A stretch of 64,000 bases of DNA from an uncultured Acidimicrobiia bacterium (GTDB lineage: Bacteria; Acidobacteriota; Vicinamibacteria; Vicinamibacterales; SCN-69-37): positions 98,862-162,861 of the forward strand of contig CBINOO010000002.1 in NCBI GenBank assembly GCA_966252305.1, in the 5' to 3' direction. Numbering within the stretch: position 1 is the stretch's first letter; every line of letters starts with the position of its first letter. The position numbers and the translations under genes were made by a program. Below are positions 1 through 64,000 of this stretch, piece after piece. The notes below the pieces were generated by a model. That model was not told where the DNA came from, did not search any database, and saw only the letters and a list, made by a program, of their open reading frames with translations.

Positions 1-480
1 GACCTGGCCGCGCCTTTTGTGCAGACCTCCCGCGACGGCTTCCGCCTCGCGCTTGAGGTGAGTGCGTATTCGCTCGTCGCGTTGTCCCGGCGTGCCGCGC
101 CGCTGATGACGGCGCGCGGTGGCGGATCCATCGTGACGCTCAGCTACCTCGGCGCTGAGCGTGTCTTCACCAACTACAACGTGATGGGCGTGGCGAAGGC
201 CGCACTGGAATCCTCGGTACGGTACCTCGCGAGCGACCTCGGGCCGCAGGGTATCCGCGTGAACGCGATCTCCGCGGGCCCCATCAAGACGCTGGCGGCC
301 TCGGGGATCAGCGGCTTCTCGGGCATTCTGCAGACCTACCGTGACCGCGCGCCCCTGCGCCGTACGGTCGAGACCAACGAAGTGGCTGACGCCGCGGTTT
401 TCCTGCTTGGGCCCGCCGGACGAGGTGTGACGGCTGAAGTGCTCATGGTTGACGCCGGCTTCCACGCGATGGGGGTCTAG
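1..480 (+). CDS. fabI: Enoyl-ACP reductase, 5'-truncated by the window edge
   Basis: Frame is open from base 1. FabI motifs SAYSL, YNVMGVAKAALE (catalytic Y..K) and VNAISAGPIKTLAA. Confidence 0.93.
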   Translation, partial: DLAAPFVQTSRDGFRLALEVSAYSLVALSRRAAPLMTARGGGSIVTLSYLGAERVFTNYNVMGVAKAALESSVRYLASDLGPQGIRVNAISAGPIKTLAASGISGFSGILQTYRDRAPLRRTVETNEVADAAVFLLGPAGRGVTAEVLMVDAGFHAMGV

Positions 481-1710
481 GTGCCGTCAGACGCCGGCGA
501 GAGTCGCGCACCGCGACGACAACTCCTCGCCGGCGCGGATGTGATCCTGCCGGATCGCATCCTCTCCAGTCACACGCTCGTCGTCGAAGGCTCGCAGATC
601 GTCGATATCGTGGCGGGGCCGCTCAGTGTGGAACCAGGTGAGGTGCGTCACGATTGCACCGGCGCGATCGTGTGTCCGGGCTTTGTCGACGTGCATGTTC
701 ACGGGGTGCTCGGTGACGATGTGATGGAGGGCGAGGCGGCGTTGCGACGCGTTGCGCGCGTGTTGCCGAGGTTTGGCGTCACGGCGTTTTGTCCGACCTC
801 CATCGCCTGTGCGCCCCAACACCTCCGGCGATTCCTGACCGATGTCGGTGCCGTGCGCATCGCGCCGGACCCCGGAGCGGCGCGTGTGCTGCCCGCGCAC
901 ATCGAAAGTGCGTTCATCAACCCGGATTTCCGTGGCGCACAACCACTTGAGTACCTGAGCTCGCAGACGAGCGAGGGTGTTGATGCCGGGAAACTCGCCT
1001 CCGAGCTCAGTTCCACGCCCGATGTCGGCATCTTCACGATGGCGCCGGAAATCCCCGGAGGGGTTGATCTGCTGCGGGCGCTGGTGGACGCCGGCATCCG
1101 TGTGTCACTCGGACATTCCGGCGCGACCTTGGAGCAGGGCCACGAAGCCATTTCGCTGGGCGCCCGGCACGCGACGCACCTCTTTAATCGAATGCCTCCA
1201 CTGAGCCACAGGCAACCGGGCCTTGCCGCAGCCATTCTCGAGCGCGACGAAGTCGCCGCCGAGATCATCGGTGATGGTTTTCACGTCCATCCCGCGATGG
1301 TCCGTATCGCACTGGCCGCCAAGGGCCGCCACAAGGTGATGGCGATTACCGACGGCACGGCCGGCTCAGGCCTGCCGCGCGGCGCCTGTGCGAAACTCGG
1401 TGGACGAACGATTACGGTGGGCGATACCGCGCTGCTCGAGGACGGCACACTGGCCGGCAGCGTGGCCACGATGGATCGCGTGTTTGCGATGCTGGTCACC
1501 CGCGCCGGGCAGTCCCTGGTCGACGCCTCGACTGTGTGTGCGACTACCCCGGCCCGTGAGCTCGGGCTGGTGTCTCAGGGTGTGATTGCCCCGGGCATGT
1601 TGGCCGATCTCGTCGTGCTCGATGCCAACCTCCGGGTCAGGAAGACGCTGGTGGCCGGGGCAGTGGCCTTTGACGCAGGTCAGGAACCAGACTTGGCCCG
1701 TCTGTCGTAG
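481..1710 (+). CDS. nagA: N-acetylglucosamine-6-phosphate deacetylase
   Basis: Motifs PGFVDVHVHG, SLGHS, ATHLFNRM, IGDGFHVHP, ITDG and GTLAGS. Confidence 0.9.
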   Translation: MPSDAGESRAPRRQLLAGADVILPDRILSSHTLVVEGSQIVDIVAGPLSVEPGEVRHDCTGAIVCPGFVDVHVHGVLGDDVMEGEAALRRVARVLPRFGVTAFCPTSIACAPQHLRRFLTDVGAVRIAPDPGAARVLPAHIESAFINPDFRGAQPLEYLSSQTSEGVDAGKLASELSSTPDVGIFTMAPEIPGGVDLLRALVDAGIRVSLGHSGATLEQGHEAISLGARHATHLFNRMPPLSHRQPGLAAAILERDEVAAEIIGDGFHVHPAMVRIALAAKGRHKVMAITDGTAGSGLPRGACAKLGGRTITVGDTALLEDGTLAGSVATMDRVFAMLVTRAGQSLVDASTVCATTPARELGLVSQGVIAPGMLADLVVLDANLRVRKTLVAGAVAFDAGQEPDLARLS

Positions 1711-1718
1711 AAGTACCC

Positions 1719-2606
1719 ATGATGACGCGACTTGCCTATCCCCTGACCGCGGCCATCCTGTTGTCGGCGTGCTCCATTGACGTCGACAGTCAGGGTTACA
1801 TTGAACGCGAGGAGAAGCGCTTTGCGGTCACGGCCAGGCCGACAATCAACCTCACCACCTTTGATGGATCGATCGAGGTGAGAGGCTGGGATCGGAACGA
1901 GGTCGTCATCGAGATCGAGAAGCGCGGACAGGACAAGGACGTCGTCGGCCGGTTCACGATTACGGCCGAGCAGAAGGAAAACGACATCGCCGTGGATGTC
2001 CGGCACTCGGGCGGGTCCAGCTACATCGGCATCGGCACATTCACCTCCCCCAGCGCACGACTCGTTGTCTCCGCCCCTCGCCAGAGTCACGTCATGGCTC
2101 GGTCAGGCGACGGCAGCATTCTGCTCGACCGTCTGGATGGCCGGCTTGAAGTGAAGACCTCCGACGGCTCCATTCGCGCCATCGAAACCAGCGGTACGCA
2201 GTTGTTCGAGACCGGCGACGGCTCGATCACACTTGAAGACATCGCCGGCATCGTCGAAGGCCGCACCGACGACGGCACCGTGCGTGTGTCGGGTACGCCG
2301 TCGAGTTTGCGTGTGAGGACGGGCGACGGGTCGATCGTCCTCCGCATCCGCCGCGGGACCGTGATGACCGACGACTGGACGGCCACGACCAACGACGGCT
2401 CCATCGTCGCCGAGCTGCCGAACGACTTCAGCGCGATGATTGACGCCGAGCCGGGGGCCGACAGCCGCGCGCGCACTGATCTCGAGTTGATCGATCAGGT
2501 GGGCGGCACGCGCGATAACCGCACGCTGCGGGGCCGCCTGGGCGCCGGCGGGAAGCGCCTGCTGCTGCGCTCGGGCGACGGGTCGATCCGCCTCACCAAC
2601 TACTGA
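1719..2606 (+). CDS. DUF4097/adhesin-like beta-strand repeat lipoprotein
   Basis: Lipobox LLSAC and repeated (T/S)xDG(S/T)(I/V) units. Confidence 0.75.
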   Translation: MMTRLAYPLTAAILLSACSIDVDSQGYIEREEKRFAVTARPTINLTTFDGSIEVRGWDRNEVVIEIEKRGQDKDVVGRFTITAEQKENDIAVDVRHSGGSSYIGIGTFTSPSARLVVSAPRQSHVMARSGDGSILLDRLDGRLEVKTSDGSIRAIETSGTQLFETGDGSITLEDIAGIVEGRTDDGTVRVSGTPSSLRVRTGDGSIVLRIRRGTVMTDDWTATTNDGSIVAELPNDFSAMIDAEPGADSRARTDLELIDQVGGTRDNRTLRGRLGAGGKRLLLRSGDGSIRLTNY

Positions 2607-2612
2607 CGTTCC

Positions 2613-3023
2613 ATGGGTTATTCCGTTACCAAGCGCATTGACTTCTGTTACGGCCACCGGCTGCTCGAGTACGACGGCGTGTGCCGTCACCTGCACGGCC
2701 ATAACGCGATGGTGGAGATCGACATCGCCGCAGACACACTCGATGCGCTGAACATGGTGGTGGACTTCTCGGACGTGAAGCGGCTGGTCAAGTCGTGGAT
2801 CGACCGGGAGCTCGATCACAAGATGATCCTGCGCAGTGATGATCCGCTGGTGCCGCTGCTGCAGGCCCAGGGCGAGCCGGTCGTGCTGATCGACAGCAAC
2901 CCGACCGCCGAACGCCTCGCACGCCTGATCTACGAACAGGGCCGGGCCATGGGGTTCAACGTGACCGAAGTGCGCTTCTGGGAAACGCCGTCATCCTGCG
3001 CCAGCTACACCCGCCTTCGCTGA
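2613..3023 (+). CDS. queD: 6-carboxytetrahydropterin synthase (QueD/PTPS family)
   Basis: Motifs GHRL..Y.G.C.HLHGHN, MVVDF, LDH, NPTAE and ETP. Confidence 0.88.
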   Translation: MGYSVTKRIDFCYGHRLLEYDGVCRHLHGHNAMVEIDIAADTLDALNMVVDFSDVKRLVKSWIDRELDHKMILRSDDPLVPLLQAQGEPVVLIDSNPTAERLARLIYEQGRAMGFNVTEVRFWETPSSCASYTRLR

Positions 3024-3059
3024 CGCTCCCGCCCACGCCAAGGCTTCGGCGCGGCAAGC
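3011..3059. repeat. Short imperfect palindromic element between convergent genes (a partial copy plus a fuller copy)
   Basis: ccgccttcgctgacgct is followed by the similar ccgcccacgccaaggcttcggcgcggcaagc. It overlaps the queD stop codon. Confidence 0.35.
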
Positions 3060-3061
3060 GC

Positions 3062-4450
3062 CTAGAAGATTCTCCACACTGTCGCGACCAGGAACGTCAC
3101 GAAAAACGCCAGCGCCAGCGGCACGAAGGTGCCGATGGCCGTCCAACGGAGGCTCCGAGTCTCCCGGTACATCGTGATGATCGTGGTGGCGCACGGGTTG
3201 TGCAGCAGGGAGAACAACATCAAGTTCACGGCCGTGAGCAGCGTCCAGCCCTGTTCGTCGACGAGAATCCGACGCATCGCGTCGAGTGATTCGACCTCGG
3301 TCATCATGCCGGCGTTCATGTAGACCATCATCAGGGTCGGCACGACGATTTCGTTGGCCGGGATGGCGATGATGTAGGTCAGCAGCACCGCTCCGTCCAG
3401 GCCGATGGCGTGGCCGAGGGGATTCAGCGCGTCAGAGATGTGTCGCGCAAGGCTGGCATCACCGGCATGGATGTTGGCGAGCAGCCAGATGACGGCACCG
3501 GCCGGCGCAGCCGTGAGCATTGCTCTCCACAATACGAAGATCGTGCGGTCAATGAGCGACGTGTACAGAATGCGGACGAAGCCGGGTCGACGATAGGGGG
3601 GCAGCTCAAGCGTGAACGCAGAGGCCTCGCCTTTGAGTACGGTCTTTGAGAGTCCCCACGACACCAGCAGCGTGAAGCCCACGCCGAGAATGACGACCCC
3701 CATCACCGTTGCCGCGGCTGCGAGTGATGCCAGCCCCGGTGACACCATACCGCCAACAAAGATGGTGGCGATCATGATGAGTGTTGGATACCTGCCGTTG
3801 CAGGGGACGAAGTTGTTGGTCAGGATCGCGACGAGTCGCTCACGCGGGGAGTCAATCACCCGGGTCGCGATGATGCCGGCGGCGTTGCACCCGAATCCCA
3901 TCGCCATCGTCAGCGCCTGTTTGCCGTGTGCGCCCGCCTTGCGGAACAGGAAATCGAGGTTGAACGCGACTCTCGGCAGATAGCCAAGGTCTTCGAGCAT
4001 GGTGAACAGCGGAAAAAAGATCGCCATCGGCGGCAACATGACGCTGATGACCCACGCGAGCCCGAGATAGACGCCGTCCCAGATGAACCCGGTGACAAAC
4101 CAGGGCGCGCCAACTGACTCAAACAGGGCCTTGCCCTGATCACCGATCCAGAACAGCGCGTTGGCCAGCATGGCCGACGGCACGTTTGCGCCGGCCACGG
4201 TCAACCAGAACACGACGGCCAACATGAGGGCCATGATCGGCAGTCCGAAGATCGGAGACGTGACAATGCGATCGATCTTCTGGTCGAAGTCGTAACGACG
4301 GGCGTCTGCATCGTGGGCCGCGCGACGCGCGATCCGTTCCGCCTCCGCGTAGAGCGACTTGACCGTCTCGTCGCGGAACTGCGACTGCAGCGTGGAGCGA
4401 AGCGCAGCGGCACGCTGGAGTACAGCGGCCGGCGAAGAGGGTTCCGCCAT
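3062..4450 (-). CDS. feoB: FeoB membrane (gate/core) domain as a stand-alone protein
   Basis: Motifs LEDLGYLPRVAF, GFGCN, FVPCNGR, LELPPYR and PCATT, with many TM segments and no GTPase domain. Confidence 0.88.
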   Translation of the reverse strand: MAEPSSPAAVLQRAAALRSTLQSQFRDETVKSLYAEAERIARRAAHDADARRYDFDQKIDRIVTSPIFGLPIMALMLAVVFWLTVAGANVPSAMLANALFWIGDQGKALFESVGAPWFVTGFIWDGVYLGLAWVISVMLPPMAIFFPLFTMLEDLGYLPRVAFNLDFLFRKAGAHGKQALTMAMGFGCNAAGIIATRVIDSPRERLVAILTNNFVPCNGRYPTLIMIATIFVGGMVSPGLASLAAAATVMGVVILGVGFTLLVSWGLSKTVLKGEASAFTLELPPYRRPGFVRILYTSLIDRTIFVLWRAMLTAAPAGAVIWLLANIHAGDASLARHISDALNPLGHAIGLDGAVLLTYIIAIPANEIVVPTLMMVYMNAGMMTEVESLDAMRRILVDEQGWTLLTAVNLMLFSLLHNPCATTIITMYRETRSLRWTAIGTFVPLALAFFVTFLVATVWRIF

Positions 4451-5265
4451 TACTGCGCCCCCTCCACGGCGATCTTGCTGCTGAAGCGCCGGGCTTCCTG
4501 TTGCTGTGACGTCACCATCTCCGCCAGACGGCCCGACGTGAGCGCGGCTTCAACCTCGGCATCGCCATCAAGCAGGCGAATGGCAATCCAGCGGGCGTTG
4601 GGGACGCCCGGTGCCGCGGCCTCGATCAGCGGGACGAGTTCGGAGATCGCGCGCTGGAATTCCGGTGTGCCTGTCACACGCAACGGCTGGGTCTCAATGG
4701 CGCCGGAGGAGACTCCGGCCACCGCATCCAGCAACGCATGCATGCCCTCACCCGTGCGCGCCGTGATCGCCACCGCCGGCACGCCCAGGTCACGCGAGAG
4801 CGATCGCACATCGACTTCGATGCCCTTGCGCTTCGCTTCATCCATCAGGTTGACGGCGACGACGACGCGGTCGGTAATTTCGAGCACTTGCAGCACCAGA
4901 TTCAGGTTGCGCTCGATGGCTGTGGCATCGATGACGACAATCGTGGCGTCCGGACGCCCGAACAGCAGAAAGTCCCTCGCAATCTGCTCGTCGTGAGAGG
5001 CAGACAGCAGCGAGTAGGTGCCAGGCAGATCGACGAGTTTGTACCGGACGGTGCCGAACTCGAAGCCGCCTTCGGCGCGACTCACGGTCTTGCCGGGCCA
5101 ATTGCCGGTGTGCTGCTTGAGGCCGGTGAGCGCGTTGAACAGCGTCGACTTGCCGGTGTTGGGGTTGCCCGCAAGCGCCACCACGCGGTCGATCCGATCG
5201 AGTGAGACGCCCATGCGCGCCAGTTCGGTGTGCACGGCGCAGCTGTCGCAATTGTGGTCGCTCAT
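4450..5265 (-). CDS. feoB: FeoB small GTPase domain as a stand-alone protein
   Basis: G1 GNPNTGKS, NWPGKTV, G3 DLPG and G4 NLMD. N-terminal HNCDSCAVH extension. TAATG overlap with the next gene. Confidence 0.9.
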   Translation of the reverse strand: MSDHNCDSCAVHTELARMGVSLDRIDRVVALAGNPNTGKSTLFNALTGLKQHTGNWPGKTVSRAEGGFEFGTVRYKLVDLPGTYSLLSASHDEQIARDFLLFGRPDATIVVIDATAIERNLNLVLQVLEITDRVVVAVNLMDEAKRKGIEVDVRSLSRDLGVPAVAITARTGEGMHALLDAVAGVSSGAIETQPLRVTGTPEFQRAISELVPLIEAAAPGVPNARWIAIRLLDGDAEVEAALTSGRLAEMVTSQQQEARRFSSKIAVEGAQ

Positions 5266-6260
5266 GCCATGGGCCTCACGACGATGTGACGCGACTGGTC
5301 GCGGCGCAGGGCGACGAGTGTGCCGCGAACCTCATACGCGCGAGGATCTCCGGCGAAGGTTGATAGCGCCGCGCGGATGCGTGCGCCCGCTGTGAAGCCG
5401 AGGTCCATCAGCCGTCGACGGCTGTACCCCTGGCAGGCATCATCAAGCGCCACGACCTCGGCCAGCTGCCCCTGGGGCAGGTCCGACAGCCTGACGGCAC
5501 CCGCCCGGTCGACTGACGGCGACGCGGCAGCCACGAAGACGTTCGCCGCGACAGCCGGAGCGAGTCGGAACTCGTTTTCGCCATCGGTGAGTACCAGCCG
5601 GTCCGCCGTTGACTCGATGAGTCGAATCGTCTGGCCGACTTGAATACCCTCGGCAACCAGCTGTGCGTAGGAAATGGGAGGTTCGTCTTCCAAGTGGACG
5701 ACCCGAGCCAGGCTGTCGACCGGCCACGCCGTAAGTGGGGTGCCTGACGCGGGAGGGACGAAGCCCTCACGTGTGGGAATTGGGTCGCCATGAGGGTCGA
5801 CGGCGGGATGACCCAGCGATGCCGACAGCCGTTCAACGTCGTCGGGTGACAGGTGATGTTCGCCGCGCTCGGCAGCCGCGTGTACGGCCGTCAGCGGCAG
5901 GCGCGCCTCGTCAGCGAAATAGCGCTCGAGGAGCCGGTGCGCGCGAATCACCTGCAGCGCGAGACGTTCACCGTCCGTCGTCAGATCGAATTCGCGATCG
6001 CGTGCGACCAGGAGGCCCTGTGTCTGCATGCGAGCGACGAGATCAAGTACCAGCCTGTCGGGCAGACGCAACGCGCCGGTGAGCGACGCGAGTGTCCCGC
6101 GTTTGCCGCGGTACTCCAGATCGAACAGGTGCTTCAGGGCGTCTTCGAGGTGTTGCCGCGACTTGCGGGCCAGGCGCAGTTCCCGCCATCGCACCACCAG
6201 CCACACCATGGTCGCGAACACGAGCCCGATGACGAGGAAGTTCAGGAGGGGATTCATCAC
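5262..6260 (-). CDS. DtxR/MntR-like protein with an N-terminal TM helix and two FeoA-like domains
   Basis: Hydrophobic N-terminus, HRLLERY, ERGEH and DPHGDPIP. C-terminal FeoA signature RRRLMDLGF..G....GDPRAYEVRGTLVALRR. Confidence 0.82.
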   Translation of the reverse strand: MMNPLLNFLVIGLVFATMVWLVVRWRELRLARKSRQHLEDALKHLFDLEYRGKRGTLASLTGALRLPDRLVLDLVARMQTQGLLVARDREFDLTTDGERLALQVIRAHRLLERYFADEARLPLTAVHAAAERGEHHLSPDDVERLSASLGHPAVDPHGDPIPTREGFVPPASGTPLTAWPVDSLARVVHLEDEPPISYAQLVAEGIQVGQTIRLIESTADRLVLTDGENEFRLAPAVAANVFVAAASPSVDRAGAVRLSDLPQGQLAEVVALDDACQGYSRRRLMDLGFTAGARIRAALSTFAGDPRAYEVRGTLVALRRDQSRHIVVRPMA

Positions 6261-6748
6261 CGGCGCTCCTGGATCATCGATTGGACCGCGGCCTGGAGCG
6301 CGTCCCCGCGCAGGTCGATGGCGACGAGTGTGCCGTCACGATCGAAGAGGAACGTCCGCGGCAGCGCCGTGATGCCCAGTCGATCGAGGATGGGACCGCC
6401 GACACCCCGACCGTCAAAGAGCTGGGGCCAGCCAATCTGCCGCCGACTCAGCCACGAACGCAGGTCTCGCGCGGGCACCGAGTCGGCATTGATGCCGACA
6501 ATGGACACGTCATCAGGGTATGACGAATGCAGTGATTTGAGCAGCGGCAGTTCTGCGAGGCACGGCGCGCACCAGGTGGCCCACACGTCGACCAGTACGA
6601 CACGGCCTTCCAGGTCCGATGCCGAGACCTGACGGCCGTCCAGTGCCTGCAGTGGCGCATGGCCGATGAGGTGTGCCAGCGAGGGGCGCGACGCGGTCGG
6701 CGCAGCGGCTGACAGCGCGACGAGCAGGAGCAGCGCAGGAACGCCCAT
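6257..6748 (-). CDS. TlpA/ResA-family thioredoxin-like exported protein
   Basis: Signal peptide, WATWCAPCLAELP, and cis-Pro loop ALPRTFLFDRDG. Confidence 0.88.
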   Translation of the reverse strand: MGVPALLLLVALSAAAPTASRPSLAHLIGHAPLQALDGRQVSASDLEGRVVLVDVWATWCAPCLAELPLLKSLHSSYPDDVSIVGINADSVPARDLRSWLSRRQIGWPQLFDGRGVGGPILDRLGITALPRTFLFDRDGTLVAIDLRGDALQAAVQSMIQERR

Positions 6749-8955
6749 CAGAACTCCACCCGCGCTCCGACGCTGAAGGACCTCGGGAATCGTGGACCGT
6801 AGACGTACGCGGCATCACGCAACGGACCGCGATCGATGTCCTGCTGGTACGCATTGGTCAGGTTCCGACCGACCATCGTCAGAATGACCGGGCCGAGGCG
6901 CCGGGAGATGGATGCGTCGACGGAGGTGAACGTCGGGGCGCGCTCGAGACGGTCGGTGGCAACGTAGCCGGCGTAGTGTGGTGCCAGCATCGACCCGGTG
7001 TAGCGCACGCCGCCGAAGAACTCCCAGCCGCTGTGCAGGCTCCAGCGAGCGCTGAGGGAGCCGTAGTGGTTAGGCGTGCGGAAGAAGTCGCGGCTGCCGA
7101 ACGTGGGCTCCGGCTCGTCGAATCGCGCGTGTTGGGCGACCACTCCGCCCTGGATGACGAGGTCATCGCCGATGCCCCAGCCCAGGTTGACCTCGACGCC
7201 GGAGATGCGCGCGCCACCCAGGTTGGTCTTGAAGAGGTTCGTGTCCGTGGTGAGCGTGTGGAACAGGTCCGTGAGCCTCGTGGTGAAGCCGGTGACTTCG
7301 ACCATCGCCTGCCCGATGCCAAGCGTGGGTTTCCATTCGATGCCGGCCATCATGTTGGTCGCGCGTTCCTCACGGAGATTCGGGTCAAGCTCCACAAGGC
7401 GGACGTCGCCGCCGACGGCGGTGAGGTGCAGGTCTTCGTCGAAGATTTGTGGCGCGCGAAATCCACGAGCCACTGAGAATCTGACGTCGAGATTGTCGCG
7501 AGGAGTGAGGAGCAACGCCGCCCGAGGTGACAACACGGGACGGTCAAGCGCCGAGTGCCAGTCGCTTCTGACGCCGGTCAGCAACTGCCAGCCCGGCCGC
7601 AATGTCCAGTCGTGTTGCAGGAATACGCCCGTCGTGTGATGAGTGAGGTCAAGCGAGCGGCCGTAACCCGGTTGTTCGTCCTGTGTGCGATCGCGGGTGG
7701 CCTGCACGCCCCACGAGAGAATCTGCGCGCCTCGATAGTGGTTGACCTGCACGTCGGCCAGCAGCAGGTTGCTGGCGGTGTCGCCGTAGGCACTCGGGTC
7801 GCGCCCAAGGCCATAGTACGAATCGCGGGTAGTCGAGGCGAGCGCCAGCGTCGCGCGATAGTCGAGGCCGCCGGTCGGCTGGTGATACCAGGAGAGCGTT
7901 GCTGAACGGCGATCGGAGTTGATGGCTTCGGCCACCAGCGCTTCGTGCGGTGGACGGTCGAGTGAATCCCCTCCGCGGCGATCCTCGGTGATGAACGACA
8001 GATCGAGCGACAGCTTGGCACGGCCGTCGGCGAAGAAGCGGTTGCCGCGTCCGCCAACCGCATTGAGGCGGCGACGGCTGACCTCGGTGAAGCCATCACC
8101 ATCCACGTCACGCGGATCAACCTGGTCGCGCTGGGCGTAGAACGTGATGTTCGTGCGGCGATCGCCGGCAGCCCAGTCCAGGGCGGCGTTGAGTGAACTC
8201 CCGCGTTCCGCGCGAACCTCGACGACTCCGCCGCTGCGAGGTGCGTCGCGGGGAATGATGTTGATCACGCCCCCAACGGCGCCCGAGCCGTACAGCGCGG
8301 AACCTCCACCCTTGACCACCTCGATGCGTTCGATCATTCGCGCCGGGATGTGCTCGATGCCATATACCTGCGCCAGTGACGAGACGACCGGGTGGCCGTC
8401 GACGAGAATCTGCGTGTAAGGCCCTTCAAGACCAAGCAGGCGGATCTGCGAGAAGTTGCAGTTCTGACAGTTGTTCTCGACGCGGACGCCGGACGTAAAT
8501 TCAATCGCATCGGCGAGTGTGCGTGATGCCGTCGCGTCCATGGCCGTGCGGTCCACGACCTCCGTCCGCACCGGTACGGCGTTGGTGAGGCGGCGGGTGC
8601 GGGTGGCGGTCACCGTCACGGACGCTTCGAACGCAGCCTTCAACGTGAACACACGAGTCACAGGCCGCTGCGCGGCCGCGGGAAGGGTTGCCCGCGCCGG
8701 ACCAAACCCCGCCAGCGTCGCCGCGATCTCAAAGGCGCCGGACGGCAGGTCGAGGCAATAACGACCTTCGGTGTCGGTTGTGGTGGTCACGGGGGCTTGG
8801 GTCGCCTCGCTCTCGCCAGGACGCCGGGCCGTGATCGTGACGCCCGGAATCGCGCCCCCGTCCTGGTCCAGAACGGTCCCCTGGACGGCGCACGACTGGG
8901 GGTTTTCGGCTGAAGGCCCGGTGATCAGGGCAAGGGTCAGGAGGAGGCTACTCAT
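6748..8955 (-). CDS. TonB-dependent outer-membrane receptor with an N-terminal carboxypeptidase-regulatory-like domain
   Basis: Motifs VTVTATR, IERIEVVKGGGSALYGSGAVGGVINII and terminal Phe. ATG at 8955 chosen as start; TTG at 8976 is an alternative. Confidence 0.9.
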   Translation of the reverse strand: MSSLLLTLALITGPSAENPQSCAVQGTVLDQDGGAIPGVTITARRPGESEATQAPVTTTTDTEGRYCLDLPSGAFEIAATLAGFGPARATLPAAAQRPVTRVFTLKAAFEASVTVTATRTRRLTNAVPVRTEVVDRTAMDATASRTLADAIEFTSGVRVENNCQNCNFSQIRLLGLEGPYTQILVDGHPVVSSLAQVYGIEHIPARMIERIEVVKGGGSALYGSGAVGGVINIIPRDAPRSGGVVEVRAERGSSLNAALDWAAGDRRTNITFYAQRDQVDPRDVDGDGFTEVSRRRLNAVGGRGNRFFADGRAKLSLDLSFITEDRRGGDSLDRPPHEALVAEAINSDRRSATLSWYHQPTGGLDYRATLALASTTRDSYYGLGRDPSAYGDTASNLLLADVQVNHYRGAQILSWGVQATRDRTQDEQPGYGRSLDLTHHTTGVFLQHDWTLRPGWQLLTGVRSDWHSALDRPVLSPRAALLLTPRDNLDVRFSVARGFRAPQIFDEDLHLTAVGGDVRLVELDPNLREERATNMMAGIEWKPTLGIGQAMVEVTGFTTRLTDLFHTLTTDTNLFKTNLGGARISGVEVNLGWGIGDDLVIQGGVVAQHARFDEPEPTFGSRDFFRTPNHYGSLSARWSLHSGWEFFGGVRYTGSMLAPHYAGYVATDRLERAPTFTSVDASISRRLGPVILTMVGRNLTNAYQQDIDRGPLRDAAYVYGPRFPRSFSVGARVEF

Positions 8956-8976
8956 TTCGAGTAGCCAAGATATCAA

Positions 8977-8992
8977 TTTTGATGGGTCAAAA
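8977..8992. promoter_or_regulatory. Candidate DtxR/MntR operator
   Basis: AT-rich palindrome TTTTGA-tggg-TCAAAA between the regulator and the receptor. It lies in the spacer of a putative minus-strand TTGTTT-N18-TATCTT promoter. Confidence 0.55.
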
Positions 8993-9006
8993 ACAAGATC
9001 GAGTAT

Positions 9007-9705
9007 TTATCCAACCCGCGCCAGCCGGACAAGCACCTTGCTGGCGGCCTTGGTGCCCAACGTCGTGGCCGAGCCGTCGGTCTTCACCACCACCGCATCC
9101 GCCGCATCATCGCGGGACTCGATGGTCACGGTGCTGCCGGGCATGAGGTGGCGGTCCTCGATGAAGCGGAGGAATTCAGCGCCCTGATCGACGACGCGGA
9201 CCACCGTGAGCGGCGTGTTGACCGGCGCCGAGAGCAGGTCCACATAGTCGGGCTGGATGATGGTGCCTTCGGCCGTGGGGATCGGGTCGCCGTGTGGATC
9301 AACGGCGGGTCGACCGAGCATGTCGTCGATGAGATCGATCAGACGCTCTGACACCGCGTGTTCGAGGCGTTCCGCTTCGTCGTGCACCTCGGCCCAGCTC
9401 ATGCCGAGCACCTTGACGAGGAAGAGTTCGATGAGCCGGTGCCGGCGCAGGACGAGTGAGGCCAGTTTCTCACCGGCGTCGGTGAGGCGCACACCCATGT
9501 ACGGCTCGTAGTGCACGAGGCCCGACTCTGCCAGCGCCTTGACCATCGTCGTGGCCGTGCCCGGGACAACGCCGAGCGCCGAGGCGAGCTGGCCCATGGG
9601 AACCAGAGCGCGTTCACCTTCAGGCGCCTGCGCGTGCGCGCGGTTGGCCGCCTCGGTGAGGTGGATGGTCTTGAGGTAGTTCTCGACCGTCTGCGACGGG
9701 AGCAT
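9007..9705 (-). CDS. DtxR/MntR-family metal-dependent transcriptional regulator with a FeoA-like C-terminal domain
   Basis: Motifs TVENYLKTI, wHTH, RRHRLIELFL, VHDEAERLEH and DPHGDPIP. Confidence 0.92.
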   Translation of the reverse strand: MLPSQTVENYLKTIHLTEAANRAHAQAPEGERALVPMGQLASALGVVPGTATTMVKALAESGLVHYEPYMGVRLTDAGEKLASLVLRRHRLIELFLVKVLGMSWAEVHDEAERLEHAVSERLIDLIDDMLGRPAVDPHGDPIPTAEGTIIQPDYVDLLSAPVNTPLTVVRVVDQGAEFLRFIEDRHLMPGSTVTIESRDDAADAVVVKTDGSATTLGTKAASKVLVRLARVG

Positions 9706-9711
9706 GGTGAC

Positions 9712-10143
9712 TCAGCGTGCCGCCAGTTTGCCCACGGCGGGGATCAGGAATCCGAGAAGGTCAGATTCGTTGAGCTTCGAGATCGCGGCAGACTCGGCGA
9801 TGGGATGTTCCTCGACGTGGACGTTGTGCCGGCTGACGGCGTGGCTGACGCGGCCGAGCACGCGCGGTGGCCGCACGCTGGTGTCCAGGACGAACTCGAT
9901 GAAGTCCTCAGCGCTTTTTTCTGAAGCGATGCGTGCCGAGCCGGCCGGTGTCTGGGCCTGAAAGGGGAGGCCTTCCGCGCGAAGCACGCTGACCGTCTGT
10001 CGCACCAGCGGGCCGGCGACCTCGACGATGAACTTGGTGTAGGCCGAGTGGGCGGCGTCCGAGCTCTCGCGGCGTGCGACGGCCTCGGTGCGGGCCCGTT
10101 CAATTTCGCGAAGCAGCTGGCGGCGGAGTTCGGCGAGTTCCAT
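9712..10143 (-). CDS. Hypothetical protein
   Basis: 143-aa ORF filling the gap between co-oriented genes, with typical codon usage and a helical N-terminus. Confidence 0.7.
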   Translation of the reverse strand: MELAELRRQLLREIERARTEAVARRESSDAAHSAYTKFIVEVAGPLVRQTVSVLRAEGLPFQAQTPAGSARIASEKSAEDFIEFVLDTSVRPPRVLGRVSHAVSRHNVHVEEHPIAESAAISKLNESDLLGFLIPAVGKLAAR

Positions 10144-10168
10144 AACCCGGCGATCGTACTACGTCCCG

Positions 10169-11398
10169 TCAGTCGAGCACTCGGATGGCGCCGGCTGCGG
10201 CCATCTGGGTGACCGTGGCAGGGTCGTAGCCGAGGTCTCTGGTCAGGACGGCGGCGGTGTGTTCGCCCATCCGGGGTGGCGGGGTGCGCACCGAGCCGGG
10301 AGTGTCGGAGAGTTTCACGGGCACACCCAGGACGCGGATTGGGCCAATGGTGGGGTGGTCGACGGTTTCGACCATGGCCCGAGCAATGGATTGCGGGTCC
10401 GTGAGTGCCTCGCCAACCGAGCGCACCGCCCCGCAGGGGACACCTGCGTTACGGAGTGCGGCGACCCAGTCGGCGGCGGAGCGGGTGAGGAGCCGGGGTG
10501 CCAGGATGGCCTGCAGGTCGTCGTGATGTTCGACACGGCCGGCGTTGGTGAGAAAGCGCGGATCCTTCGCGGCAGCAGGCAGCTCGGCGACCGCGCAGAA
10601 GCGCTGGAACTGGTCGTCGTTGCCGACAGCCAGCACGAGCACACCTTCGGCCGTGTCGAACGTGTTGTAAGGAACGATCGTCGCGTGCCGGTTGCCGAGG
10701 CGTTCGGGTGATGCTTCCGTCGCGAAGAAACGTCCCGCCTGATAGGTGAGTAGCGACGTGACGGCGTCGTGCAGCGCGATGTCGACGTGTTGACCTTTGC
10801 CTGAGGTGCTGCGCGCGATCAGGGCCAGCAGCAATCCTTGAAACGCAAACATCCCGGCCATGATGTCGGCGACGGCTACGCCTAACCGCACCGGTGGGCC
10901 ATCGGGGGTGCCGGTAATGCTCATCAGGCCGCCTTCGGCCTGGATCATCGCGTCGTAGCCGGCTTCGTCGCGGCGCGGGCCTGTCTGGCCAAATCCAGAG
11001 ATGGAGACGTAGATCAGGCCCGGGTGCTTCCGCGACAGGTCGGCGTAGCCGAGTCCGCGGGCGTCGAGTGTCCCCGGGCGGAAGTTCTCGACGATGATGT
11101 CGGCGCGGGCGATGAGGGCATCCAGGGCCGCGCGGCCGTCGGGTGTCGTGAAGTCGAGTGCGACGCTTTCCTTGTTGCGGTTGATGCTCAGGTAATAGGC
11201 GCTTTCGCCCTCCAGAAACGGCGGCCCCCAGGCGCGGGTGTCGTCACCGCGTGTCGGGTGCTCGATCTTGATGACGCGCGCGCCCATGTCGGCCGCGAGC
11301 ATCGTGCAGTACGGGCCGGAGAGGACGCGGGTCAGGTCCAGGACCGTGAGCCCCGCCAGCGGCCCGCGCGCAGAAAAGACGTCGGGTGGCTTTTTCAT
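10169..11398 (-). CDS. CaiB/BaiF family (class III) CoA-transferase
   Basis: Motifs GPLAGLTVLDLTRVLSGPYC, GARVIKIE, NRNKES, VENFRPG and GYD. The ATG at 11398 overlaps the upstream TGA. Confidence 0.92.
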   Translation of the reverse strand: MKKPPDVFSARGPLAGLTVLDLTRVLSGPYCTMLAADMGARVIKIEHPTRGDDTRAWGPPFLEGESAYYLSINRNKESVALDFTTPDGRAALDALIARADIIVENFRPGTLDARGLGYADLSRKHPGLIYVSISGFGQTGPRRDEAGYDAMIQAEGGLMSITGTPDGPPVRLGVAVADIMAGMFAFQGLLLALIARSTSGKGQHVDIALHDAVTSLLTYQAGRFFATEASPERLGNRHATIVPYNTFDTAEGVLVLAVGNDDQFQRFCAVAELPAAAKDPRFLTNAGRVEHHDDLQAILAPRLLTRSAADWVAALRNAGVPCGAVRSVGEALTDPQSIARAMVETVDHPTIGPIRVLGVPVKLSDTPGSVRTPPPRMGEHTAAVLTRDLGYDPATVTQMAAAGAIRVLD

Positions 11399-11422
11399 CA
11401 AAAAAGCCACCCGACGTCTTTT
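11374..11422. repeat. Perfect 22-bp inverted repeat spanning the hom/CoA-transferase junction
   Basis: aaaagacgtcgggtggcttttt-catca-aaaaagccacccgacgtctttt. The loop is the TGATG stop/start overlap. Confidence 0.9.
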
Positions 11423-12516
11423 TTTTGTTGTCCAACAATCGTCATCAGGTCCGCGAACAGCGCGTAGGCGGTCTTTTCGAGACCGCCGTCGCGCTGCGTG
11501 ATGACGACCCGTCCCAGCAGGTCGGATTCGATTTCCAGGGCATTTGCCTGACCATCCAGGATGGCCAGTGGATCGCCGGGCTCGAGTTCCTCGAGCCCGA
11601 CACGAAAAAAGACGTCGGGTGGGGTTTTCGACGAAAAAGCCCCCCCACGGGTTTTTACCCCCCCCACCCCCGTGTGGCGCCGGCCCCGCCGGAGCGCGGC
11701 CCGCGCCGCAAGCGCCGTCTCGGGACCGATGCCCGCACGCATCACGTCCTGCGGCGTGATGCGCGCGTCCATCCACACATTCCCGAGCGCCGCCACCTTC
11801 GCCGCGGCATCCCACCCGTCCACGTCCAGCGACGGGTCCGCCTCGGCGATACCCTCCGCCTGCATCCGCGCGAGGGCCGACTCAAATGACTCCCCGACCT
11901 CCAGCGCGGTCAGGATGTGGTTGGTCGTCGAGTTGATCACGCCCCGAAAGCCCTCGATCCGCACGCCCGGCATCGTCGACCGGACGAGGTTGAACACCGG
12001 GATGCCGTCCATCACGGCGCCCTCAAACAGGAAGTGGCGGCCCGCGGCCGCCGCTTCCTGTGACAGCTCATGGTACGCGTGCGCCACGGGGCCCTTGTTG
12101 GCCGACACCACGTGGGCGCCGGCCCGCAGGGCGGCGCGCACGTGCGAGACGGCCGGCTCGCCAGACTCAATTGCCAGGGTCGTCGTCTCAACCACTACGT
12201 GGGCCTCGATGTCCTGGGCAGCTCCCGCTGGGCGCGGGAGTGATACGAGTTGCGCAATCAGTTGACTGGCCGTCTCCTGGGTGGACGTTGGCCCAACCGC
12301 GTCCCCACCGGCCACCTGCTGCGCGAGTCGAACGGCGTCGAGGCCCGCGCCCAACTCATCGGGCGTCACAAAGCGGAAGCCGTGACGCCTGGTGCAGATG
12401 CCGACAATGACGGGCTCGATGTCATGGGCGCGCAGGAACGCCTCCTGTTCCCGCAACAACTGCACGAATCGCCGTGCGACATTCCCGAATCCGATGAGCA
12501 ACAGCGAAACACGCAT
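11398..12516 (-). CDS. hom: Homoserine dehydrogenase (short form without ACT domain)
   Basis: Motifs IGFGNV, HVVSANKGP, FEGAVMDGIP, NSTTNHIL and GIAEADPSLDVDGWDAAAK. Confidence 0.9.
   Translation of the reverse strand: MRVSLLLIGFGNVARRFVQLLREQEAFLRAHDIEPVIVGICTRRHGFRFVTPDELGAGLDAVRLAQQVAGGDAVGPTSTQETASQLIAQLVSLPRPAGAAQDIEAHVVVETTTLAIESGEPAVSHVRAALRAGAHVVSANKGPVAHAYHELSQEAAAAGRHFLFEGAVMDGIPVFNLVRSTMPGVRIEGFRGVINSTTNHILTALEVGESFESALARMQAEGIAEADPSLDVDGWDAAAKVAALGNVWMDARITPQDVMRAGIGPETALAARAALRRGRRHTGVGGVKTRGGAFSSKTPPDVFFRVGLEELEPGDPLAILDGQANALEIESDLLGRVVITQRDGGLEKTAYALFADLMTIVGQQKKDVGWLF
11605..11656. repeat. Second, degenerate copy of the same palindromic element inside the hom coding sequence
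   Basis: aaaaaagacgtcgggtggggttttcg shares aaaagacgtcgggtgg with the copy at 11374. The second arm is garbled and C-rich. Confidence 0.7.
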
Positions 12517-12535
12517 GCCGTAGAGTAGGAATTGT

Positions 12536-13288
12536 ATGGTCACACGCACACTTCTCGCGCTCACCCTTGTGGCCGTCGCCACCTCGGCTGCAGCCCAGAC
12601 GCCTCCCACACCACCCACGACGCCCACTTCCCCCACGCCATCCACCTCGTTCGTCGTTGCCCGCGGCACGTCGACAGTGACGATGGCGCCGGATCAGGCG
12701 TGGTTGAGCCTCTCGGTGCAGACCCGCGATACCAAGGGGCCCGAAGCGCGTCGTCTTGCCGCGACCGCGATGACATCCGTGATGGCCACCCTCAAGAACA
12801 CCGGCCTGGCACCGGATGCCATCAAGACCACCGGCTACTCGCTCAACCCCGACTACGAATATCCGAACGGACGTCAACGTCTGCGCGGCTTCGTCGTCAA
12901 CAACCAGCTGCAGGTCCGTATCGACGACATCGACAAGGTCGCCGACGTAATCGATGCGGCTACATCGCTGACGTTGCCGGCGTCGTCATCGATCTCGGTG
13001 GGCGGATTGCGATTCGACCTGAAGAATCGAAAGGCAGCCGAGCGCGATGCCCTCCGGATGGCGGTTGAAGACGCCCTGGCGAACGCGCGGGCGATGGCTG
13101 AAGGTGCGCGGAGCGCTATCGGTCGCGTGCTTGTGATCACCGAAGGTATTGATAATTCGACCGAGATGTACAAGCCCATGCCGGCGATGATGGCGGGCCG
13201 CGCCGGTGATGTCGCCGTCTCTACGCCGATTGAAGCCGGCGATATCGAGATTCGCGCCTGGGTGTCCGTGACCGTCGAAATTCGCTAG
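12536..13288 (+). CDS. SIMPL/DUF541 family exported protein
   Basis: Signal peptide and Pro/Thr linker. G...V.M.PD.A, I.T..YSL.P.Y.Y, AL..AV.DA...A and PIEAG.IEI.A.V.V patterns. Confidence 0.85.
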   Translation: MVTRTLLALTLVAVATSAAAQTPPTPPTTPTSPTPSTSFVVARGTSTVTMAPDQAWLSLSVQTRDTKGPEARRLAATAMTSVMATLKNTGLAPDAIKTTGYSLNPDYEYPNGRQRLRGFVVNNQLQVRIDDIDKVADVIDAATSLTLPASSSISVGGLRFDLKNRKAAERDALRMAVEDALANARAMAEGARSAIGRVLVITEGIDNSTEMYKPMPAMMAGRAGDVAVSTPIEAGDIEIRAWVSVTVEIR

Positions 13289-13300
13289 CGGGACGCGCGA

Positions 13301-14542
13301 TTAGATGGGACGACGAGGCGCCCGAGGCGCGTCATCGTCGTCGGCAAACAGCGGGGTGAGCTCGTCGCGCTGCACCTGGCGCACCGACAGGTGCAGCGGT
13401 TCGGTGACGTCGATGTCCTTGCTGGTCGACACGCCAAGCTCCTTGAAGCGGCGAGCGCCAGGCAACACCTTCTGTTCGAGTGAGCCAACGAGCCTGTCGT
13501 AACTGTTGGCGGCCTGCTTGATGTTGGCGCCCACGCTGCTGAGGTGGTCGACCATCGTGGCGAGCCGGTCGTAGAGGTCGCGGCCGAGTTGCTGAATCTG
13601 TTCGGCATTCACGGCCAGCTGCTGCTGCTTCCAGCCGTACGCCACGGCGCGAAGGATGGCAATCAGTGTCATCGGTGTGGCCGGCACCACTCGGAGTGAC
13701 GATGCCTGTTCCAGCAGGGTGTCGTCGCGTTCAAACGCCGCGGCGAGTAACGGTTCGAGCGGAAGAAACATCACGACAAACTCTGGCGACGGCTGGAACT
13801 GCGTCCAGTAGGCCTTGCCACCAAGCGCGCGCACGTGATCGCGCACCTGTCGCGCGTGTGCCGTGAGGTGCTGATTGCGCTCAGCCTCGTCGCGGGCGTT
13901 GACGGCTTTCATGTATGCGTCAATCGGCACTTTCGAATCGATCACGATCGACGCGCCACCCGGCAGCCGAACGACCATGTCAGGCGTTTGCCGTCCGCCA
14001 TCGTCGGTGACCGCGTGGACCTGTTCCTGGAAGTCGCAGTGCTCGAGCATGCCGGCCATTTCGACGATGCGCCGGAGCTGGACTTCGCCCCACTTGCCGC
14101 GTGCGTTTGGCGAGCGGAGTGCCTGGGAGAGACCCTCGGTCGTCTTGCGCAGCAACTCCTGCGTCTGGGCCAGACCCGAGAGCTGGGTGGTGACGGCCTT
14201 GTAGGTGCCTTCGCGGTCGCGGTCCGCGCTGGCCACCTGCGCCTGCACGCGATCGAGGGTGTCGCGCATCGGCCTGAGCAAGGCTTCGGCGCGCTCAACG
14301 AAGTCCGTACGATTGTGCTGGAGGGCTTCCTGAGACAGCGCCGCGAACGATTCGCGCAGACGTGCCTGCGAGTCCTCGAAGGCCTGGCGCTGTTCCGTGG
14401 CCGCGCGCTTTGCGGCATCAAGTTCGGCCGTTGCGCGCGCGAGGTCGGCAACCAGTGCCTGGCGCTTCGACAGCAGCCATGCCGAGGCGCCAGCGGCGCC
14501 AAGCGCCACGCCGACGATCAGGAAAAGGAGGGAGTCGGTCAT
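13301..14542 (-). CDS. rmuC: DNA recombination protein RmuC
   Basis: N-terminal TM and coiled coil. Motifs RGKWGEVQL, PDMVVRLPG, IDSKVP, PEFVVMFLP and ATPMTL. Confidence 0.92.
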   Translation of the reverse strand: MTDSLLFLIVGVALGAAGASAWLLSKRQALVADLARATAELDAAKRAATEQRQAFEDSQARLRESFAALSQEALQHNRTDFVERAEALLRPMRDTLDRVQAQVASADRDREGTYKAVTTQLSGLAQTQELLRKTTEGLSQALRSPNARGKWGEVQLRRIVEMAGMLEHCDFQEQVHAVTDDGGRQTPDMVVRLPGGASIVIDSKVPIDAYMKAVNARDEAERNQHLTAHARQVRDHVRALGGKAYWTQFQPSPEFVVMFLPLEPLLAAAFERDDTLLEQASSLRVVPATPMTLIAILRAVAYGWKQQQLAVNAEQIQQLGRDLYDRLATMVDHLSSVGANIKQAANSYDRLVGSLEQKVLPGARRFKELGVSTSKDIDVTEPLHLSVRQVQRDELTPLFADDDDAPRAPRRPI

Positions 14543-14577
14543 CCAGCTGTTCTACGGTACCACCGTGACAGCCGCGG

Positions 14578-14835
14578 TCAGCCCCTCCGCCGCAACAAGT
14601 CGCGTACGCGCTGTCGCGCAAGCTGCCGCACCGACGCCGGCAGCGGCGCATCTGCGACGCGCCGGCACAGGCCGGTGGTCTTTCTGAATTCCTCGATGAC
14701 CTCGCCGCAGTTCGGGCATGAAGCCGCGTGCGCTTCGATCGCCTTGCAGACGGATGGTCCGAGTTCGCCGTCGAGATAACCGGAGATCTGTTCGAGCAGC
14801 GACTCACACGTCACGACAGGAGTGGCGCGGCTCAT
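14578..14835 (-). CDS. Soluble zf-HC2 (zinc-binding) anti-sigma factor
   Basis: C....ISGYLDGEL and HAASCPNC (HxxxCxxC). ATGA-coupled to the ECF sigma gene. No TM segment. Confidence 0.88.
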   Translation of the reverse strand: MSRATPVVTCESLLEQISGYLDGELGPSVCKAIEAHAASCPNCGEVIEEFRKTTGLCRRVADAPLPASVRQLARQRVRDLLRRRG

Positions 14836-15446
14836 CGCGCGGCTCCCAGCGATTCGCGCAACATGACGCGGGCGCGATGCAGCCGCGTCTTCACGTTGTC
14901 CTCGGTCATGCCCGTCACCTCCGCTACTTCGCGGGTCGACAACCCTTCCATTTCACGGAGCAGGACGATCATCCGGTAGGCCGGCGGCAGTTTCGCGAGC
15001 GCCTCACGCAGTTGTCGTCCAAGCCAGCGATTCATGGCCACTTCGTCCGGGCCACGGTCGTGTGTGGCCACTTCCTGCGGGGTTCCCGGCTCGAGCGTCT
15101 CCATGCGCGACGGTTCATCCACACGTTTGCGCCGTTTCATCAAACACGCGTTGCGCACCGTTCTGAACAGCCACGTGCGGAAGGCGGACGGGTCCTTGAT
15201 GGAGTTCGCGTGTTTGTACGTGCGAATCAGCGCATCCTGCATGACGTCCTCGGCATCTTCCGGATGCCCACAGACCAGCAACGAGAACCGGTAGGCCACC
15301 TGCTGCGCCCGCATCAGGAGGTCCTCCATGGCGGTCTCGTCCCCCGCCGCAGCGGCCCGTACCAGCGGTTCGTAGGGATCGGGCCCGTCCTTCCGGCCCT
15401 TCCAAGGATGCAGCCCCGCGCGTTTGGTGACAGCCACGGCAGACAT
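14832..15446 (-). CDS. ECF-family RNA polymerase sigma factor
   Basis: Region 2 DAEDVMQDALI..FRTWLFR and region 4 LPPAYR..LLREMEGLS..EVA..VKTRLHRAR. The start codon is uncertain. Confidence 0.92.
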   Translation of the reverse strand: MSAVAVTKRAGLHPWKGRKDGPDPYEPLVRAAAAGDETAMEDLLMRAQQVAYRFSLLVCGHPEDAEDVMQDALIRTYKHANSIKDPSAFRTWLFRTVRNACLMKRRKRVDEPSRMETLEPGTPQEVATHDRGPDEVAMNRWLGRQLREALAKLPPAYRMIVLLREMEGLSTREVAEVTGMTEDNVKTRLHRARVMLRESLGAAR

Positions 15447-15474
15447 TGTCACCTTTTCCGACGCCCCTGCATCT
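15447..15474 (+). promoter_or_regulatory. Candidate ECF-type promoter for the efflux operon
   Basis: TGTCACC-N16-CATCT ends 9 nt before the TolC ATG, within the 37-bp divergent gap. Confidence 0.45.
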
Positions 15475-15483
15475 GTGTGGCCG

Positions 15484-16812
15484 ATGGCACGATTCTCTGG
15501 CCTCCTGATGTTGACACTGTGCCTGGCGTCGCCGGCTGCGGCCCAGGCCCCTCTCACGATTGACGCGGCGGTGTCGGCGGCGCTCGAGCGCAATCCCGCA
15601 CTGGCGGCAGCGCGCGCGGCCGTGGATCGCGCTCAGGCTGAACGCATCGCTGCGCGGGGCGCATGGTTCCCGCGGCTCAATCTCTCCGAAGGAGTACAGC
15701 GTGGCGACCAGCCGGTGTTTGCGTTCGGCGCGCTGCTTTCGGCCCGGCAATTTGCCGCCACAGACTTCGCGATCGATCGGCTGAACCGTCCCGGCGCGAC
15801 CTCGCTGTACACAACACGCGCCTCCCTGTCGCAGTTGATCTTCGACGGCGGGCGCACCTCGGGACAGAACGCGGAGGCCGTCGCGCGTGTGGCCGCTGCC
15901 CAGGCGGACGCCGATACGGCTGCCCACACCATTGTCATGGCCGTGACTGCTGCCGTGGGACAGGTGGCGTCGCTGGATGCCATGTCCGGAGCGGTCGACG
16001 CCGCACTCACGGCGGCGCTTGAAGACCAACACCGCGCACAGCGTCGTCGTGATGCCGGTACTGCGACGGATGCCGATGTGCTTGCCGCGGATGTCCACGT
16101 CGCGGACCTGCGGCAGAGACGTCTGCAGGTCGCTGCCGATCGGGTATCGGCGGCCGCGCAGCTGAATCGCCTGATCGGCGCGCCGGTTGACGCGGGTGTC
16201 GTCCTCGCGCCGCTTCCGTCGCCTGCAGACATGTCAACCACTCCGCTGCCCGACCTGTTGAAGGAAGCAGAGGCGGCGCGCCCCGAGCTGCGTCGCGCCG
16301 AAGCGCAGATCGAGATGGCGCGCGCGGGAGCTCGCCAGGCGTCTTCGGTCTGGTGGCCGCAGGTGGCCGCGCAGGCGGGCCTCGAATGGAACGGCACGGC
16401 CTTCGACAGCCGAAGCCGCTCGTGGGTCGTCGGCGGAGAGCTCCGCTGGTCGCTGTCGTTGTCGGACGCCGACCGTGCTCGCACGCGCGCCGCGGCATCC
16501 GCGCGCACCGCAGCAGAACTGGCAAGAGACGACGTCCGGGCGGAAATTCACGTGGACGTGTTCACCGCCCTACGGCGGCATGAGGCCGCGGTCGCGCGCC
16601 TTGAAGTGGGCCGCGCAGCAGTGACGCAGGCCGCCGAACGCGCGCGTGTGGTGCGCAACCGGTACGACGCGGGCCTCGCAACGATGACGGATGTGCTTGC
16701 GGCGGCGGGCGCGTTGCTTGACGCCGAAGCCCGGCAGACGGCCGTGTCGGTCGAGGTGCTTACGGCCGGTGCCGCGCTGCAACGCGCGCTCGGGCGACAG
16801 GTGTGGAAATGA
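15484..16812 (+). CDS. TolC-family outer-membrane efflux protein
   Basis: Signal peptide, LTIDAAV..AL.RNP.L, FPRLNL, RPEL, WPQV and RYDAGL.T..DVL. Confidence 0.88.
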   Translation: MARFSGLLMLTLCLASPAAAQAPLTIDAAVSAALERNPALAAARAAVDRAQAERIAARGAWFPRLNLSEGVQRGDQPVFAFGALLSARQFAATDFAIDRLNRPGATSLYTTRASLSQLIFDGGRTSGQNAEAVARVAAAQADADTAAHTIVMAVTAAVGQVASLDAMSGAVDAALTAALEDQHRAQRRRDAGTATDADVLAADVHVADLRQRRLQVAADRVSAAAQLNRLIGAPVDAGVVLAPLPSPADMSTTPLPDLLKEAEAARPELRRAEAQIEMARAGARQASSVWWPQVAAQAGLEWNGTAFDSRSRSWVVGGELRWSLSLSDADRARTRAAASARTAAELARDDVRAEIHVDVFTALRRHEAAVARLEVGRAAVTQAAERARVVRNRYDAGLATMTDVLAAAGALLDAEARQTAVSVEVLTAGAALQRALGRQVWK

Positions 16813-17971
16813 GAATCAACATGACGACAACGATCCGGGTGGGAGTGGTGGTGATTGCGACGGCGGGCGCTGTGGCCTGCGGCGGCGCCACGGAGTCGAA
16901 GCGTGAAGCCGAGGCACAAGCCCCGGTGACAGTCAGTGTCGACCGGGTGTCGCGCACGACCATGGCCGACACGTATGAAGCCGGCGGGGTCCTTGTCTCC
17001 AAACAGACGGCCGTCCTGTCGGCGCGGGTGATGGCGCCAATCCTCCGCATCACGGTCCAGCCCGGCGACCGTGTTCGCCGCGGTCAACTGGTTGTCGAGT
17101 TGGAATCCGATGATGCTGTCGCTCAAGTCGCGCGTGCGGATGCATCGCTGGCAGCAGCCAGGGCCTCGGCGCGTGCCGCAGAGTCTGAACGAGACGCTGC
17201 GCAGGCCGCGCTCGTGTTGGCCACCTCGACCCACACGCGCATCGCGAAGCTCCAGCAGGAGCGGTCGGCCACCACTCAGGAGCTTGACGCAGCCACAGCA
17301 GGGCTCCGTCAGGCTGAGTCACGTGTCGCCGCGGCTACCGCTCAGGTTGAAGCCGCTGCGCGCGGGGTCGAAGCGGCGCAAGCCGCCGGCCGTGTCTCCA
17401 ACATTGCCCGCGGATGGACGAGCCTTACCGCTCCGTTCGACGGCCTCGTCGTCGCCCGCCACGCCGATCCCGGGTCCACCGCTGCGCCCGGTCAGCCGCT
17501 GCTGACCATCGAAGCGCCTGGCGCCCTGCAGATGGAAGTGCGCATGGACGCCTCGCGCGCGGCGGGTCTGTCGCTGGGTCAATCCGCTGAGGTGCGGGTG
17601 GAAACCGGCGGCGCTTCGAGTTGGGTGCCCGCGAAAATCTCGGAGATTGCGCGCGTCGACCCGATGGCGCACAGCTTCGCGGTGACGCTTGATGTGGCGC
17701 CGGATGTGTCCTGGCGCTCGGGCTTCTTCGGCCGCGCGCGATTCTCGGCCGGCGGGGCAGAGCGACTGGCCGTGCCGGCCGCAGCCGTCGTGCAACGCGG
17801 CCAGCTCTCCTACGTGTATCAGGTCGGCGCTGACGGACACGCGAGACTCCGCGTCGTCTCGTTGGGACGCACGGCCGACGATCGCGTCGAAGTGCTCTCC
17901 GGCCTCAACGACGGAGACCGCGTGGTGATCAATCCGCCGGCAACACTGACCGACGGAGCACAGGTGCGGTC

Positions 17972-17975
<4 letters not shown>
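16809..17975 (+). CDS. RND efflux periplasmic adaptor (membrane fusion protein)
   Basis: Lipobox [14 protein letters not shown], coiled hairpin, LTAPFDGLV and VEVLSGL.DGDRVV. ATGA overlap with the TolC gene. Confidence 0.9.
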
Positions 17976-21124
<3,149 letters not shown>

Positions 21125-21154
<30 letters not shown>

Positions 21155-21211
21155 ATGTAGGGCGGGCCTTCAGGCCCGCCATTGCATGTAGGGCGGGACT
21201 TCAGCCCCGCC
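21125..21211. repeat. Cluster of three 24-nt GTAG/GTGG-type REP palindromes (21125-21148 minus, 21157-21180 plus, 21188-21211 plus)
   Basis: Consensus GT(A/G)G-GGCGGGCC-TTCA-GGCCCGCC. The first two form an inverted doublet. Confidence 0.88.
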
Positions 21212-21222
21212 GGGAGCCACGA

Positions 21223-21933
21223 ATGTCCATTACCAAGATCCTCGTACCGGTTGATTTCAGCGAAGCGTCGTCGGTCGCCATTCGCGTGGCCGACCGTCTT
21301 GCGCGCGGATGCGGCGCACACCTCACGTTGCTTCACGCCGAGGCCTTCGAGGCGCCGGTGTACTTCACCCGCGATCAGGTGTCCGGTCTCGCGGCCGAGA
21401 GGCGAAGCCGTCAGGAACAGGCTGAGCGGTACCTCATCACGTTTGGCCGACGATTCACCGATACCGACTTCGCCGTTCGCGTCGTGATGCAGCCGGCCTT
21501 TGACGCCATTGTCGAGGCTGCTGCGGGCGTGGACCTCCTCGTCCTCGGCACGCACGCGCGCACGAGGCCGCGTCGATGGTGGCTCGGGTCGGTGGCCGAG
21601 CGGGTGCTTCGCGAGCTGACGTCGCCCGTGCTTGTCGTGCATGGCGCCGATGCCGGAGCTGCGTCCCTCGATCGCATCGCCGTTCACGCTCCGCCGGGAC
21701 TTGAGGGCAAAAACGCCATGGCACTGGCTTCCCGCCTCGGCGTCGCGCTGATGGCTCCGGTCCATGACCGTCGAGCCACGGGCGCTCCGGTTGGACGCTG
21801 GTTTGACGATGTGTCGCTGGTGGTGGTGGCAGAACCGGAACCCCATGACCGTGCGTGGCGAACGTCGGTGGGCGAACCACTGATCCGCGTCGGCAAGGGC
21901 CCTGTGTTGTTTGTGCCTGAGGAGGCGAAATGA
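21223..21933 (+). CDS. Universal stress protein (one full and one degenerate USP domain)
   Basis: Motifs KILVPVDFSEAS, DLLVLGTH and LGSVAERVLR...PVLVV, with a second PVLFVP at the C-terminus. Confidence 0.88.
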   Translation: MSITKILVPVDFSEASSVAIRVADRLARGCGAHLTLLHAEAFEAPVYFTRDQVSGLAAERRSRQEQAERYLITFGRRFTDTDFAVRVVMQPAFDAIVEAAAGVDLLVLGTHARTRPRRWWLGSVAERVLRELTSPVLVVHGADAGAASLDRIAVHAPPGLEGKNAMALASRLGVALMAPVHDRRATGAPVGRWFDDVSLVVVAEPEPHDRAWRTSVGEPLIRVGKGPVLFVPEEAK

Positions 21934-22118
21934 AGCTTGAAGCGATGTTGCGACTGATTGCCGGGACATTTGTCATGGCCAGCGTGCTGCTGGGCATGTA
22001 CGTGGACCAGCGATTCCTGTGGTTCACGCTGTTTGTGGGCGCGAACCTGTTCCAGTCGGCCCTGACCGGCTGGTGCCCGATGATCACGTTTCTGAAGAAG
22101 GCCGGCGTCCGGCCCTGA
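21930..22118 (+). CDS. DUF2892 / YgaP-like small membrane protein
   Basis: R.IAG.FV..S, then FVGANLFQSALTGWCPM...L.K.G. Confidence 0.85.
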   Translation: MKLEAMLRLIAGTFVMASVLLGMYVDQRFLWFTLFVGANLFQSALTGWCPMITFLKKAGVRP

Positions 22119-22156
22119 CCGTCCGTTTGCAGAGCCCAGTTCGGTAGACTGGAGGG

Positions 22157-23317
22157 ATGAAGCCCGCCGCAGAGCTCCGGTATGCCCGACAGGTGCGCCT
22201 GCCCGAGTTTGGCGAGGAAGGGCAACGCCGGCTTGCCGAGGCGCGGGTGCTGCTGGTTGGGCTTGGTGGCCTGGGTTCGCCGGCCGCCCTGTACCTGGCC
22301 GCTGCCGGCGTCGGGACGTTGGGGTTGGTCGACTACGACCTGGTCGATGCGACGAACCTTCATCGGCAGATCATCCACGGCACGCCGGACATCGGACGCC
22401 CGAAGTTGGCGTCGGCAGCCGAACGACTGCGCGCCATCAATCCGGACGTACACCTCGAACTTCACGACGAAGCCTTTGACGCGTCGAACGCCAGGCGCCT
22501 GGTCGAGGCCTACGACATCGTCGTTGACGGCACGGATAACTTCCCGACGCGGTACCTGGTGAACGACGCGTGTGTGATGACGCGCACGCCGAACGTGTAC
22601 GGGAGCATCTTCAGGTTCGAAGGGCAGGCGTCGGTGTTTGCGACCGAAGGCGGCCCGTGTTATCGCTGTCTGCATCCTGAACCGCCGCCGCCCGGGTTGA
22701 TTCCCAATTGCGCCGAGGCCGGCGTGTTGGGCGTGCTGCCGGGCATCATTGGCACCATTCAGGCCACGGAAGCCATCAAGGTCATCACCGGCATCGGCGA
22801 GACCCTGATTGGACGGCTGTTGTTGTACGACGCCCTGCGCATGAAGGTGCGCGACATCACGTTACCCCGCGATCCGGATTGCCCGGTGTGTGGTGACGCG
22901 CCCACAATCCGCGAACTGGTGGCGTACGATCAGGTGTGTGAAACCCCCGCAGACAGCCGTGGGGCGGCGGACGATCGTAGGGCGGGGCTTCAGCCCCGCC
23001 GAGACATGGGAGTTCCGATGAAGGAAGAGATGACGGTCAATGAGCTGAAGCAGTGGCGCGATGACGGCACGCCGCACATGCTGGTGGACGTGCGTGAGCC
23101 GTTTGAACATGCCTCGGCGAACATCGAGGGAGCCGTGCTGATTCCCATGGGCGAGATTCTCGGACGGCTCGATCAACTCCCGAAGGACCGTCCCATCGTC
23201 GTGCAGTGTCAGTCGGGTGGACGCAGCGCGCGGGTGACCGCGGCGCTTCGGGCCAAGGGGTTTGACGCCAGCAATCTCGCGGGCGGCATCATTGCGTGGA
23301 AGCGAGCTGGGTACTGA
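22157..23317 (+). CDS. moeB: MoeB/MoeZ-type adenylyltransferase with a C-terminal rhodanese domain
   Basis: Motifs RYARQ, GLGGLG, TNLHRQ, DGTDNF, PCYRC, NCAEAGVLG and CPVC. Rhodanese motifs DVRE and CQSGGRS. Confidence 0.92.
   Translation: MKPAAELRYARQVRLPEFGEEGQRRLAEARVLLVGLGGLGSPAALYLAAAGVGTLGLVDYDLVDATNLHRQIIHGTPDIGRPKLASAAERLRAINPDVHLELHDEAFDASNARRLVEAYDIVVDGTDNFPTRYLVNDACVMTRTPNVYGSIFRFEGQASVFATEGGPCYRCLHPEPPPPGLIPNCAEAGVLGVLPGIIGTIQATEAIKVITGIGETLIGRLLLYDALRMKVRDITLPRDPDCPVCGDAPTIRELVAYDQVCETPADSRGAADDRRAGLQPRRDMGVPMKEEMTVNELKQWRDDGTPHMLVDVREPFEHASANIEGAVLIPMGEILGRLDQLPKDRPIVVQCQSGGRSARVTAALRAKGFDASNLAGGIIAWKRAGY
22977..23000 (+). repeat. REP palindrome inside the moeB interdomain linker
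   Basis: gtag-ggcggggc-ttca-gccccgcc, the same family as 21157 and 27256. Confidence 0.85.
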
Positions 23318-23318
23318 C

Positions 23319-24797
23319 GTGGCTGAGTTTTCGCAGGACGAAGATTTCGCGGCGCTGTTCGAGGCGTCCGTCAAGACGAAGAAATACGAGCGCGGCCAGA
23401 CGATCAGCGGGCTCATCGTCGCCATCGGTCCGGAGGTGGCGTTTGTTGATGTTGGCGGGAAAGGCGAAGCCTCCATCAGCGTCGAGGAACTCAAGGACGA
23501 AGACGGCGACATCGAAGTCAATGTCGGCGATCGCATCAATGCGGTTGTGGTGTCGACGCAAGGCGGCTTGACCCTCTCGCGGAAGATGGCGCTTGGCGCT
23601 GCATCGGTCGGCCAGCTCGAAGAGGCGTACCGCGCGGGACTTCCCGTGGACGGCAAAGTCACCGGCGTGATCAAGGGCGGGTACGAGGTCAGCATCGCGC
23701 GGCAGCGCGCGTTCTGTCCGTTCTCGCAAATCGATACGGTTCGCCACGCTGATGAATCCGTGCACGTGGGGCGTGTGTACGCGTTTCGCATCATGGAGTT
23801 CAAGGAAGGCGGCCGCAACATCCTGGTGTCACGCCGCGCATTGCTTGAAGCGGAGCAGGCGGTCAAGGCCGAAGAGGTCCGCAAGGCCGTCGCTGTTGAT
23901 GCCGTCATGAAGGGGCGCGTGGTGTCGGTGCGTGACTTCGGCGCGTTCGTCGATCTTGGCGCCGGCGTGCAGGGCCTGCTCCACGTGTCGGAAATGGGGT
24001 GGACACGCGTGGCCAACGCCGCGGAAGTGGTCGCGCCAGGCGACGAAGTCACCGTCAAGGTGCTGCGTGTGGACGCCGGCACCGGGCAGATCGCGCTCGG
24101 CATGAAACAGCTGCTGGCCGATCCCTGGTCCACTGTCCCGGCCACGTATGCCGTTGGGCAGGTACACCAGGGACGGGTGACTCGGACGTCTGACTTCGGC
24201 GTGTTCGTCGAGTTGGCGCCGGGGATCGAAGGATTGGCGCATGTGTCGACGTTTGCTCCGACGGGGCGTCCCGGCGGCTGGAAGGCCTCAGTGCCCGTGG
24301 GAACCACCGCCGCGTTCGAGATTCTGAGCATTGAACTCGACAAGAAGCGCATCGGACTCGCGAAGGTTGAGGAAGGTACGTCGCGAGCGACTGCAGCGGC
24401 CGAGTCCGCATCGCAGGCTGTCGCCGCCGCGCCGGCGGCAGCTGCACGCGGCGCCATCGTGCCGGGTGCGCGCCTCACGGGCAAGATTGACCGCCATGAG
24501 TCGTTCGGGGTGTTCGTGTTCCTGGCCCCGGGCATCGTTGGTCTCATGCCGGTCAGTGAGACCGGCACCGAGCGAGGTGTCGACCTGAAGAAGGCGTTTC
24601 CAGTGGGCTCCGATCTTGAAGTGATCGTGCTGGAAGCTGATCCGAAGGGACGTCGGATTCGCGTCAGCCGCAAGGCCGTCTTCGCCGCCGACGAGGCCGC
24701 TGAGGTGCGCGCGTACGCTGAGCGAGAGGACGCCGCGCAGTCCCAATCGTTCAAAGGCTCACTGGCCGACCAGCTTCGGAACGCCCTGAAACGATGA
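23319..24797 (+). CDS. Ribosomal protein S1-like protein with about five S1 domains
   Basis: EDFAALFE N-terminus. Repeated FG(A/V)FV.L..G..GL.(H/P)VS motifs and a SLADQL C-terminus. GTG start at 23319 is inferred. Confidence 0.85.
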   Translation: MAEFSQDEDFAALFEASVKTKKYERGQTISGLIVAIGPEVAFVDVGGKGEASISVEELKDEDGDIEVNVGDRINAVVVSTQGGLTLSRKMALGAASVGQLEEAYRAGLPVDGKVTGVIKGGYEVSIARQRAFCPFSQIDTVRHADESVHVGRVYAFRIMEFKEGGRNILVSRRALLEAEQAVKAEEVRKAVAVDAVMKGRVVSVRDFGAFVDLGAGVQGLLHVSEMGWTRVANAAEVVAPGDEVTVKVLRVDAGTGQIALGMKQLLADPWSTVPATYAVGQVHQGRVTRTSDFGVFVELAPGIEGLAHVSTFAPTGRPGGWKASVPVGTTAAFEILSIELDKKRIGLAKVEEGTSRATAAAESASQAVAAAPAAAARGAIVPGARLTGKIDRHESFGVFVFLAPGIVGLMPVSETGTERGVDLKKAFPVGSDLEVIVLEADPKGRRIRVSRKAVFAADEAAEVRAYAEREDAAQSQSFKGSLADQLRNALKR

Positions 24798-26317
24798 CGC
24801 GACACGACTCGTCAGGCATGGATCTGACGCAGGCCGACCTCGAATACCTGGCTGCGGTCGGCATCGATGCCGAGGAGGCGCAGCGTCAATTGGAGACGTT
24901 GAGACGGCCGCACACAGCCGTGCGGCTTGTCCGTCCGTGCACCATTGGTGACGGGATTGAGCGCCTCTCCACAGAGCAGGTCGAGGTGTTTGCCGCCGCG
25001 GGCGAGGCCGCAGCGCGGGCAGGCCGCGTCAGCAAGTTTGTGCCCGCGTCTGGCGCGGCCACGCGGATGTTCAAGGATTTGATTGCGGCGCTGCAAGGCA
25101 CCGATCGGCCATCGGCAAACCCCGCTGCCCGGGAATTCCTGACGAGGCTGGGCGAGTTTCCGTTTGCAGCCGAGGTGCGGGAGCGGTCCGGCATCAACGG
25201 CCTGCCGGACTCCGAGGAAGCGGAACGCACACTCCTGCACACCGTGCTCTTTGCCATGCGGTTCGCCGAGCTGCCAAAGGCGCTGATTCCCTTTCATCAT
25301 GGCGACCGGCCACGAACCGCCTTCGAAGAACAGCTCCTCGAGGCGGCGCGGTACGTGCGCGACGCGCGAGGCAACTGCCGGGTGCACTTCACCGTGCCCG
25401 GTGACAGCCAGGCGCATTTTGAGGATGTGCTCGCGGCACTGCTCGATGTGCTGAGCGATCGCAACGATGCCGTGACCTACGACGTGTCGCTCTCGGTGCA
25501 GTCGCCGTCCACGGATACGCTGGCGACCAACGAACAGGGCGCACCCTTCCGCAATGACGATGGCACGTTGTTGCTGCGTCCGGCAGGCCACGGCGCGTTG
25601 ATTCGCAACCTCGAACAGATCGGCGGCGATATCGTTGTGGTCAAGAACATCGACAACGTCGTGCCTGATGAGTCAAGCGACGAGGTGGTCCGATGGAAGC
25701 GCGCGCTGATCGGGTTTCTGGCAGTGCTGCAGGCGCGGGTGTTTGCGCACGTCGCGGCGCTGTCGAACCCCGCGTGTTCAGTTGGCGACATCGACTCGGC
25801 CGTGGCCTTTGTGTCTGCCCGATTCGGGAAGGGCATTGACGACGGTGATCGCGAACAGCGCAGGTTGGCCGCGCTCGACGCCCTCGACCGCCCACTGCGC
25901 GTCTGCGGATTCGTGCGCAACGAAGGTGAACCCGGGGGCGCGCCGTTCTGGGTGGCCGACGATGAAGGACGGGAGAGCGTCCAGATCGTCGAGTCCGCTC
26001 AGGTCAACCTGAAGGACCCTTCGCAGTCGAACATCTTCCAGCAGTCGACACACTTCAACCCGGTCGACCTCGTGTGTGGTCTGCGTCGCTCGGACGGAAC
26101 ACCGTTCGAACTCGGCCGCTTCGTTGATCCCGATGCGGCGTTTGTGACGGAAAAGACGGCGTTCGGGCGCCGGCTTGTGGCACTTGAACGACCAGGTCTC
26201 TGGAACGGCGGGATGGCTGGCTGGAACACGGTCGGCGTTGAGGTACCAGCAGAGACATTTGCGCCGGTCAAGACCGTGCTGGACCTGCTGCGACCGGCGC
26301 ACCAGCCCTCTAAGTAA
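24794..26317 (+). CDS. DUF4301 family protein
   Basis: Motifs KFVPASGAATRMFKDL, RPAGHGALI.NL, KNIDNV, GEPGG.PFWV, THFNPVDLVC and PGLWNG.MA.WNT. Confidence 0.85.
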   Translation: MTRHDSSGMDLTQADLEYLAAVGIDAEEAQRQLETLRRPHTAVRLVRPCTIGDGIERLSTEQVEVFAAAGEAAARAGRVSKFVPASGAATRMFKDLIAALQGTDRPSANPAAREFLTRLGEFPFAAEVRERSGINGLPDSEEAERTLLHTVLFAMRFAELPKALIPFHHGDRPRTAFEEQLLEAARYVRDARGNCRVHFTVPGDSQAHFEDVLAALLDVLSDRNDAVTYDVSLSVQSPSTDTLATNEQGAPFRNDDGTLLLRPAGHGALIRNLEQIGGDIVVVKNIDNVVPDESSDEVVRWKRALIGFLAVLQARVFAHVAALSNPACSVGDIDSAVAFVSARFGKGIDDGDREQRRLAALDALDRPLRVCGFVRNEGEPGGAPFWVADDEGRESVQIVESAQVNLKDPSQSNIFQQSTHFNPVDLVCGLRRSDGTPFELGRFVDPDAAFVTEKTAFGRRLVALERPGLWNGGMAGWNTVGVEVPAETFAPVKTVLDLLRPAHQPSK

Positions 26318-26353
26318 GACCTGTCTCATCAAGCACTTAGCGGCGGCCAGGGG

Positions 26354-26403
26354 TTGCCCGACCGCAGGTCGTACCTGTAAGATGGACTCGTTCGGTCGGA
26401 TTA
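26354..26403 (+). promoter_or_regulatory. Putative sigma70 promoter with an overlapping Rrf2/IscR-like operator for the suf operon
   Basis: TTGCCC-N18-TAAGAT at 26354-26383, and a GAC-N7-GTC core at 26385-26397 as in IscR type-1 sites. Confidence 0.55.
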
Positions 26404-26425
26404 CCGAAACCCCCCGAGGCGAGTG

Positions 26426-26899
26426 ATGTTACGGCTCTCAAAAAAGACTGATTACGCCCTGCTGGCCATGCGACATCTGGCTGCCAACGCTGACCGCGGT
26501 GCAGTCTCGGCTCGTGAGCTGGCCGAAACCTACGACATCCCCGCGGAGCTTCTGGCGAAGGTCTTGCAGAAGCTGGTGCGGGGCAAGTTGCTTGAATCCC
26601 ACCAGGGCATTCGTGGCGGCTACGCGCTGGCCCGGCCGGCCGCGACCATGTCGGTGGCCGATGTGATTCAGGCCGTGGACGGCCCCCTGATGGTCACCGC
26701 GTGTTCCGAGGATGACCACACGTGCGAGCAGTTCGCAAAGTGCAACATCCGCGACCCTCTGTGGCGCATCAAGGACCGCATCGTCGCCACGCTGGCGGCA
26801 ACGACGGTTGCGGAGATGGCGATGGAAATGGCTGCACCGGTGCCTCCTCCCGCTGGTTCGGGTGACGTGCAGCCGCTGCCGATTGTGAGGCGCTCATGA
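26426..26899 (+). CDS. Rrf2-family Fe-S cluster assembly regulator (IscR/SufR-like)
   Basis: Motifs LSKKTDYAL and G.RGGY.LAR, with three cysteines in CSEDDHTCEQFAKC. It heads the suf operon. Confidence 0.9.
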   Translation: MLRLSKKTDYALLAMRHLAANADRGAVSARELAETYDIPAELLAKVLQKLVRGKLLESHQGIRGGYALARPAATMSVADVIQAVDGPLMVTACSEDDHTCEQFAKCNIRDPLWRIKDRIVATLAATTVAEMAMEMAAPVPPPAGSGDVQPLPIVRRS

Positions 26900-27219
26900 T
26901 TGCCGTGACGACGACCGCCGCAACGCAGATGCAGAAGCTTCTGGCCGCTCGAGAAGGCGCAACCGGACTCCGTGTTGGCGTGAAGGCCGGCGGTTGCTCC
27001 GGCTTCGAGTACGTCTTCGAGTGGGAACCGGCGCCGAAGGAGTCGGATCTGGTGTTTGAAGGTCCCGATGGCGTGAAGGTGTGGGTGGATCCCCGCAGCC
27101 ATCGACTGCTGGACGGCACGACGCTCGACTACGACACGAATCTCGTGAGCAGAGGCTTTGTGTTCCAGAATCCGCACGCGAAACAGACGTGCGGCTGCGG
27201 CACGTCATTTTCTGTGTGA
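26896..27219 (+). CDS. sufA: A-type Fe-S carrier (IscA/SufA/HesB)
   Basis: Motifs GGCSGFEY and NP.A..TCGCG.SF. Confidence 0.9.
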   Translation: MIAVTTTAATQMQKLLAAREGATGLRVGVKAGGCSGFEYVFEWEPAPKESDLVFEGPDGVKVWVDPRSHRLLDGTTLDYDTNLVSRGFVFQNPHAKQTCGCGTSFSV

Positions 27220-27222
27220 GAC

Positions 27223-27279
27223 GGCAGGCCTGAAGGCCTGCCCCACAGGTTCAACGTAGGGCGGGCCTTCAGGCCCGCC
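27223..27279. repeat. Inverted REP doublet (27223-27246 minus, 27256-27279 plus)
   Basis: ggcaggcctgaaggcctgccccac ... gtagggcgggccttcaggcccgcc. Confidence 0.88.
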
Positions 27280-27292
27280 ATTGAGAAGGTTT

Positions 27293-28735
27293 ATGGCAAC
27301 GTCTGAAGAAACCATCGAACAACTCGCGACGCGCGAGTACAAGTACGGGTTCGAGACCATTCTCGAGACCGACACGTTCCCTCCGGGGCTCAACGAGGAC
27401 GTGGTGCGCGCCTTGTCGGCGAAGAAGGAAGAACCCGAGTGGCTGCTCGAGTTCCGCCTCAAGTCGTATCGCGCCTGGACGCAGATGACCGAGCCGACCT
27501 GGCACAACCTCCAGATCCAGCCGATCGACTACCAGGCTCTCAGCTACTATTCGGCGCCCAAGCCGAAGAAGCAGTTGTCGAGCCTCGATGAAGTGGATCC
27601 GGAAGTGCTGAAGACGTTCGAGAAGCTCGGCATCCCGCTCGAGGAGCAGAAGCTGCTCGCCAACGTGGCCGTCGACGCGGTGTTCGACTCGGTCTCGGTT
27701 GCCACGACGTTCCGCGAGAAACTCGCTGAGCTCGGCATCATCTTCTGTTCCTTCTCGGAAGCGGTGAAGGACCACCCCGAGCTGGTCAAGCAGTACATCG
27801 GGTCGGTGGTGCCGTACACGGACAACTTCTACGCCACGCTCAACTCGGCGGTCTTCAGTGACGGGTCGTTCGTGTACATCCCGAAGGGTGTGCGCTGCCC
27901 GATGGAACTGTCCACCTACTTCCGCATCAACGCGAAGAACACCGGCCAGTTCGAGCGCACGTTGATCATTGCCGACGAGGGCTCCCAAGTGAGCTACCTC
28001 GAAGGGTGCACGGCGCCGATGCGCGATGAGCATCAGCTCCACGCGGCCGTCGTCGAGCTGGTCGCGCTCGACAAGTCGACGATCAAGTACTCGACGATTC
28101 AGAACTGGTATCCCGGCGACAAGGACGGCAAGGGCGGCATCTACAACTTTGTCACCAAGCGAGGCAAGGCGCTGACCGACGCAAAGATCACGTGGACGCA
28201 GGTCGAAACCGGTTCGGCGATTACGTGGAAGTACCCCAGCTGCATCCTGCAGGGTGACAACTCGGTCGGCGAGTTCTACTCGGTGGCGACGACGAACAAT
28301 CGCCAGCAGGCCGATACCGGTACGAAGATGATCCACCTGGGGAAGAACACCCGGAGCACGATCGTGTCGAAGGGCATCTCGGCCGGGTTCGGGCAGAACA
28401 CGTATCGCGGTGCGGTGAAGATCGGCAAAAACGCCCATGGCGCCCGCAACTACTCGCAGTGTGACTCGTTACTCATCGGCGACAAGTGCGGCGCGCATAC
28501 GTTCCCGTACCTCGAAATCAAGAACACGACGGCGATGGTCGAGCACGAGGCCTCGACCTCGAAGATCGGTGAAGACCAGATCTTCTACTGCCGTCAGCGC
28601 GGCATTCCCACCGAGGACGCCGTGAACATGATCGTGAGCGGCTTCTGCAAGGACGTGTTCCGCGAACTGCCCATGGAATTCGCGGTGGAAGCCCAGAAAC
28701 TCCTGTCAATCAGCCTGGAAGGAAGCGTCGGTTAA
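27293..28735 (+). CDS. sufB: Fe-S cluster assembly protein SufB
   Basis: Motifs [39 protein letters not shown] and [10 protein letters not shown]. Confidence 0.97.
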
Positions 28736-28738
28736 GTC

Positions 28739-29500
28739 ATGTTGCTCGAGATCAAGGATCTGAAGGTCAAGGCCGAAGAGAAGGACATTCTCAAGGGCCT
28801 CACGCTGTCGGTGAACCCCGGCGAAGTGCACGCCATCATGGGCCCCAACGGGTCCGGCAAAAGCACGCTCGCCCGCATCCTCTCCGGTCATCCCGGCTAT
28901 GAGGCCACCGGCGGCTCTGTTACCTACGACGGCAAGGACCTGCTCGACATGGATCCCGAAGAGCGCGCCTGCGAAGGCGTGTTCATGGCGTTCCAGTACC
29001 CGGTCGAAATCCCCGGCGTGAACAACCAGTACTTCCTGAAGGCGGCCGTGAACGCCCAGCGCAAGTACAAAGGGCAGCCGGAACTGGATGCCATCGAGTT
29101 CATTCAGCTCATCAAGGAGAAGGCCAAGCTCCTCGAGATGGATCAGTCGATGCTCAATCGCGCGGTCAACGAGGGATTCTCGGGCGGTGAAAAAAAGCGG
29201 AACGAGATCTTCCAGATGGCGGTGCTTGAGCCGCGTCTCGCAATCCTGGATGAAACCGACTCCGGCCTGGACATCGATGCCCTCCGCATCGTGGCCAACG
29301 GCGTCAACGCTCTGCGCAGCCCCGAGCGCGCAATGGTGGTGGTGACCCACTACCAGCGTCTGCTCGACTACATCGTGCCGGACTTCGTGCACGTGCTCAG
29401 CGGTGGACGCATCGTGCGTTCGGGCGGCAAGGAGCTGGCGCTGGAACTGGAAGAAAAGGGTTACGGCTGGATCGACTCGGCCGTGGGAGCGCGGGCGTAG
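28739..29500 (+). CDS. sufC: Fe-S cluster assembly ATPase SufC
   Basis: Motifs GPNGSGKST, FQYPVEIPGV, GFSGGEKKRNE and LDETDSGLDID. Confidence 0.97.
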   Translation: MLLEIKDLKVKAEEKDILKGLTLSVNPGEVHAIMGPNGSGKSTLARILSGHPGYEATGGSVTYDGKDLLDMDPEERACEGVFMAFQYPVEIPGVNNQYFLKAAVNAQRKYKGQPELDAIEFIQLIKEKAKLLEMDQSMLNRAVNEGFSGGEKKRNEIFQMAVLEPRLAILDETDSGLDIDALRIVANGVNALRSPERAMVVVTHYQRLLDYIVPDFVHVLSGGRIVRSGGKELALELEEKGYGWIDSAVGARA

Positions 29501-29502
29501 TC

Positions 29503-30735
29503 ATGGCACAGGTGGCTGAGCGGCTCGGCACATTTGCCGCTGACTTCGAGGCGTTCCGCACCTCGCCCGCCTTCGGGCCTGAGTGGTTGCGCACGGCACG
29601 GTCGGCGGCGTTTGCGCGCTTTCTCGAACTGGGTTTTCCGACCACCCGCGATGAGGAATGGAAGTTCACCCCGGTGACGCCGATTGCCGGCACCGAGTGG
29701 CGACGCGACAGCGGCCGCCTCTCGATGAGCGTGACCATTGGTGGCACCAAGGCCGCCGCGTTGCCCGAGGGGCTGACGATGGTGTCGCTGGCAGAGGCGC
29801 TCAAGACACAACCGGCACTCGAGGGGCCTGCCCTGCAGAGCTCCCACCCGTTCGTATCGCTCAACACGGCGTTCTTCGAGGACGGCCTGTTCATCCACGT
29901 CGCGCCGAAGGCGGTGATCGAAGAACCGATCGAGGTGACGTTTACCGCGTCAGGCGGCGTCGACCCGGTCATGGTCACGCCGCGGACCTTCGTGATTGTG
30001 GGCGAGCAGGCGCAGGTCTCGCTCATCGAGCGTTACCGCAGTGAGGATGTCAACGTGTTCACGAACGCGGTGACCGAGGTCCTGCTGGGCCCGGGCGCCG
30101 TGGTTGACCACGTGAAGGTGCAGCAGGAAGGGGCGACGGTGTTCCACCTGGCCAGCACGTTTGTGCACCTGCACCGCGCGAGCACATTTACGTCACAGGC
30201 GATCACGTTCGGCGGACGCATCGCGCGTAACGACATTTCTGCCACGCTGGCGGGTGAGGGCGCGGAAGCGACGCTCAACGGTCTGTATGTGGCAGACGGT
30301 GACACGCTCGTGGATACACACACGACGATTGATCACGCCCAGCCGCATTGCCCAAGCCACGAGGTCTACAAAGGCATCCTTGCCGGGGCCAGCAAGGCCG
30401 TCTTCAACGGCAAAATCATCGTCCGGCCGGATGCGCAGAAGACCGACGCAAAGCAGACCAACAAGGCGCTGCTGCTCTCGGGTGATGCGACGATCAACAC
30501 CAAGCCGCAGCTCGAGATCTTTGCGGATGACGTGAAGTGCACGCACGGGGCGGCGATTGGACAGCTGGACGAAGACCAGATGTTCTACCTGCGCGCGCGC
30601 GGCATTTCGGCCATTGATGCGCGGAACATTCTGATTCACGCCTTTGCCAGCGACGTCCTGAACCACATCCGGCACGAGGCCCTTCGGGAGGAACTCGAAG
30701 TGGCGCTGGTCGAGAAACTGCATCTGCCTGCATGA
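29503..30735 (+). CDS. sufD: Fe-S cluster assembly protein SufD
   Basis: Motifs PT.RDEEWKFT, AQKTDAKQ and KPQLEIFADDVKCTHGA. Confidence 0.95.
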   Translation: MAQVAERLGTFAADFEAFRTSPAFGPEWLRTARSAAFARFLELGFPTTRDEEWKFTPVTPIAGTEWRRDSGRLSMSVTIGGTKAAALPEGLTMVSLAEALKTQPALEGPALQSSHPFVSLNTAFFEDGLFIHVAPKAVIEEPIEVTFTASGGVDPVMVTPRTFVIVGEQAQVSLIERYRSEDVNVFTNAVTEVLLGPGAVVDHVKVQQEGATVFHLASTFVHLHRASTFTSQAITFGGRIARNDISATLAGEGAEATLNGLYVADGDTLVDTHTTIDHAQPHCPSHEVYKGILAGASKAVFNGKIIVRPDAQKTDAKQTNKALLLSGDATINTKPQLEIFADDVKCTHGAAIGQLDEDQMFYLRARGISAIDARNILIHAFASDVLNHIRHEALREELEVALVEKLHLPA

Positions 30736-31988
30736 CCAGTCGCGCGCCTTCCGCCACGGTGACCCCGACGTCGTTCGACGTTCAGGGGATTCGTGCGCAG
30801 TTCCCGGCGTTGCATCAGCAGGTCCACGGCAAGCCGCTGGTGTACCTCGACAACGCGGCGACGACGCAGAAGCCGCAGGTGGTCATTGACGCGCTCCGTC
30901 ACTACTACGAGCGTGACAACTCCAACGTCCATCGTGGTGTGCATACGCTGAGTGAGCGGGCGACCGCGGCGTTCGAGGGGGCTCGCAAGGCCGTTCAGCA
31001 GTTCGTGCATGCGCGGTCGGAGCGCGAGATCATCTTCACGCGCAACGCCACCGAGAGCATCAATCTCGTCGCTCGTGCCTGGGGTGACTGGGCGCTCAAG
31101 GCCGGGGATGAAGTGCTCATCACCGCCATCGAGCACCACTCCAATATCGTCCCCTGGCAGATGGCCTGCGCTCGGACGGGCGCGGTGCTGAAGGTTGCGC
31201 CGATTGACGACAACGGCGATGTCCTGATGGACGAGTTTGAGAAACTCGTTACGCCACGCACGAGGATGGTCGCCGTCACGCACCTGTCCAATGCGCTGGG
31301 CACCATCAACCCGGTCGGACAGATGATTGCGTTGGCGCGAAAGGTGGGCGCCACCGTGTTGATCGATGGATCGCAGGCCGCGTACCACATCGCTGTGGAC
31401 GTGCAGTCGCTTGACCCGGACTTCTACGTGTTCACCGGGCACAAGGTGTACGGGCCCACGGGCATTGGCGTGTTGTACGGCCGCGAGTCGATCCTGCAGG
31501 CCATGCCGCCGTTCCTGGGCGGCGGCGACATGATCAGCTCCGTCACGTTCGAGAAGTCGGAGTGGAACGAGCTGCCGTACAAGTTCGAGGCCGGCACGCC
31601 GAACATCGCCGACGCGGTCGTGCTTGGCGTCGCGGTACATTTCATCCAGACCGTCGGGTTCGACGCGATTGGTGCGCACGAAGCGGCACTGCTCGACTAC
31701 GGCACGGCCCGCCTGCAGGAGGTGCCCGGCCTGCGCCTCATCGGCACAGCCCGCCGGAAGGCGAGTGTGTTGTCGTTTGTGCTCGGCGACATCCATCCGC
31801 ACGACATTGGCACCATCGTGGATCGCGAGGGTGTCGCCATTCGCACCGGCCATCACTGCGCGCAGCCGGTGATGGACCGCTTCTGTATCCCCGCCACGGC
31901 CCGGGCGTCGCTGGCGATGTACAACACGACCGAGGAGATCGACGCACTCGTGCGCGCCCTCCATCGGGTGCAGCAGGTATTGGGGTAA
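30732..31988 (+). CDS. sufS: SufS-type cysteine desulfurase
   Basis: Motifs YLDNAATTQKP, EHHSN, GHKVYGPTG, FEAGTP and RTGHHCAQP. Confidence 0.96.
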   Translation: MTSRAPSATVTPTSFDVQGIRAQFPALHQQVHGKPLVYLDNAATTQKPQVVIDALRHYYERDNSNVHRGVHTLSERATAAFEGARKAVQQFVHARSEREIIFTRNATESINLVARAWGDWALKAGDEVLITAIEHHSNIVPWQMACARTGAVLKVAPIDDNGDVLMDEFEKLVTPRTRMVAVTHLSNALGTINPVGQMIALARKVGATVLIDGSQAAYHIAVDVQSLDPDFYVFTGHKVYGPTGIGVLYGRESILQAMPPFLGGGDMISSVTFEKSEWNELPYKFEAGTPNIADAVVLGVAVHFIQTVGFDAIGAHEAALLDYGTARLQEVPGLRLIGTARRKASVLSFVLGDIHPHDIGTIVDREGVAIRTGHHCAQPVMDRFCIPATARASLAMYNTTEEIDALVRALHRVQQVLG

Positions 31989-31992
31989 GCCA

Positions 31993-32517
31993 ATGGGCGT
32001 TTTTTCGTTCCTGTCGGATCTCGTTGCCGAGAAGAAGCCTGAGCCGTCGTCGCCAGAGGCGGTGACCACCCCGCCGCCGGCCGCGGCGCCTCCTCCAGCG
32101 TCCGAAACGCCGTTCACTCCGCCGGCCGCGTGGCAGCCGGAGCCAATGGCGCAGCCGAAGCCCGCCGCGACACCTGACAAGCTGGTGGTGGGGCCACTTG
32201 ATCCGGAAAAGACCGCTGCACTCCAGGGGCCGATCATCGAGGCGATCAAGACGGTGTACGACCCGGAGATTCCCGTCGACATCTACGAGCTGGGCTTGAT
32301 CTACGACATCAATGTTGATGCCGACCGCAACGTCCAGATCAACATGACGCTAACGAGCCCCGCGTGTCCGTCCGCGCAGCAGCTGCCCGCTGATGTTCAT
32401 CGGAAGGTCCGTGCCGTGCCTGACGTCAACGACGTGAAGGTCGACATCGTGTGGGAGCCGATGTGGGGCAAGGAACGCATGTCGGAAGCGGCAAAGCTCG
32501 CGTTGGGGATGTTTTGA
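31993..32517 (+). CDS. DUF59/SufT-like Fe-S maturation protein with a Pro/Ala-rich N-terminal extension
   Basis: Motifs VYDPEIPVDIYELGLIY, MTLTSPACP and VWEP.W...MSE.AKL.LG. Confidence 0.9.
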   Translation: MGVFSFLSDLVAEKKPEPSSPEAVTTPPPAAAPPPASETPFTPPAAWQPEPMAQPKPAATPDKLVVGPLDPEKTAALQGPIIEAIKTVYDPEIPVDIYELGLIYDINVDADRNVQINMTLTSPACPSAQQLPADVHRKVRAVPDVNDVKVDIVWEPMWGKERMSEAAKLALGMF

Positions 32518-32969
32518 TGTCGGATCTGAGCGAGCTCTACCAGGAAGTCATCCTCGACCACAACAAGCGGCCGCGCAACTACGGTCAGCTTCCTGATGCG
32601 ACCCAGTCGGCCAAGGGCCACAACCCTCTCTGCGGCGACAAGCTGACACTGGCCCTGAAGATCGACGGCGATCGTATCGAGAAGGTGGCGTTTGAGGGAT
32701 CCGGCTGCGCGATCTCAAAAGCGTCGGCTTCGCTGATGACCGACGCCGTCAAAGGCCACACGATCGAGGAAGCGACCGCGCTCTTTGACAAATTCCACGC
32801 GATGGTGACGACACCGATTGATCAGCCGGTCGACGATGGGGCCCTCGGAAAACTCGCCGTCCTCTCCGGCGTGCGCGAGTTTCCCGCGCGTGTGAAGTGC
32901 GCATCACTCGCGTGGCACACCCTCAAGGCCGCGCTCAGCAACACCCCCGAACCCGCGAAGACCGAGTAG
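32517..32969 (+). CDS. sufU: SUF-associated NifU-family protein
   Basis: Motifs LYQEVILDH, NPLCGD, GCAIS.AS and RVKCA.L.W. TGATG overlap with the upstream gene. Confidence 0.94.
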   Translation: MSDLSELYQEVILDHNKRPRNYGQLPDATQSAKGHNPLCGDKLTLALKIDGDRIEKVAFEGSGCAISKASASLMTDAVKGHTIEEATALFDKFHAMVTTPIDQPVDDGALGKLAVLSGVREFPARVKCASLAWHTLKAALSNTPEPAKTE

Positions 32970-32973
32970 CGCG

Positions 32974-35900
32974 CTACCTCACGAGAATCGTCGTTGGTCC
33001 GCTGCGTCCGGTGATCTCCGGCGCGTAGAGCGCCTCCGCCAGTGAACCCACAGTCTCGAACGTCCCAGGCGTCATGGCGCGCGCCAGGTACGTGATTTCG
33101 TGTGTGCCGATGGACAGGCGCGTGGCGAATGCCACCACCCGGTCGTCATGTTTCTCGACATGATCGAACCCACCACGCCGCCACCACTGCATCCATGACC
33201 CGCCCGATGACTGCGTAGTTGCCACGCGGGCCTCATCCATGGCCGTGGTCTGGAACGCACCGTCGACAGGATCAAAGCCGGCCGGCACAGCATCGGTGAT
33301 CGCGAGGAATCGTCCCTCGTGCGCCAGTTGCACCCGGAGGACGACCCGCACAAGGTCGCCGAGAGCAAATGTCGTCGCTGGCGTGGTGGACCCATCGTCG
33401 TTCACCCGGACGTACTCACGCGTGATGCGCATTCCTCGCGACGTCGCCACCGGCAGTGTCGACGGCACGTACTGCAGCCTGGTGGTGTAGTAGGCGCGAC
33501 CGGTGCCGGATCGTTCGATCACCAGGGGCGTCGTGTTGCTTGGGCGTCCGAGGCGGTCGAGCGGAAGGGCGAATTCCTTCACGTCTGTCGAGCGTCCTTC
33601 AAATTCCACGGATCCCACACGGCTGCCGCCGAGCTGCGTCGTGACCGTCATGTCCGGTGTCTCTGCCTCGAAACGGTCGGCGTAGGCCACCAGGGCGCGC
33701 AGTGCCACACCGTTATCCTGTGTCGTGTTCCATCGCGCGTCGCGCCGCTGAGCCAACAGCCAGCGTGCCATCGCCGGCGGCAGGTCGCCATCGTCGCCGC
33801 GCCGGGTGAGACCCTCGAGGACGACCGCGGTTGCGCGCACGTTGGAGTGCCAGAGCCAGATCAAGGCGGCTTCGTCGCGCTCTTCGATGAAGGCTCGATC
33901 GGCGTCGATTCTGGTGGCGTTGCGGATGCGCCGCACCACGTCCTGATAACGTCCCGACCGTTCGCCACCTGCCGCGAGTGCGTCGGCCACGTACGACAAC
34001 GCGAACACCGGAATCCGGTCGGCCACCTGGATCAGCGCCGCCAGTTCCTTGGGCCGTTGCCGGCCCCCTTCCGCGAGCACCTTTATCAAATACGCCTGTG
34101 TTGCGGCCCAATTGGGCCACCACTGGATGTCCTTCGGCTGTTCGACGAGGTTCTGCTCCAGATAGCGGTGGGCCCGATTGACGACATCGTCATTCGTGGC
34201 TGCGCCCAGTGAACCGGCAGAGCGCATGACGTCAAGCACGTATGCCGTCAGGTATGGTGACGCGACACACGAGTAGCCGTTGACCATCGCGAAGCCACCG
34301 TTACCGCACTGAAACTGACGCAGGCTCTCCAGCGATGCGACGCCGGCAGCCCGCACGGCAGCAGGGTCGTCGCCCGCCATCGCGAAGACATTTCCGAGTC
34401 TGGCCGACAGAAGTTGCACCAGCGCCCGCGAGGCAACCGGCTCCGCGCAGTTGTAGGGGTATGTATCGAGGTACAGCGCACTGCCGCCAAGCCCCACCAG
34501 CGCTGTCGATGCCAGACTGATCGTGAGTCCGCCTCGTCCCGGCAAGGCATCGGAAGGCATTCGGAGGACTTCACGACCCCCCGTGCCAGTGTCGCCGTAC
34601 GCCGCGACCGTTACGGGGGCTACGGGGAGGTGAACTGGTACCGGCATCTCAAAGGCGTCAGTCTCCGCTCCAAGTCGCACTCGAATGCGGAGGCGGGCAG
34701 CGCCCGCGTCACGCGCTCGTACATCGAATCGCACCGGCACCGACGCGCCGGGATCCACCCTCACGGTGTGGGTCGTAGCGCCTTCGATGGTCACGACGCC
34801 GTAGCCGATCGAGGCGATTGTGACCTCCGCCGTCCCTGCGACGCCCGTGCTGTTCGTGACCACGGCTCCGAGGGAGGCGCGATTGGCGACAGCAAGGAAG
34901 CGGGGAAAAACCGGGACGAGCGTCAGCGGCTTGCTGGCGACAATCTCGGTATCGCCGGAGCCGAAGTGCGAGTCTGGCGTGCCGGCGACGGCCATGATCC
35001 GGTACGTCGTCAGCGAATCGGGAAGAGTCGCCTTCGTCTGTGCTTTCCCGATCTCGTCCGTGGTGAGCGAGCCGACCCAGAACGCGATTGGCCTGAAGTC
35101 GGAACGGACGTCGGCGTCGGCCGCCTCGGTCTCTGAAGCGACTGCAGGCAGCGTTGAGACGACGGTGGCCGCGGCGCGGACGGTGAAGCTTTCGGCCATA
35201 CCGGTGAAGGCAGGCGGCGGCGGTGGAGCCGGCGCGGGAATTCCTCCTACTACGCCACCCCCGCCTCCGCCACCACGTCCTGCCTGTCCACCGGACGTCA
35301 GTGGCAAACGCTCGATCAGCCGCTCTCGAAGGTCAGTCGTCAACACCGCGAGCGGCTTGTCCCGGTAGATCTGTCTCACGACGTCCGGCACCGTGTATCC
35401 CGTGAGCGACAGCAGCCCGTGGTCGACCGCCCAGAGGGACACTTCTCCAGACCGCGGCCGGCCATCGGCGCCCTGGACCTCGACCGACACGTTCACAGGA
35501 TCGGCGGGCCTATACGCATCGCGGTCCGCGCGCACATTCACCTTCAGGCGCTTTTCCGCATCGTCGACGCTCAACATCGCGTAGCCGATGCGGTAGTCCG
35601 GACGTCCTGGATCGAGCTCAGTCGCCGACGGTGAACCTGATGTCCGGCCCTTCACGAGGAGGACGGAGACGAACACGTTCGGGATATCCGCGGAGGTCAC
35701 CGGCACCGTGACGGTGTCCTGCGTGGATCGAATCTCGACCTGTTTGTAACTGCGGACGCCTTCGCGCTCGGTGGTGACCAGCGCGCGGGCTTCAGGCCAC
35801 GGTGACTGCACGAGGATGCGGGCCTGTTCTCCAGGTGTCCACGTCGTCTTTTCTGGAATGAGATCGATGTCGCGACCCTGCGATCTCCACCGTGCCGGCC

Positions 35901-38730
35901 CTCCACCATAGGCGTAAAACGCCACGTCGGTTCTCGTGGAGCGTCCTTCTGCGTCGGGAGCCGTGGCTCGAAGGATGAAGCGGCCGCCACCTGGAAGGTG
36001 GAGTTCGACGGGGATACGGCCTGCGGTCGTGGTCACCCGCCAGTCACGAATTGGCGTTTCCACGCGACGCCACTGAAATCCGTTCGGGACCTGCTGTTCC
36101 CAGTCCTCGCGCAGCAGTTGCACGCGTACGTCGACGCCGGCTCTCGGTGTGCCGTCAAGCGCGGCAGCGATCACGTGAGTGGTCAACGGCCGTGTGGCGT
36201 CCACAAACGCCGCCGGTCGTGACAATCCGATGTAGAAGGTGGCCGGATGCCAGGGCACTGTGATGCGGTTGGCGATGACCTGGCCTGAGGTGTTTTCGAC
36301 GCTGCCCTCGACCGTGATCTCGGTGCCGCTGTCGTCAAGGTCGGTGATGAGGACGTCCACAGGTAACGTGCCGTCCGGAGCGAGACGGCCCTGCGTGCGA
36401 CGGACCTCGGAGTTGATATGTCCTTGTTCTTCCGGCGGCTTCGTGTAGCCAAAGGCGTAGTCGGCTTCGGGAAACCGCTCGGTGATGGCAGATGGCACGA
36501 CGCGGACTGGCCATCGTCGAACCGTCCATCGAACCGGACGATCTCCAACTGCGGCGCCGAACAGGTACTTCGCGTCGATACGCGCTCGAAGTGTGCGACC
36601 GAGCAGCGGCTCGGGTGATTCGTCCGTTACATCCACACGGAAGTCGGGGCGGCGGAAGGCCGCAACCAGAAATCGTGTGTCTACACTCGGGCGGTATTGC
36701 TGCGCTGGACCGGCTGACGCCGGCTCGCTGACGGCAATGCGGTAGGTGCCCAGCGACCCTCCCGCCGGTAGACGCGGCGTCCACTCAACGCTGCTCCAGC
36801 GATTTACCGTCAACATCTGTGTAGCGACCTGCTGACCTCGCGCGTCCCACAAGGTGGCCCGCATCCGGGTGCCCGTGGGCACCGCGACATGACCGGTGGC
36901 CGTGTCCATGCGCACCATGGCCTTGAACTGGACGACGTCTCCCTGCTGGTACACGCCTCTGTCCGTCCACAGCGCGCCACGAAAGTAGGCGGGGCGCGCG
37001 TCGGTGCCGCTCGCGAAGCCCGCGCCAGGAACCCGCCGCCAAGGCGTCCAGTCCGAAGCCAGCCACGCGACATCGTTGTCCTTCTCCGCCGTGATGAGCC
37101 AGTACGGACCCCCGGGGCGGCCCCCCGGCATGCCAGGCAGCGCCGCCGCCTGCACGACACCATCCTCACCGGTGGTCGCGCGCCAGACGACCACGTTGTT
37201 GACGTTGCGGGCGGTGATGTTCGCACCACTCACCGGCTCTGCGGTGTCAAGACGTGTCACCAGCACCATCGTTCCGAGCGGGCCGTGCTTCGCGGTCAGT
37301 CCGAGATTCGTGACCTGGACCAGGCGGTCGACTGGTCCGTTCAGGGAACGGGAGTCCGGAGTGTTCGACTGAATGCCGGCCGCGTGGAGGCGAATCCACG
37401 CCAGGCCGGTGGAATTCCCATCAAAGACGTTGGTGAGATCGAGACCGACAGTCTCGTCGGCATTTGGCACTTCTGGCAGCGTTCGCGTCCGAAGTGGGGC
37501 AGAAGGAGGCGGGGCGGAGCGCCCCATGCTGAGCGCCGAGAGCCTCGGCATGATGTGCTCGGGTGACAGGCGCGCCACGCGCTCGTCCACGCGAATGACG
37601 TTGCGCGAGAGATACGGCACGGTCGTGCCCGCACTTGATTCCCAGACCTGTCCGTTCATGCCGAGGTACGGCAAGGCATTGCTCGCGACAGAGGTGGAGG
37701 TGAAGGCGTTGCCCAGGCGCTGCCCATCCGAGGATGTGAGGGTCGGATCGATTTCGATCTTCCACGCTGATGCCGGCGGCTGCGGGGGGAGGCCGAGGTC
37801 CGACGTGGAGAAGTACTCAGAGGGGTAACTCCGTTGGATGATGTCCTCGGGCACCGACGAGCTGTGCGTTACTGTGACGGGCGCATCGGGGTTCGTGACG
37901 TCAGTAACGCGAATGGCATCGCGCAGGGCCGTGCGCAAGACCGGCCGCGTGAGTTGGATCGGCAGGTTGCCGCCGCTGCATCGACTGTCGTTGTCGCACC
38001 CGGCCCGACGCACGGCGAAGACCGGCTCCAGTGTGACCTGCGCCGACTGTGCCTGGTGGCCCACGGCGCCTTCCGCGCCGGTCAGTCCCTCGCGAAGGGT
38101 GAGCGTGAGTGTCGTTCCTGCCGGCGGGGCCGAGGTCGATTCGACAATGACGGCAGAGTTGTCTTTCGGGAATTGCTGTTCATCCCATGACTCAGCGAGG
38201 CGAAAGACCGTTGAACTCGCATTCAGGCTCGCTAGCGTCCGTTGAGGATCCATCGGCTGGTTGAATTGCAGCCGCAGCACGACGGGTTCGGTGACCATGC
38301 CTTCCCGCCGGTACCACCGCGTGCTGAGCAACTGTGCTGTTGGCGTGGTGAAGTCGAAGCGGAAGTTCCGTCCCAGCGAACGGCCGCGCACGTCCTGTGC
38401 GGACGCAGCGACGATGACGCTGACCTTCGTGCCGTACTCGAAGCCTTCAGGGTTGGCCGGAGACAGAATCAGTGAGCGCGAGCCCGACCAGTACGCATTC
38501 AGCGGGATAAGCGGCTCGGTCGAGATCCAGGACGGCACTGCTGTGTCTGGCTCGCCCAACTCCACCATCGGCGCTGAGAATGTGATGCGGATTTCATTCG
38601 CATCCGCCAGGGTCGTCAGCGCGCCGGACGGGAACGCTGAACGGACCGACAGACCCGTTTCCTGAGAAACACCGCCTGCTGCCTGGCCGAGACATGCGAC
38701 CAGGGCGAGTCCAACAAGAAGTCGCCGCAT
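32974..38730 (-). CDS. Bacterial alpha-2-macroglobulin family protein
   Basis: About 1900 aa with a signal peptide and N-terminal Ig-like domains. Motifs TDRGVY..GD.V, VDHGLLSLTG, LPDSLTTYR, PRFL, YPYNCAEP, W.TTQDN and DAVPAGF. Confidence 0.9.
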   Translation of the reverse strand: MRRLLVGLALVACLGQAAGGVSQETGLSVRSAFPSGALTTLADANEIRITFSAPMVELGEPDTAVPSWISTEPLIPLNAYWSGSRSLILSPANPEGFEYGTKVSVIVAASAQDVRGRSLGRNFRFDFTTPTAQLLSTRWYRREGMVTEPVVLRLQFNQPMDPQRTLASLNASSTVFRLAESWDEQQFPKDNSAVIVESTSAPPAGTTLTLTLREGLTGAEGAVGHQAQSAQVTLEPVFAVRRAGCDNDSRCSGGNLPIQLTRPVLRTALRDAIRVTDVTNPDAPVTVTHSSSVPEDIIQRSYPSEYFSTSDLGLPPQPPASAWKIEIDPTLTSSDGQRLGNAFTSTSVASNALPYLGMNGQVWESSAGTTVPYLSRNVIRVDERVARLSPEHIMPRLSALSMGRSAPPPSAPLRTRTLPEVPNADETVGLDLTNVFDGNSTGLAWIRLHAAGIQSNTPDSRSLNGPVDRLVQVTNLGLTAKHGPLGTMVLVTRLDTAEPVSGANITARNVNNVVVWRATTGEDGVVQAAALPGMPGGRPGGPYWLITAEKDNDVAWLASDWTPWRRVPGAGFASGTDARPAYFRGALWTDRGVYQQGDVVQFKAMVRMDTATGHVAVPTGTRMRATLWDARGQQVATQMLTVNRWSSVEWTPRLPAGGSLGTYRIAVSEPASAGPAQQYRPSVDTRFLVAAFRRPDFRVDVTDESPEPLLGRTLRARIDAKYLFGAAVGDRPVRWTVRRWPVRVVPSAITERFPEADYAFGYTKPPEEQGHINSEVRRTQGRLAPDGTLPVDVLITDLDDSGTEITVEGSVENTSGQVIANRITVPWHPATFYIGLSRPAAFVDATRPLTTHVIAAALDGTPRAGVDVRVQLLREDWEQQVPNGFQWRRVETPIRDWRVTTTAGRIPVELHLPGGGRFILRATAPDAEGRSTRTDVAFYAYGGGPARWRSQGRDIDLIPEKTTWTPGEQARILVQSPWPEARALVTTEREGVRSYKQVEIRSTQDTVTVPVTSADIPNVFVSVLLVKGRTSGSPSATELDPGRPDYRIGYAMLSVDDAEKRLKVNVRADRDAYRPADPVNVSVEVQGADGRPRSGEVSLWAVDHGLLSLTGYTVPDVVRQIYRDKPLAVLTTDLRERLIERLPLTSGGQAGRGGGGGGGVVGGIPAPAPPPPPAFTGMAESFTVRAAATVVSTLPAVASETEAADADVRSDFRPIAFWVGSLTTDEIGKAQTKATLPDSLTTYRIMAVAGTPDSHFGSGDTEIVASKPLTLVPVFPRFLAVANRASLGAVVTNSTGVAGTAEVTIASIGYGVVTIEGATTHTVRVDPGASVPVRFDVRARDAGAARLRIRVRLGAETDAFEMPVPVHLPVAPVTVAAYGDTGTGGREVLRMPSDALPGRGGLTISLASTALVGLGGSALYLDTYPYNCAEPVASRALVQLLSARLGNVFAMAGDDPAAVRAAGVASLESLRQFQCGNGGFAMVNGYSCVASPYLTAYVLDVMRSAGSLGAATNDDVVNRAHRYLEQNLVEQPKDIQWWPNWAATQAYLIKVLAEGGRQRPKELAALIQVADRIPVFALSYVADALAAGGERSGRYQDVVRRIRNATRIDADRAFIEERDEAALIWLWHSNVRATAVVLEGLTRRGDDGDLPPAMARWLLAQRRDARWNTTQDNGVALRALVAYADRFEAETPDMTVTTQLGGSRVGSVEFEGRSTDVKEFALPLDRLGRPSNTTPLVIERSGTGRAYYTTRLQYVPSTLPVATSRGMRITREYVRVNDDGSTTPATTFALGDLVRVVLRVQLAHEGRFLAITDAVPAGFDPVDGAFQTTAMDEARVATTQSSGGSWMQWWRRGGFDHVEKHDDRVVAFATRLSIGTHEITYLARAMTPGTFETVGSLAEALYAPEITGRSGPTTILVR

Positions 38731-38775
38731 GGCCAATTAGACACCGGCGAGGCTAGGCGGGTCTGGGCCGAGCGT

Positions 38776-39063
38776 GTGCGCTCGATCAGGCCATATACCG
38801 AGTCAGACCACCCAGCTCAAACGACGCTTGCCCTTGACGCATGGGCAGGGTCAGGCCTGAACATGTCCCCGATGGCTTCTGCGCCGCGGGCCCAGGCGCT
38901 GGCGGAGCGCTGGATTGGTCTGCTCGGCCGTGTGATGGGCGGCCCAGTCGACCGAAAGATGGTACGCGCAGGCGCTGCGGGGCCGGCCAGCAGTCAGTGG
39001 GGGCCGAGCGAGGCCGACAAGCCTGTGTGGGAGTTCATGCAGAGGGCTTTGGCGCAGGAATAG
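38776..39063 (+). pseudogene. Possible remnant of a MerR/TipAS-like C-terminal domain, or a small hypothetical ORF
   Basis: APRAQALAERWIGLL...VWEFMQRAL resembles TipAS-type C-termini. No HTH domain upstream. Confidence 0.35.
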
Positions 39064-39164
39064 GGACTGGCGACCAGCGCCGGGCATCAGCCGCAGCGGC
39101 GGTCATTCTGTCACGCGCTGCGGTCAGCTGCATGCCCAGTTGGGCAGCTTGCGGGTCAGCCGCA

Positions 39165-40976
39165 CTATTGCCGCCTCTCGTACACAACCCGCCCGCCCAC
39201 GAGCGTCATCACCACCTTGGCCTTGAGCAGGTCGGCAGGCCTGCTCTTTCCGACCGCAATCAGGTCAGTGTCGAACACCGCGATGTCAGCCAGCTTGCTG
39301 ACCGTCAGCGTGCCCTTGATGGCCTCTTCAAACGACGCCCAGGCCGGAGCCTTCGTGTACGCCTCGATCGCTTCCTCGATCGTCAGCCGTTGATCAGGGA
39401 ACCATCCGTCCTTCGGTTCGCCGGTCAGCGTCTGTCTGGTGACCGCGGCATAGAGCCCATAGACCGGATTCAGGAAGTAGCGCGCCGCGTTGGTGCCCGG
39501 GGAATCGCTGCCGAAGATCAACACCGCGCCCGCGTCCTTGAGCTTCCGGAACGCGTAGGCCCCTTCCGACCGACGCCGTCCGATGCGTTCTTCCATCCAC
39601 CGCATGTCGTCCGACACGTGATACGGGTTGATTTCCGCGACGAGCTTCAGCTGGCCGAACCTCGGAAAGTCCTCGGGGTACACCACCTGGGCGTGAATCA
39701 CGCGCCACCGGTGGTCCTTGTCGACAAGCTGGTGCTGTGTGAGCAGCTTTTCGTAGATGTCGAGGATGATGCGATTCCCCTTGTCGCCGATCGCATGGAT
39801 GTGCGGGGGCAGGCCAGTGGGGATCGCTTGTTCAATCAGCTTCTCCATGTTGCCGGGAGGAAAGTCCGTGTACCGCTGCGCGGGCGTCAGCTCCATCGCC
39901 GCGCCGTCCGCGCCCTCGGGGCGCATGATCGGACGCAAGAGCCCCTTGTTGGTCGGCTGGTGATCGTACGGCTCGAAGAACATCGCGCCGCTGCTGCCCA
40001 TGATGCCGTCCACCCATGCCTTGTAGCCGACGTACCGCAGCCAGTCGTCGCCAAAGCCCTGGGAGATCCCGAGCGCCGTGGTGGCAGGCACCTGGTCAAG
40101 CGTCGGCCTCAGGTTGATGCGCGCGGTGAGTTCTCCGCGGCGCTTGAGCGCCTGATACGCCTGCAGCTGCGGCGCCGTCGTCAAGTCCTGAATCGTCGTC
40201 ACACCACCTTCACGCGCCTCCTGCAGGACCATGCGCACCTGAGCCAGCCGCTGCTCAAACGGAATCGGCGGGATGACTTTACGCACCATCGCGGCGGCCG
40301 TGCCGGTGAGGATGCCGGTCAGTCGGCCAGACGCGTCCTTCCGGATTTCACCCCCCACCGGCTGCGGAGTTGTCTCGTCGATACCGGCCAGCGTCAGCGC
40401 GAGGGTGTTGGCCAACGACTCGCTCCCGTCAAAGCGATTGACGAGCACGGGATGTTCAGGAGTCACGGCATCGATGAGATCGCGATGCGGTGTGAACCGG
40501 GACTGGCTGCCACTGGCCGCACCCTGAGGTTTCTCGCCGGCGCTTCCCGACCCCCACTGTTCGTACGCGCCCCATTCACCGCGCGTGATCCAGCTCCCCT
40601 TTGGCATACGGGCTGCAGCGCCGGCAATCCGTTCGGTGAAGAGTGCCGGCACGTGCACGTCGAGCAGATTCACGCCGAGCAGCAACGCGCCGGTGCTCTC
40701 CACGTGGACGTGCGCATCGTTGAAGCCCGGCAGCGCGAAACGTCCACCCAGGTCGATGACCCGCGCGCCCTGGCCCACGGCCGCGCGCGCCTCCTGTGCA
40801 GAGCCGACGGCAACGATGCGGTCGCCGCGGATGGCGATCGCCTCGGCCCAGGGGCGGGCGGCGTCCAGCGTATACACGCGTCCGTTCGTCAGGAGCAACT
40901 CCGGTGTCTGTTGCGCCGCCACTGCCGTCACGAGGCCCAGCAGGGCCACAGCTGTCATCGTGTAGGGCTTCATCAC
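39165..40976 (-). CDS. Exported amidohydrolase 3 (YtcJ-like)
   Basis: Signal peptide. Motifs PGFNDAHVH, K.WVDG, HAIGD, RVIHAQ, FGSD and KLADIAV. Confidence 0.9.
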   Translation of the reverse strand: MMKPYTMTAVALLGLVTAVAAQQTPELLLTNGRVYTLDAARPWAEAIAIRGDRIVAVGSAQEARAAVGQGARVIDLGGRFALPGFNDAHVHVESTGALLLGVNLLDVHVPALFTERIAGAAARMPKGSWITRGEWGAYEQWGSGSAGEKPQGAASGSQSRFTPHRDLIDAVTPEHPVLVNRFDGSESLANTLALTLAGIDETTPQPVGGEIRKDASGRLTGILTGTAAAMVRKVIPPIPFEQRLAQVRMVLQEAREGGVTTIQDLTTAPQLQAYQALKRRGELTARINLRPTLDQVPATTALGISQGFGDDWLRYVGYKAWVDGIMGSSGAMFFEPYDHQPTNKGLLRPIMRPEGADGAAMELTPAQRYTDFPPGNMEKLIEQAIPTGLPPHIHAIGDKGNRIILDIYEKLLTQHQLVDKDHRWRVIHAQVVYPEDFPRFGQLKLVAEINPYHVSDDMRWMEERIGRRRSEGAYAFRKLKDAGAVLIFGSDSPGTNAARYFLNPVYGLYAAVTRQTLTGEPKDGWFPDQRLTIEEAIEAYTKAPAWASFEEAIKGTLTVSKLADIAVFDTDLIAVGKSRPADLLKAKVVMTLVGGRVVYERRQ

Positions 40977-42562
40977 TGCCTCGCTGGTCCGTACAACACG
41001 CGACCCGGACGCGCCTCGGTCATCGACGCGCCGTCAAACACGACCAGTCCATTGACGATGACCATGGCAAAGCCCTCGGCGTATTGATGGGGATCCTGGA
41101 AAGTCGCGGTATCGCGAACGGTCGCCGGATCAAATACCGTGATGTCGGCCTTCATCCCAGGTCGCAGGATGCCCCGGTCCATCAGGCCCAGGCGCCCTGC
41201 CGGGAACGCCGTCATCTTGAAGACGGCCTGCTCCAGCGTGAGTACACGCTGCTCGCGCACGTAGCGCCCGAGGACGCGGGCAAAGGTGCCGTAGCTGCGG
41301 GGATGCGGATTCGCGCGCCCGAACGTGGGCACCTCACCGTCCGACGCGATCATCGTCGCCGGATGCACGAGAATCCGCACGAGGTCGTCTTCGCTCATGG
41401 CGTGGAAGATGCCCTGGCATCCGCCCTGTTCTGCCACCCACAACACGGTCTCTGCCGCCTTCTCGAGGGTGAGAGCCACACCACGCCGCCGCATCAGGTC
41501 CGCGAGTGTCTTGCCCGCCAGCGACGGATCAAATCCGCAGTTGGCAAACTGGACATTTGCCGGGTCGCCGCCGCCGCGTTCATCGCGGATCATGGCGAGG
41601 CTGGCCACGAGGATGCGCTCTCGCTCAATCGGATCCTTGAACCGGGCGTCGCGCGCGGCGTTGGACCCCTCCAGCGCCCACGCCGGCAGGAGCGCCGACG
41701 TGACGCTGGTGCTCGAGGCGGTGTATGGATACTGATCGCTGGTCACGTCCACGCCCCGCGCCCGCGCCTCGTCGATCAGCTTCAAGGCGTCGACGCTCCG
41801 ACCGAAGTTCGGTTTGCCGATCACTTTGTGATGCGTGACCTGTGTCGGCAAACCGCCGTCCTCTCCGATGCGAATCGTCTCGCGGATGCTGTCGAGCAGC
41901 TTCGCCGCGTCATCCCGCTGATGCGAGACGTGTGATCCACCCAGCCGCCCGGCCACGCGGGCAAGCGCGATCACTTCCTCCGTCGGTGTGAACGCGCCGG
42001 GGACGTAGAACAGCCCGGTGCTCAGACCGAACGCGCCGTCGTGCATGCCCTGTTCGACCAGCCCCTCCATCTCGCGAAGTTCATCCGGCGTCGCCGGGCG
42101 ATCCTCAGAGCCAACGACCCGAGTGCGGATGGATCCCTGCCCGATGAAGGCGCCGATGTTCACGGACTTCGCAAGTTGGTCGAGCGAGTCGAGAAATGGA
42201 CGCAACGGGACCGGGGATGAACCGTCCGGACCCTCAATGACCGTCGTCACGCCCTGGCGCACATAGTTGGGCGCGGTGGGATTGGTGTTGAGCCCGCGGC
42301 GCGCATGTGTGTGGATGTCAATGAACCCCGGCGCCACCACCTTCCCGGCGACGTCGACCTCGCGCGCGGCCGATCCGTTCAGCCGCGGGGCGACTGCTGC
42401 GATCGTGTCGCCCGAGATGCCCACATCGGCCCTGAACCAGGGTGTACCGGTGCCGTCGACGACGCGCGCGTTCCGAAGGATGAGGTCATACCGCGGTGCC
42501 TGCGCGTGGGTCACAACGAGGCCGACGCACACGCACACCGGAATCAGCCAGAGCTGTCGCAT
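40973..42562 (-). CDS. N-acyl-D-amino-acid deacylase (D-aminoacylase) family protein
   Basis: Motifs PGFIDIHTH, GLSTGL.Y.PG, DQYPY.ASST, ASDG and HPRSYGTF.RVLG. Confidence 0.9.
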   Translation of the reverse strand: MRQLWLIPVCVCVGLVVTHAQAPRYDLILRNARVVDGTGTPWFRADVGISGDTIAAVAPRLNGSAAREVDVAGKVVAPGFIDIHTHARRGLNTNPTAPNYVRQGVTTVIEGPDGSSPVPLRPFLDSLDQLAKSVNIGAFIGQGSIRTRVVGSEDRPATPDELREMEGLVEQGMHDGAFGLSTGLFYVPGAFTPTEEVIALARVAGRLGGSHVSHQRDDAAKLLDSIRETIRIGEDGGLPTQVTHHKVIGKPNFGRSVDALKLIDEARARGVDVTSDQYPYTASSTSVTSALLPAWALEGSNAARDARFKDPIERERILVASLAMIRDERGGGDPANVQFANCGFDPSLAGKTLADLMRRRGVALTLEKAAETVLWVAEQGGCQGIFHAMSEDDLVRILVHPATMIASDGEVPTFGRANPHPRSYGTFARVLGRYVREQRVLTLEQAVFKMTAFPAGRLGLMDRGILRPGMKADITVFDPATVRDTATFQDPHQYAEGFAMVIVNGLVVFDGASMTEARPGRVLYGPARQ

Positions 42563-42592
42563 GGGCGTCACTATACGCCCACCGATGCGAAA

Positions 42593-44014
42593 TCAGAGCA
42601 GTTTCGCTGCCAGCTCGGCGATCTTCGATCGCACCACGTCGCTCATCGTCAGGTGCGCAAACGAAGGTTCGCCCTTGAACCGTTCCACAACCTGCACGAT
42701 GCCGTTCGACAGCGCGTCCACCTCCGGCCTGTCGATCTGGTCGGGGTCGCCCGTCAGGATGATGCGGGTGCCTTCGCCGGCGCGGGTGAGCACCAGCTTC
42801 ATGTCGCCCTGCGTGAGGTTCTGTCCGTCATCCACAATGACGACGGCGTCGTGAATGGAGCGGCCGCGCAGGTAGTTGATCGGCGAAATCTCGAGGACGT
42901 TCCGCGCGAGCAGGTCCTCGATGGTTGCCGATGGCGCGCCGTTGGGACGGTCGCCATTCTCAACCGGCTGATTGGTGAACCGCGCCGAGCCGGACATCCT
43001 CCGGATGATGAAGTCCAGGTTGTCGAGAATCGGCTTCGCCCATGGCGCCATCTTGTCGTTGACGGTGCCCGGCAGAAAGCCCAGGTCGCGACCGGCCTCC
43101 GCGTTCACCCGGTACACCTCGATCTTCGACACACGGCCCGAGCGATACAGCTCGTAGGCCGTTAACAACGCCATCAGCGTCTTTCCGGTGCCGGCGATGC
43201 CCACCAGACTCGTGATGAGCGTGTCATCGTCCATGATCAGGTCCCGGGCGCACGCCTGTTCCGGATTGATCGGGCCGAAGCGCTCGGTCTGTTTGAAGTG
43301 CACGCGACGCAGGTACGACACGCCGTCGTGTTTCTTGAGGATTCCCCAGGCAGCCTTGCCGTTGCCATTCACGCGAAGTTCACAGCACTGATTGGCCAGC
43401 AGCGTCGACGTGTCGATGAAGTCCGCGAGTTCGTTGGTGGGGAGGCGCTGCTCCACGTGCAGAGCGTTGAGCAGTGGCGCCTTTTCGGTCGGCAACTGAA
43501 TACGCACACGACCCGAGTAGAACTTGTCTGGCGATGACACCGGGCGGTCGGAGTAATAGTCCTCCGCCATCAGACCACGCGCGCGCGCCTTGCAGCGCAT
43601 CGCCGCGTCGCGTGTGATCAGCACGACCGGCACATCGGGATGTGACTCCTGATAGGCGTTCGCCAGAAGGATGATCGCGTCGTCTGCGTAGCCGGGCGAG
43701 AAGCCCGGCCACGCGCGTGACACATCGAGTTCGCCGCCGTGGAACTTCACCAGGCCGCTGCGCAGCGGAATGCCGTCACGCAGCTGCGCCGGTGATGCGT
43801 CGTTCTGCAGTTGGTCCAGGAACCGGATCGTCTGTCGCGCGGTGTAGCCGACGCCGTTGGTATCGACGCGACGACGGTCCAGTTCCTGGAGGACCGGGAA
43901 GGGAATGATGACGGTGTTGTCGACCGTCAGGTGTTCGAGTGCATCCGGAGCCGAAACGAGAACGCTGGTATCAACGACATAGACCTTGCCACCAACCATC
44001 CGGGGTGGAACCAT
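42593..44014 (-). CDS. PIN-domain plus PhoH ATPase protein (PhoH2/YbeZ-like family)
   Basis: PIN motifs VVDTSVL, V.QELD and DDAI. PhoH motifs GIAGTGKT, LGFLPG, YLRGRS, DDGQN, LTRAG and GDPDQID. Confidence 0.9.
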   Translation of the reverse strand: MVPPRMVGGKVYVVDTSVLVSAPDALEHLTVDNTVIIPFPVLQELDRRRVDTNGVGYTARQTIRFLDQLQNDASPAQLRDGIPLRSGLVKFHGGELDVSRAWPGFSPGYADDAIILLANAYQESHPDVPVVLITRDAAMRCKARARGLMAEDYYSDRPVSSPDKFYSGRVRIQLPTEKAPLLNALHVEQRLPTNELADFIDTSTLLANQCCELRVNGNGKAAWGILKKHDGVSYLRRVHFKQTERFGPINPEQACARDLIMDDDTLITSLVGIAGTGKTLMALLTAYELYRSGRVSKIEVYRVNAEAGRDLGFLPGTVNDKMAPWAKPILDNLDFIIRRMSGSARFTNQPVENGDRPNGAPSATIEDLLARNVLEISPINYLRGRSIHDAVVIVDDGQNLTQGDMKLVLTRAGEGTRIILTGDPDQIDRPEVDALSNGIVQVVERFKGEPSFAHLTMSDVVRSKIAELAAKLL

Positions 44015-44140
44015 GCCCGCTCCTGAAGCCGTGTGAGGCGCTGGGACGCGTCAACACCGCTTACTGAGGCGCATTCTATGGATGTCTGTCTCGAAGTACC
44101 AGTAAAAAATCTGTTGCGACTCCGGAGCGTCCTCCCTCGG

Positions 44141-46546
44141 CTACTTGATCCCTGACGCGTCGAGCGCATACATTCCGCGCCCGTACGTCGAAATCACTAT
44201 GAGATTGTCCTGTGGCACGTACTGCAGGTCGGAGACCTGCGTCGATGGCAGGTTGCCACCGAGCACGCGCCACGTCGCGCCGGCATCGGTCGACACATAC
44301 ACGCCGAAATCCGTGCCGACAAACAGCACGTTGGCGTTGGACGGATGTTCGCGGATCACATTCACCGGTCCAGCCGGAATGTTGTTCGCGATGCTGGTGA
44401 ATGACTTGCCGTAGTCGGTGGATTTGTAGATGTACGCGGCAAAGTCGTCATCTTCGCGTCCGCGCTGCGTGATGTAGACGGTGCCTTCTGCGTGCTGCGA
44501 CGGTAACAGGCGAGAGATCCACCGCCGCGTCGGGATGCGGCTGGTCAGTTCCGACCATTCCTTGCCGTTGTCGATCGTCGAGTGCACACGGCCATCGTCT
44601 GAGCCGACGTAGAGCAGTCCGGCCTTCTTCGGTGACTCGGCCAGCGCCACGATGGTCTGATACGGAATCGCGTTCGAGTTCCGGATCAACATCTGATCCT
44701 TGTTGTTGTCGGTCAGGTCCGGGCTGATGACCTGGAAACCCTCGCCGCGGTTGTCCGACTTGTAGACGTACTGATATCCCGCGTAAATCACGCGATTGTC
44801 GTGCGGCGAGACGATGATCGGCGCCATCCACTGGGCGCGGAGCTCAGCGTCCGGCGGATTTGGCGGCTGGATGTTTGTGGTGCGCTGCGGTCCCTGCGGC
44901 GGGGTCGCTGCAGCGCCTCGGCCTCGGCCACGCGCCGGTGCAGCCACTGACAAGTCCGTGCGGCTGAAGTTGCCGTAGAAGCCGTGCGAATACACGATGT
45001 TCGGATTGGTCGGATCGATTGCGTGGTTCGAGCCCTCGCCACCCGGCGCGTTCTCCCAGGCGACGGCCGGAATGGCGTCGCGACCCTTCGACAGATCGAT
45101 ACGTCCACGGCGTGAGCCGTGATCCTGAATCGAGCCGTACGCCCACGACGAGGGACGGCTGTTGTCGACGGTGACGTTGTAGAACTGCGCGCCTGCCGCG
45201 CCCACGGCAAAGACCCACGTCTTACCGCCATCGAGCGAGTGGTAGAACCCGCCGTCATTCGTGTTGTAGAGCTTCTGCGGATCGGCCGGGTCAATCCACA
45301 GGCCGTGATGGTCACCGTGTACGCCGCCCGTGTTGCTGCCGTCCACGTTGCTGGTGGATGTGCCCTGCACGCGTTCGAACGTCACGCCGCCATTGGTCGA
45401 ACGATTGAGCGCAAGTCCCATCGTGTAGACCGTGTTTTCGTTGGTGGGGTCGACACGAATCTGTCCGAACACCCAGCCGTACGTGCCCGAGTGTTCGATC
45501 ATGTAGTCGTTGGTCTCGGAGACCTTCTTCCACGTGCGGCCCTTGTCGTCGGTGCGGTAGACCTCCGCGGCCTTGATGCGTCCGTTGGTGATCGGGCGGC
45601 CGTACGCATCGCGTTCATTCTCCTGCGGGCCGCGGCCTTCCTCGTAGTTGTCGACCAGCGCGTAGAGCACGTTCGGGTTGCTGCGCGACACGTCGATGCC
45701 GATGCGACCGCGGAACTGCGGTGCCGGCAGGCCCGCGCTGGCGTCACTCCACGTCGCACCGCCGTCGGTGCTCTTCATCACGCCGCCCTCGTTGTACCCC
45801 GGCTCGACGCGGGGATCACTCCACTTGCGGCGGATCCGCTGCCACATCGCGGCGTAGAGCGTGTTCGGGTCTTTGGGATCCATCACGAGGTCGATTGCGC
45901 CGGTGCGTGGGCTCTTGTAGAGGACCTTCGACCAGGTGCGTCCGCCGTTGATGCTCTTGAACACACCGCGCGTCTCGTTGTCGGTCCACTCGTGGCCCGA
46001 GGCGGCGACATACACGATGTCCGGGTTGGTCGGATGGACGACGATGCGGCCGATGGTCTGGGTGTCAGTCAACCCCGCATGGCTGAAAGTGCGTCCGCCA
46101 TCGGTGGACTTGTAGACGCCGACGCCGGCCATCGAGGCGCGGAAGATGTTGGCCTCGCCCGTGCCCACGTACACCACGTTGGGGTTCGAGGGCGCGACGG
46201 CGATGTCGCCGATGCTGGTTGATGCCTCGTGTTCGAGGATCGCGCGCCAGGTGCGCCCGTGGTCTTCGCTCTTCCAGAGGCCGCTGGTGGCATAGGCAGC
46301 GTAGATGTGCCTGGCGCCGTTGACGTCCACGACCGCGACGTCCGTCGCGCGGCCGCTGACGTTGGTGGGGCCCAGGTACTGCCAGTTCGTGTTCTTGAAC
46401 GGCGACGCGTCGCGCATGGTCCGATACGTGCTCCAGGCCTTGAGCAGGCCCTCAGCGTTCATCGGTGAAGGCGCCTGTTGTGCCGCGACGGCGGCAACAG
46501 ACACCACGCCCATCAGAAGTACTGCCACTCGAATCGAACCACGCAT
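44141..46546 (-). CDS. Secreted BNR/Asp-box repeat (VPS10/sortilin-like, glycosyl hydrolase-like) beta-propeller protein
   Basis: Signal peptide, W..LGP...SGR and many S.DGG.TW repeats. GGAGG ribosome-binding site upstream of ATG 46546. Confidence 0.88.
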   Translation of the reverse strand: MRGSIRVAVLLMGVVSVAAVAAQQAPSPMNAEGLLKAWSTYRTMRDASPFKNTNWQYLGPTNVSGRATDVAVVDVNGARHIYAAYATSGLWKSEDHGRTWRAILEHEASTSIGDIAVAPSNPNVVYVGTGEANIFRASMAGVGVYKSTDGGRTFSHAGLTDTQTIGRIVVHPTNPDIVYVAASGHEWTDNETRGVFKSINGGRTWSKVLYKSPRTGAIDLVMDPKDPNTLYAAMWQRIRRKWSDPRVEPGYNEGGVMKSTDGGATWSDASAGLPAPQFRGRIGIDVSRSNPNVLYALVDNYEEGRGPQENERDAYGRPITNGRIKAAEVYRTDDKGRTWKKVSETNDYMIEHSGTYGWVFGQIRVDPTNENTVYTMGLALNRSTNGGVTFERVQGTSTSNVDGSNTGGVHGDHHGLWIDPADPQKLYNTNDGGFYHSLDGGKTWVFAVGAAGAQFYNVTVDNSRPSSWAYGSIQDHGSRRGRIDLSKGRDAIPAVAWENAPGGEGSNHAIDPTNPNIVYSHGFYGNFSRTDLSVAAPARGRGRGAAATPPQGPQRTTNIQPPNPPDAELRAQWMAPIIVSPHDNRVIYAGYQYVYKSDNRGEGFQVISPDLTDNNKDQMLIRNSNAIPYQTIVALAESPKKAGLLYVGSDDGRVHSTIDNGKEWSELTSRIPTRRWISRLLPSQHAEGTVYITQRGREDDDFAAYIYKSTDYGKSFTSIANNIPAGPVNVIREHPSNANVLFVGTDFGVYVSTDAGATWRVLGGNLPSTQVSDLQYVPQDNLIVISTYGRGMYALDASGIK

Positions 46547-46595
46547 AAAACCTCCGAGTCTGGATAGTAGCCGATAGACGGTAAAATGGTCGGGC

Positions 46596-47753
46596 ATGTC
46601 CACACGCCAGGTGTATCTCGACTATCACGCGACGACTCCGGTCGATCCCCGAGTGCTCGAGGTCATGCTGCCGTTTTTTACCCAGGAATTCGGCAATCCC
46701 GCATCGGCCAGCCATGCGTTTGGCTGGAAAGCGCAGGAAGCGGTCGAGACCGCCAGACGGCAGGTGGCGGCCCTGATCGGCGCCTCAGCGCGAGAGATTG
46801 TTTTCACCAGCGGCGCCACCGAATCGAACAACTGGGCGATCAAGGGCGTGGCAGCCGCCGCGCCGGCTTCACGCCGGCATGTCGTCTGCTCGGCGATTGA
46901 GCACAAGTCGGTGCTCGAAGCGTGCAAATCGCTCGAGTCGTCGGGGTGGTCGCTGACGATCGTGCCGGTTGAGCGCGACGGGCGCGTCGATCCGGCGGCG
47001 CTGGCGGGGGTCGTCACCGAACAGACCGCGCTGGTCAGCGTCATGGCCGCCAACAACGAAATTGGCGTGGTGCAGCCGCTGGCCGAGGTCACGGCCATCG
47101 CCCACGCGAAAGGCGCGTTGGTGCACTCGGACGCCGCGCAGGCGGTCGGCAAGATTCCACTGGATGTCCAGGCGCTGGGGATCGATCTGCTCTCGTTGAC
47201 GGCCCACAAGATGTACGGCCCGAAAGGGTGCGGCGCGCTCTTTATTCGGAAGAAGACGAACCTTGCGCCGTTCATCATCGGCGGCGGACAGGAACGCGGG
47301 TTCCGCTCGGGCACGCTGAACGTGCCCGGCATTGTTGGCCTCGGATATGCATGTCATCTCGATCGGCTCGAGATGGCTGAGGAGTGTGCGCGACTGCGCG
47401 CCTTGCGGGATCGACTGCTTGAAGGGTTGTCCGCCAGGGTCGGTGGTGTGCGCGTGAACGGCACCATGGCCGCGCGCCTGCCGCACAACCTTCATGTGGC
47501 GTTTGATGATGTCGACGGTGAGTCGCTGATCATCGGCATCGGCGACATCGCGGTGTCCTCAGGGTCCGCGTGCAGCAGCGCGTCGGCCACTCCGTCGCAT
47601 GTGTTGCGGGCGTTGTTCGGCGAGGCCGCCGTGCCTGCCGCCACGGTGCGTTTCGGTCTCGGTCGGTTCACCACCGATGCGGACATCGATTACGCCATCG
47701 AAAAGTTCTCTGCGGTCGTCAAGCGTCTCCGCGACACCGCACCCGTGCGCTAG
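46596..47753 (+). CDS. iscS: IscS/NifS-type cysteine desulfurase
   Basis: Motifs YLDYHATTP, FTSGATESNN, AHKMYGPKG, GGGQERG.RSGT and SSGSACSS. Confidence 0.9.
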   Translation: MSTRQVYLDYHATTPVDPRVLEVMLPFFTQEFGNPASASHAFGWKAQEAVETARRQVAALIGASAREIVFTSGATESNNWAIKGVAAAAPASRRHVVCSAIEHKSVLEACKSLESSGWSLTIVPVERDGRVDPAALAGVVTEQTALVSVMAANNEIGVVQPLAEVTAIAHAKGALVHSDAAQAVGKIPLDVQALGIDLLSLTAHKMYGPKGCGALFIRKKTNLAPFIIGGGQERGFRSGTLNVPGIVGLGYACHLDRLEMAEECARLRALRDRLLEGLSARVGGVRVNGTMAARLPHNLHVAFDDVDGESLIIGIGDIAVSSGSACSSASATPSHVLRALFGEAAVPAATVRFGLGRFTTDADIDYAIEKFSAVVKRLRDTAPVR

Positions 47754-47818
47754 GGCCATCGGGCCCGAACGGTGGCTCCGGGCCACCCTGTCATTCAGGC
47801 TGAAAGGAGGCCGATCTC

Positions 47819-48580
47819 GTGACTGCGCCGCCCGTATCGCATGCGGGCCGTGAAACTCGTCTTCTGCTGTTGGTGATTCTCGTCGCCGTGGCGGTACTGC
47901 TCGTACTGGCCCGGTTTCGTTTTCCCACTCCCGAACGCGTGGCGGCGACGCCGCCGGCCGGCCCGATCGAACGTCTGGCCGCCAGAGCCACTTTCGAGGA
48001 ACTCGCGCTCATCATTGCTGATGTGTCGGCACGTGTGGATGCCACGCTCACGGTCGTTGATGTCGCGTCGGTGCCCGCGCCGGCGCCGCCGCGACGGTCA
48101 GCGCCGCCCGCCGCCGCACCCGCGACACAGCGTCGGATGGCGGGACTGCGCGTGGATGCCGATCTCGCGCTGATCTACCTCCCCGCCGGATTCACCATTG
48201 TCACCGGTGACGTGGTGTCGGTGGTCGCGAGCGATCCCGAGCGGCATCTGGCACTCGTGCGTGTTCCGGCCGAGCCGTTTGCCGGGCCTGCCTCGCAGGC
48301 CGCCGCGTTTGGCGGTCCCGGATACGTCGCCGTGTTTGAAGGGTCGCGGGGCGGGTCGGCTGCGCGACCGGAGTTCATCGGTCGGACCGACTCCTTTGAC
48401 GACCCCGCGTGGCCCGATCCTCTGCTGTCGCCAGGGGGACATGCCCACCTGCGGGAGGGCGCGTGGCTCTTCACGCTGGACGGCCGGCTTGTGGGCCTCA
48501 CCGTGCCTGATGGCCCCGGCGTTGCCGTTGCGCGTGCCCGCACGCTCTTCGACATCGTCGAGAGGCTGCGCACGCAATGA
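47819..48580 (+). CDS. Membrane-anchored protein with a degenerate trypsin/HtrA-like fold and no catalytic motif
   Basis: Strong AAAGGAGG RBS and an N-terminal TM helix. VVASDPERHLALVRV and GAWLFTLDGRLVGL echo HtrA strands, but DLA and GNSGG are missing. Confidence 0.6.
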   Translation: MTAPPVSHAGRETRLLLLVILVAVAVLLVLARFRFPTPERVAATPPAGPIERLAARATFEELALIIADVSARVDATLTVVDVASVPAPAPPRRSAPPAAAPATQRRMAGLRVDADLALIYLPAGFTIVTGDVVSVVASDPERHLALVRVPAEPFAGPASQAAAFGGPGYVAVFEGSRGGSAARPEFIGRTDSFDDPAWPDPLLSPGGHAHLREGAWLFTLDGRLVGLTVPDGPGVAVARARTLFDIVERLRTQ

Positions 48581-49755
48581 AACAACGCCGACAGCGAGAG
48601 CTGGGCGGGGCCGACCCGCTCGATCGTCGTCTCGGGGCGCCGCCGCCGTCGCCGTTCTCCTGGTTCCTGTCGCTGCTGCGCACGCGATCGGCCCTCGGCC
48701 TGGCGCCGTCACTGACGCCGGCCGTCGTCTTTGTGCCGATCGGAATTGTGGTGGGTCCGCTTGGGCTCGATCTGATTGGGCCCCGCATGCGGTCGCTGCT
48801 CGACCTGAGCGTGACACTGGCGCTCACGCTGCTCGGGGTGTTCGTCGGCATGGCACTGGGGCGCCAGCGTCGCACGGCCGCCCGCCTCCTGGCGGCGGCC
48901 AGCCTCGAAAGTGCGATGACGATCCTGGCGGTTGCCGGCGCGACCGTCTACCTCGTGGCCTCGACCGGACTCCCCCTCGACGCGTCGGCGATCATCGTCG
49001 CGCTCGCTTTGGGTCTGTGTGCGTCGGCTTCGTCGGCGACTTCTGCCGATCCCAACGCCGACCCGGCTGCTGCGATCGCGACAGATGTCGCTGACCTCGA
49101 CGACATCCTGCCCATCGTGGTTGCCGCCGGCGTGTTCACCGTCGCGACCGGCACGGGCGCTGAGCGCTGGTGGATCGCGCTCATGCCTGTCGGGCTCGGA
49201 CTGGTGACCGGACTGATTGGCTGGCTGCTCTTCGAGCGAGCGGAGTCCGTGGCTGAGCGCGGCGTGTATGTGCTCGGCACGCTGGCGCTGGCCGGTGGCG
49301 CGGCCGCATACATCGATGTCTCTCCGCTGTCGGTGGGGCTGGTGGCTGGTCTGGTCTGGACGCGCGCGCCCGGTCGCGCCGATCGAATTGTCCGCGACGA
49401 CCTCGGCAAACTGCAGCATTCGCTTGTGGTGCTGCTGTTGCTCACCGCCGGCGCACTGTGGATGCCATCGCCATCCGGCGCGTGGCTGCTCGTGCCGTAT
49501 CTGCTGTTCCGGCTTGCGGGCAAAGTGGCAGGCGGATGGCTTGCCGCGCGCATGCTCGGCGACGTGCGACCATCCGACATGGCGGCGTACCTCATGTCGC
49601 CTGGAGTCGTCGGGATCGCATTCGCGCTCAACTTCCGGCAGATCCTGCCGGTCGCGACTGGTGACGCCCTGTTGTGGGCCGTGACGATCGGTACCGCGCT
49701 GTTTGAAGTCTTTGCGGTGGTGGCGTTGCCCATGTGGCGGGGAGCGCGACGGTAA
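48577..49755 (+). CDS. Polytopic membrane protein, cation:proton antiporter (CPA)-like
   Basis: About 11-12 hydrophobic segments. Motifs GIVVGPLGL.LI, A.LDD, SPL.VG..AG and LFRLAGK..GG. Confidence 0.65.
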   Translation: MKQRRQRELGGADPLDRRLGAPPPSPFSWFLSLLRTRSALGLAPSLTPAVVFVPIGIVVGPLGLDLIGPRMRSLLDLSVTLALTLLGVFVGMALGRQRRTAARLLAAASLESAMTILAVAGATVYLVASTGLPLDASAIIVALALGLCASASSATSADPNADPAAAIATDVADLDDILPIVVAAGVFTVATGTGAERWWIALMPVGLGLVTGLIGWLLFERAESVAERGVYVLGTLALAGGAAAYIDVSPLSVGLVAGLVWTRAPGRADRIVRDDLGKLQHSLVVLLLLTAGALWMPSPSGAWLLVPYLLFRLAGKVAGGWLAARMLGDVRPSDMAAYLMSPGVVGIAFALNFRQILPVATGDALLWAVTIGTALFEVFAVVALPMWRGARR

Positions 49756-52466
49756 TGCGACGCCTTGCCGCCCTGACGATCACGATCATTCTCGCCTGGC
49801 TGCTCGTGGCCCGGCTGGGTGACACGACGGCGACGACCACTGCGCTTGCGCTCGGTGTCGCGCTCATCGCAGCGACGATCGTCGGCTGGCTGCTCGAGTT
49901 CGTGCGCCTCCCAAGGCTGACAGGGTACCTGGCCTTCGGCCTGGTCTGCGGCCCGTTTGTCGCCGACATCATCACCCGACCAATGGCGCGCGACCTGCAG
50001 CTGGTCAACGGCCTGGCCATCGCGGTGATCGCGTTCAGTGCCGGTCTCCAGCTCAACATCTCGCGGCTGCGCGCGCGCCTGCGCACGATTTCAACGATGG
50101 CCGCCGTGACCATCGGCCTGACCTTCGTCGGGTTGTATGCGCTGCTGTTTTTTGCGTGGCCCTGGCTGCCGATTGCGCCGGACGTCACCCTGGCTCAGCG
50201 CGCAGCCATCGTGGCGGTGGCCACCTCGGTGCTTGTGGCGTTTTCTCCCACGGTGACGTTGGCCGTGATGGCCGAAACGCGCGCGCGCGGACGCCTGGCC
50301 GAACTGACCCTCGCCGTGGTCGTGCTTGGCGACCTTGCGCTGATCCTGCTGTTTGCGATTTCGATGGAGTGGACCCGCGGCGTGTTCCTCGAAACGCCGA
50401 ACGCGCCGGAACTGGTGGCGTCCCTCCTGTGGGAGCTGCCGGGCTCGATGGCCTTTGGCGTCGCGGTGGGCGCATTGTTCGCGTTGTACCTGCGATGGGT
50501 TGGTCGCGAAGTCACGCTGGCGCTCGTTGCGTTGTGCGCCGTGTTGTCCGGGGCCAGCGAGTTGTGGCAGTTCGACGGGTTGATTGCCGCGCTGGTCGCC
50601 GGCCTGGTCGTTGAAAACGTCACGACCGAACAAGGCGACGTGTTGCGGGATGCGATCGAGCGTGGATCGACGCCCATCCTGGTGGTGTTCTTCACGGCTG
50701 CCGGCGCGTCATTCCAGGTCGATGCGCTCGCCGTCATCGGCGTGTTTGCCGTCGTCATGGTCGCCATTCGCGTTGCGCTGCTGTATGTGGGCACCCAGAT
50801 CGGCGCGCGGGTCGCCCGCGCCGATGACGAGGCGACGCCGCTGTTGTGGCGCGGACTAGTGTCCCAGGCCGGGATCACGCTGGGCTTGACCATCCTCGTG
50901 TCGACCGAATTCCCCGACTGGGGCGGACGCTTCGAAACGCTCGTGGTCTCGATGATCGCGATGCACGAAGTCATAGGCCCGATTCTGTTCAAGGCCGCAC
51001 TGGTGCGCGTCGGCGAGACGGGACGGTCGGCCGGTGGACTGGTGGTCGTCTCCAACCGTGAACCGTACCTGCATCAATATGCCGACGATGGCAGCATCAC
51101 CGTGCGGGCGACGCCTGGCGGCGTCTCGGTCGCGCTTGATGCGTTGATGCGTGAGCGCGGCGGCGTCTGGGTTGCGCACGGCGCAGGCACAGCCGACAAG
51201 GCGGTCGTCGACGAACGGGACTCGGTCGAGGTGCCGCCAGAGAATCCGTCCTACCGGCTGCGACGACTCTGGCTGACACCGGAGGAAGAAGCCGGCTATT
51301 ACACCGGGTTTGCCAACGGCGCGTTGTGGCCGCTCTGCCATCAGGCGCATGTCCGCCCCGTCTTCCGCGCGGAGGAGTGGGAGATGTATCAGCTGGTGAA
51401 CCGCCGGTTCGCCGAGGCCACGGCGGCCGAAGCGCCTGCGGAAGCGTCAGTGTTCCTCAACGACTACCACCTCGCGCTCGTGGCCGAATCGCTGCGCGAA
51501 CTGCGCCCTCGTCTGCGTACTGCGCTCTTCTGGCATATCCCGTGGCCGGACACCGACCGCCTGCGCATCTGCCCATGGCGCGTCGAGATCATTCGCGGCC
51601 TGCTGGCCAACGACCTCGTGGCGTTTCAACTGCCCAGAGACCAGCGTAACTTCCTGCAGGCCGTCGAAGACGAACTGGGGGCTGAGGTCTCTGATGAAAC
51701 CGTGTACCTGGGAGACCGGCCGGTTCGTGTGGCCGCGATTCCCATTGGCGCCGACTTCGACCGCATCACCTCGATCCTGGCCGATGACGCCCTGCCTGGA
51801 CGCATGAGCACACTGCTGGATCGCTACAACCTGCGCGGCCGGGTGATCGGGATTGGGGTGGATCGCCTCGACTACACCAAAGGCATTCCCGAACGGATGG
51901 CGGCGCTTGGGCGCGCCCTTGACCAGTCGCCCGGGCTGGCGTCACGTTTCACGTTCGTGCAGATCGGGGTGCCGTCACGGGAGGACGTGCAGGGCTACGC
52001 GGAGATCTCCGCCGAGGTGGACTCCATCGTTCACGGCATCAACACCCGGCACGGCGAGGGGCCCGACAGCGGACCGATCCTCTACTTGAAGCAGTCGTTC
52101 GCGATGCCCGACCTTGTGGCGTGGTACCGGTTGGCCGACTTCTGCATCGTCTCGTCGCTGCATGACGGCATGAACCTCGTCGCCAAGGAGTTCGTGGCCG
52201 CGCGTGACGACTTCGGGGGCGTCCTGATTCTCAGCGAACTGGCGGGCGCCGCGCAGGAGCTCGAAGAGGCGCTGATCATCAACCCGTACGACGAGCGGGG
52301 ATTCACCGACGCGATCCTGCACGCCGTTGCGATGCCCGAGTGGGAGGTGCGGCGACGTATGCAGGCCCTGCGTCGACGAGTGGCCGGACGCGACGTGCTT
52401 GCGTGGGCCTCCGACATCCTGCATCAACTCGAACGAAGAAAGGTGGGAGGGTTCTTTTCTGGCTGA
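49755..52466 (+). CDS. otsA: Fusion of a cation:proton antiporter-like domain (to ~51020) and trehalose-6-phosphate synthase (GT20, from ~51039)
   Basis: N-terminal half: LPRLTGY..G...GP, IAF.AG.., SP..TLAV..E..ARG, SQAG..LGL and E.IGP. C-terminal half: VVSNREP, GGV..AL, YY.GFAN..LWPLCH, DYHL, FWHIPWP, DRLDYTKG and DGMNLVAKE. Confidence 0.88.
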   Translation: MRRLAALTITIILAWLLVARLGDTTATTTALALGVALIAATIVGWLLEFVRLPRLTGYLAFGLVCGPFVADIITRPMARDLQLVNGLAIAVIAFSAGLQLNISRLRARLRTISTMAAVTIGLTFVGLYALLFFAWPWLPIAPDVTLAQRAAIVAVATSVLVAFSPTVTLAVMAETRARGRLAELTLAVVVLGDLALILLFAISMEWTRGVFLETPNAPELVASLLWELPGSMAFGVAVGALFALYLRWVGREVTLALVALCAVLSGASELWQFDGLIAALVAGLVVENVTTEQGDVLRDAIERGSTPILVVFFTAAGASFQVDALAVIGVFAVVMVAIRVALLYVGTQIGARVARADDEATPLLWRGLVSQAGITLGLTILVSTEFPDWGGRFETLVVSMIAMHEVIGPILFKAALVRVGETGRSAGGLVVVSNREPYLHQYADDGSITVRATPGGVSVALDALMRERGGVWVAHGAGTADKAVVDERDSVEVPPENPSYRLRRLWLTPEEEAGYYTGFANGALWPLCHQAHVRPVFRAEEWEMYQLVNRRFAEATAAEAPAEASVFLNDYHLALVAESLRELRPRLRTALFWHIPWPDTDRLRICPWRVEIIRGLLANDLVAFQLPRDQRNFLQAVEDELGAEVSDETVYLGDRPVRVAAIPIGADFDRITSILADDALPGRMSTLLDRYNLRGRVIGIGVDRLDYTKGIPERMAALGRALDQSPGLASRFTFVQIGVPSREDVQGYAEISAEVDSIVHGINTRHGEGPDSGPILYLKQSFAMPDLVAWYRLADFCIVSSLHDGMNLVAKEFVAARDDFGGVLILSELAGAAQELEEALIINPYDERGFTDAILHAVAMPEWEVRRRMQALRRRVAGRDVLAWASDILHQLERRKVGGFFSG

Positions 52467-53277
52467 ATCACCCGACGTGGTGGCCGGCGCCGTGCTGGAT
52501 TGGCTTGCGGAGCGGCCATTGCTGCTCGCCACGGACTTTGACGGAACACTGGCGGACATCGCTCCGACACCTGATGCGGCGGTGATGTCGGAGAACGTCG
52601 CGACCGCGCTCGCGCAATTGTCAGAACATCCGCGGGCGACGGTCGCCGTCGTCAGTGGGCGGCGGATGGACGATGTTCGCGCTCGCACCGGTGACGTCGC
52701 CGCGTACGTGGGCGGGCTGCATGGTCTGGAAGTCGCGGGACCCAAGGGGGGATTCCTGCATCCGGCACTCAAGGATGTGGAGCCGGTGCTGGCAGACATC
52801 CGGCAGCGCGCCGTCGCCAGGCTCGAGTGGTGTGAGGGTGTCGTCATCGAAGACAAACAGTTCGCGTTGACGTGCCATGTACGCCGCGTCGCGCCAGAGC
52901 TGGCGGGCCGCGCTCTGGGGCAGTTCCTGGATATTGCCCAGCCGGCGCTTGACGCCGATGTGCTGCGCGCCCTGCCCGGCGCGCAGGCGCTGGAACTGCT
53001 GCCGTCGGTGGACTGGCACAAAGGCAAGGCCGTCGAGTGGATCCGCTCGGTGGTCGACACCGGACCGCAGTCGGGCGTCGGCGTTGTGTACCTTGGTGAC
53101 GACCGGACCGACGAGGATGCGTTTGCCACCCTGGGACGGCGCGGCATTTCGATAGGCGTGGGCTCCAGGCCCAGCGAGCGCCTGATTCAGCATCGTCTTG
53201 CTGGACCGGCTGACGTTGGTGTGTTGCTGCGGCGGTTGCATGCGGCGCTTCCGTCTCGCGCGCACCAGGCGTCCTGA
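52459..53277 (+). CDS. otsB: Trehalose-6-phosphate phosphatase (HAD family)
   Basis: Motifs TDFDGTL, VVSGR, GLHGLE, EDK, KGKAV and YLGDDRTDEDAF. The start is uncertain (CTG 52459 or GTG 52477). Confidence 0.88.
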   Translation: MAESPDVVAGAVLDWLAERPLLLATDFDGTLADIAPTPDAAVMSENVATALAQLSEHPRATVAVVSGRRMDDVRARTGDVAAYVGGLHGLEVAGPKGGFLHPALKDVEPVLADIRQRAVARLEWCEGVVIEDKQFALTCHVRRVAPELAGRALGQFLDIAQPALDADVLRALPGAQALELLPSVDWHKGKAVEWIRSVVDTGPQSGVGVVYLGDDRTDEDAFATLGRRGISIGVGSRPSERLIQHRLAGPADVGVLLRRLHAALPSRAHQAS

Positions 53278-53304
53278 AACCAATTGCTCACTTAGAACGT
53301 CTAA
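53275..53304 (+). promoter_or_regulatory. Candidate ECF-type promoter overlapped by a palindromic PadR-like operator
   Basis: TGAAAC-N17-CGTCTAA, with the palindrome TTAGA-acg-TCTAA at 53292-53304, 6 nt before the ATG. Confidence 0.5.
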
Positions 53305-53310
53305 TGTCGC

Positions 53311-53652
53311 ATGCCGCGACCAAAGACCAATTCCGACCAGTTGCACGGGACCCTCGACCTGCTTGTGCTGCGGGTGCTCCGCTCCGGGCCGCAGCACGGG
53401 TACGCCATCACGCAGCGACTCAAGGCGCTGTCGGAAGACGTGCTGCAGGTCGAAGAAGGGTCGCTGTATCCGGCCCTGTATCGGATGGAGCAGCGTGGCT
53501 GGATTGCGTCCGAGTGGGCGGTGACCGAGCGAAACCGGCGGGCGCGCTACTACACACTCACACCGGCGGGGCGCCGGCAGGTTGAGGCCGAACGCGCCAG
53601 CTGGTCGCGTCTGTCCGGCGCCGTCAACCTGGTCATCGCAGGGACGGAGTAG
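53311..53652 (+). CDS. PadR-family transcriptional regulator (acidobacterial type)
   Basis: Motifs GTLDLLVL, HGYAI, VEEGSLYPALYRME and NRRARYY.LT..GR. Confidence 0.93.
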   Translation: MPRPKTNSDQLHGTLDLLVLRVLRSGPQHGYAITQRLKALSEDVLQVEEGSLYPALYRMEQRGWIASEWAVTERNRRARYYTLTPAGRRQVEAERASWSRLSGAVNLVIAGTE

Positions 53653-53654
53653 CC

Positions 53655-56294
53655 ATGCGTCTCTGGCGAGTGCTTCGCGCGCGGGTGCGTGCCCTGTTTG
53701 GTCGCGACGTGGTGACCGGCGAGGTCAGTGAAGAACTGCAGCACCACATCGACCTTGCCACCGACGACAACATCGCGAATGGCATGTCGCCGGCCGATGC
53801 GCGTGCCGAGGCGATGCGGCGCTTCGGGAACGTGCCCTCGCTGCAGGATCGCGCGTATGACGTACGCGGAGGCGGCGTGATTGAAGCGATCTGGCGAGAC
53901 GCCCGCTACGCCGGCCGCGTCATGCTTCGGCAGCCGGTCTTCTCGGCGATCGCTGTCGCGACAATTGCGCTTGGTGTGGGCGCCACGTCCACGATCTTCG
54001 GCGTCGCCAACGGCGTGTTGCTCAAGCCGCTGCCGTACGCCGAGCCGGATCGGCTGGCGATGGTCTGGATGACCAACGCGCGGATCAACCTCCGGGAGGA
54101 TTGGCATTCGCTCCCCAACATCGAGGACTACCGCGCCGCCAACTCGACCTTCGACGCCATCGCCGTGTACAACACGACCGCCCTCAACCTCACCGGTCAG
54201 GGAGATGCGCAGCGGGTCACCGGCGCTCGCGCGTCGGCGAATCTCTTTGACGTGTTGGGCGTGGAGGCCGCGCGCGGCCGGGTGTTTACGGCAGAGGAGG
54301 ATCAGCCCGGGCGTGACGCCGTGGTGGTGCTTTCGCACGGATTCTGGCAACGGGCATTTGGGGGCGACCCCGCCATCCTTGGCCGCACGATCGAATTGTC
54401 CGGCCGCACGCGTGAAGTCATCGGCGTCATGCCGCAGGGCTTTGCGTTTCCAGCGCCGGCCACCGAGTTCTGGATTCCGAACGCGCCCTCCGAGCAACTG
54501 CGGAACAGTCGCGGATCCCTGTGGCTGCTCGCGATCGGGCGCATGAAGCCGGGCATCAGCGTGGAGCGTGCGCAGGCAGACCTGGAGCCCATCGCCGAAG
54601 ACATCGTGCGGCGATTCCCCAATCAGGAGGGCTACGGCGTCTATGTGGCCGGATACCACGAGTCCCTCGTGGCTCGCACCCGGCCGGCCATCGTGGCCCT
54701 GCTCGGCGCGGTCACATTCCTCCTCCTCATCGCCTGCGTCAACGTCGCGAACCTGTTGTTGTCTCGCGCCTCGGTGCGGGAGCGCGAGATTGCCCTGCGA
54801 ACCGCGATTGGCGCGGGCCGATGGCGACTGGTGCGGCAGTTGCTCACCGAAAGCCTCGTCCTGGCGTGTACCGGCGGTGCAGTGGGACTGGCGCTGGCCT
54901 GGCTCGGCCTGCGCACCCTTGTGGCGACGGCGCCCGCGAACCTCCCGCGGCTGGACAACATCACGCTCGACTGGACGGTGATTGGGTTCTCGTTTGCCGC
55001 CGCGCTGGTCACCGGCCTGATCTTCGGTGTCGTGCCGGCGTGGCAAATCAGCCGCTCCGGCATCGGCAGCGCGCTCAAGGAGGGCGGCCGAGGTGTGTCC
55101 TCCGGCGTCGGTCGTTGGGTAGGGCGCACGCTGGTGGTCGTGCAGGTGGCACTGGCTCTTGTCCTGCTCACCGGCGCAGGCCTGATGGTGCAGAGCTTCA
55201 TGCGCATGCAGGGGCTCGATCTCGGCTTTGACGGCGCGCGAGTGATGACGATGCAGATGACCGTGTCGGGCCAGGCCTACCAGACACCAGCCGCGGGTGT
55301 GGCCTTCTTCGAGCGCGTGCTCGAGCGCGTGCGCGCAGTACCCGGCATCGAAAGCGCTTCACTCGTGTCCGGACTGTTTCTTTCAGCAACACCCAATTCG
55401 ACCGGCTTCAATATCGAAGGGCGACCGGTCTTCAGTCCGGTCGAGAGTGTTGAGGTGCCGGTCGACGCCGTGGCTCCCGGGTACTTCGCTACGATGCGGA
55501 TCCCCGTACGACGTGGTCGCGAATTCCAGCCATCTGACACGGCCGACGCCACACCCGTCGTCATCATCAACGAGACCATGGCCAGGCAGTTCTGGCCGGG
55601 CGAGGACCCGGTGGGACGTCGAATCACCTACGGTGTGCCCGACACCAACACCCAGTGGCTCACCATCGTGGGTGTGGTGGCCGATACGAGGCGCACCGGC
55701 TACGAAGCGCCCGTGCGGCCTGAGACCTACCTTCCGCTGGCCCAGTTTCCCTCTCGCAGCATGATGCTGGTTGCGCGCACGGCGGGAGAGCCCCTCGCGA
55801 TGCTGCCCGCGATTCGACGTGTCGTGCGCGAGATCGATCCGGGTCAGCCCATCTACCGCGAGGCGACCGTTGACGAGTTGTCGTCCGCGCTGACCGCGGA
55901 ACGCCGCCTCAATACGGTGCTCTTCGTCATCTTCGCTGTGGTCGCGGCTCTGCTGGCCGCCGCAGGCATTTACGGGGTGATTGCGTATTCGGTGGAACAA
56001 CGCAGGCGTGAGCTGGGGGTGCGTCTCGCGCTGGGGGCGCAGCCGCCGGCGGTCTTCGCCCTGGTGCTGCGCGAAGGCATGGTCATGGCGGTTGTTGGTG
56101 TCATCGGAGGCGTGCTCGCGGCACTTGCGGCGACCAGTGCCATGAGCACGCTCCTGTACGACACCAGCGCGACCGATCCCTGGACGTTCACGATGATGGC
56201 ACTGGGCGCCCTGATTGTGGCGGCGCTCGCCTGTGTGTGGCCGGCCTGGCGTGCCATGCGCGTGGACCCGCTCACGGCACTCCGGGCCGAGTGA
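53655..56294 (+). CDS. Duplicated MacB/FtsX-type orphan ABC permease (ADOP-like) with an N-terminal prefix domain
   Basis: Prefix EEL..H....GMS..AR..A.RRFG. Motifs LLIACVNVANLLL.R...R.RE...R.A.GA, RRRELGVRLALGA and P..RA.RVDP..ALR.E. Confidence 0.92.
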   Translation: MRLWRVLRARVRALFGRDVVTGEVSEELQHHIDLATDDNIANGMSPADARAEAMRRFGNVPSLQDRAYDVRGGGVIEAIWRDARYAGRVMLRQPVFSAIAVATIALGVGATSTIFGVANGVLLKPLPYAEPDRLAMVWMTNARINLREDWHSLPNIEDYRAANSTFDAIAVYNTTALNLTGQGDAQRVTGARASANLFDVLGVEAARGRVFTAEEDQPGRDAVVVLSHGFWQRAFGGDPAILGRTIELSGRTREVIGVMPQGFAFPAPATEFWIPNAPSEQLRNSRGSLWLLAIGRMKPGISVERAQADLEPIAEDIVRRFPNQEGYGVYVAGYHESLVARTRPAIVALLGAVTFLLLIACVNVANLLLSRASVREREIALRTAIGAGRWRLVRQLLTESLVLACTGGAVGLALAWLGLRTLVATAPANLPRLDNITLDWTVIGFSFAAALVTGLIFGVVPAWQISRSGIGSALKEGGRGVSSGVGRWVGRTLVVVQVALALVLLTGAGLMVQSFMRMQGLDLGFDGARVMTMQMTVSGQAYQTPAAGVAFFERVLERVRAVPGIESASLVSGLFLSATPNSTGFNIEGRPVFSPVESVEVPVDAVAPGYFATMRIPVRRGREFQPSDTADATPVVIINETMARQFWPGEDPVGRRITYGVPDTNTQWLTIVGVVADTRRTGYEAPVRPETYLPLAQFPSRSMMLVARTAGEPLAMLPAIRRVVREIDPGQPIYREATVDELSSALTAERRLNTVLFVIFAVVAALLAAAGIYGVIAYSVEQRRRELGVRLALGAQPPAVFALVLREGMVMAVVGVIGGVLAALAATSAMSTLLYDTSATDPWTFTMMALGALIVAALACVWPAWRAMRVDPLTALRAE

Positions 56295-56297
56295 TGC

Positions 56298-56930
56298 CTA
56301 CTGGACGCGGTCGTAGACGCGCTTGATCTCGGTGACCGGCAGCCGCGTCATCGTCGCCGAGATCTTGACGGTGACGGTCAGCTGCTTGCCGTCGGCGCTG
56401 GGGACGTAGTCCTCAACGACCTTGAGGGATTCCCGTGTGGTGATCTCTCGGCGCAGCCCCGACTTGCCCTCCCACTTCACCTTGATCTCGAGTGGGCCGG
56501 CCTCGGTGGCCTGCGTGGTCTTTTTGCCGTCCGTGGTGTACTTCGCGGCCATCTGTTTTGCCGGATCCGGATCGAACACGATCAGCACATCCTTCATCGT
56601 CGCCTGAATGCCAAGCGTCGGTGGCGCCTGCCGCAGCATGCGGAGATGGCTATTCAGACGTTGCGCCTCTTCGACCCCCAGATCGCCGCCGGGAGGCGGA
56701 CCGCTGCCCACTGACGTCTGATTCGGTCCACGGTCGGGTCCCGACCGATTGCCACGCCCCCGCGCTCCGGCGCCTTCGGGACCATTGGGGTTCACGCTCG
56801 CGTCGACATTGAGTTTCCAGCCGCCCGACAGCGCTGCGGGAAGATCGGCAGGCTGTGATGCGGCCGCAGTCAGGGGAAGAACGACGGCCAGCAGGCCGAT
56901 GAGTACAGGTCGTGCTCGATGGTGCGCCAT
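56298..56930 (-). CDS. Hypothetical exported protein (possible beta-barrel/lipocalin-like)
   Basis: Signal peptide, LSG.WKLN...S, a Gly-rich insert, and a C-terminal S.DGK.LTV...RVYDR. Confidence 0.7.
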   Translation of the reverse strand: MAHHRARPVLIGLLAVVLPLTAAASQPADLPAALSGGWKLNVDASVNPNGPEGAGARGRGNRSGPDRGPNQTSVGSGPPPGGDLGVEEAQRLNSHLRMLRQAPPTLGIQATMKDVLIVFDPDPAKQMAAKYTTDGKKTTQATEAGPLEIKVKWEGKSGLRREITTRESLKVVEDYVPSADGKQLTVTVKISATMTRLPVTEIKRVYDRVQ

Positions 56931-57018
56931 ATGCGCCAGACCTCCGGCAGCGATTCTACGCCCATCTCACCCACGCCACGCAGGCAGGCCAACCCCGCCT
57001 CGCCTTTTATCGTCTATT

Positions 57019-57037
57019 TGCTTCACAATGTGAAGCA
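57019..57037. promoter_or_regulatory. Palindromic operator candidate directly upstream of the second padR
   Basis: Perfect TGCTTCACA-a-TGTGAAGCA ending 1 nt before the ATG at 57039. Confidence 0.65.
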
Positions 57038-57038
57038 T

Positions 57039-57356
57039 ATGTTGGGCGAGTTTGAACATCTCGTATTGCTGGCCGTGTTGCGGCTGGGTGAAGACGCGTA
57101 TGGCGCCACCATCCGGCGGGAGATTGAGTCACGCGTACGACGGGAGCTGTCCATCAGCGCGACGTACGTCACCCTCGACCGCCTCGAAGGGAAGGGCCTG
57201 GTGCGGTCCCGCATCGGAGAACCCACGGCCGAGCGGGGCGGCCGACGCCGGCGCCACTACGCGCTGACCGCCCCGGGACGCCGCGCACTGGCGGCGAGTC
57301 ATCGCGCCTTCCGAACGATGGCCGAGGGGCTGGAAGAGGAACTGGAGCGTTCGTGA
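57039..57356 (+). CDS. PadR-family transcriptional regulator
   Basis: Motifs LGEFE.LVLLA, AYG..I, YVTLDRLE.KG and RGGR.RR.Y.LT..G. Confidence 0.92.
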   Translation: MLGEFEHLVLLAVLRLGEDAYGATIRREIESRVRRELSISATYVTLDRLEGKGLVRSRIGEPTAERGGRRRRHYALTAPGRRALAASHRAFRTMAEGLEEELERS

Positions 57357-59953
57357 ATCGCGTCATTGCCACGCTGGTCGCACGCTGCCTTCCCGCCGAC
57401 TCAAGGGACGTGATTCTCGGCGACCTTGAGGAGGAGTGGCGCGAACGGCGGGATGGACGGGGCGCTGCGCACGCGTCGTGGTGGCTGTGCCGCGCGACGG
57501 TGCGCGCGTGCGTGATCCGCACGGGATTGGATCCGGCGCCGGCGTCATCCGGCGTCGAGATGGGGGAACAGATGAGGCACATGTGGAGCGGGTTTGGCCA
57601 GAGCGCGCGCGCGCTGGCACGCAGGCCCCTGACAACGCTGCTGGCCATCCTGACGATTGCGCTCGGTGTGGGCGCCAACGTCGCCATGTTCATCGTCGCC
57701 TGGCCGGTGCTGGCCGGTGCGATGCCGTTTCCCGATGAAGCCAGGCTGACGCTGGTGTCGCTGACGTATCAACGCTCCGACGGCCGTGCCCGGAACAACC
57801 TCTCGGTGGGGGACTACAACGACCTGCGCACCGTCCAGGGCTTTGCTGCCTCAGCGGCCTTCAGCAAGTACACCGCGCAGATGAACCTCGAATCGAGCGA
57901 TGGCGCGGAGCAGCTGACCGTGGCTGCCGTCACGGAGGAGTTCTTTGACACTCTGAAGGTCACACCCGTTGCGGGGAGGGTGTTCAGCCGTCGCTCCGAC
58001 GATCTGACGCGCGCGGTCGTGCTCAGCGAGGGCGCGTGGCGTCGGCGGTTCGGAGCAGCGCCTGATCTCATCGGGCAGAACATCCGCCTCGACGGGGAGT
58101 CGTTCACCGTGATTGGTGTCGCGCCGGCCTGGGCCGGCCTGGGCACCGTGGACGCGGACGCCTGGCGGTGGATGGAGATCAGTCCAGGCCTTCGCACTCG
58201 CGGCGCGTACTACCTCGGCATGACTGCGCGGCTGCGCGACGACACGTCACTCGCCGTGGCGAACCAGCAGATTGCGGCTGTGATGCAGCGAGCCGCCATG
58301 GAGTTTCCCCAGTTCAACGCGATTCTGAGTGCCGAGGCCGAGCCGCTGCGTGAGGCATCGTCCCGCGCAGTCCACACGACCATGACACTGCTGGTCGTGG
58401 CTGCAGGGCTGGTGTTGCTGGTGGCCGTCGTGAATCTCTCCGGCGTGCAGGTCGCGCGTTTCGTGGATCGGAGTCAGGAACTCGCGGTTCGCAGAGCCAT
58501 CGGCGCCACACGCGCGCAGCTGGCAGCGCTCGTGATGCGCGAGCAACTCCTGGTGGCCGTTGCCGGCGGGGTCGTGGGCACGGCGCTGGCCCTGGCCGCG
58601 GTGCGCGGTCTTGGCGCGGTAGCTCCGTCATTTGGCTGGGCGCGGTTTGTCACCGTCTCGTCACCCGTGCTTGCGGCGTACGCGTGCGCACTGTCGTTGG
58701 TGGCCGCGGTGATTGTCGGCGCGTGGCCGGCGTGGAAAGCCGGCGCGTCTGGTGGGGGATCGCTGCAGACGCGCGACGTGACTGCCGGGCGTCGAGCCGG
58801 CCGTCAACGCGGGTGGATCATGACCCTCCAGGTGGCCGCGACGTGTGTCCTGTTGATCATGGCCGCGTTGGTGTCCCGCAGCCAGTCCGCCGTCCTTTCG
58901 GTCGATACAGGATTCGATCTGTCGAGGACGATGGCTGCGGATGTGAACGTGCCGGCCTCACGGTATTCAGACACCGTGGCGCTGGGCGACTTCTTCAGGC
59001 GTCTGTCGGGCCGTATTGCAGACATCCCCGGCGTCACGCACGTGTGCTTCGTGAACGAAGTGCCGCTCGACCGCGGGCCGGGCAACATGACGTACGTGCC
59101 TGAGGGCACGAAGGGGCTCGTGTCGGCATTGCCGATAACCATTACGGCAGGCTGCCCACAGGCATTCGACGTCCCGCTGCTCTCCGGGCGCTGGTTCACC
59201 GAAGAGGAGCCGACGGAGTCCATCCTTGTGTCGAGAGAGATGGCGCGCAAACTGTTTCCAGACGGGCGCGACCCGGTCGGGCAGCGCGTGCACTTCGGTC
59301 TGCCCACCGGCCAACTGTTCACCATCGTGGGCGTGACTGGAGACATCGTGGTGGCTTCCCTCGAGACCGGTGTCAGTCCTGTCGTCTGGATGCCGCAGGC
59401 GCTGGGGTACTTCACCCCCAAACGCCTGCTGGTCAAGGCTGAGCCAGGGGCAACGGTGGACGTGCGGATGGTCAGACAGGCGTTGCGCGACACCGATCCT
59501 GCCGTTGCGTTGGCGAACGTCCGGTCGATCGACGACATCGTCGCGTCTGCGACGGCGGCGCGGCGGTTTGCGTTACTGCTGTTGGGCGGCTTCGCCGTCG
59601 TGGCGAGTGTCTTGTCTGCGGTCGGTGTCTACGGCCTGCTCGCGCACATCGTCGGAGGACGCCGGCAGGAGATTGGGATTCGTGTGGCCCTGGGCGCGAG
59701 TCAATCGCGCATTGCGGGACTCGTGCTGTTGAGGGTCGGGATGGCCGTGGTCGTCGGCGTGGTCATCGGAGCCGCTGCAGCTGTGCTGATGTCGAAAGGG
59801 ATCGAGTCACTCCTGTTCGACGTGGATACTCGGGACATGCGCAGCTACGCGTGGGCCGCTGCCATCGTCACGATGAGCGCAGGGCTCGCCGCATGGTCGC
59901 CCATACGACGAGCCCTCCGCATCGATCCACTGGCGGCGCTGCGCCAGGACTAA
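57353..59953 (+). CDS. Duplicated MacB/FtsX-type orphan ABC permease (ADOP-like)
   Basis: Prefix LP...R..ILGDLEEE, two MacB-like halves, RRQEIGIRVALGA and RRALRIDPLAALRQD. GTGA-coupled to padR. Confidence 0.9.
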   Translation: MNRVIATLVARCLPADSRDVILGDLEEEWRERRDGRGAAHASWWLCRATVRACVIRTGLDPAPASSGVEMGEQMRHMWSGFGQSARALARRPLTTLLAILTIALGVGANVAMFIVAWPVLAGAMPFPDEARLTLVSLTYQRSDGRARNNLSVGDYNDLRTVQGFAASAAFSKYTAQMNLESSDGAEQLTVAAVTEEFFDTLKVTPVAGRVFSRRSDDLTRAVVLSEGAWRRRFGAAPDLIGQNIRLDGESFTVIGVAPAWAGLGTVDADAWRWMEISPGLRTRGAYYLGMTARLRDDTSLAVANQQIAAVMQRAAMEFPQFNAILSAEAEPLREASSRAVHTTMTLLVVAAGLVLLVAVVNLSGVQVARFVDRSQELAVRRAIGATRAQLAALVMREQLLVAVAGGVVGTALALAAVRGLGAVAPSFGWARFVTVSSPVLAAYACALSLVAAVIVGAWPAWKAGASGGGSLQTRDVTAGRRAGRQRGWIMTLQVAATCVLLIMAALVSRSQSAVLSVDTGFDLSRTMAADVNVPASRYSDTVALGDFFRRLSGRIADIPGVTHVCFVNEVPLDRGPGNMTYVPEGTKGLVSALPITITAGCPQAFDVPLLSGRWFTEEEPTESILVSREMARKLFPDGRDPVGQRVHFGLPTGQLFTIVGVTGDIVVASLETGVSPVVWMPQALGYFTPKRLLVKAEPGATVDVRMVRQALRDTDPAVALANVRSIDDIVASATAARRFALLLLGGFAVVASVLSAVGVYGLLAHIVGGRRQEIGIRVALGASQSRIAGLVLLRVGMAVVVGVVIGAAAAVLMSKGIESLLFDVDTRDMRSYAWAAAIVTMSAGLAAWSPIRRALRIDPLAALRQD

Positions 59954-60306
59954 CTGGCCGCTTTCCACAACCCGATCATGCGGCCCTCGGGATCGAGGAA
60001 CAGGGAGATGGCGCCCATGCCGGGCACGTCCTGTTTCTCAACGATCATCGTTCCGCCGGCGGCCTTGATCTTTGCGGCGTAGACGTCGAGATCATCCACG
60101 TCGATGTAGAACGACGTCGGCGCAGGGATCGGCCCATCCTGCGGCTTCATGATGCCGCCGCCGATGCCACCTTCGCCGGTGTTGACCAGGCGATAGTCCA
60201 TCTCCGGGATGTGCTGAATCTCCCAGTCGAAGACGTTCTTGTAGAAGTCGGAAACCTGCTCCGGATTCTGCGACCACAACTCCCAATGCACTACTGGACG
60301 TCCCAT
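59950..60306 (-). CDS. VOC/glyoxalase family protein
   Basis: Motifs VVHWE, FY..VFDW, GIGGGI, YI.V.D.D and F.DPEG..IGLW. Confidence 0.9.
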   Translation of the reverse strand: MGRPVVHWELWSQNPEQVSDFYKNVFDWEIQHIPEMDYRLVNTGEGGIGGGIMKPQDGPIPAPTSFYIDVDDLDVYAAKIKAAGGTMIVEKQDVPGMGAISLFLDPEGRMIGLWKAAS

Positions 60307-60478
60307 GCGAATTCACTCCTTGGATGCTCTCTTACACCTTGGCATCGTCGTCGTTTAGACGAGAGATGATGCTGCGCCTGGGGGCCGCCGGGATTGCAGA
60401 AATGCGACACGCACTGGTGTCGCTAAATTTTTAGCACTTTCGAGGCGAGTCGGTGTCTAATCGCTGCGAGGTCCCTTC

Positions 60479-62824
60479 ATGCTCCATGAACTCCGGCTGG
60501 CCGGTCGCGCGTTGCGCCGGCAGTGGACAGTTTCGGTTGCTGCCGTATTCACCGTCGGGTTGGCTGTATCCGCCAACACCGCACTGTTTTCGATCTTTGA
60601 CGGATTGATGTTCCGCCCCCTGCCGTTCGGTGGTACCGAGCGCATGGTGCACGTGACGGTCCCGCCGGACGTGCGTCGGCGGCTGTCGCGGCCGGAGCTC
60701 GATGCCTTGGATGTGTTGATGGGCACCACACCGCTGCTCGAACGCCGCACGTCAGCCCGGCCGTCTGAGCTGCTGGAGGAGGGCGCCTCTGAGGTGCAGT
60801 CCTGGGGACTTCGGCCGGTTGCGGTCACGCCCGGTTGGTTCGCGCAATTCGGACTTCGACCCGTGGCTGGGCAGTTGGTCGATCCGGGCAACGACACTGG
60901 CTTCCTGATGAGCGAGGACATCTGGCGCGCACGATATGGCGCCGACACGTCGCTGATTGGCACACGAATCCGACTGCCCGGCGACATCTTTCCGGAACGC
61001 CAACCCCCGATCCTGGCCGGCATCGTGCCGCGCGAATTCGCTCAGCCCGACGGTGCGAACTTGTGGTTCGGCTCCGGGCTGTCGACAGCTCAGTTCTTCG
61101 AATATGCCCATCTGGCTGAAGGCGTCACCATCGAACAGCTTCGGGCGGCGCTGCCCCATGCCGTCGTCACTCCCTATCGTGAGTACATACGCCCAGGGGG
61201 CTCAGCCGCGCTGGCAGTCTTGCTGATTGCGACCGGGTTGTTCGTGCTCGTGGCATGGGTGCAGGTGGCGGCGCTGCTGTTTTCACGAGCAACCAGCCGT
61301 GTCGGCGAGATCGGCATTCGGCTGGCACTGGGTGCCGGCCAGCACAGAATTGTTCGCCAATTCCTGGCAGAGGGCGCGCTGATCGTGGTGGCGGCGTTGA
61401 CCATGGCGTGGGTCGTGACGCCGATATTGACCTCAGGTGTGATTGCCCTGTTGCCGGATGGACTGACGCGAGGACAGGCGCTCTTGCCCGACATCAGGGC
61501 ACTGGGTTTCTCTGTGGCAGTGTCCCTTGTGGGCGTCGCCATTCTCGTGGCGGTGCCCGCAGGTGTCATTCGCAAGTTGTCTCCGATCGGCCTGATGCGC
61601 GGCGCGGGACAACCCGGCGCTCCCGTTCGAACGGCACGCTGGCGAACCGCATTGCTGGTGGGACAACTCGCCGTCACCACCACGCTGCTGTATCTATCCG
61701 GACTCGCCATCGGCAGTTTCGACAGAGTGCTCGGCGTTGACATCGGGTTTGAGCCCGCAGGCGTGATGGCGTTTCTGCAACCGCCTGTCACCACAACGGC
61801 CGGCGGCCCGGTGGTGACACCTGAATCTCGTCGCGCTCATCTCCAGCGCCAGTTGCAGGCGGCAGCCGACACCTATCAGGCGCTTCGACTCATCCCTGGC
61901 GTCAGAGCTGCTGCAGGCGGAAGTATCCCCATGTTTCAGCGACGCATGGGTGGCGGTGGCATGTTCGACATTCGAGTCGCCGGCGAGACGGTACCCAGCG
62001 AACGGGCCATCCTCAACACGACCACGCCGGACTATGCGCGCGTGCTTGGACTCACAGTCGTCGAGGGGCGACTGCCTGCTGATGCAGATCTCGGGGGGGA
62101 GCCGGTTGGACTGGTCAACGAGTCGTTCGCTCATGTGCTTGCGGCTCGCGGGGAAGTCCTTGGCCAAAGACTGACGGCAAACAATCGCACTTCACGAGTG
62201 ATCGGCGTCGTGAAGGACTTCTCTCTCGGCAGGCCGGATCGCCCGGTCGAGCCCATGCTGCTCTCTGTGCTTCGCAGCCCGCAGGCCCACTTTCTTGTAA
62301 AGCTGGAGCCCGGTCCCGGACGGGCCGGAGCTGAGGCCGCGGTCGCCGCCACCTTCGAGCGCTTCTGGCCTGGTTATCCAGCGCGCAACTTGATGTCGCT
62401 CGATCGCATCGTTGACGATGCGGTCGCCGACTATCGCGCACGCGCCACGCTGTTGGTGCTGATCGGCGCGATGTGCCTTCCGCTGGCGCTGATTGGTGTG
62501 ATGGGGGCATTCGGGTTCGACGCCCAGCTACGTCGTCGCGAGCTTGCGCTGCGCCTCGCGCTTGGCGCGCAACCCATGGACGTGCAGCGGGCCGTCTTGT
62601 GGAGGGCCACACAGGTGGTTGCGGTGGCCCTCGTGATTGGCGTCGGGGCAGGCGTCGTCATCGGAGAAGCGATGTCGGCCTATCTCTTTGGCGTGCGAAC
62701 ACTCGATCCGGTGACCATCGTTGGCGTCGCGACAGGGCTGGTCGCGCTGGGCTTGCTGGCCGCATGCGTCCCCGGTCGGCGTGCGTCCCGCACGAATCCA
62801 GCGGAGGTGCTTCGGAGCGTGTAG
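60479..62824 (+). CDS. Divergent duplicated MacB/FtsX-type orphan ABC permease
   Basis: Motifs GEIGIRLALGAG, RRRELALRLALGA and P.RRASR.NP.EVLR. No prefix domain and no adjacent PadR. Confidence 0.85.
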   Translation: MLHELRLAGRALRRQWTVSVAAVFTVGLAVSANTALFSIFDGLMFRPLPFGGTERMVHVTVPPDVRRRLSRPELDALDVLMGTTPLLERRTSARPSELLEEGASEVQSWGLRPVAVTPGWFAQFGLRPVAGQLVDPGNDTGFLMSEDIWRARYGADTSLIGTRIRLPGDIFPERQPPILAGIVPREFAQPDGANLWFGSGLSTAQFFEYAHLAEGVTIEQLRAALPHAVVTPYREYIRPGGSAALAVLLIATGLFVLVAWVQVAALLFSRATSRVGEIGIRLALGAGQHRIVRQFLAEGALIVVAALTMAWVVTPILTSGVIALLPDGLTRGQALLPDIRALGFSVAVSLVGVAILVAVPAGVIRKLSPIGLMRGAGQPGAPVRTARWRTALLVGQLAVTTTLLYLSGLAIGSFDRVLGVDIGFEPAGVMAFLQPPVTTTAGGPVVTPESRRAHLQRQLQAAADTYQALRLIPGVRAAAGGSIPMFQRRMGGGGMFDIRVAGETVPSERAILNTTTPDYARVLGLTVVEGRLPADADLGGEPVGLVNESFAHVLAARGEVLGQRLTANNRTSRVIGVVKDFSLGRPDRPVEPMLLSVLRSPQAHFLVKLEPGPGRAGAEAAVAATFERFWPGYPARNLMSLDRIVDDAVADYRARATLLVLIGAMCLPLALIGVMGAFGFDAQLRRRELALRLALGAQPMDVQRAVLWRATQVVAVALVIGVGAGVVIGEAMSAYLFGVRTLDPVTIVGVATGLVALGLLAACVPGRRASRTNPAEVLRSV

Positions 62825-62838
62825 CGCGGCAGCCGCGA

Positions 62839-63720
62839 CTACCTGAGAGCGACAGCGATCGCCCGGGCGGCGATTCCAACACGAGGCCCAGGTATCACCA
62901 GCGCCGGGTCGGTCAGGATGGTGATCCGTCCCGACCGTGCGGCGGGAATCCTTGCTGTTCGCCACACGGCCAGTTCACGTGTTATTCGGTCCTGGTCCCA
63001 GTTGCCACCAGCGCGTAGCTCAATCACGACCTCGGGCGCGCGCACGAGCAGCTGTTCGGCGGAGAGTTGCAGGCCTTCGCGTTGGACGTCAGCCATCACG
63101 TTTTGTCCACCGGCCGCGACGACCAGATCGTTAAGGAAGCCGACGCCGCCGCTGACGAAGAGTCCTCGAAGCGAGCCATCTTCCCGGCCGAACACCAGCA
63201 GCACCTTCGGGGACGGCCGCCCGCGTGCGTCTTTGCGGACGGCGTCGAGTTCTGCCTCGATCCCCGTCGCCACCCGTTCGGCCTGATCGACGTGACCGGT
63301 CACGCGTCCCAGATCGCGAATTGTGGATGTGATGTGCGAGAGCCCGCCGTGACGGTACGAATAGTGGGGGATGTTCGTGGCGTCCAAGCGCCGCACCAGC
63401 TCATCCTGCGATCCGTACGTGACAACCAGATCAGGCCTCAGCGACAGGATCTTCTCGTAGTTGGGATCAAACAAGCCGCCCACGGCCGGCCGCGTCGTCG
63501 CCTCCGGAGGAAAGGTGTCAAAGGACGACACGCCGGCGACCTGATCGCCGGCGCCGATCGCAAACAACATCTCGGTCACGGCAGGTATGAGGCTGATGAT
63601 CCGCTTCGGCACAGCCTGGGCGAACCCAGGAACCCCGAACCCCGAACCGAGGAACCCGAGCACCAGGAACCCCAGCACCAAGCACCCTGGCACCAAGCAC
63701 CGAAGAACGAGGTTCCTCAC
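62839..63720 (-). CDS. BtuF-like cobalamin/iron-chelate ABC substrate-binding protein
   Basis: Motifs RIISLIP..TE.LFAIGAG..V.GV and PN.E.I.SL.PDLV. The GTG at 63720 overlaps the upstream TGA. Confidence 0.88.
63622..63711. repeat. Degenerate tandem array of twelve 7-8-nt units, G(A/C)ACC-like, encoding the signal peptide
   Basis: gaacccag gaacccc gaacccc gaaccgag gaacccga gcaccag gaacccca gcaccaa gcaccctg gcaccaa gcaccgaa gaacgag. Confidence 0.8.
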
Positions 63721-64000
63721 CTTCCCCCCCTGGCGATGAGCATGTACAGAAAAAACGGTCCACCAATCAACGCCGTGATGATGCCGACCGGCAGCTCGAG
63801 TGGCGGCATGACGATGCGTGCGATGACGTCGCAGCAGACGAGAAACGCGGCGCCCATGGCACACGACATCGGCAGCACGAGCCGATGGTCTGCGCCGACG
63901 ATCAGTCTGACGAGGTGGGGAACGATGATGCCGACAAACCCGATTGGCCCGCCTATCGAAACGGCTGCGCCCGTCGCCAGCGACCCGGCGAAGAACGCAA
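63717..64000 (-). CDS. BtuC/FecCD-family ABC permease, C-terminal part (runs off the window)
   Basis: My translation: ...[23 protein letters not shown]...[20 protein letters not shown]. Not listed in the ORF track. Confidence 0.9.

Follow-up and report, generated by a model that had tools for sequence, protein, structure and literature searches.

Gene organization of the locus

The locus occupies positions 47819 to 53277 of the window, the 64,000-nt stretch of contig CBINOO010000002.1 (GCA_966252305.1, uncultured Acidimicrobiia bacterium) that was analyzed, and contains four ORFs, all on the plus strand. Gene A (47819..48580, 253 aa, GTG start) encodes an HtrA-like, single-pass putative pseudo-protease and is preceded by the Shine-Dalgarno sequence AAAGGAGG (47803..47810) with an 8-nt spacer. 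Gene B (48577..49755, 392 aa) encodes a 12-TM subunit of predicted CPA fold. Gene C (49755..52466, 903 aa) encodes a fusion in which a CPA membrane domain of 14 helices (residues 1 to 419, 49755..51011) is joined to an OtsA (GT20) domain (residues 429 to 903, 51039..52466) by a linker of ∼9 residues (51012..51038), where model confidence is low (pLDDT of <50 at residues 424 to 427). The fourth gene, otsB (52459..53277), encodes trehalose-6-phosphate phosphatase. The A/B junction is an ATGA overlap and the B/C junction a TAATG overlap. The likeliest start of otsB is CTG 52459, which is preceded by GGAGG (52446 to 52450) and gives an 8-nt overlap with the end of C; GTG 52477 is an alternative. 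Among the 10 family loci with an adjoining otsB, the overlap starts at CTG in eight and at TTG in two. The locus thus agrees with its preliminary description as four overlapping, coupled ORFs behind a strong ribosome binding site, each of these elements having been located. A triple CPA-OtsA-OtsB product arising by frameshifting was considered and rejected, as the C/otsB junction fits a near-cognate start with its own ribosome binding site and no test favored frameshifting.

All four genes are under purifying selection. An IscS-like cysteine desulfurase gene (46596..47753, plus strand) ends 65 nt upstream of A and is the immediate upstream neighbor of A in 10 of 11 family loci, the remaining locus being cut by a contig edge; it is possibly cotranscribed. 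Between 46400 and 53700, a promoter scan found no sigma-70 site, and terminator-like sites occurred at chance level (2 versus 4.4 expected). The joint between the CPA and OtsA domains is not an assembly artifact, because, of the 120 database relatives listed, 118 have both Pfam domains in a protein of ∼900 aa and another has the two in a shorter protein, and because a contig of run X1 covers 48642 to 51418 without gaps.

Gene A, a putative inactive HtrA relative

The gene A product matched no Pfam or NCBIfam family, and its profile matched no solved structure in a sequence search. Its similarity to proteases emerged through intermediates: hhalign linked A to single-CPA partner proteins at 97.0% and these bridge proteins, one of which matches Trypsin_2, to the own active HtrA at 99.3%, while the direct alignment of A to that HtrA was weak (2.4%). 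These bridge alignments point, indirectly, to a trypsin-like domain of the HtrA type. The positions of the His/Asp/Ser triad read approximately P122/H143/G214, so that no catalytic triad is present, and there is no GNSGG motif, in agreement with the earlier view of A as a pseudo-protease. The residues at the triad positions vary among 24 relatives, and dN/dS for A is 0.09 to 0.34. HtrA, DegP, and DegS share with this group an N-terminal anchor, a trypsin-like domain and, in the A relatives of other families, two PDZ domains. They differ from A in that it lacks the triad and GNSGG, has lost PDZ domains (absent from A in 11 of 11 family loci) and has been kept as the neighbor of a CPA gene. An HtrA gene upstream of a membrane-anchored otsA (L151) was considered as a CPA-free version of the module and was rejected, since its intact GNSGG marks an ordinary protease.

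Two divergent CPA-type membrane proteins

The N-terminal part of C belongs to the CPA superfamily, with a PF00999 match at residues 38 to 350 (83.1 bits; cut-off, 26.2). The membrane domain alone matched no solved structure by sequence search. Its key residues are S164-P165, G192-D193, and R339. Among 119 fused database proteins, the D193 position is D in 87, E in 31, and Q in 1, and R339 is invariant (119/119). C has an extra N-terminal helix, with two hydrophobic segments ahead of the first helix that it has in common with B.

The product of B is annotated as hypothetical, matched no Pfam or NCBIfam family, and gave no match among solved structures when its profile was searched by sequence. 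It is homologous to the membrane domain of C (hhalign, 98.9%; E value, 1.4e-17; BLASTP E value, 0.024). An AF2 model (pLDDT, 83.9) predicts the NhaA (CPA) fold for B; its best structural matches are NapA, PaNhaP, and KefC, with NapA ranked first by Foldseek (E value, 1.5e-7) and Z scores against CPA structures of up to 30.1 (rmsd, 3.9 over 348 aligned residues). The tandem arrangement of two divergent membrane proteins with a CPA fold was therefore correctly recognized from the start. There are ∼1,959 relatives of B at the 50% cluster level (E values up to 1e-10), and the two-gene exchanger family is thus large and unnamed.

The key residues of B are E111, D175-D176, R312, and K316, in a motif register set by hhalign and pattern likeness. 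D176 and K316 (motif positions D7 and R/K8) are conserved in 109 of 109 close relatives, as is the DD pair, which occurs in only 45 of 121 wider B representatives. The first membrane protein had been called quite degenerate. This holds for its overall sequence, as the marginal BLASTP value indicates, but not for its ion-binding motif, which is intact in the window's copy, and a functionally degenerate subunit is at odds with the DD pair of its close relatives. Farther away, aspartate 7 is present in only 1 of 15 B proteins, while their C-like partners retain it in 13 of 13, so that for many B proteins a function without a partner is hard to see. Single-gene relatives read NN at positions 6 and 7, and the whole family may therefore be atypical in transport. 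Position 5 is valine in both subunits (V171 in B and V188 in C) rather than the glutamate of CPA1, which makes both CPA2-like. Positions 1 to 4 of B read A-S-S-A, small residues as in Kef, except that the fourth is not polar. As for the CPA2 clades, TIGR00932 scored 52 bits, far under its cut-off of 238.

B resembles the electrogenic CPA2 Na+/H+ antiporters NapA of T. thermophilus and NhaA of E. coli in more than its fold: D6-D7, the TM10 lysine, and the lack of glutamate at position 5 follow the motif given in PMC6181914. With 12 helices, B lacks most of the first helix of 13-TM exchangers and begins where NhaA does; its first hydrophobic segment does not appear before about residue 45, and residues 38 and 44 align to NapA residue 22 and NhaA residue 13, respectively. 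In contrast to NapA and NhaA, which are single-gene homodimers, B is only ∼20% identical to them and has no Pfam match, adds a TM3 glutamate and an arginine, and precedes a second, divergent subunit in all 43 loci that have B. The 14-TM exchanger NHA2 (SLC9B2), as described in PMC8850199, shares an extra N-terminal helix and a TM10 arginine with C, and a TM3 glutamate and the DD pair with B. In NHA2, a homodimer, a single chain combines these features, whereas here they are divided between two genes, and NHA2 ranks low among the structural matches to B (Z score, 22.4).

Probable pairing of B and C

In complex modeling, B with C scored 0.57 and the best control 0.00, with contact agreement between runs of ≥87% and partner pLDDT of ≥69; the tool grades this as weak, and the score may mirror likeness to solved CPA homodimers. 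Of 157 solved pairs, 116 reach the complex-score mark, as do 2 of 215 mismatches; 18 of these solved pairs and both mismatches score ≤0.60. The 12 helices of B and 14 of C sum to 26, equal to two 13-helix protomers, and the extra N-terminal helix of NHA2 is domain swapped according to PMC8850199. B and C likely pair as a heterodimer, as the preliminary description proposed, with the modeling lending this proposal weak support.

The OtsA and OtsB enzymes

The GT20 domain of C (PF00982) spans residues 429 to 893 (365 bits), and its model superposes on a solved structure with a TM-score of 0.91 (to target) and an rmsd of 2.5. The 13 active-site residues checked, for which we take the E. coli residue labels to apply, are intact and do not vary among the 119 fused proteins. 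The domain scores 422 bits against TIGR02400, under the cut-off of 565; the best full-pathway alternative, GgpS, is lower (299 of 569). With the score under the cut-off, the donor and acceptor specificity of the fused OtsA is putative. OtsB passes TIGR00685 (140.9 bits; cut-off, 68.05) and contains the HAD motifs DFDGT, SGR, K, and GDDRTDED. Both enzymes of the pair thus look intact, as expected of the complete pathway first described. The fused OtsA and this OtsB are the only ones found in the genome, where no TreY or TreS scored above cut-off, and the fusion is therefore probably the main route to trehalose in this organism. In comparison with the synthases of M. thermoresistibile (5JIO) and E. 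coli (1GZ5), the domain shares the fold, 37% identity, active-site motifs, and an adjoining T6PP. The solved enzymes listed are soluble or are OtsA-OtsB fusions, whereas here the N terminus is a CPA domain.

Distribution and origin of the fusion

The four genes had been proposed to form a syntenic unit. Coupled synteny does recur in many genomes, but the conserved unit is A-B-C. Among 44 related loci, OtsA is fused in 23 and unfused in 21; otsB directly follows C in 12 of the 23 fused loci, and 8 of the 23 have no otsB in the fetched flank. A-B-C exists without any trehalose gene, and the trehalose genes are a later addition to it. B lies upstream of C in 43 of the 44 loci, and in most of them its stop codon overlaps or abuts the start of C. 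B-C pairs without A are found across the phylum Acidobacteriota, and in 15 of 17 distant B-like loci a C-like gene follows. A scan of named genomes with a single protein returned five loci. The system does not strictly require B, since C occurs without B or A in one locus (L035), B is internally deleted in two fused loci of a single genome (L062 and L064), and B is split in another (L058). Trehalose genes also appear in other arrangements: in L028, treZ-treY immediately precedes B-C:otsA; in L072, a single-CPA cassette is followed by a separate bifunctional otsAB; and in L032, otsB lies upstream of an unfused cassette.

The fusion and a linker of near-constant length are kept down to ∼54% identity in at least seven families of the order. 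Fused proteins form two groups on the CPA tree and on the OtsA tree. A single origin was not rejected on either (AU P values of 0.07 and 0.14), which weakens an argument from convergence; both are quick trees, and one was built without 23 of its 55 rows, which were near-duplicates or outgroups. In 19 other genomes of the genus, the CPA fusion occurs in seven, OtsA behind an unrelated two-helix anchor in six, and both in none. That relatives tether OtsA by another anchor suggests that its membrane location is selected.

All 23 fused loci retain motif aspartate 7 in B, in C, or in both; where it is lost, the loss affects one subunit or the other, never both. Losses in fused loci affect C in 4 of 23 (two E and two Q) and B in 7 of 21 full-length copies plus two truncated ones, versus 1 of 21 for C and 0 of 19 for B in unfused loci. 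All motif counts exclude L031, which has many frameshifts in a 55% complete genome. The window's copy has the aspartate in both B and C.

Proposed function and alternatives

The reading that we favor, with a probability of roughly one-half, is that an exchanger cassette, likely heterodimeric, captured otsA and tethers the enzyme to the membrane under shared expression. Coupled translation would supply B and C in a fixed ratio for heterodimer formation, and the extra N-terminal helix of C would substitute for the helix missing in B. At least one subunit would exchange a monovalent cation for protons, in this case probably B because of its fuller motif. OtsA would lie on the inner face of the membrane, hung from the cytoplasmic C terminus of C by the short flexible linker, and would make T6P that soluble OtsB converts to trehalose. 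A may be a periplasm-facing scaffold or an envelope-state partner of the exchanger. Ion flux and trehalose would be linked by coexpression and colocation, through local ion or pH conditions, with no rigid allosteric switch. The stronger proposal, direct coordination of ion flux with solute synthesis, found no support in modeling of full-length C, which predicted no fixed CPA-OtsA interface or orientation (pTM, 0.54), and physical membership of OtsB or A in a membrane complex is likewise unsupported. An osmotic or desiccation role would be drawn solely from trehalose biology. The genome also encodes NhaA and two other CPA proteins, which counts against the favored reading, as salt tolerance need not be the task of this exchanger.

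The likeliest of the alternatives, though doubtful, is direct gating, in which the exchanger pair senses ions, pH, or membrane tension and turns on the fused OtsA, transport having become secondary or partly lost. In its most specific form, which we hold to be just as doubtful, a heterodimeric antiporter whose 14-helix subunit lends a helix to the 12-helix one, and in which one site suffices, would in the fused lineages read the ion or pH status of the cytoplasm and directly gate the T6P synthase. The short linker of near-constant length in both fused groups is consistent with gating, as are the concentration of aspartate losses in fused loci and the E or Q at this position in 32 of 119 fused database proteins. 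The OtsA of E. coli is activated by potassium salts, which would also fit. Salt activation was not confirmed in passages of PMC13033924 and PMC4390839. Gating is opposed by the pTM value and the low linker confidence, by the presence of both aspartates in the window's copy, and by free OtsA relatives of ∼61% identity that have no membrane domain; moreover, the aspartate losses amount to about three events versus one, too few for testing.

Somewhat less probable is an incidental fusion, by which otsA came to lie behind a stress-regulated cassette and a stop codon was lost once, leaving independent halves for which only shared transcription matters. Unfused A-B-C (21 of 44) is about as common as fused, a single origin was not rejected, no interface was predicted, and a distant C relative (L038) is extended at its C terminus by a long stretch that ends in an ion-channel domain, so that this end tolerates cargo. 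Against such an accident stand the retention of the fusion and its linker length across families and the apparent selection for membrane location indicated by the other anchor.

It is improbable that B and C each form a homodimeric exchanger of their own, differing in ion or pH range and sharing only their expression: characterized Na+/H+ exchangers are homodimers (PMC8850199, PMC11953442, and PMC12072577), both subunits here carry a motif aspartate, and C stands alone in L035, but the fixed B-then-C order with overlapping junctions across the phylum, the near-absence of aspartate 7 from distant B proteins whose partners keep it, the complementary helix counts, and the heterodimer score, weak as it is, argue against it.

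Relation to known systems

In the literature searched (mainly non-subscription texts), neither the fusion nor the tandem CPA pair nor the link to a pseudo-protease was found described. The parts are known; their combination, a two-subunit exchanger with a tethered OtsA, is likely new as far as that literature extends. Characterized cation/proton antiporters are homodimeric and solved T6P synthases are soluble, both in contrast to the system proposed here. With one of its ion sites dispensable, a naturally occurring two-gene CPA would allow the share of each protomer in the elevator mechanism to be tested. The osmotic response has two phases, ion adjustment and solute synthesis, and gene expression is usually regarded as what connects them; a synthase joined to an exchanger would link them physically, and a directly gating heterodimer, if real, would be a transporter-gated biosynthetic enzyme for osmolyte control.

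KefC, SOS1, and SLC9C1, which are among the fold matches to B, are CPA proteins with a cytoplasmic C-terminal domain, as is C. In these proteins the fused cytoplasmic part is a ligand-binding regulator of transport, and in the two-component CPA2 systems KhtTU and AmhMT the CPA protein works with a partner gene. The present system differs from all five: what has been fused to the CPA domain is an entire biosynthetic enzyme, and the partner gene encodes another membrane subunit of CPA fold.

Gene organization

The cluster comprises, on the forward strand, open reading frames for gene A, an HtrA-like pseudo-protease (47819-48580), gene B, a 12-helix subunit with a cation/proton antiporter (CPA) fold (48577-49755), and gene C, a CPA domain fused to the trehalose-6-phosphate synthase OtsA (49755-52466), followed by the phosphatase gene otsB (52459-53277), most likely starting at a CTG that overlaps the C stop by 8 nt. 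The window sequence bears out the ribosome binding site, overlaps, and four reading frames of the preliminary description. Among 10 loci with adjacent otsB in the window's family (the window locus and its close fused relatives, 11 loci), the overlapping CTG start recurs in 8, with TTG in the remaining 2. Purifying selection acts on each of the four genes (dN/dS of 0.03 to 0.34 in seven genus pairs).

Gene C carries PF00999 and GT20 domains, and otsB scores above the phosphatase cut-off; A and B have no family match in Pfam or NCBIfam. The CPA-OtsA fusion is real, since both domains occur at ∼900 aa in 118/120 database relatives among the matches listed, and one contig of run X1 spans gene B and the fusion point. 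Judged by source names, the system belongs to Vicinamibacterales, Acidobacteriota. The OtsA domain resembles solved synthases (TM score, 0.91), with 13 active-site residues invariant across 119/119 fused proteins. In the genome, a second otsA or otsB was not found and neither TreY nor TreS scored above the cut-off; the genome also has nhaA and two further CPA genes. Profile comparison indicates that A is HtrA derived, through a two-step bridge (97.0% and 99.3%; direct match, just 2.4%). None of the three HtrA catalytic residues is present in A, and the two PDZ domains of its relatives are lost in 11/11 loci of the window's family.

Conservation and history

In a class-wide search of 201 genomes, with the C-type family cut at a score gap (476 versus 334 bits), C-type genes occupied 37 places in 35 genomes and were fused to OtsA at 16 of these, in 15 genomes. 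These and the loci from a search of relatives (L031 left out) gave 44 loci, 23 fused and 21 unfused. The four-gene unit expected from the preliminary description did not hold as a whole: B precedes C in 43/44 loci and A precedes B in 42/44 (two are cut by contig ends), but otsB directly follows C in just 12 of the 23 fused loci (10/11 in the window's family), lying nearby in 3 and being absent from the fetched flank in 8. A C-like gene lies downstream of B in 15/17 distant B-like loci of the phylum, in whose 1.5-kb flanks A was not detected, and in a sister family whose loci have a single CPA gene, an A-like gene immediately precedes it in 11/13. Unfused cassettes, B-C pairs, and this sister family together show that the cassette is older than its trehalose link. 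Single-gene CPAs (L039, L068, L070-L072, L074, L076, L139, L140, L154, and L155) lie directly behind HtrA-like pseudo-proteases with PDZ domains; in 10/10 read of these 11 loci, the motif has NN at positions 6-7 and lacks the ion-binding aspartate.

On both the CPA tree and the OtsA tree, the fused proteins fall into the same two groups, one being the window's family and the other spanning several families; unfused or free proteins lie between the two. A single origin of the fusion was not rejected (AU P values of 0.07 and 0.14). Trehalose genes neighbor related cassettes in further arrangements: in L028, treZ-treY immediately precedes B-C:otsA; in L072, a single-CPA cassette is followed by a separate gene for a bifunctional OtsAB; and in L032, a divergent otsB lies upstream of an unfused cassette. 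Of 19 other genus genomes, 7 carry the CPA fusion and 6 an OtsA preceded by an unrelated two-helix anchor; none has both, so that the two are mutually exclusive in this sample. In 4 there was no match, in 1 the otsA is partial and interrupted, and in 1 there was no otsA match. This second anchored OtsA (L017, L018, L020, L142-L148, and L151-L153) is ∼740 aa long, with two hydrophobic segments flanking a domain without a Pfam match; it also occurs in other families, usually with otsB adjacent.

Proposed coupling to trehalose synthesis

The reading that we favor, at a probability of about 0.5, is that OtsA would be tethered to the membrane by a heterodimeric exchanger in which one site or both work, OtsB would complete the trehalose pathway, and A would be an outward-facing partner, ion flux and trehalose being linked by shared expression and location. 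OtsA would face the cytoplasm if the 14 helices of C leave both ends inside, as in NHA2 (PMC8850199). Involvement in the response to osmotic stress or drying would rest on trehalose biology, such as that of otsAB in Salmonella desiccation (PMC13033924).

A complex coordinating ion flux with solute synthesis had been proposed; no fixed interface between OtsA and the CPA domain is predicted, since the full-length C model has two well-folded domains (mean pLDDT, 83.5), a pTM of 0.54, and a low-confidence linker. Direct gating of OtsA by the exchanger is kept in view by that linker, which is about nine residues and nearly constant in length in both fused groups; we consider it unlikely. Somewhat less credible still is an incidental fusion. 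Free OtsA proteins 60% identical to that of the window are common in other families, so that catalysis does not need anchoring.

Probable pairing of the membrane subunits

B is homologous to the membrane domain of C (322 columns; hhalign, 98.9%), and its model (pLDDT, 83.9) matches NapA, PaNhaP, KefC, and SOS1. With motif positions numbered as in PMC6181914, B has D6-D7 (D175 and D176) and K8 (K316), along with E111 and R312; C has G192-D193 and R339; the CPA1 glutamate is absent from the motif in both. B, previously described as quite degenerate, is thus the subunit with the more complete ion site here, unchanged in 109/109 close relatives.

Taken alone, a B-C heterodimer is probable on indirect evidence. 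The order of the genes and their overlaps are fixed. Compared with 13-helix exchangers, B is missing most of the first helix and C has one helix extra, so that together they hold two protomers' worth; an extra helix of this kind is domain swapped in NHA2 (PMC8850199). The exact 12 + 14 complement is specific to the window's clade, as distant B proteins keep the first helix. In distant pairs, aspartate 7 is kept by B in 1/15 and by C in 13/13 examined. In fused loci it is lost by C in 4/23 and by B in 7/21 full-length copies (another 2 copies of B carry internal deletions), never in both subunits of one locus; in unfused loci it is lost by C in 1/21 and by B in 0/19, a contrast that is descriptive, because it reflects some three loss events versus one.

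The folded pair scored 0.57 (best control, 0.00; contact agreement, at least 87%; partner pLDDT, at least 69), which is rated weak: the mark was reached by 116/157 solved pairs and 2/215 mismatches, with 18 solved pairs and both mismatches at or below 0.60. Likeness to solved homodimers may explain this score. Two separate homodimers of B and C are a very improbable arrangement. A strict need for B is argued against by C alone in L035 and damaged B in L058, L062, and L064.

Every part belongs to a fold already known. Searches of the open literature (most subscription papers lay outside the scope) gave no description of the combination. JGI automatic names of some homologues already give both domains. 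The present analysis adds the complementary helix numbers (12 + 14), reciprocal aspartate loss at the ion site, the division of the fused proteins into two groups, a sister cassette that pairs one CPA gene with the same pseudo-protease, and, within the genus, a different anchor for OtsA.

Neighboring genes

An IscS-like gene (46596-47753) lies upstream of A in the window's family. In several unfused loci (L032, L034, L041, L042, L045, L047, and L049) it is instead downstream and oppositely oriented, and thus stays linked to the cassette in different arrangements. Upstream of it are a PIN-PhoH ATPase (42593-44014, reverse strand) and a VPS10/BNR-repeat protein (44141-46603, reverse strand), the latter also adjoining the cassette in L023 and L031. 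Beyond otsB, padR (53311-53652) has an inverted repeat (TTAGA-acg-TCTAA, 53292-53304), possibly an operator, immediately upstream and is followed by a large ABC-permease-like gene; another pair, padR-like gene and permease, comes next at 56919-59953. Elsewhere, nhaA is directly upstream of A (L029:11208-12410), and a gene that looks MarR-like from its sequence lies upstream with otsB (L030:4640-5096). A distant C-type subunit (L038:2116-6018, reverse strand) has a 1301-aa frame with an Ion_trans channel domain and a zinc ribbon at its end, and may be a CPA-channel fusion; in the matching L037 locus, an assembly gap falls at this place.

What the first reader, a model, noticed from the sequence alone, without database searches (positions are those of the whole stretch)
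49755..52466. Trehalose-6-phosphate synthase fused to a cation/proton antiporter-like domain
Seen: one uninterrupted ORF of about 900 aa, with ~420 aa of polytopic CPA-like sequence, a short GETGRSAGG linker and a full GT20 domain with catalytic motifs. Established: OtsA is normally soluble, alone or fused to its phosphatase, and CPA C-terminal domains are usually regulatory (KTN/RCK, USP, CBS). I do not know of a characterised CPA-OtsA fusion. Inference: the transporter may activate synthesis, the enzyme may gate the transporter, or the membrane domain may move the product.
Basis: partly seen in the sequence, partly recalled or inferred. Interest (0 to 1): 0.78.

Follow-up and report, generated by a model that had tools for sequence, protein, structure and literature searches.

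The report
Antiporter-fused trehalose synthase, born by inversion
A family of Acidobacteria makes its only trehalose-6-phosphate synthase as one protein with an ion/proton-exchanger-type membrane domain, a fusion that likely arose twice from neighbouring genes and would tie production of this stress sugar directly to the membrane's ion machinery.

Summary
Confirmed. Window 49755-52466 is one 903-aa ORF: an NhaA-fold CPA domain (14 predicted helices, closest to NHA2/NapA), a 7-residue linker and an OtsA that keeps its catalytic residues. It is the genome's only OtsA. The same architecture is in 119 of the 120 best homologues and in 27 of 63 genomes of the family; both halves are under purifying selection. 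A sister genus holds the same genes unfused and back to back, so the fusion arose by a local inversion. A second fused clade probably arose independently (favoured by trees, not proven: AU p 0.09-0.24). Best reading (0.45, inferred): a two-subunit antiporter anchors OtsA and switches it by ion/pH state. Plain tethering or co-expression (0.30) is not excluded, since each half occurs alone elsewhere. Six literature searches found no description. This scan noted the fusion and module before on other genomes (e1-2503612, e1-4601144, e1-3256697, e1-5315094); the listings I saw do not mention the inversion or a double origin.

The parts
47819..48580 (+). c1: HtrA/DegS-like pseudoprotease (one conserved N-terminal TM helix plus a trypsin-like domain without the catalytic Ser motif); the two C-terminal PDZ domains of relatives in other families are absent here; ATGA overlap with the next gene
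   Evidence: No Pfam hit itself. Long homologues hit PDZ_2/PDZ and, in one, Trypsin_2 weakly, and DegP/AlgW/DegS by phmmer. Alignment of 28 homologues; overlap; dN/dS 0.09-0.24
48577..49755 (+). CPA-A: divergent NhaA-fold protein (392 aa) missed by Pfam; keeps D175-D176 and R312/K316; lacks an N-terminal TM helix and a TM4b helix in the model; TAATG overlap with the fusion
   Evidence: hhalign to the CPA-B profile 98.8%, E 6e-17; AF2 pTM 0.82; Foldseek best NapA 4bwz E 5.7e-8; VIA Z 29.9, rmsd 3.8, 344 aligned to SOS1; dN/dS 0.03-0.13
49755..51017 (+). CPA-B domain of the fusion (aa 1-421), with an extra N-terminal helix as in NHA2; TM4 S164-P165, ion-site D193, TM10 R339
   Evidence: PF00999; VIA Z 35.4, rmsd 4.0, 387 aligned to bison NHA2 (aa 9-421) and Z 35.1, rmsd 3.6 to NapA (aa 26-421); motif counts
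51018..51038 (+). 7-residue interdomain linker (aa 422-428), length-invariant within each clade
   Evidence: pLDDT under 50 at aa 424-427
51039..52433 (+). OtsA / GT20 trehalose-6-phosphate synthase domain (aa 429-893) with R435, Y515/Y516, D570, H594, R704, K709, R742, D804-G-M-N-L808, E812
   Evidence: PF00982; VIA Z 46.2, rmsd 2.2, 454 aligned to 5jio; residues mapped through the 5jij alignment and conserved in at least 119 of 121 rows
52459..53277 (+). otsB, trehalose-6-phosphate phosphatase; likely starts at a conserved CTG inside the last codons of the fusion gene
   Evidence: TIGR00685 140 bits, cut-off 68; PF02358; in-frame CTG at -8 or TTG at -11 in 17 of 17 clade-1 loci examined

Best explanation
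This is a real, conserved gene that joins the cell's only trehalose-6-phosphate synthase to the cytoplasmic end of an antiporter-fold membrane protein, and the membrane part likely anchors the enzyme and likely switches it according to ion or pH state. Shown: the two folds, the intact active site, the operon (c1, CPA-A, CPA-B::OtsA, otsB), purifying selection, and the unfused back-to-back layout in a sister genus from which one inversion gives the fused layout. Inferred: CPA-A and CPA-B form one heteromeric exchanger, with c1 as a membrane partner. Inferred: the elevator movement or ion occupancy of CPA-B is passed through the very short linker to the first strand and the Arg435 glucose-6-phosphate loop of OtsA, so that T6P, and through OtsB trehalose, is made when osmotic, ion or pH balance shifts.
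For: (1) Fusion kept in 27 of 63 family genomes across 13 of 21 genera, dN/dS 0.08-0.23 for CPA-B and 0.04-0.10 for GT20. (2) It likely arose twice. The unfused genus g254 is sister to the clade-1 fusions (SH-aLRT 99 on CPA-A+B; 93 on OtsA). c1 lacks PDZ in g254 and clade 1 but keeps it in clade 2. The two fused clades share 0 derived residues in 236 OtsA and 110 CPA-B columns scored. Their linkers differ. (3) The linker has no length variation within a clade and R435 lies 7 residues after it. (4) The next-nearest OtsA clade (40-47% identity) is itself mostly membrane-fused: 61 of 70 such metagenome loci have an N-terminal extension of at least 248 aa with 2-3 predicted TM helices, with weak Cache-like hits. 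Six of six genomes of this family checked that lack the CPA fusion carry that sensor-OtsA, and none of the 27 fusion genomes lists a second OtsA of that kind. (5) A 32-member subclade changed the near-universal ion-site Asp193 to Glu/Gln and eroded the TM11 motif yet kept the domain (Asp in 145 of 150 family rows), so CPA-B is retained there for more than canonical transport.
Against: Each half occurs without the other. Five genomes with the unfused module have no otsA match at E 1e-20 (G312, G177, G120, G431, G031), and seven f10 genomes have a stand-alone OtsA of the same clade. AF2 gives no confident inter-domain packing (pTM 0.56, linker pLDDT under 50). No convergent substitutions mark an interface in the two fused clades. 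AU tests never reject a single origin (p 0.09, 0.24, 0.225, 0.112). The genes were neighbours before fusing, so the fusion could be a tolerated by-product of inversion. The Asp-to-Glu change is one event, and the window's own protein keeps Asp. 12 of 63 family genomes have no match to either half at E 1e-40.
Confidence: 0.45

Rival explanations
1. Tethering and co-expression only. The inversion joined two neighbouring stress genes in frame; antiporter and synthase work independently, and the benefit is one promoter and fixed stoichiometry.
For: The genes were adjacent and divergently transcribed before the fusion. Both parts stand alone elsewhere. No interface signal.
Against: Probable double origin, invariant linker length, retention across 13 genera, and the parallel sensor-OtsA family.
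Confidence: 0.3
2. Reverse coupling. OtsA is a working enzyme that also acts as the regulatory C-terminal domain of the exchanger, as KTN does in KefC, gating ion flux by G6P, NDP-glucose or T6P occupancy.
For: CPA C-terminal domains commonly regulate transport (KefC, KEA3; PMC7349511 passages). The wider CPA-B family carries other C-terminal partners: about 1000-aa helical/AAA/wHTH tails and an ion-channel domain. D193 is kept in the window's protein and in all 55 clade-2 rows.
Against: The module is complete without OtsA in many genomes. The OtsA active site is fully kept and it is the genome's only OtsA. A fused subclade has eroded CPA-B's ion site rather than the enzyme.
Confidence: 0.15
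3. The membrane domain exports trehalose or T6P.
For: Proximity of enzyme and transporter; NhaA-fold proteins outside the CPA family carry organic solutes (recalled, no call).
Against: The domain keeps CPA-type ion-site residues and is about 50-56% identical to unfused CPA-B in genomes with no otsA. A cytoplasmic OtsB is translationally coupled downstream.
Confidence: 0.04
4. Assembly or sequencing artefact that joins two genes.
For: None found.
Against: 119 of 120 homologues fused; 27 of 63 genomes; an independent gap-free contig across the junction.
Confidence: 0.01

Closest known systems
OtsA / TPS, GT20 trehalose-6-phosphate synthase (M. thermoresistibile 5JIJ/5JIO; E. coli 1GZ5/1UQU)
   Same: Fold (Z 46.2, rmsd 2.2, 38% identity) and donor/acceptor residues listed in PMC6879718; otsB adjacent. 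Ile at the Leu319 position is the E. coli (UDP-glucose) type.
   Different: Solved OtsAs are soluble; this one is fused to a polytopic membrane domain. It scores below the TIGR02400 equivalog cut-off (422 vs 565 bits).
Mammalian NHA2 (SLC9B2; 7P1I/7B4L) and T. thermophilus NapA (4BWZ), CPA2 exchangers
   Same: NhaA fold with broken TM4/TM11 helices; CPA-B has the extra N-terminal helix of 14-TM NHA2 (model aligns from aa 1-9 to NHA2, from aa 26 to NapA; PMC8850199 passages); TM5 Asp kept.
   Different: CPA-B has G/A/K-D in place of DD. It is almost always encoded beside a very divergent paralogue, which suggests a heterodimer; known CPAs are homodimers. It carries a biosynthetic enzyme.
KefC/KefB (CPA2 + KTN) and other CPAs with regulatory C-terminal domains
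   Same: Soluble nucleotide-binding domain at the CPA C-terminus; JGI annotates some homologues as TPS/KefB.
   Different: No KTN/RCK domain; the C-terminal domain is a complete enzyme with its pathway partner next door; TIGR00932 52 bits vs cut-off 238.
Thermoproteus tenax TPSP-GT-MSC operon (PMC3634074, abstract and outline seen)
   Same: A trehalose synthase that needs a partner for activation and is co-encoded with a membrane stress protein.
   Different: There the membrane protein is a separate mechanosensitive channel and TPS is fused to TPP; no antiporter fusion.
2-TM sensor-OtsA fusions (uncharacterised; earlier scan notes e1-899802, e1-1286731; seen here)
   Same: OtsA placed C-terminal to a membrane domain, otsB downstream; the nearest other OtsA clade in my tree.
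   Different: A two-helix Cache-like sensor with a helical linker rather than a 14-TM transporter; no CPA-A or c1 partner.

Membership tests
OtsA (GT20 TPS) | PF00982 over cut-off and GT-B TPS fold | tested here: met
   364.6 bits vs 32.5; Z 46.2 to 5jio
OtsA (GT20 TPS) | Donor and acceptor residues (Mtr R18, Y90, D144, H168, R286, K291, R324, D385-L389, E393) | tested here: met
   R435, Y515/516, D570, H594, R704, K709, R742, D804-L808, E812; at least 119 of 121 rows each. Mtr Q146 is His572 here.
OtsA (GT20 TPS) | TIGR02400 equivalog cut-off | tested here: not met
   422.4 vs 564.85 bits; still far above GgpS TIGR02398 (298.6 vs 569)
OtsA (GT20 TPS) | Linked trehalose-phosphate phosphatase | tested here: met
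   TIGR00685 over cut-off, adjacent
OtsA (GT20 TPS) | T6P synthesis from NDP-glucose and G6P | not testable with these tools
   needs an assay
CPA superfamily (CPA-B domain) | PF00999 and NhaA fold | tested here: met
   83.1 bits vs 26.2; Z 35.4 NHA2, 35.1 NapA
CPA superfamily (CPA-B domain) | Motif position 7 Asp on TM5 (PMC6181914) | tested here: met
   D193 aligns with the Asp of the NHE6 ND motif; Asp in 89 of 121 fusions, Glu 31, Gln 1
CPA superfamily (CPA-B domain) | Motif position 8 Arg/Lys on TM10 | tested here: inconclusive
   R339 invariant (150 of 150), but the profile alignment sets it against CPA-A R312, one turn before K316; register not settled
CPA1 | Glu at motif position 5 with Arg at 8 | tested here: not met
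   V188; no Glu among the six commonest residues in 150 rows
Electrogenic CPA2 (NhaA/NapA) | Asp6 plus Lys8 | tested here: inconclusive
   Not met in CPA-B (G192). Met in sequence by CPA-A (D175-D176, K316), whose model lacks the TM4b helix; D176 is lost in 6 of 7 clade-2 loci
CPA superfamily | Cation/H+ exchange activity and dimer state | not testable with these tools
Kef-type (KefB/KefC) | C-terminal KTN/RCK domain | tested here: not met
   no such Pfam hit at E 0.1
HtrA/DegS proteases (c1) | Catalytic Ser motif | tested here: not met
   homologue L041 does not keep the residues around the DegP nucleophile site; no GDSGG-like motif (motif recalled) in 28 aligned homologues
HtrA/DegS proteases (c1) | C-terminal PDZ domain(s) | tested here: not met
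   absent in the window's family, present in other families

The most novel reading that the evidence does not exclude
A three-protein membrane device, made of a heterodimeric antiporter and an HtrA-like pseudoprotease that supplies the helix CPA-A lacks, senses envelope or ion stress and directly turns on a covalently attached trehalose-6-phosphate synthase: a transporter used as a receptor for a biosynthetic enzyme, invented twice in one bacterial order.
Probability: 0.2. Interest if true: 0.87.

Novelty: new variant of a known kind. Interest (0 to 1): 0.66.

Why it matters
Bacterial OtsA is known as a soluble enzyme controlled by transcription and small metabolites, and CPAs as homodimers with non-enzymatic regulatory tails. 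A fixed CPA-OtsA fusion gives a direct way to test whether a secondary transporter can control a biosynthetic enzyme, and whether CPAs can be heterodimers. Natural controls exist: unfused sister genomes, a subclade with an altered ion site, and an independent-looking second fusion. The g254 layout also gives an unusually clear before-and-after picture of gene fusion by inversion. Vicinamibacterales are abundant, little-cultured soil bacteria (own knowledge) whose osmotic and drying responses are poorly known.

Tried and rejected
Homology of c1's TM helix to the N-terminal helix of outgroup CPA-A looked plausible by eye, but hhalign gave probability under 1% and did not rank it above other TM windows (197 windows): not supported, kept only as a lead. 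Natural A-B tandem fusions: 1 plausible (P0261) and 1 apparently frameshifted (P0266) among 149 representatives; too few to lean on. Convergent interface residues between the fused clades: none. AU tests of one fused clade: never rejected. In one search one CPA-A row (L054_5) was mis-binned as CPA-B and was removed afterwards; L021 and L022 were left out, and 12 further loci out, to save run time. All trees used LG+G4 without the mixture model (FastTree). No RNA holder listed. Promoter scan 0 sites; terminators 3 vs 4.3 expected. The profile search of CPA-A against PDB sequences found nothing; only the fold search did. The Atlas gave only GT20 clusters at 0.77 for the fusion and unnamed clusters for CPA-A. 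TreY and TreS families are not over cut-off in the genome; TreT was not searched. Four CPA-B outgroup loci had no CPA-A detected with my profile. The one supplementary file held for PMC6181914 had no clade motifs, so CPA-B is not assigned to a Masrati clade.
Full report
Observation. Window 49755-52466 (+) is one 903-aa ORF with PF00999 at aa 38-350 and PF00982 at aa 429-893. An AlphaFold2 model from a 109-sequence alignment (mean pLDDT 83, pTM 0.56) matches M. thermoresistibile OtsA over aa 427-896 (Z 46.2, rmsd 2.2) and bison NHA2 and NapA over aa 9-421 and 26-421 (Z 35.4 and 35.1). A search with aa 1-425 among proteins of 496-1581 aa found 355 relatives; 119 of the best 120 carry both domains, and two are named Acidobacteriota or Vicinamibacterales by NCBI. 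In the window's family 27 of 63 genomes have a stop-free match across the junction, 12 have no match at E 1e-40, and the rest have unfused or other OtsA or CPA genes (the denominator includes one unpublished genome, G455, on which no other claim rests). An independent contig bridges the junction without gaps. It is the only PF00982 gene in the genome (97.5% complete), and TreY and TreS are not found over cut-off.

The enzyme half. The donor and acceptor residues named for M. thermoresistibile OtsA (PMC6879718, passages seen) map through the 5jij alignment onto R435, Y515/Y516, D570, H594, R704, K709, R742, D804-L808 and E812, each kept in at least 119 of 121 rows. OtsA scores well above GgpS (422 vs 299 bits), though under the equivalog cut-off, and a trehalose-phosphate phosphatase follows at once. 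I take it as an active T6P synthase (inferred).

The membrane half and its partners. CPA-B keeps TM4 Ser-Pro, TM5 D193 and TM10 R339; across 149 family representatives plus the query these are 147/149, 145 and 150 of 150. By the CPA motif (PMC6181914, passages seen) it is CPA2-like, without the CPA1 Glu or the electrogenic DD. It has one more N-terminal helix than NapA, like NHA2 (PMC8850199, passages seen). Upstream and overlapping by TAATG lies CPA-A (48577-49755), which Pfam misses but which is homologous to CPA-B (hhalign 98.8%) and folds as NhaA. Upstream again, overlapping by ATGA, is c1 (47819-48580), a TM-anchored HtrA-like protein without the catalytic motif; relatives in other families carry two PDZ domains. 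All 17 intact fused loci mapped have CPA-A directly upstream and 15 have c1 (one contig ends, one has an alpha-amylase-family gene instead). Of 13 unfused order-level loci, 12 have both. In 20 loci picked from the best hits in other orders, 16 have a detectable CPA-A upstream and none has c1. Those outgroup CPA-As begin with a hydrophobic helix that the order-level CPA-As lack (read by eye). All three genes and otsB are under purifying selection in four genome pairs. Persistent tandem coupling of two very unlike CPAs suggests a heteromer; I could not test binding.

Ion-site erosion is reciprocal. In clade-1 fusions CPA-A keeps DD and Lys, while one 32-member subclade of CPA-B has Glu or Gln at 193 and a changed TM11 motif. 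In 6 of 7 clade-2 loci CPA-A has lost D176 while CPA-B keeps Asp. The window's own pair keeps both. This fits a dimer in which one working protomer suffices (inference); it rests on about two events.

Origin. Genus g254 of the same family (G456, G457, G458) has iscS> <CPA-B <CPA-A <c1 | otsA> otsB> <btu, with roughly 100 bp or less between the divergent starts. Fused relatives have iscS> c1> CPA-A> CPA-B::otsA> otsB> (mqnD>) <btu. One inversion of the three-gene block converts the first into the second. The module faces the isc genes in the same unfused way in other families (L040-L042, L046-L049), and G038 keeps c1 back to back with a stand-alone otsA, so unfused is ancestral (inference by outgroup). 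Trees place g254 as sister to these fusions and put a second fused clade, scattered over other families, elsewhere. That clade keeps PDZ on c1, has a different linker and shares no derived residue with clade 1. Two origins are therefore the simplest reading, but AU tests do not reject one (p 0.09-0.24).

Mechanism. For coupling: probable repeated origin, long retention, a linker of fixed length that runs from the last CPA helix into the strand before R435, and a parallel family. Of 70 metagenome loci with the next-nearest OtsA (part of the best 80 of 597), 61 have a 2-3 TM N-terminal extension; six family genomes without the CPA fusion that I checked use this form. Against: five genomes have the module with no otsA, seven have the same-clade OtsA alone, the model does not fix the domain orientation, and no convergent interface residues appear. 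I give membrane-to-enzyme control 0.45, tethering or co-expression only 0.30, enzyme-to-transporter control 0.15, sugar export 0.04.

Literature and novelty. Six full-text searches (listings seen) returned no paper describing a CPA-OtsA fusion or a two-gene heteromeric CPA; the one paper holding all terms (PMC9386147, passages seen) is unrelated. The library lacks most subscription journals. [quoted passage not shown] Earlier notes of this scan report the same fusion and module on other genomes; I had mapped the module before reading them, and a word search found no note on inversion or independent origin. Verdict: a real, undescribed variant built from known parts, with a clear evolutionary route and an open but testable mechanism; interest 0.66.

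Noticed in passing
window 52459-52466 and 16 related loci: otsB has no conserved ATG/GTG; an in-frame CTG at -8 (14 loci) or TTG at -11 (3 loci) lies in the last codons of the fusion gene in 17 of 17 clade-1 loci. The CTG mostly needs the rare Ser codon TCT (4.6% of Ser codons). Likely a selected near-cognate start; a +1 frameshift giving a CPA-OtsA-OtsB protein is not excluded. Unfused g254 uses ATG.
   Followed up: partly
proteins P0255, P0260, P0268, P0276, P0279 and others: The CPA-B family has another large fusion type: 20 of 149 representatives are over 1200 aa, with a long helical tail ending in AAA_16/AAA_22 and sometimes a MarR-like HTH; P0255 ends in an Ion_trans channel domain.
   Followed up: partly
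P0261 (835 aa): A single-chain CPA-A + CPA-B tandem protein, both halves with ion-site Asp; one case only.
   Followed up: partly
L076-L145, L180-L183, L017, L018, L020: A widespread 2-TM Cache-like sensor-OtsA fusion; L107 adds a C-terminal TPP domain. It alternates with the CPA fusion inside one genus.
   Followed up: partly
L028 (G032:C96) and L041 (G032:C100): One genome has both a clade-2 fusion, beside an alpha-amylase-family (TreY-like, by my reading) gene and without c1, and an unfused module back to back with otsB at the btu/isc locus.
   Followed up: partly
L050 (G038:C3): CPA-B without an adjacent CPA-A, downstream of a pyridine-nucleotide oxidoreductase/AIRS (SelD-like, by my reading) gene; c1 and otsA lie back to back elsewhere in that genome (L053).
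   Followed up: no
L051-L053, L174-L176, L178, L179: A conserved 167-aa membrane protein (weak DUF4131 hit) lies near stand-alone same-clade otsA in several genomes.
   Followed up: no
window 46596-47753: IscS-like cysteine desulfurase directly upstream and co-oriented after the inversion; the module may now be read from the isc promoter.
   Followed up: no
window 53311-62824: Run of PadR regulators with three MacB/FtsX-type permeases and a glyoxalase-family gene; it replaces the mqnD/btu genes found here in relatives.
   Followed up: no
window 42593-44014 (-): PIN-PhoH fusion protein.
   Followed up: no
L061: A contig 95% identical in protein to the fusion carries a record title of Acidimicrobiia, while the other titled hits are Vicinamibacterales; probably a mislabelled bin.
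   Followed up: no
G000:C3:36697-37782 and G000:C29:6812-7861: Two further PF00999 genes in the genome, one in a 901-aa open frame.
   Followed up: no
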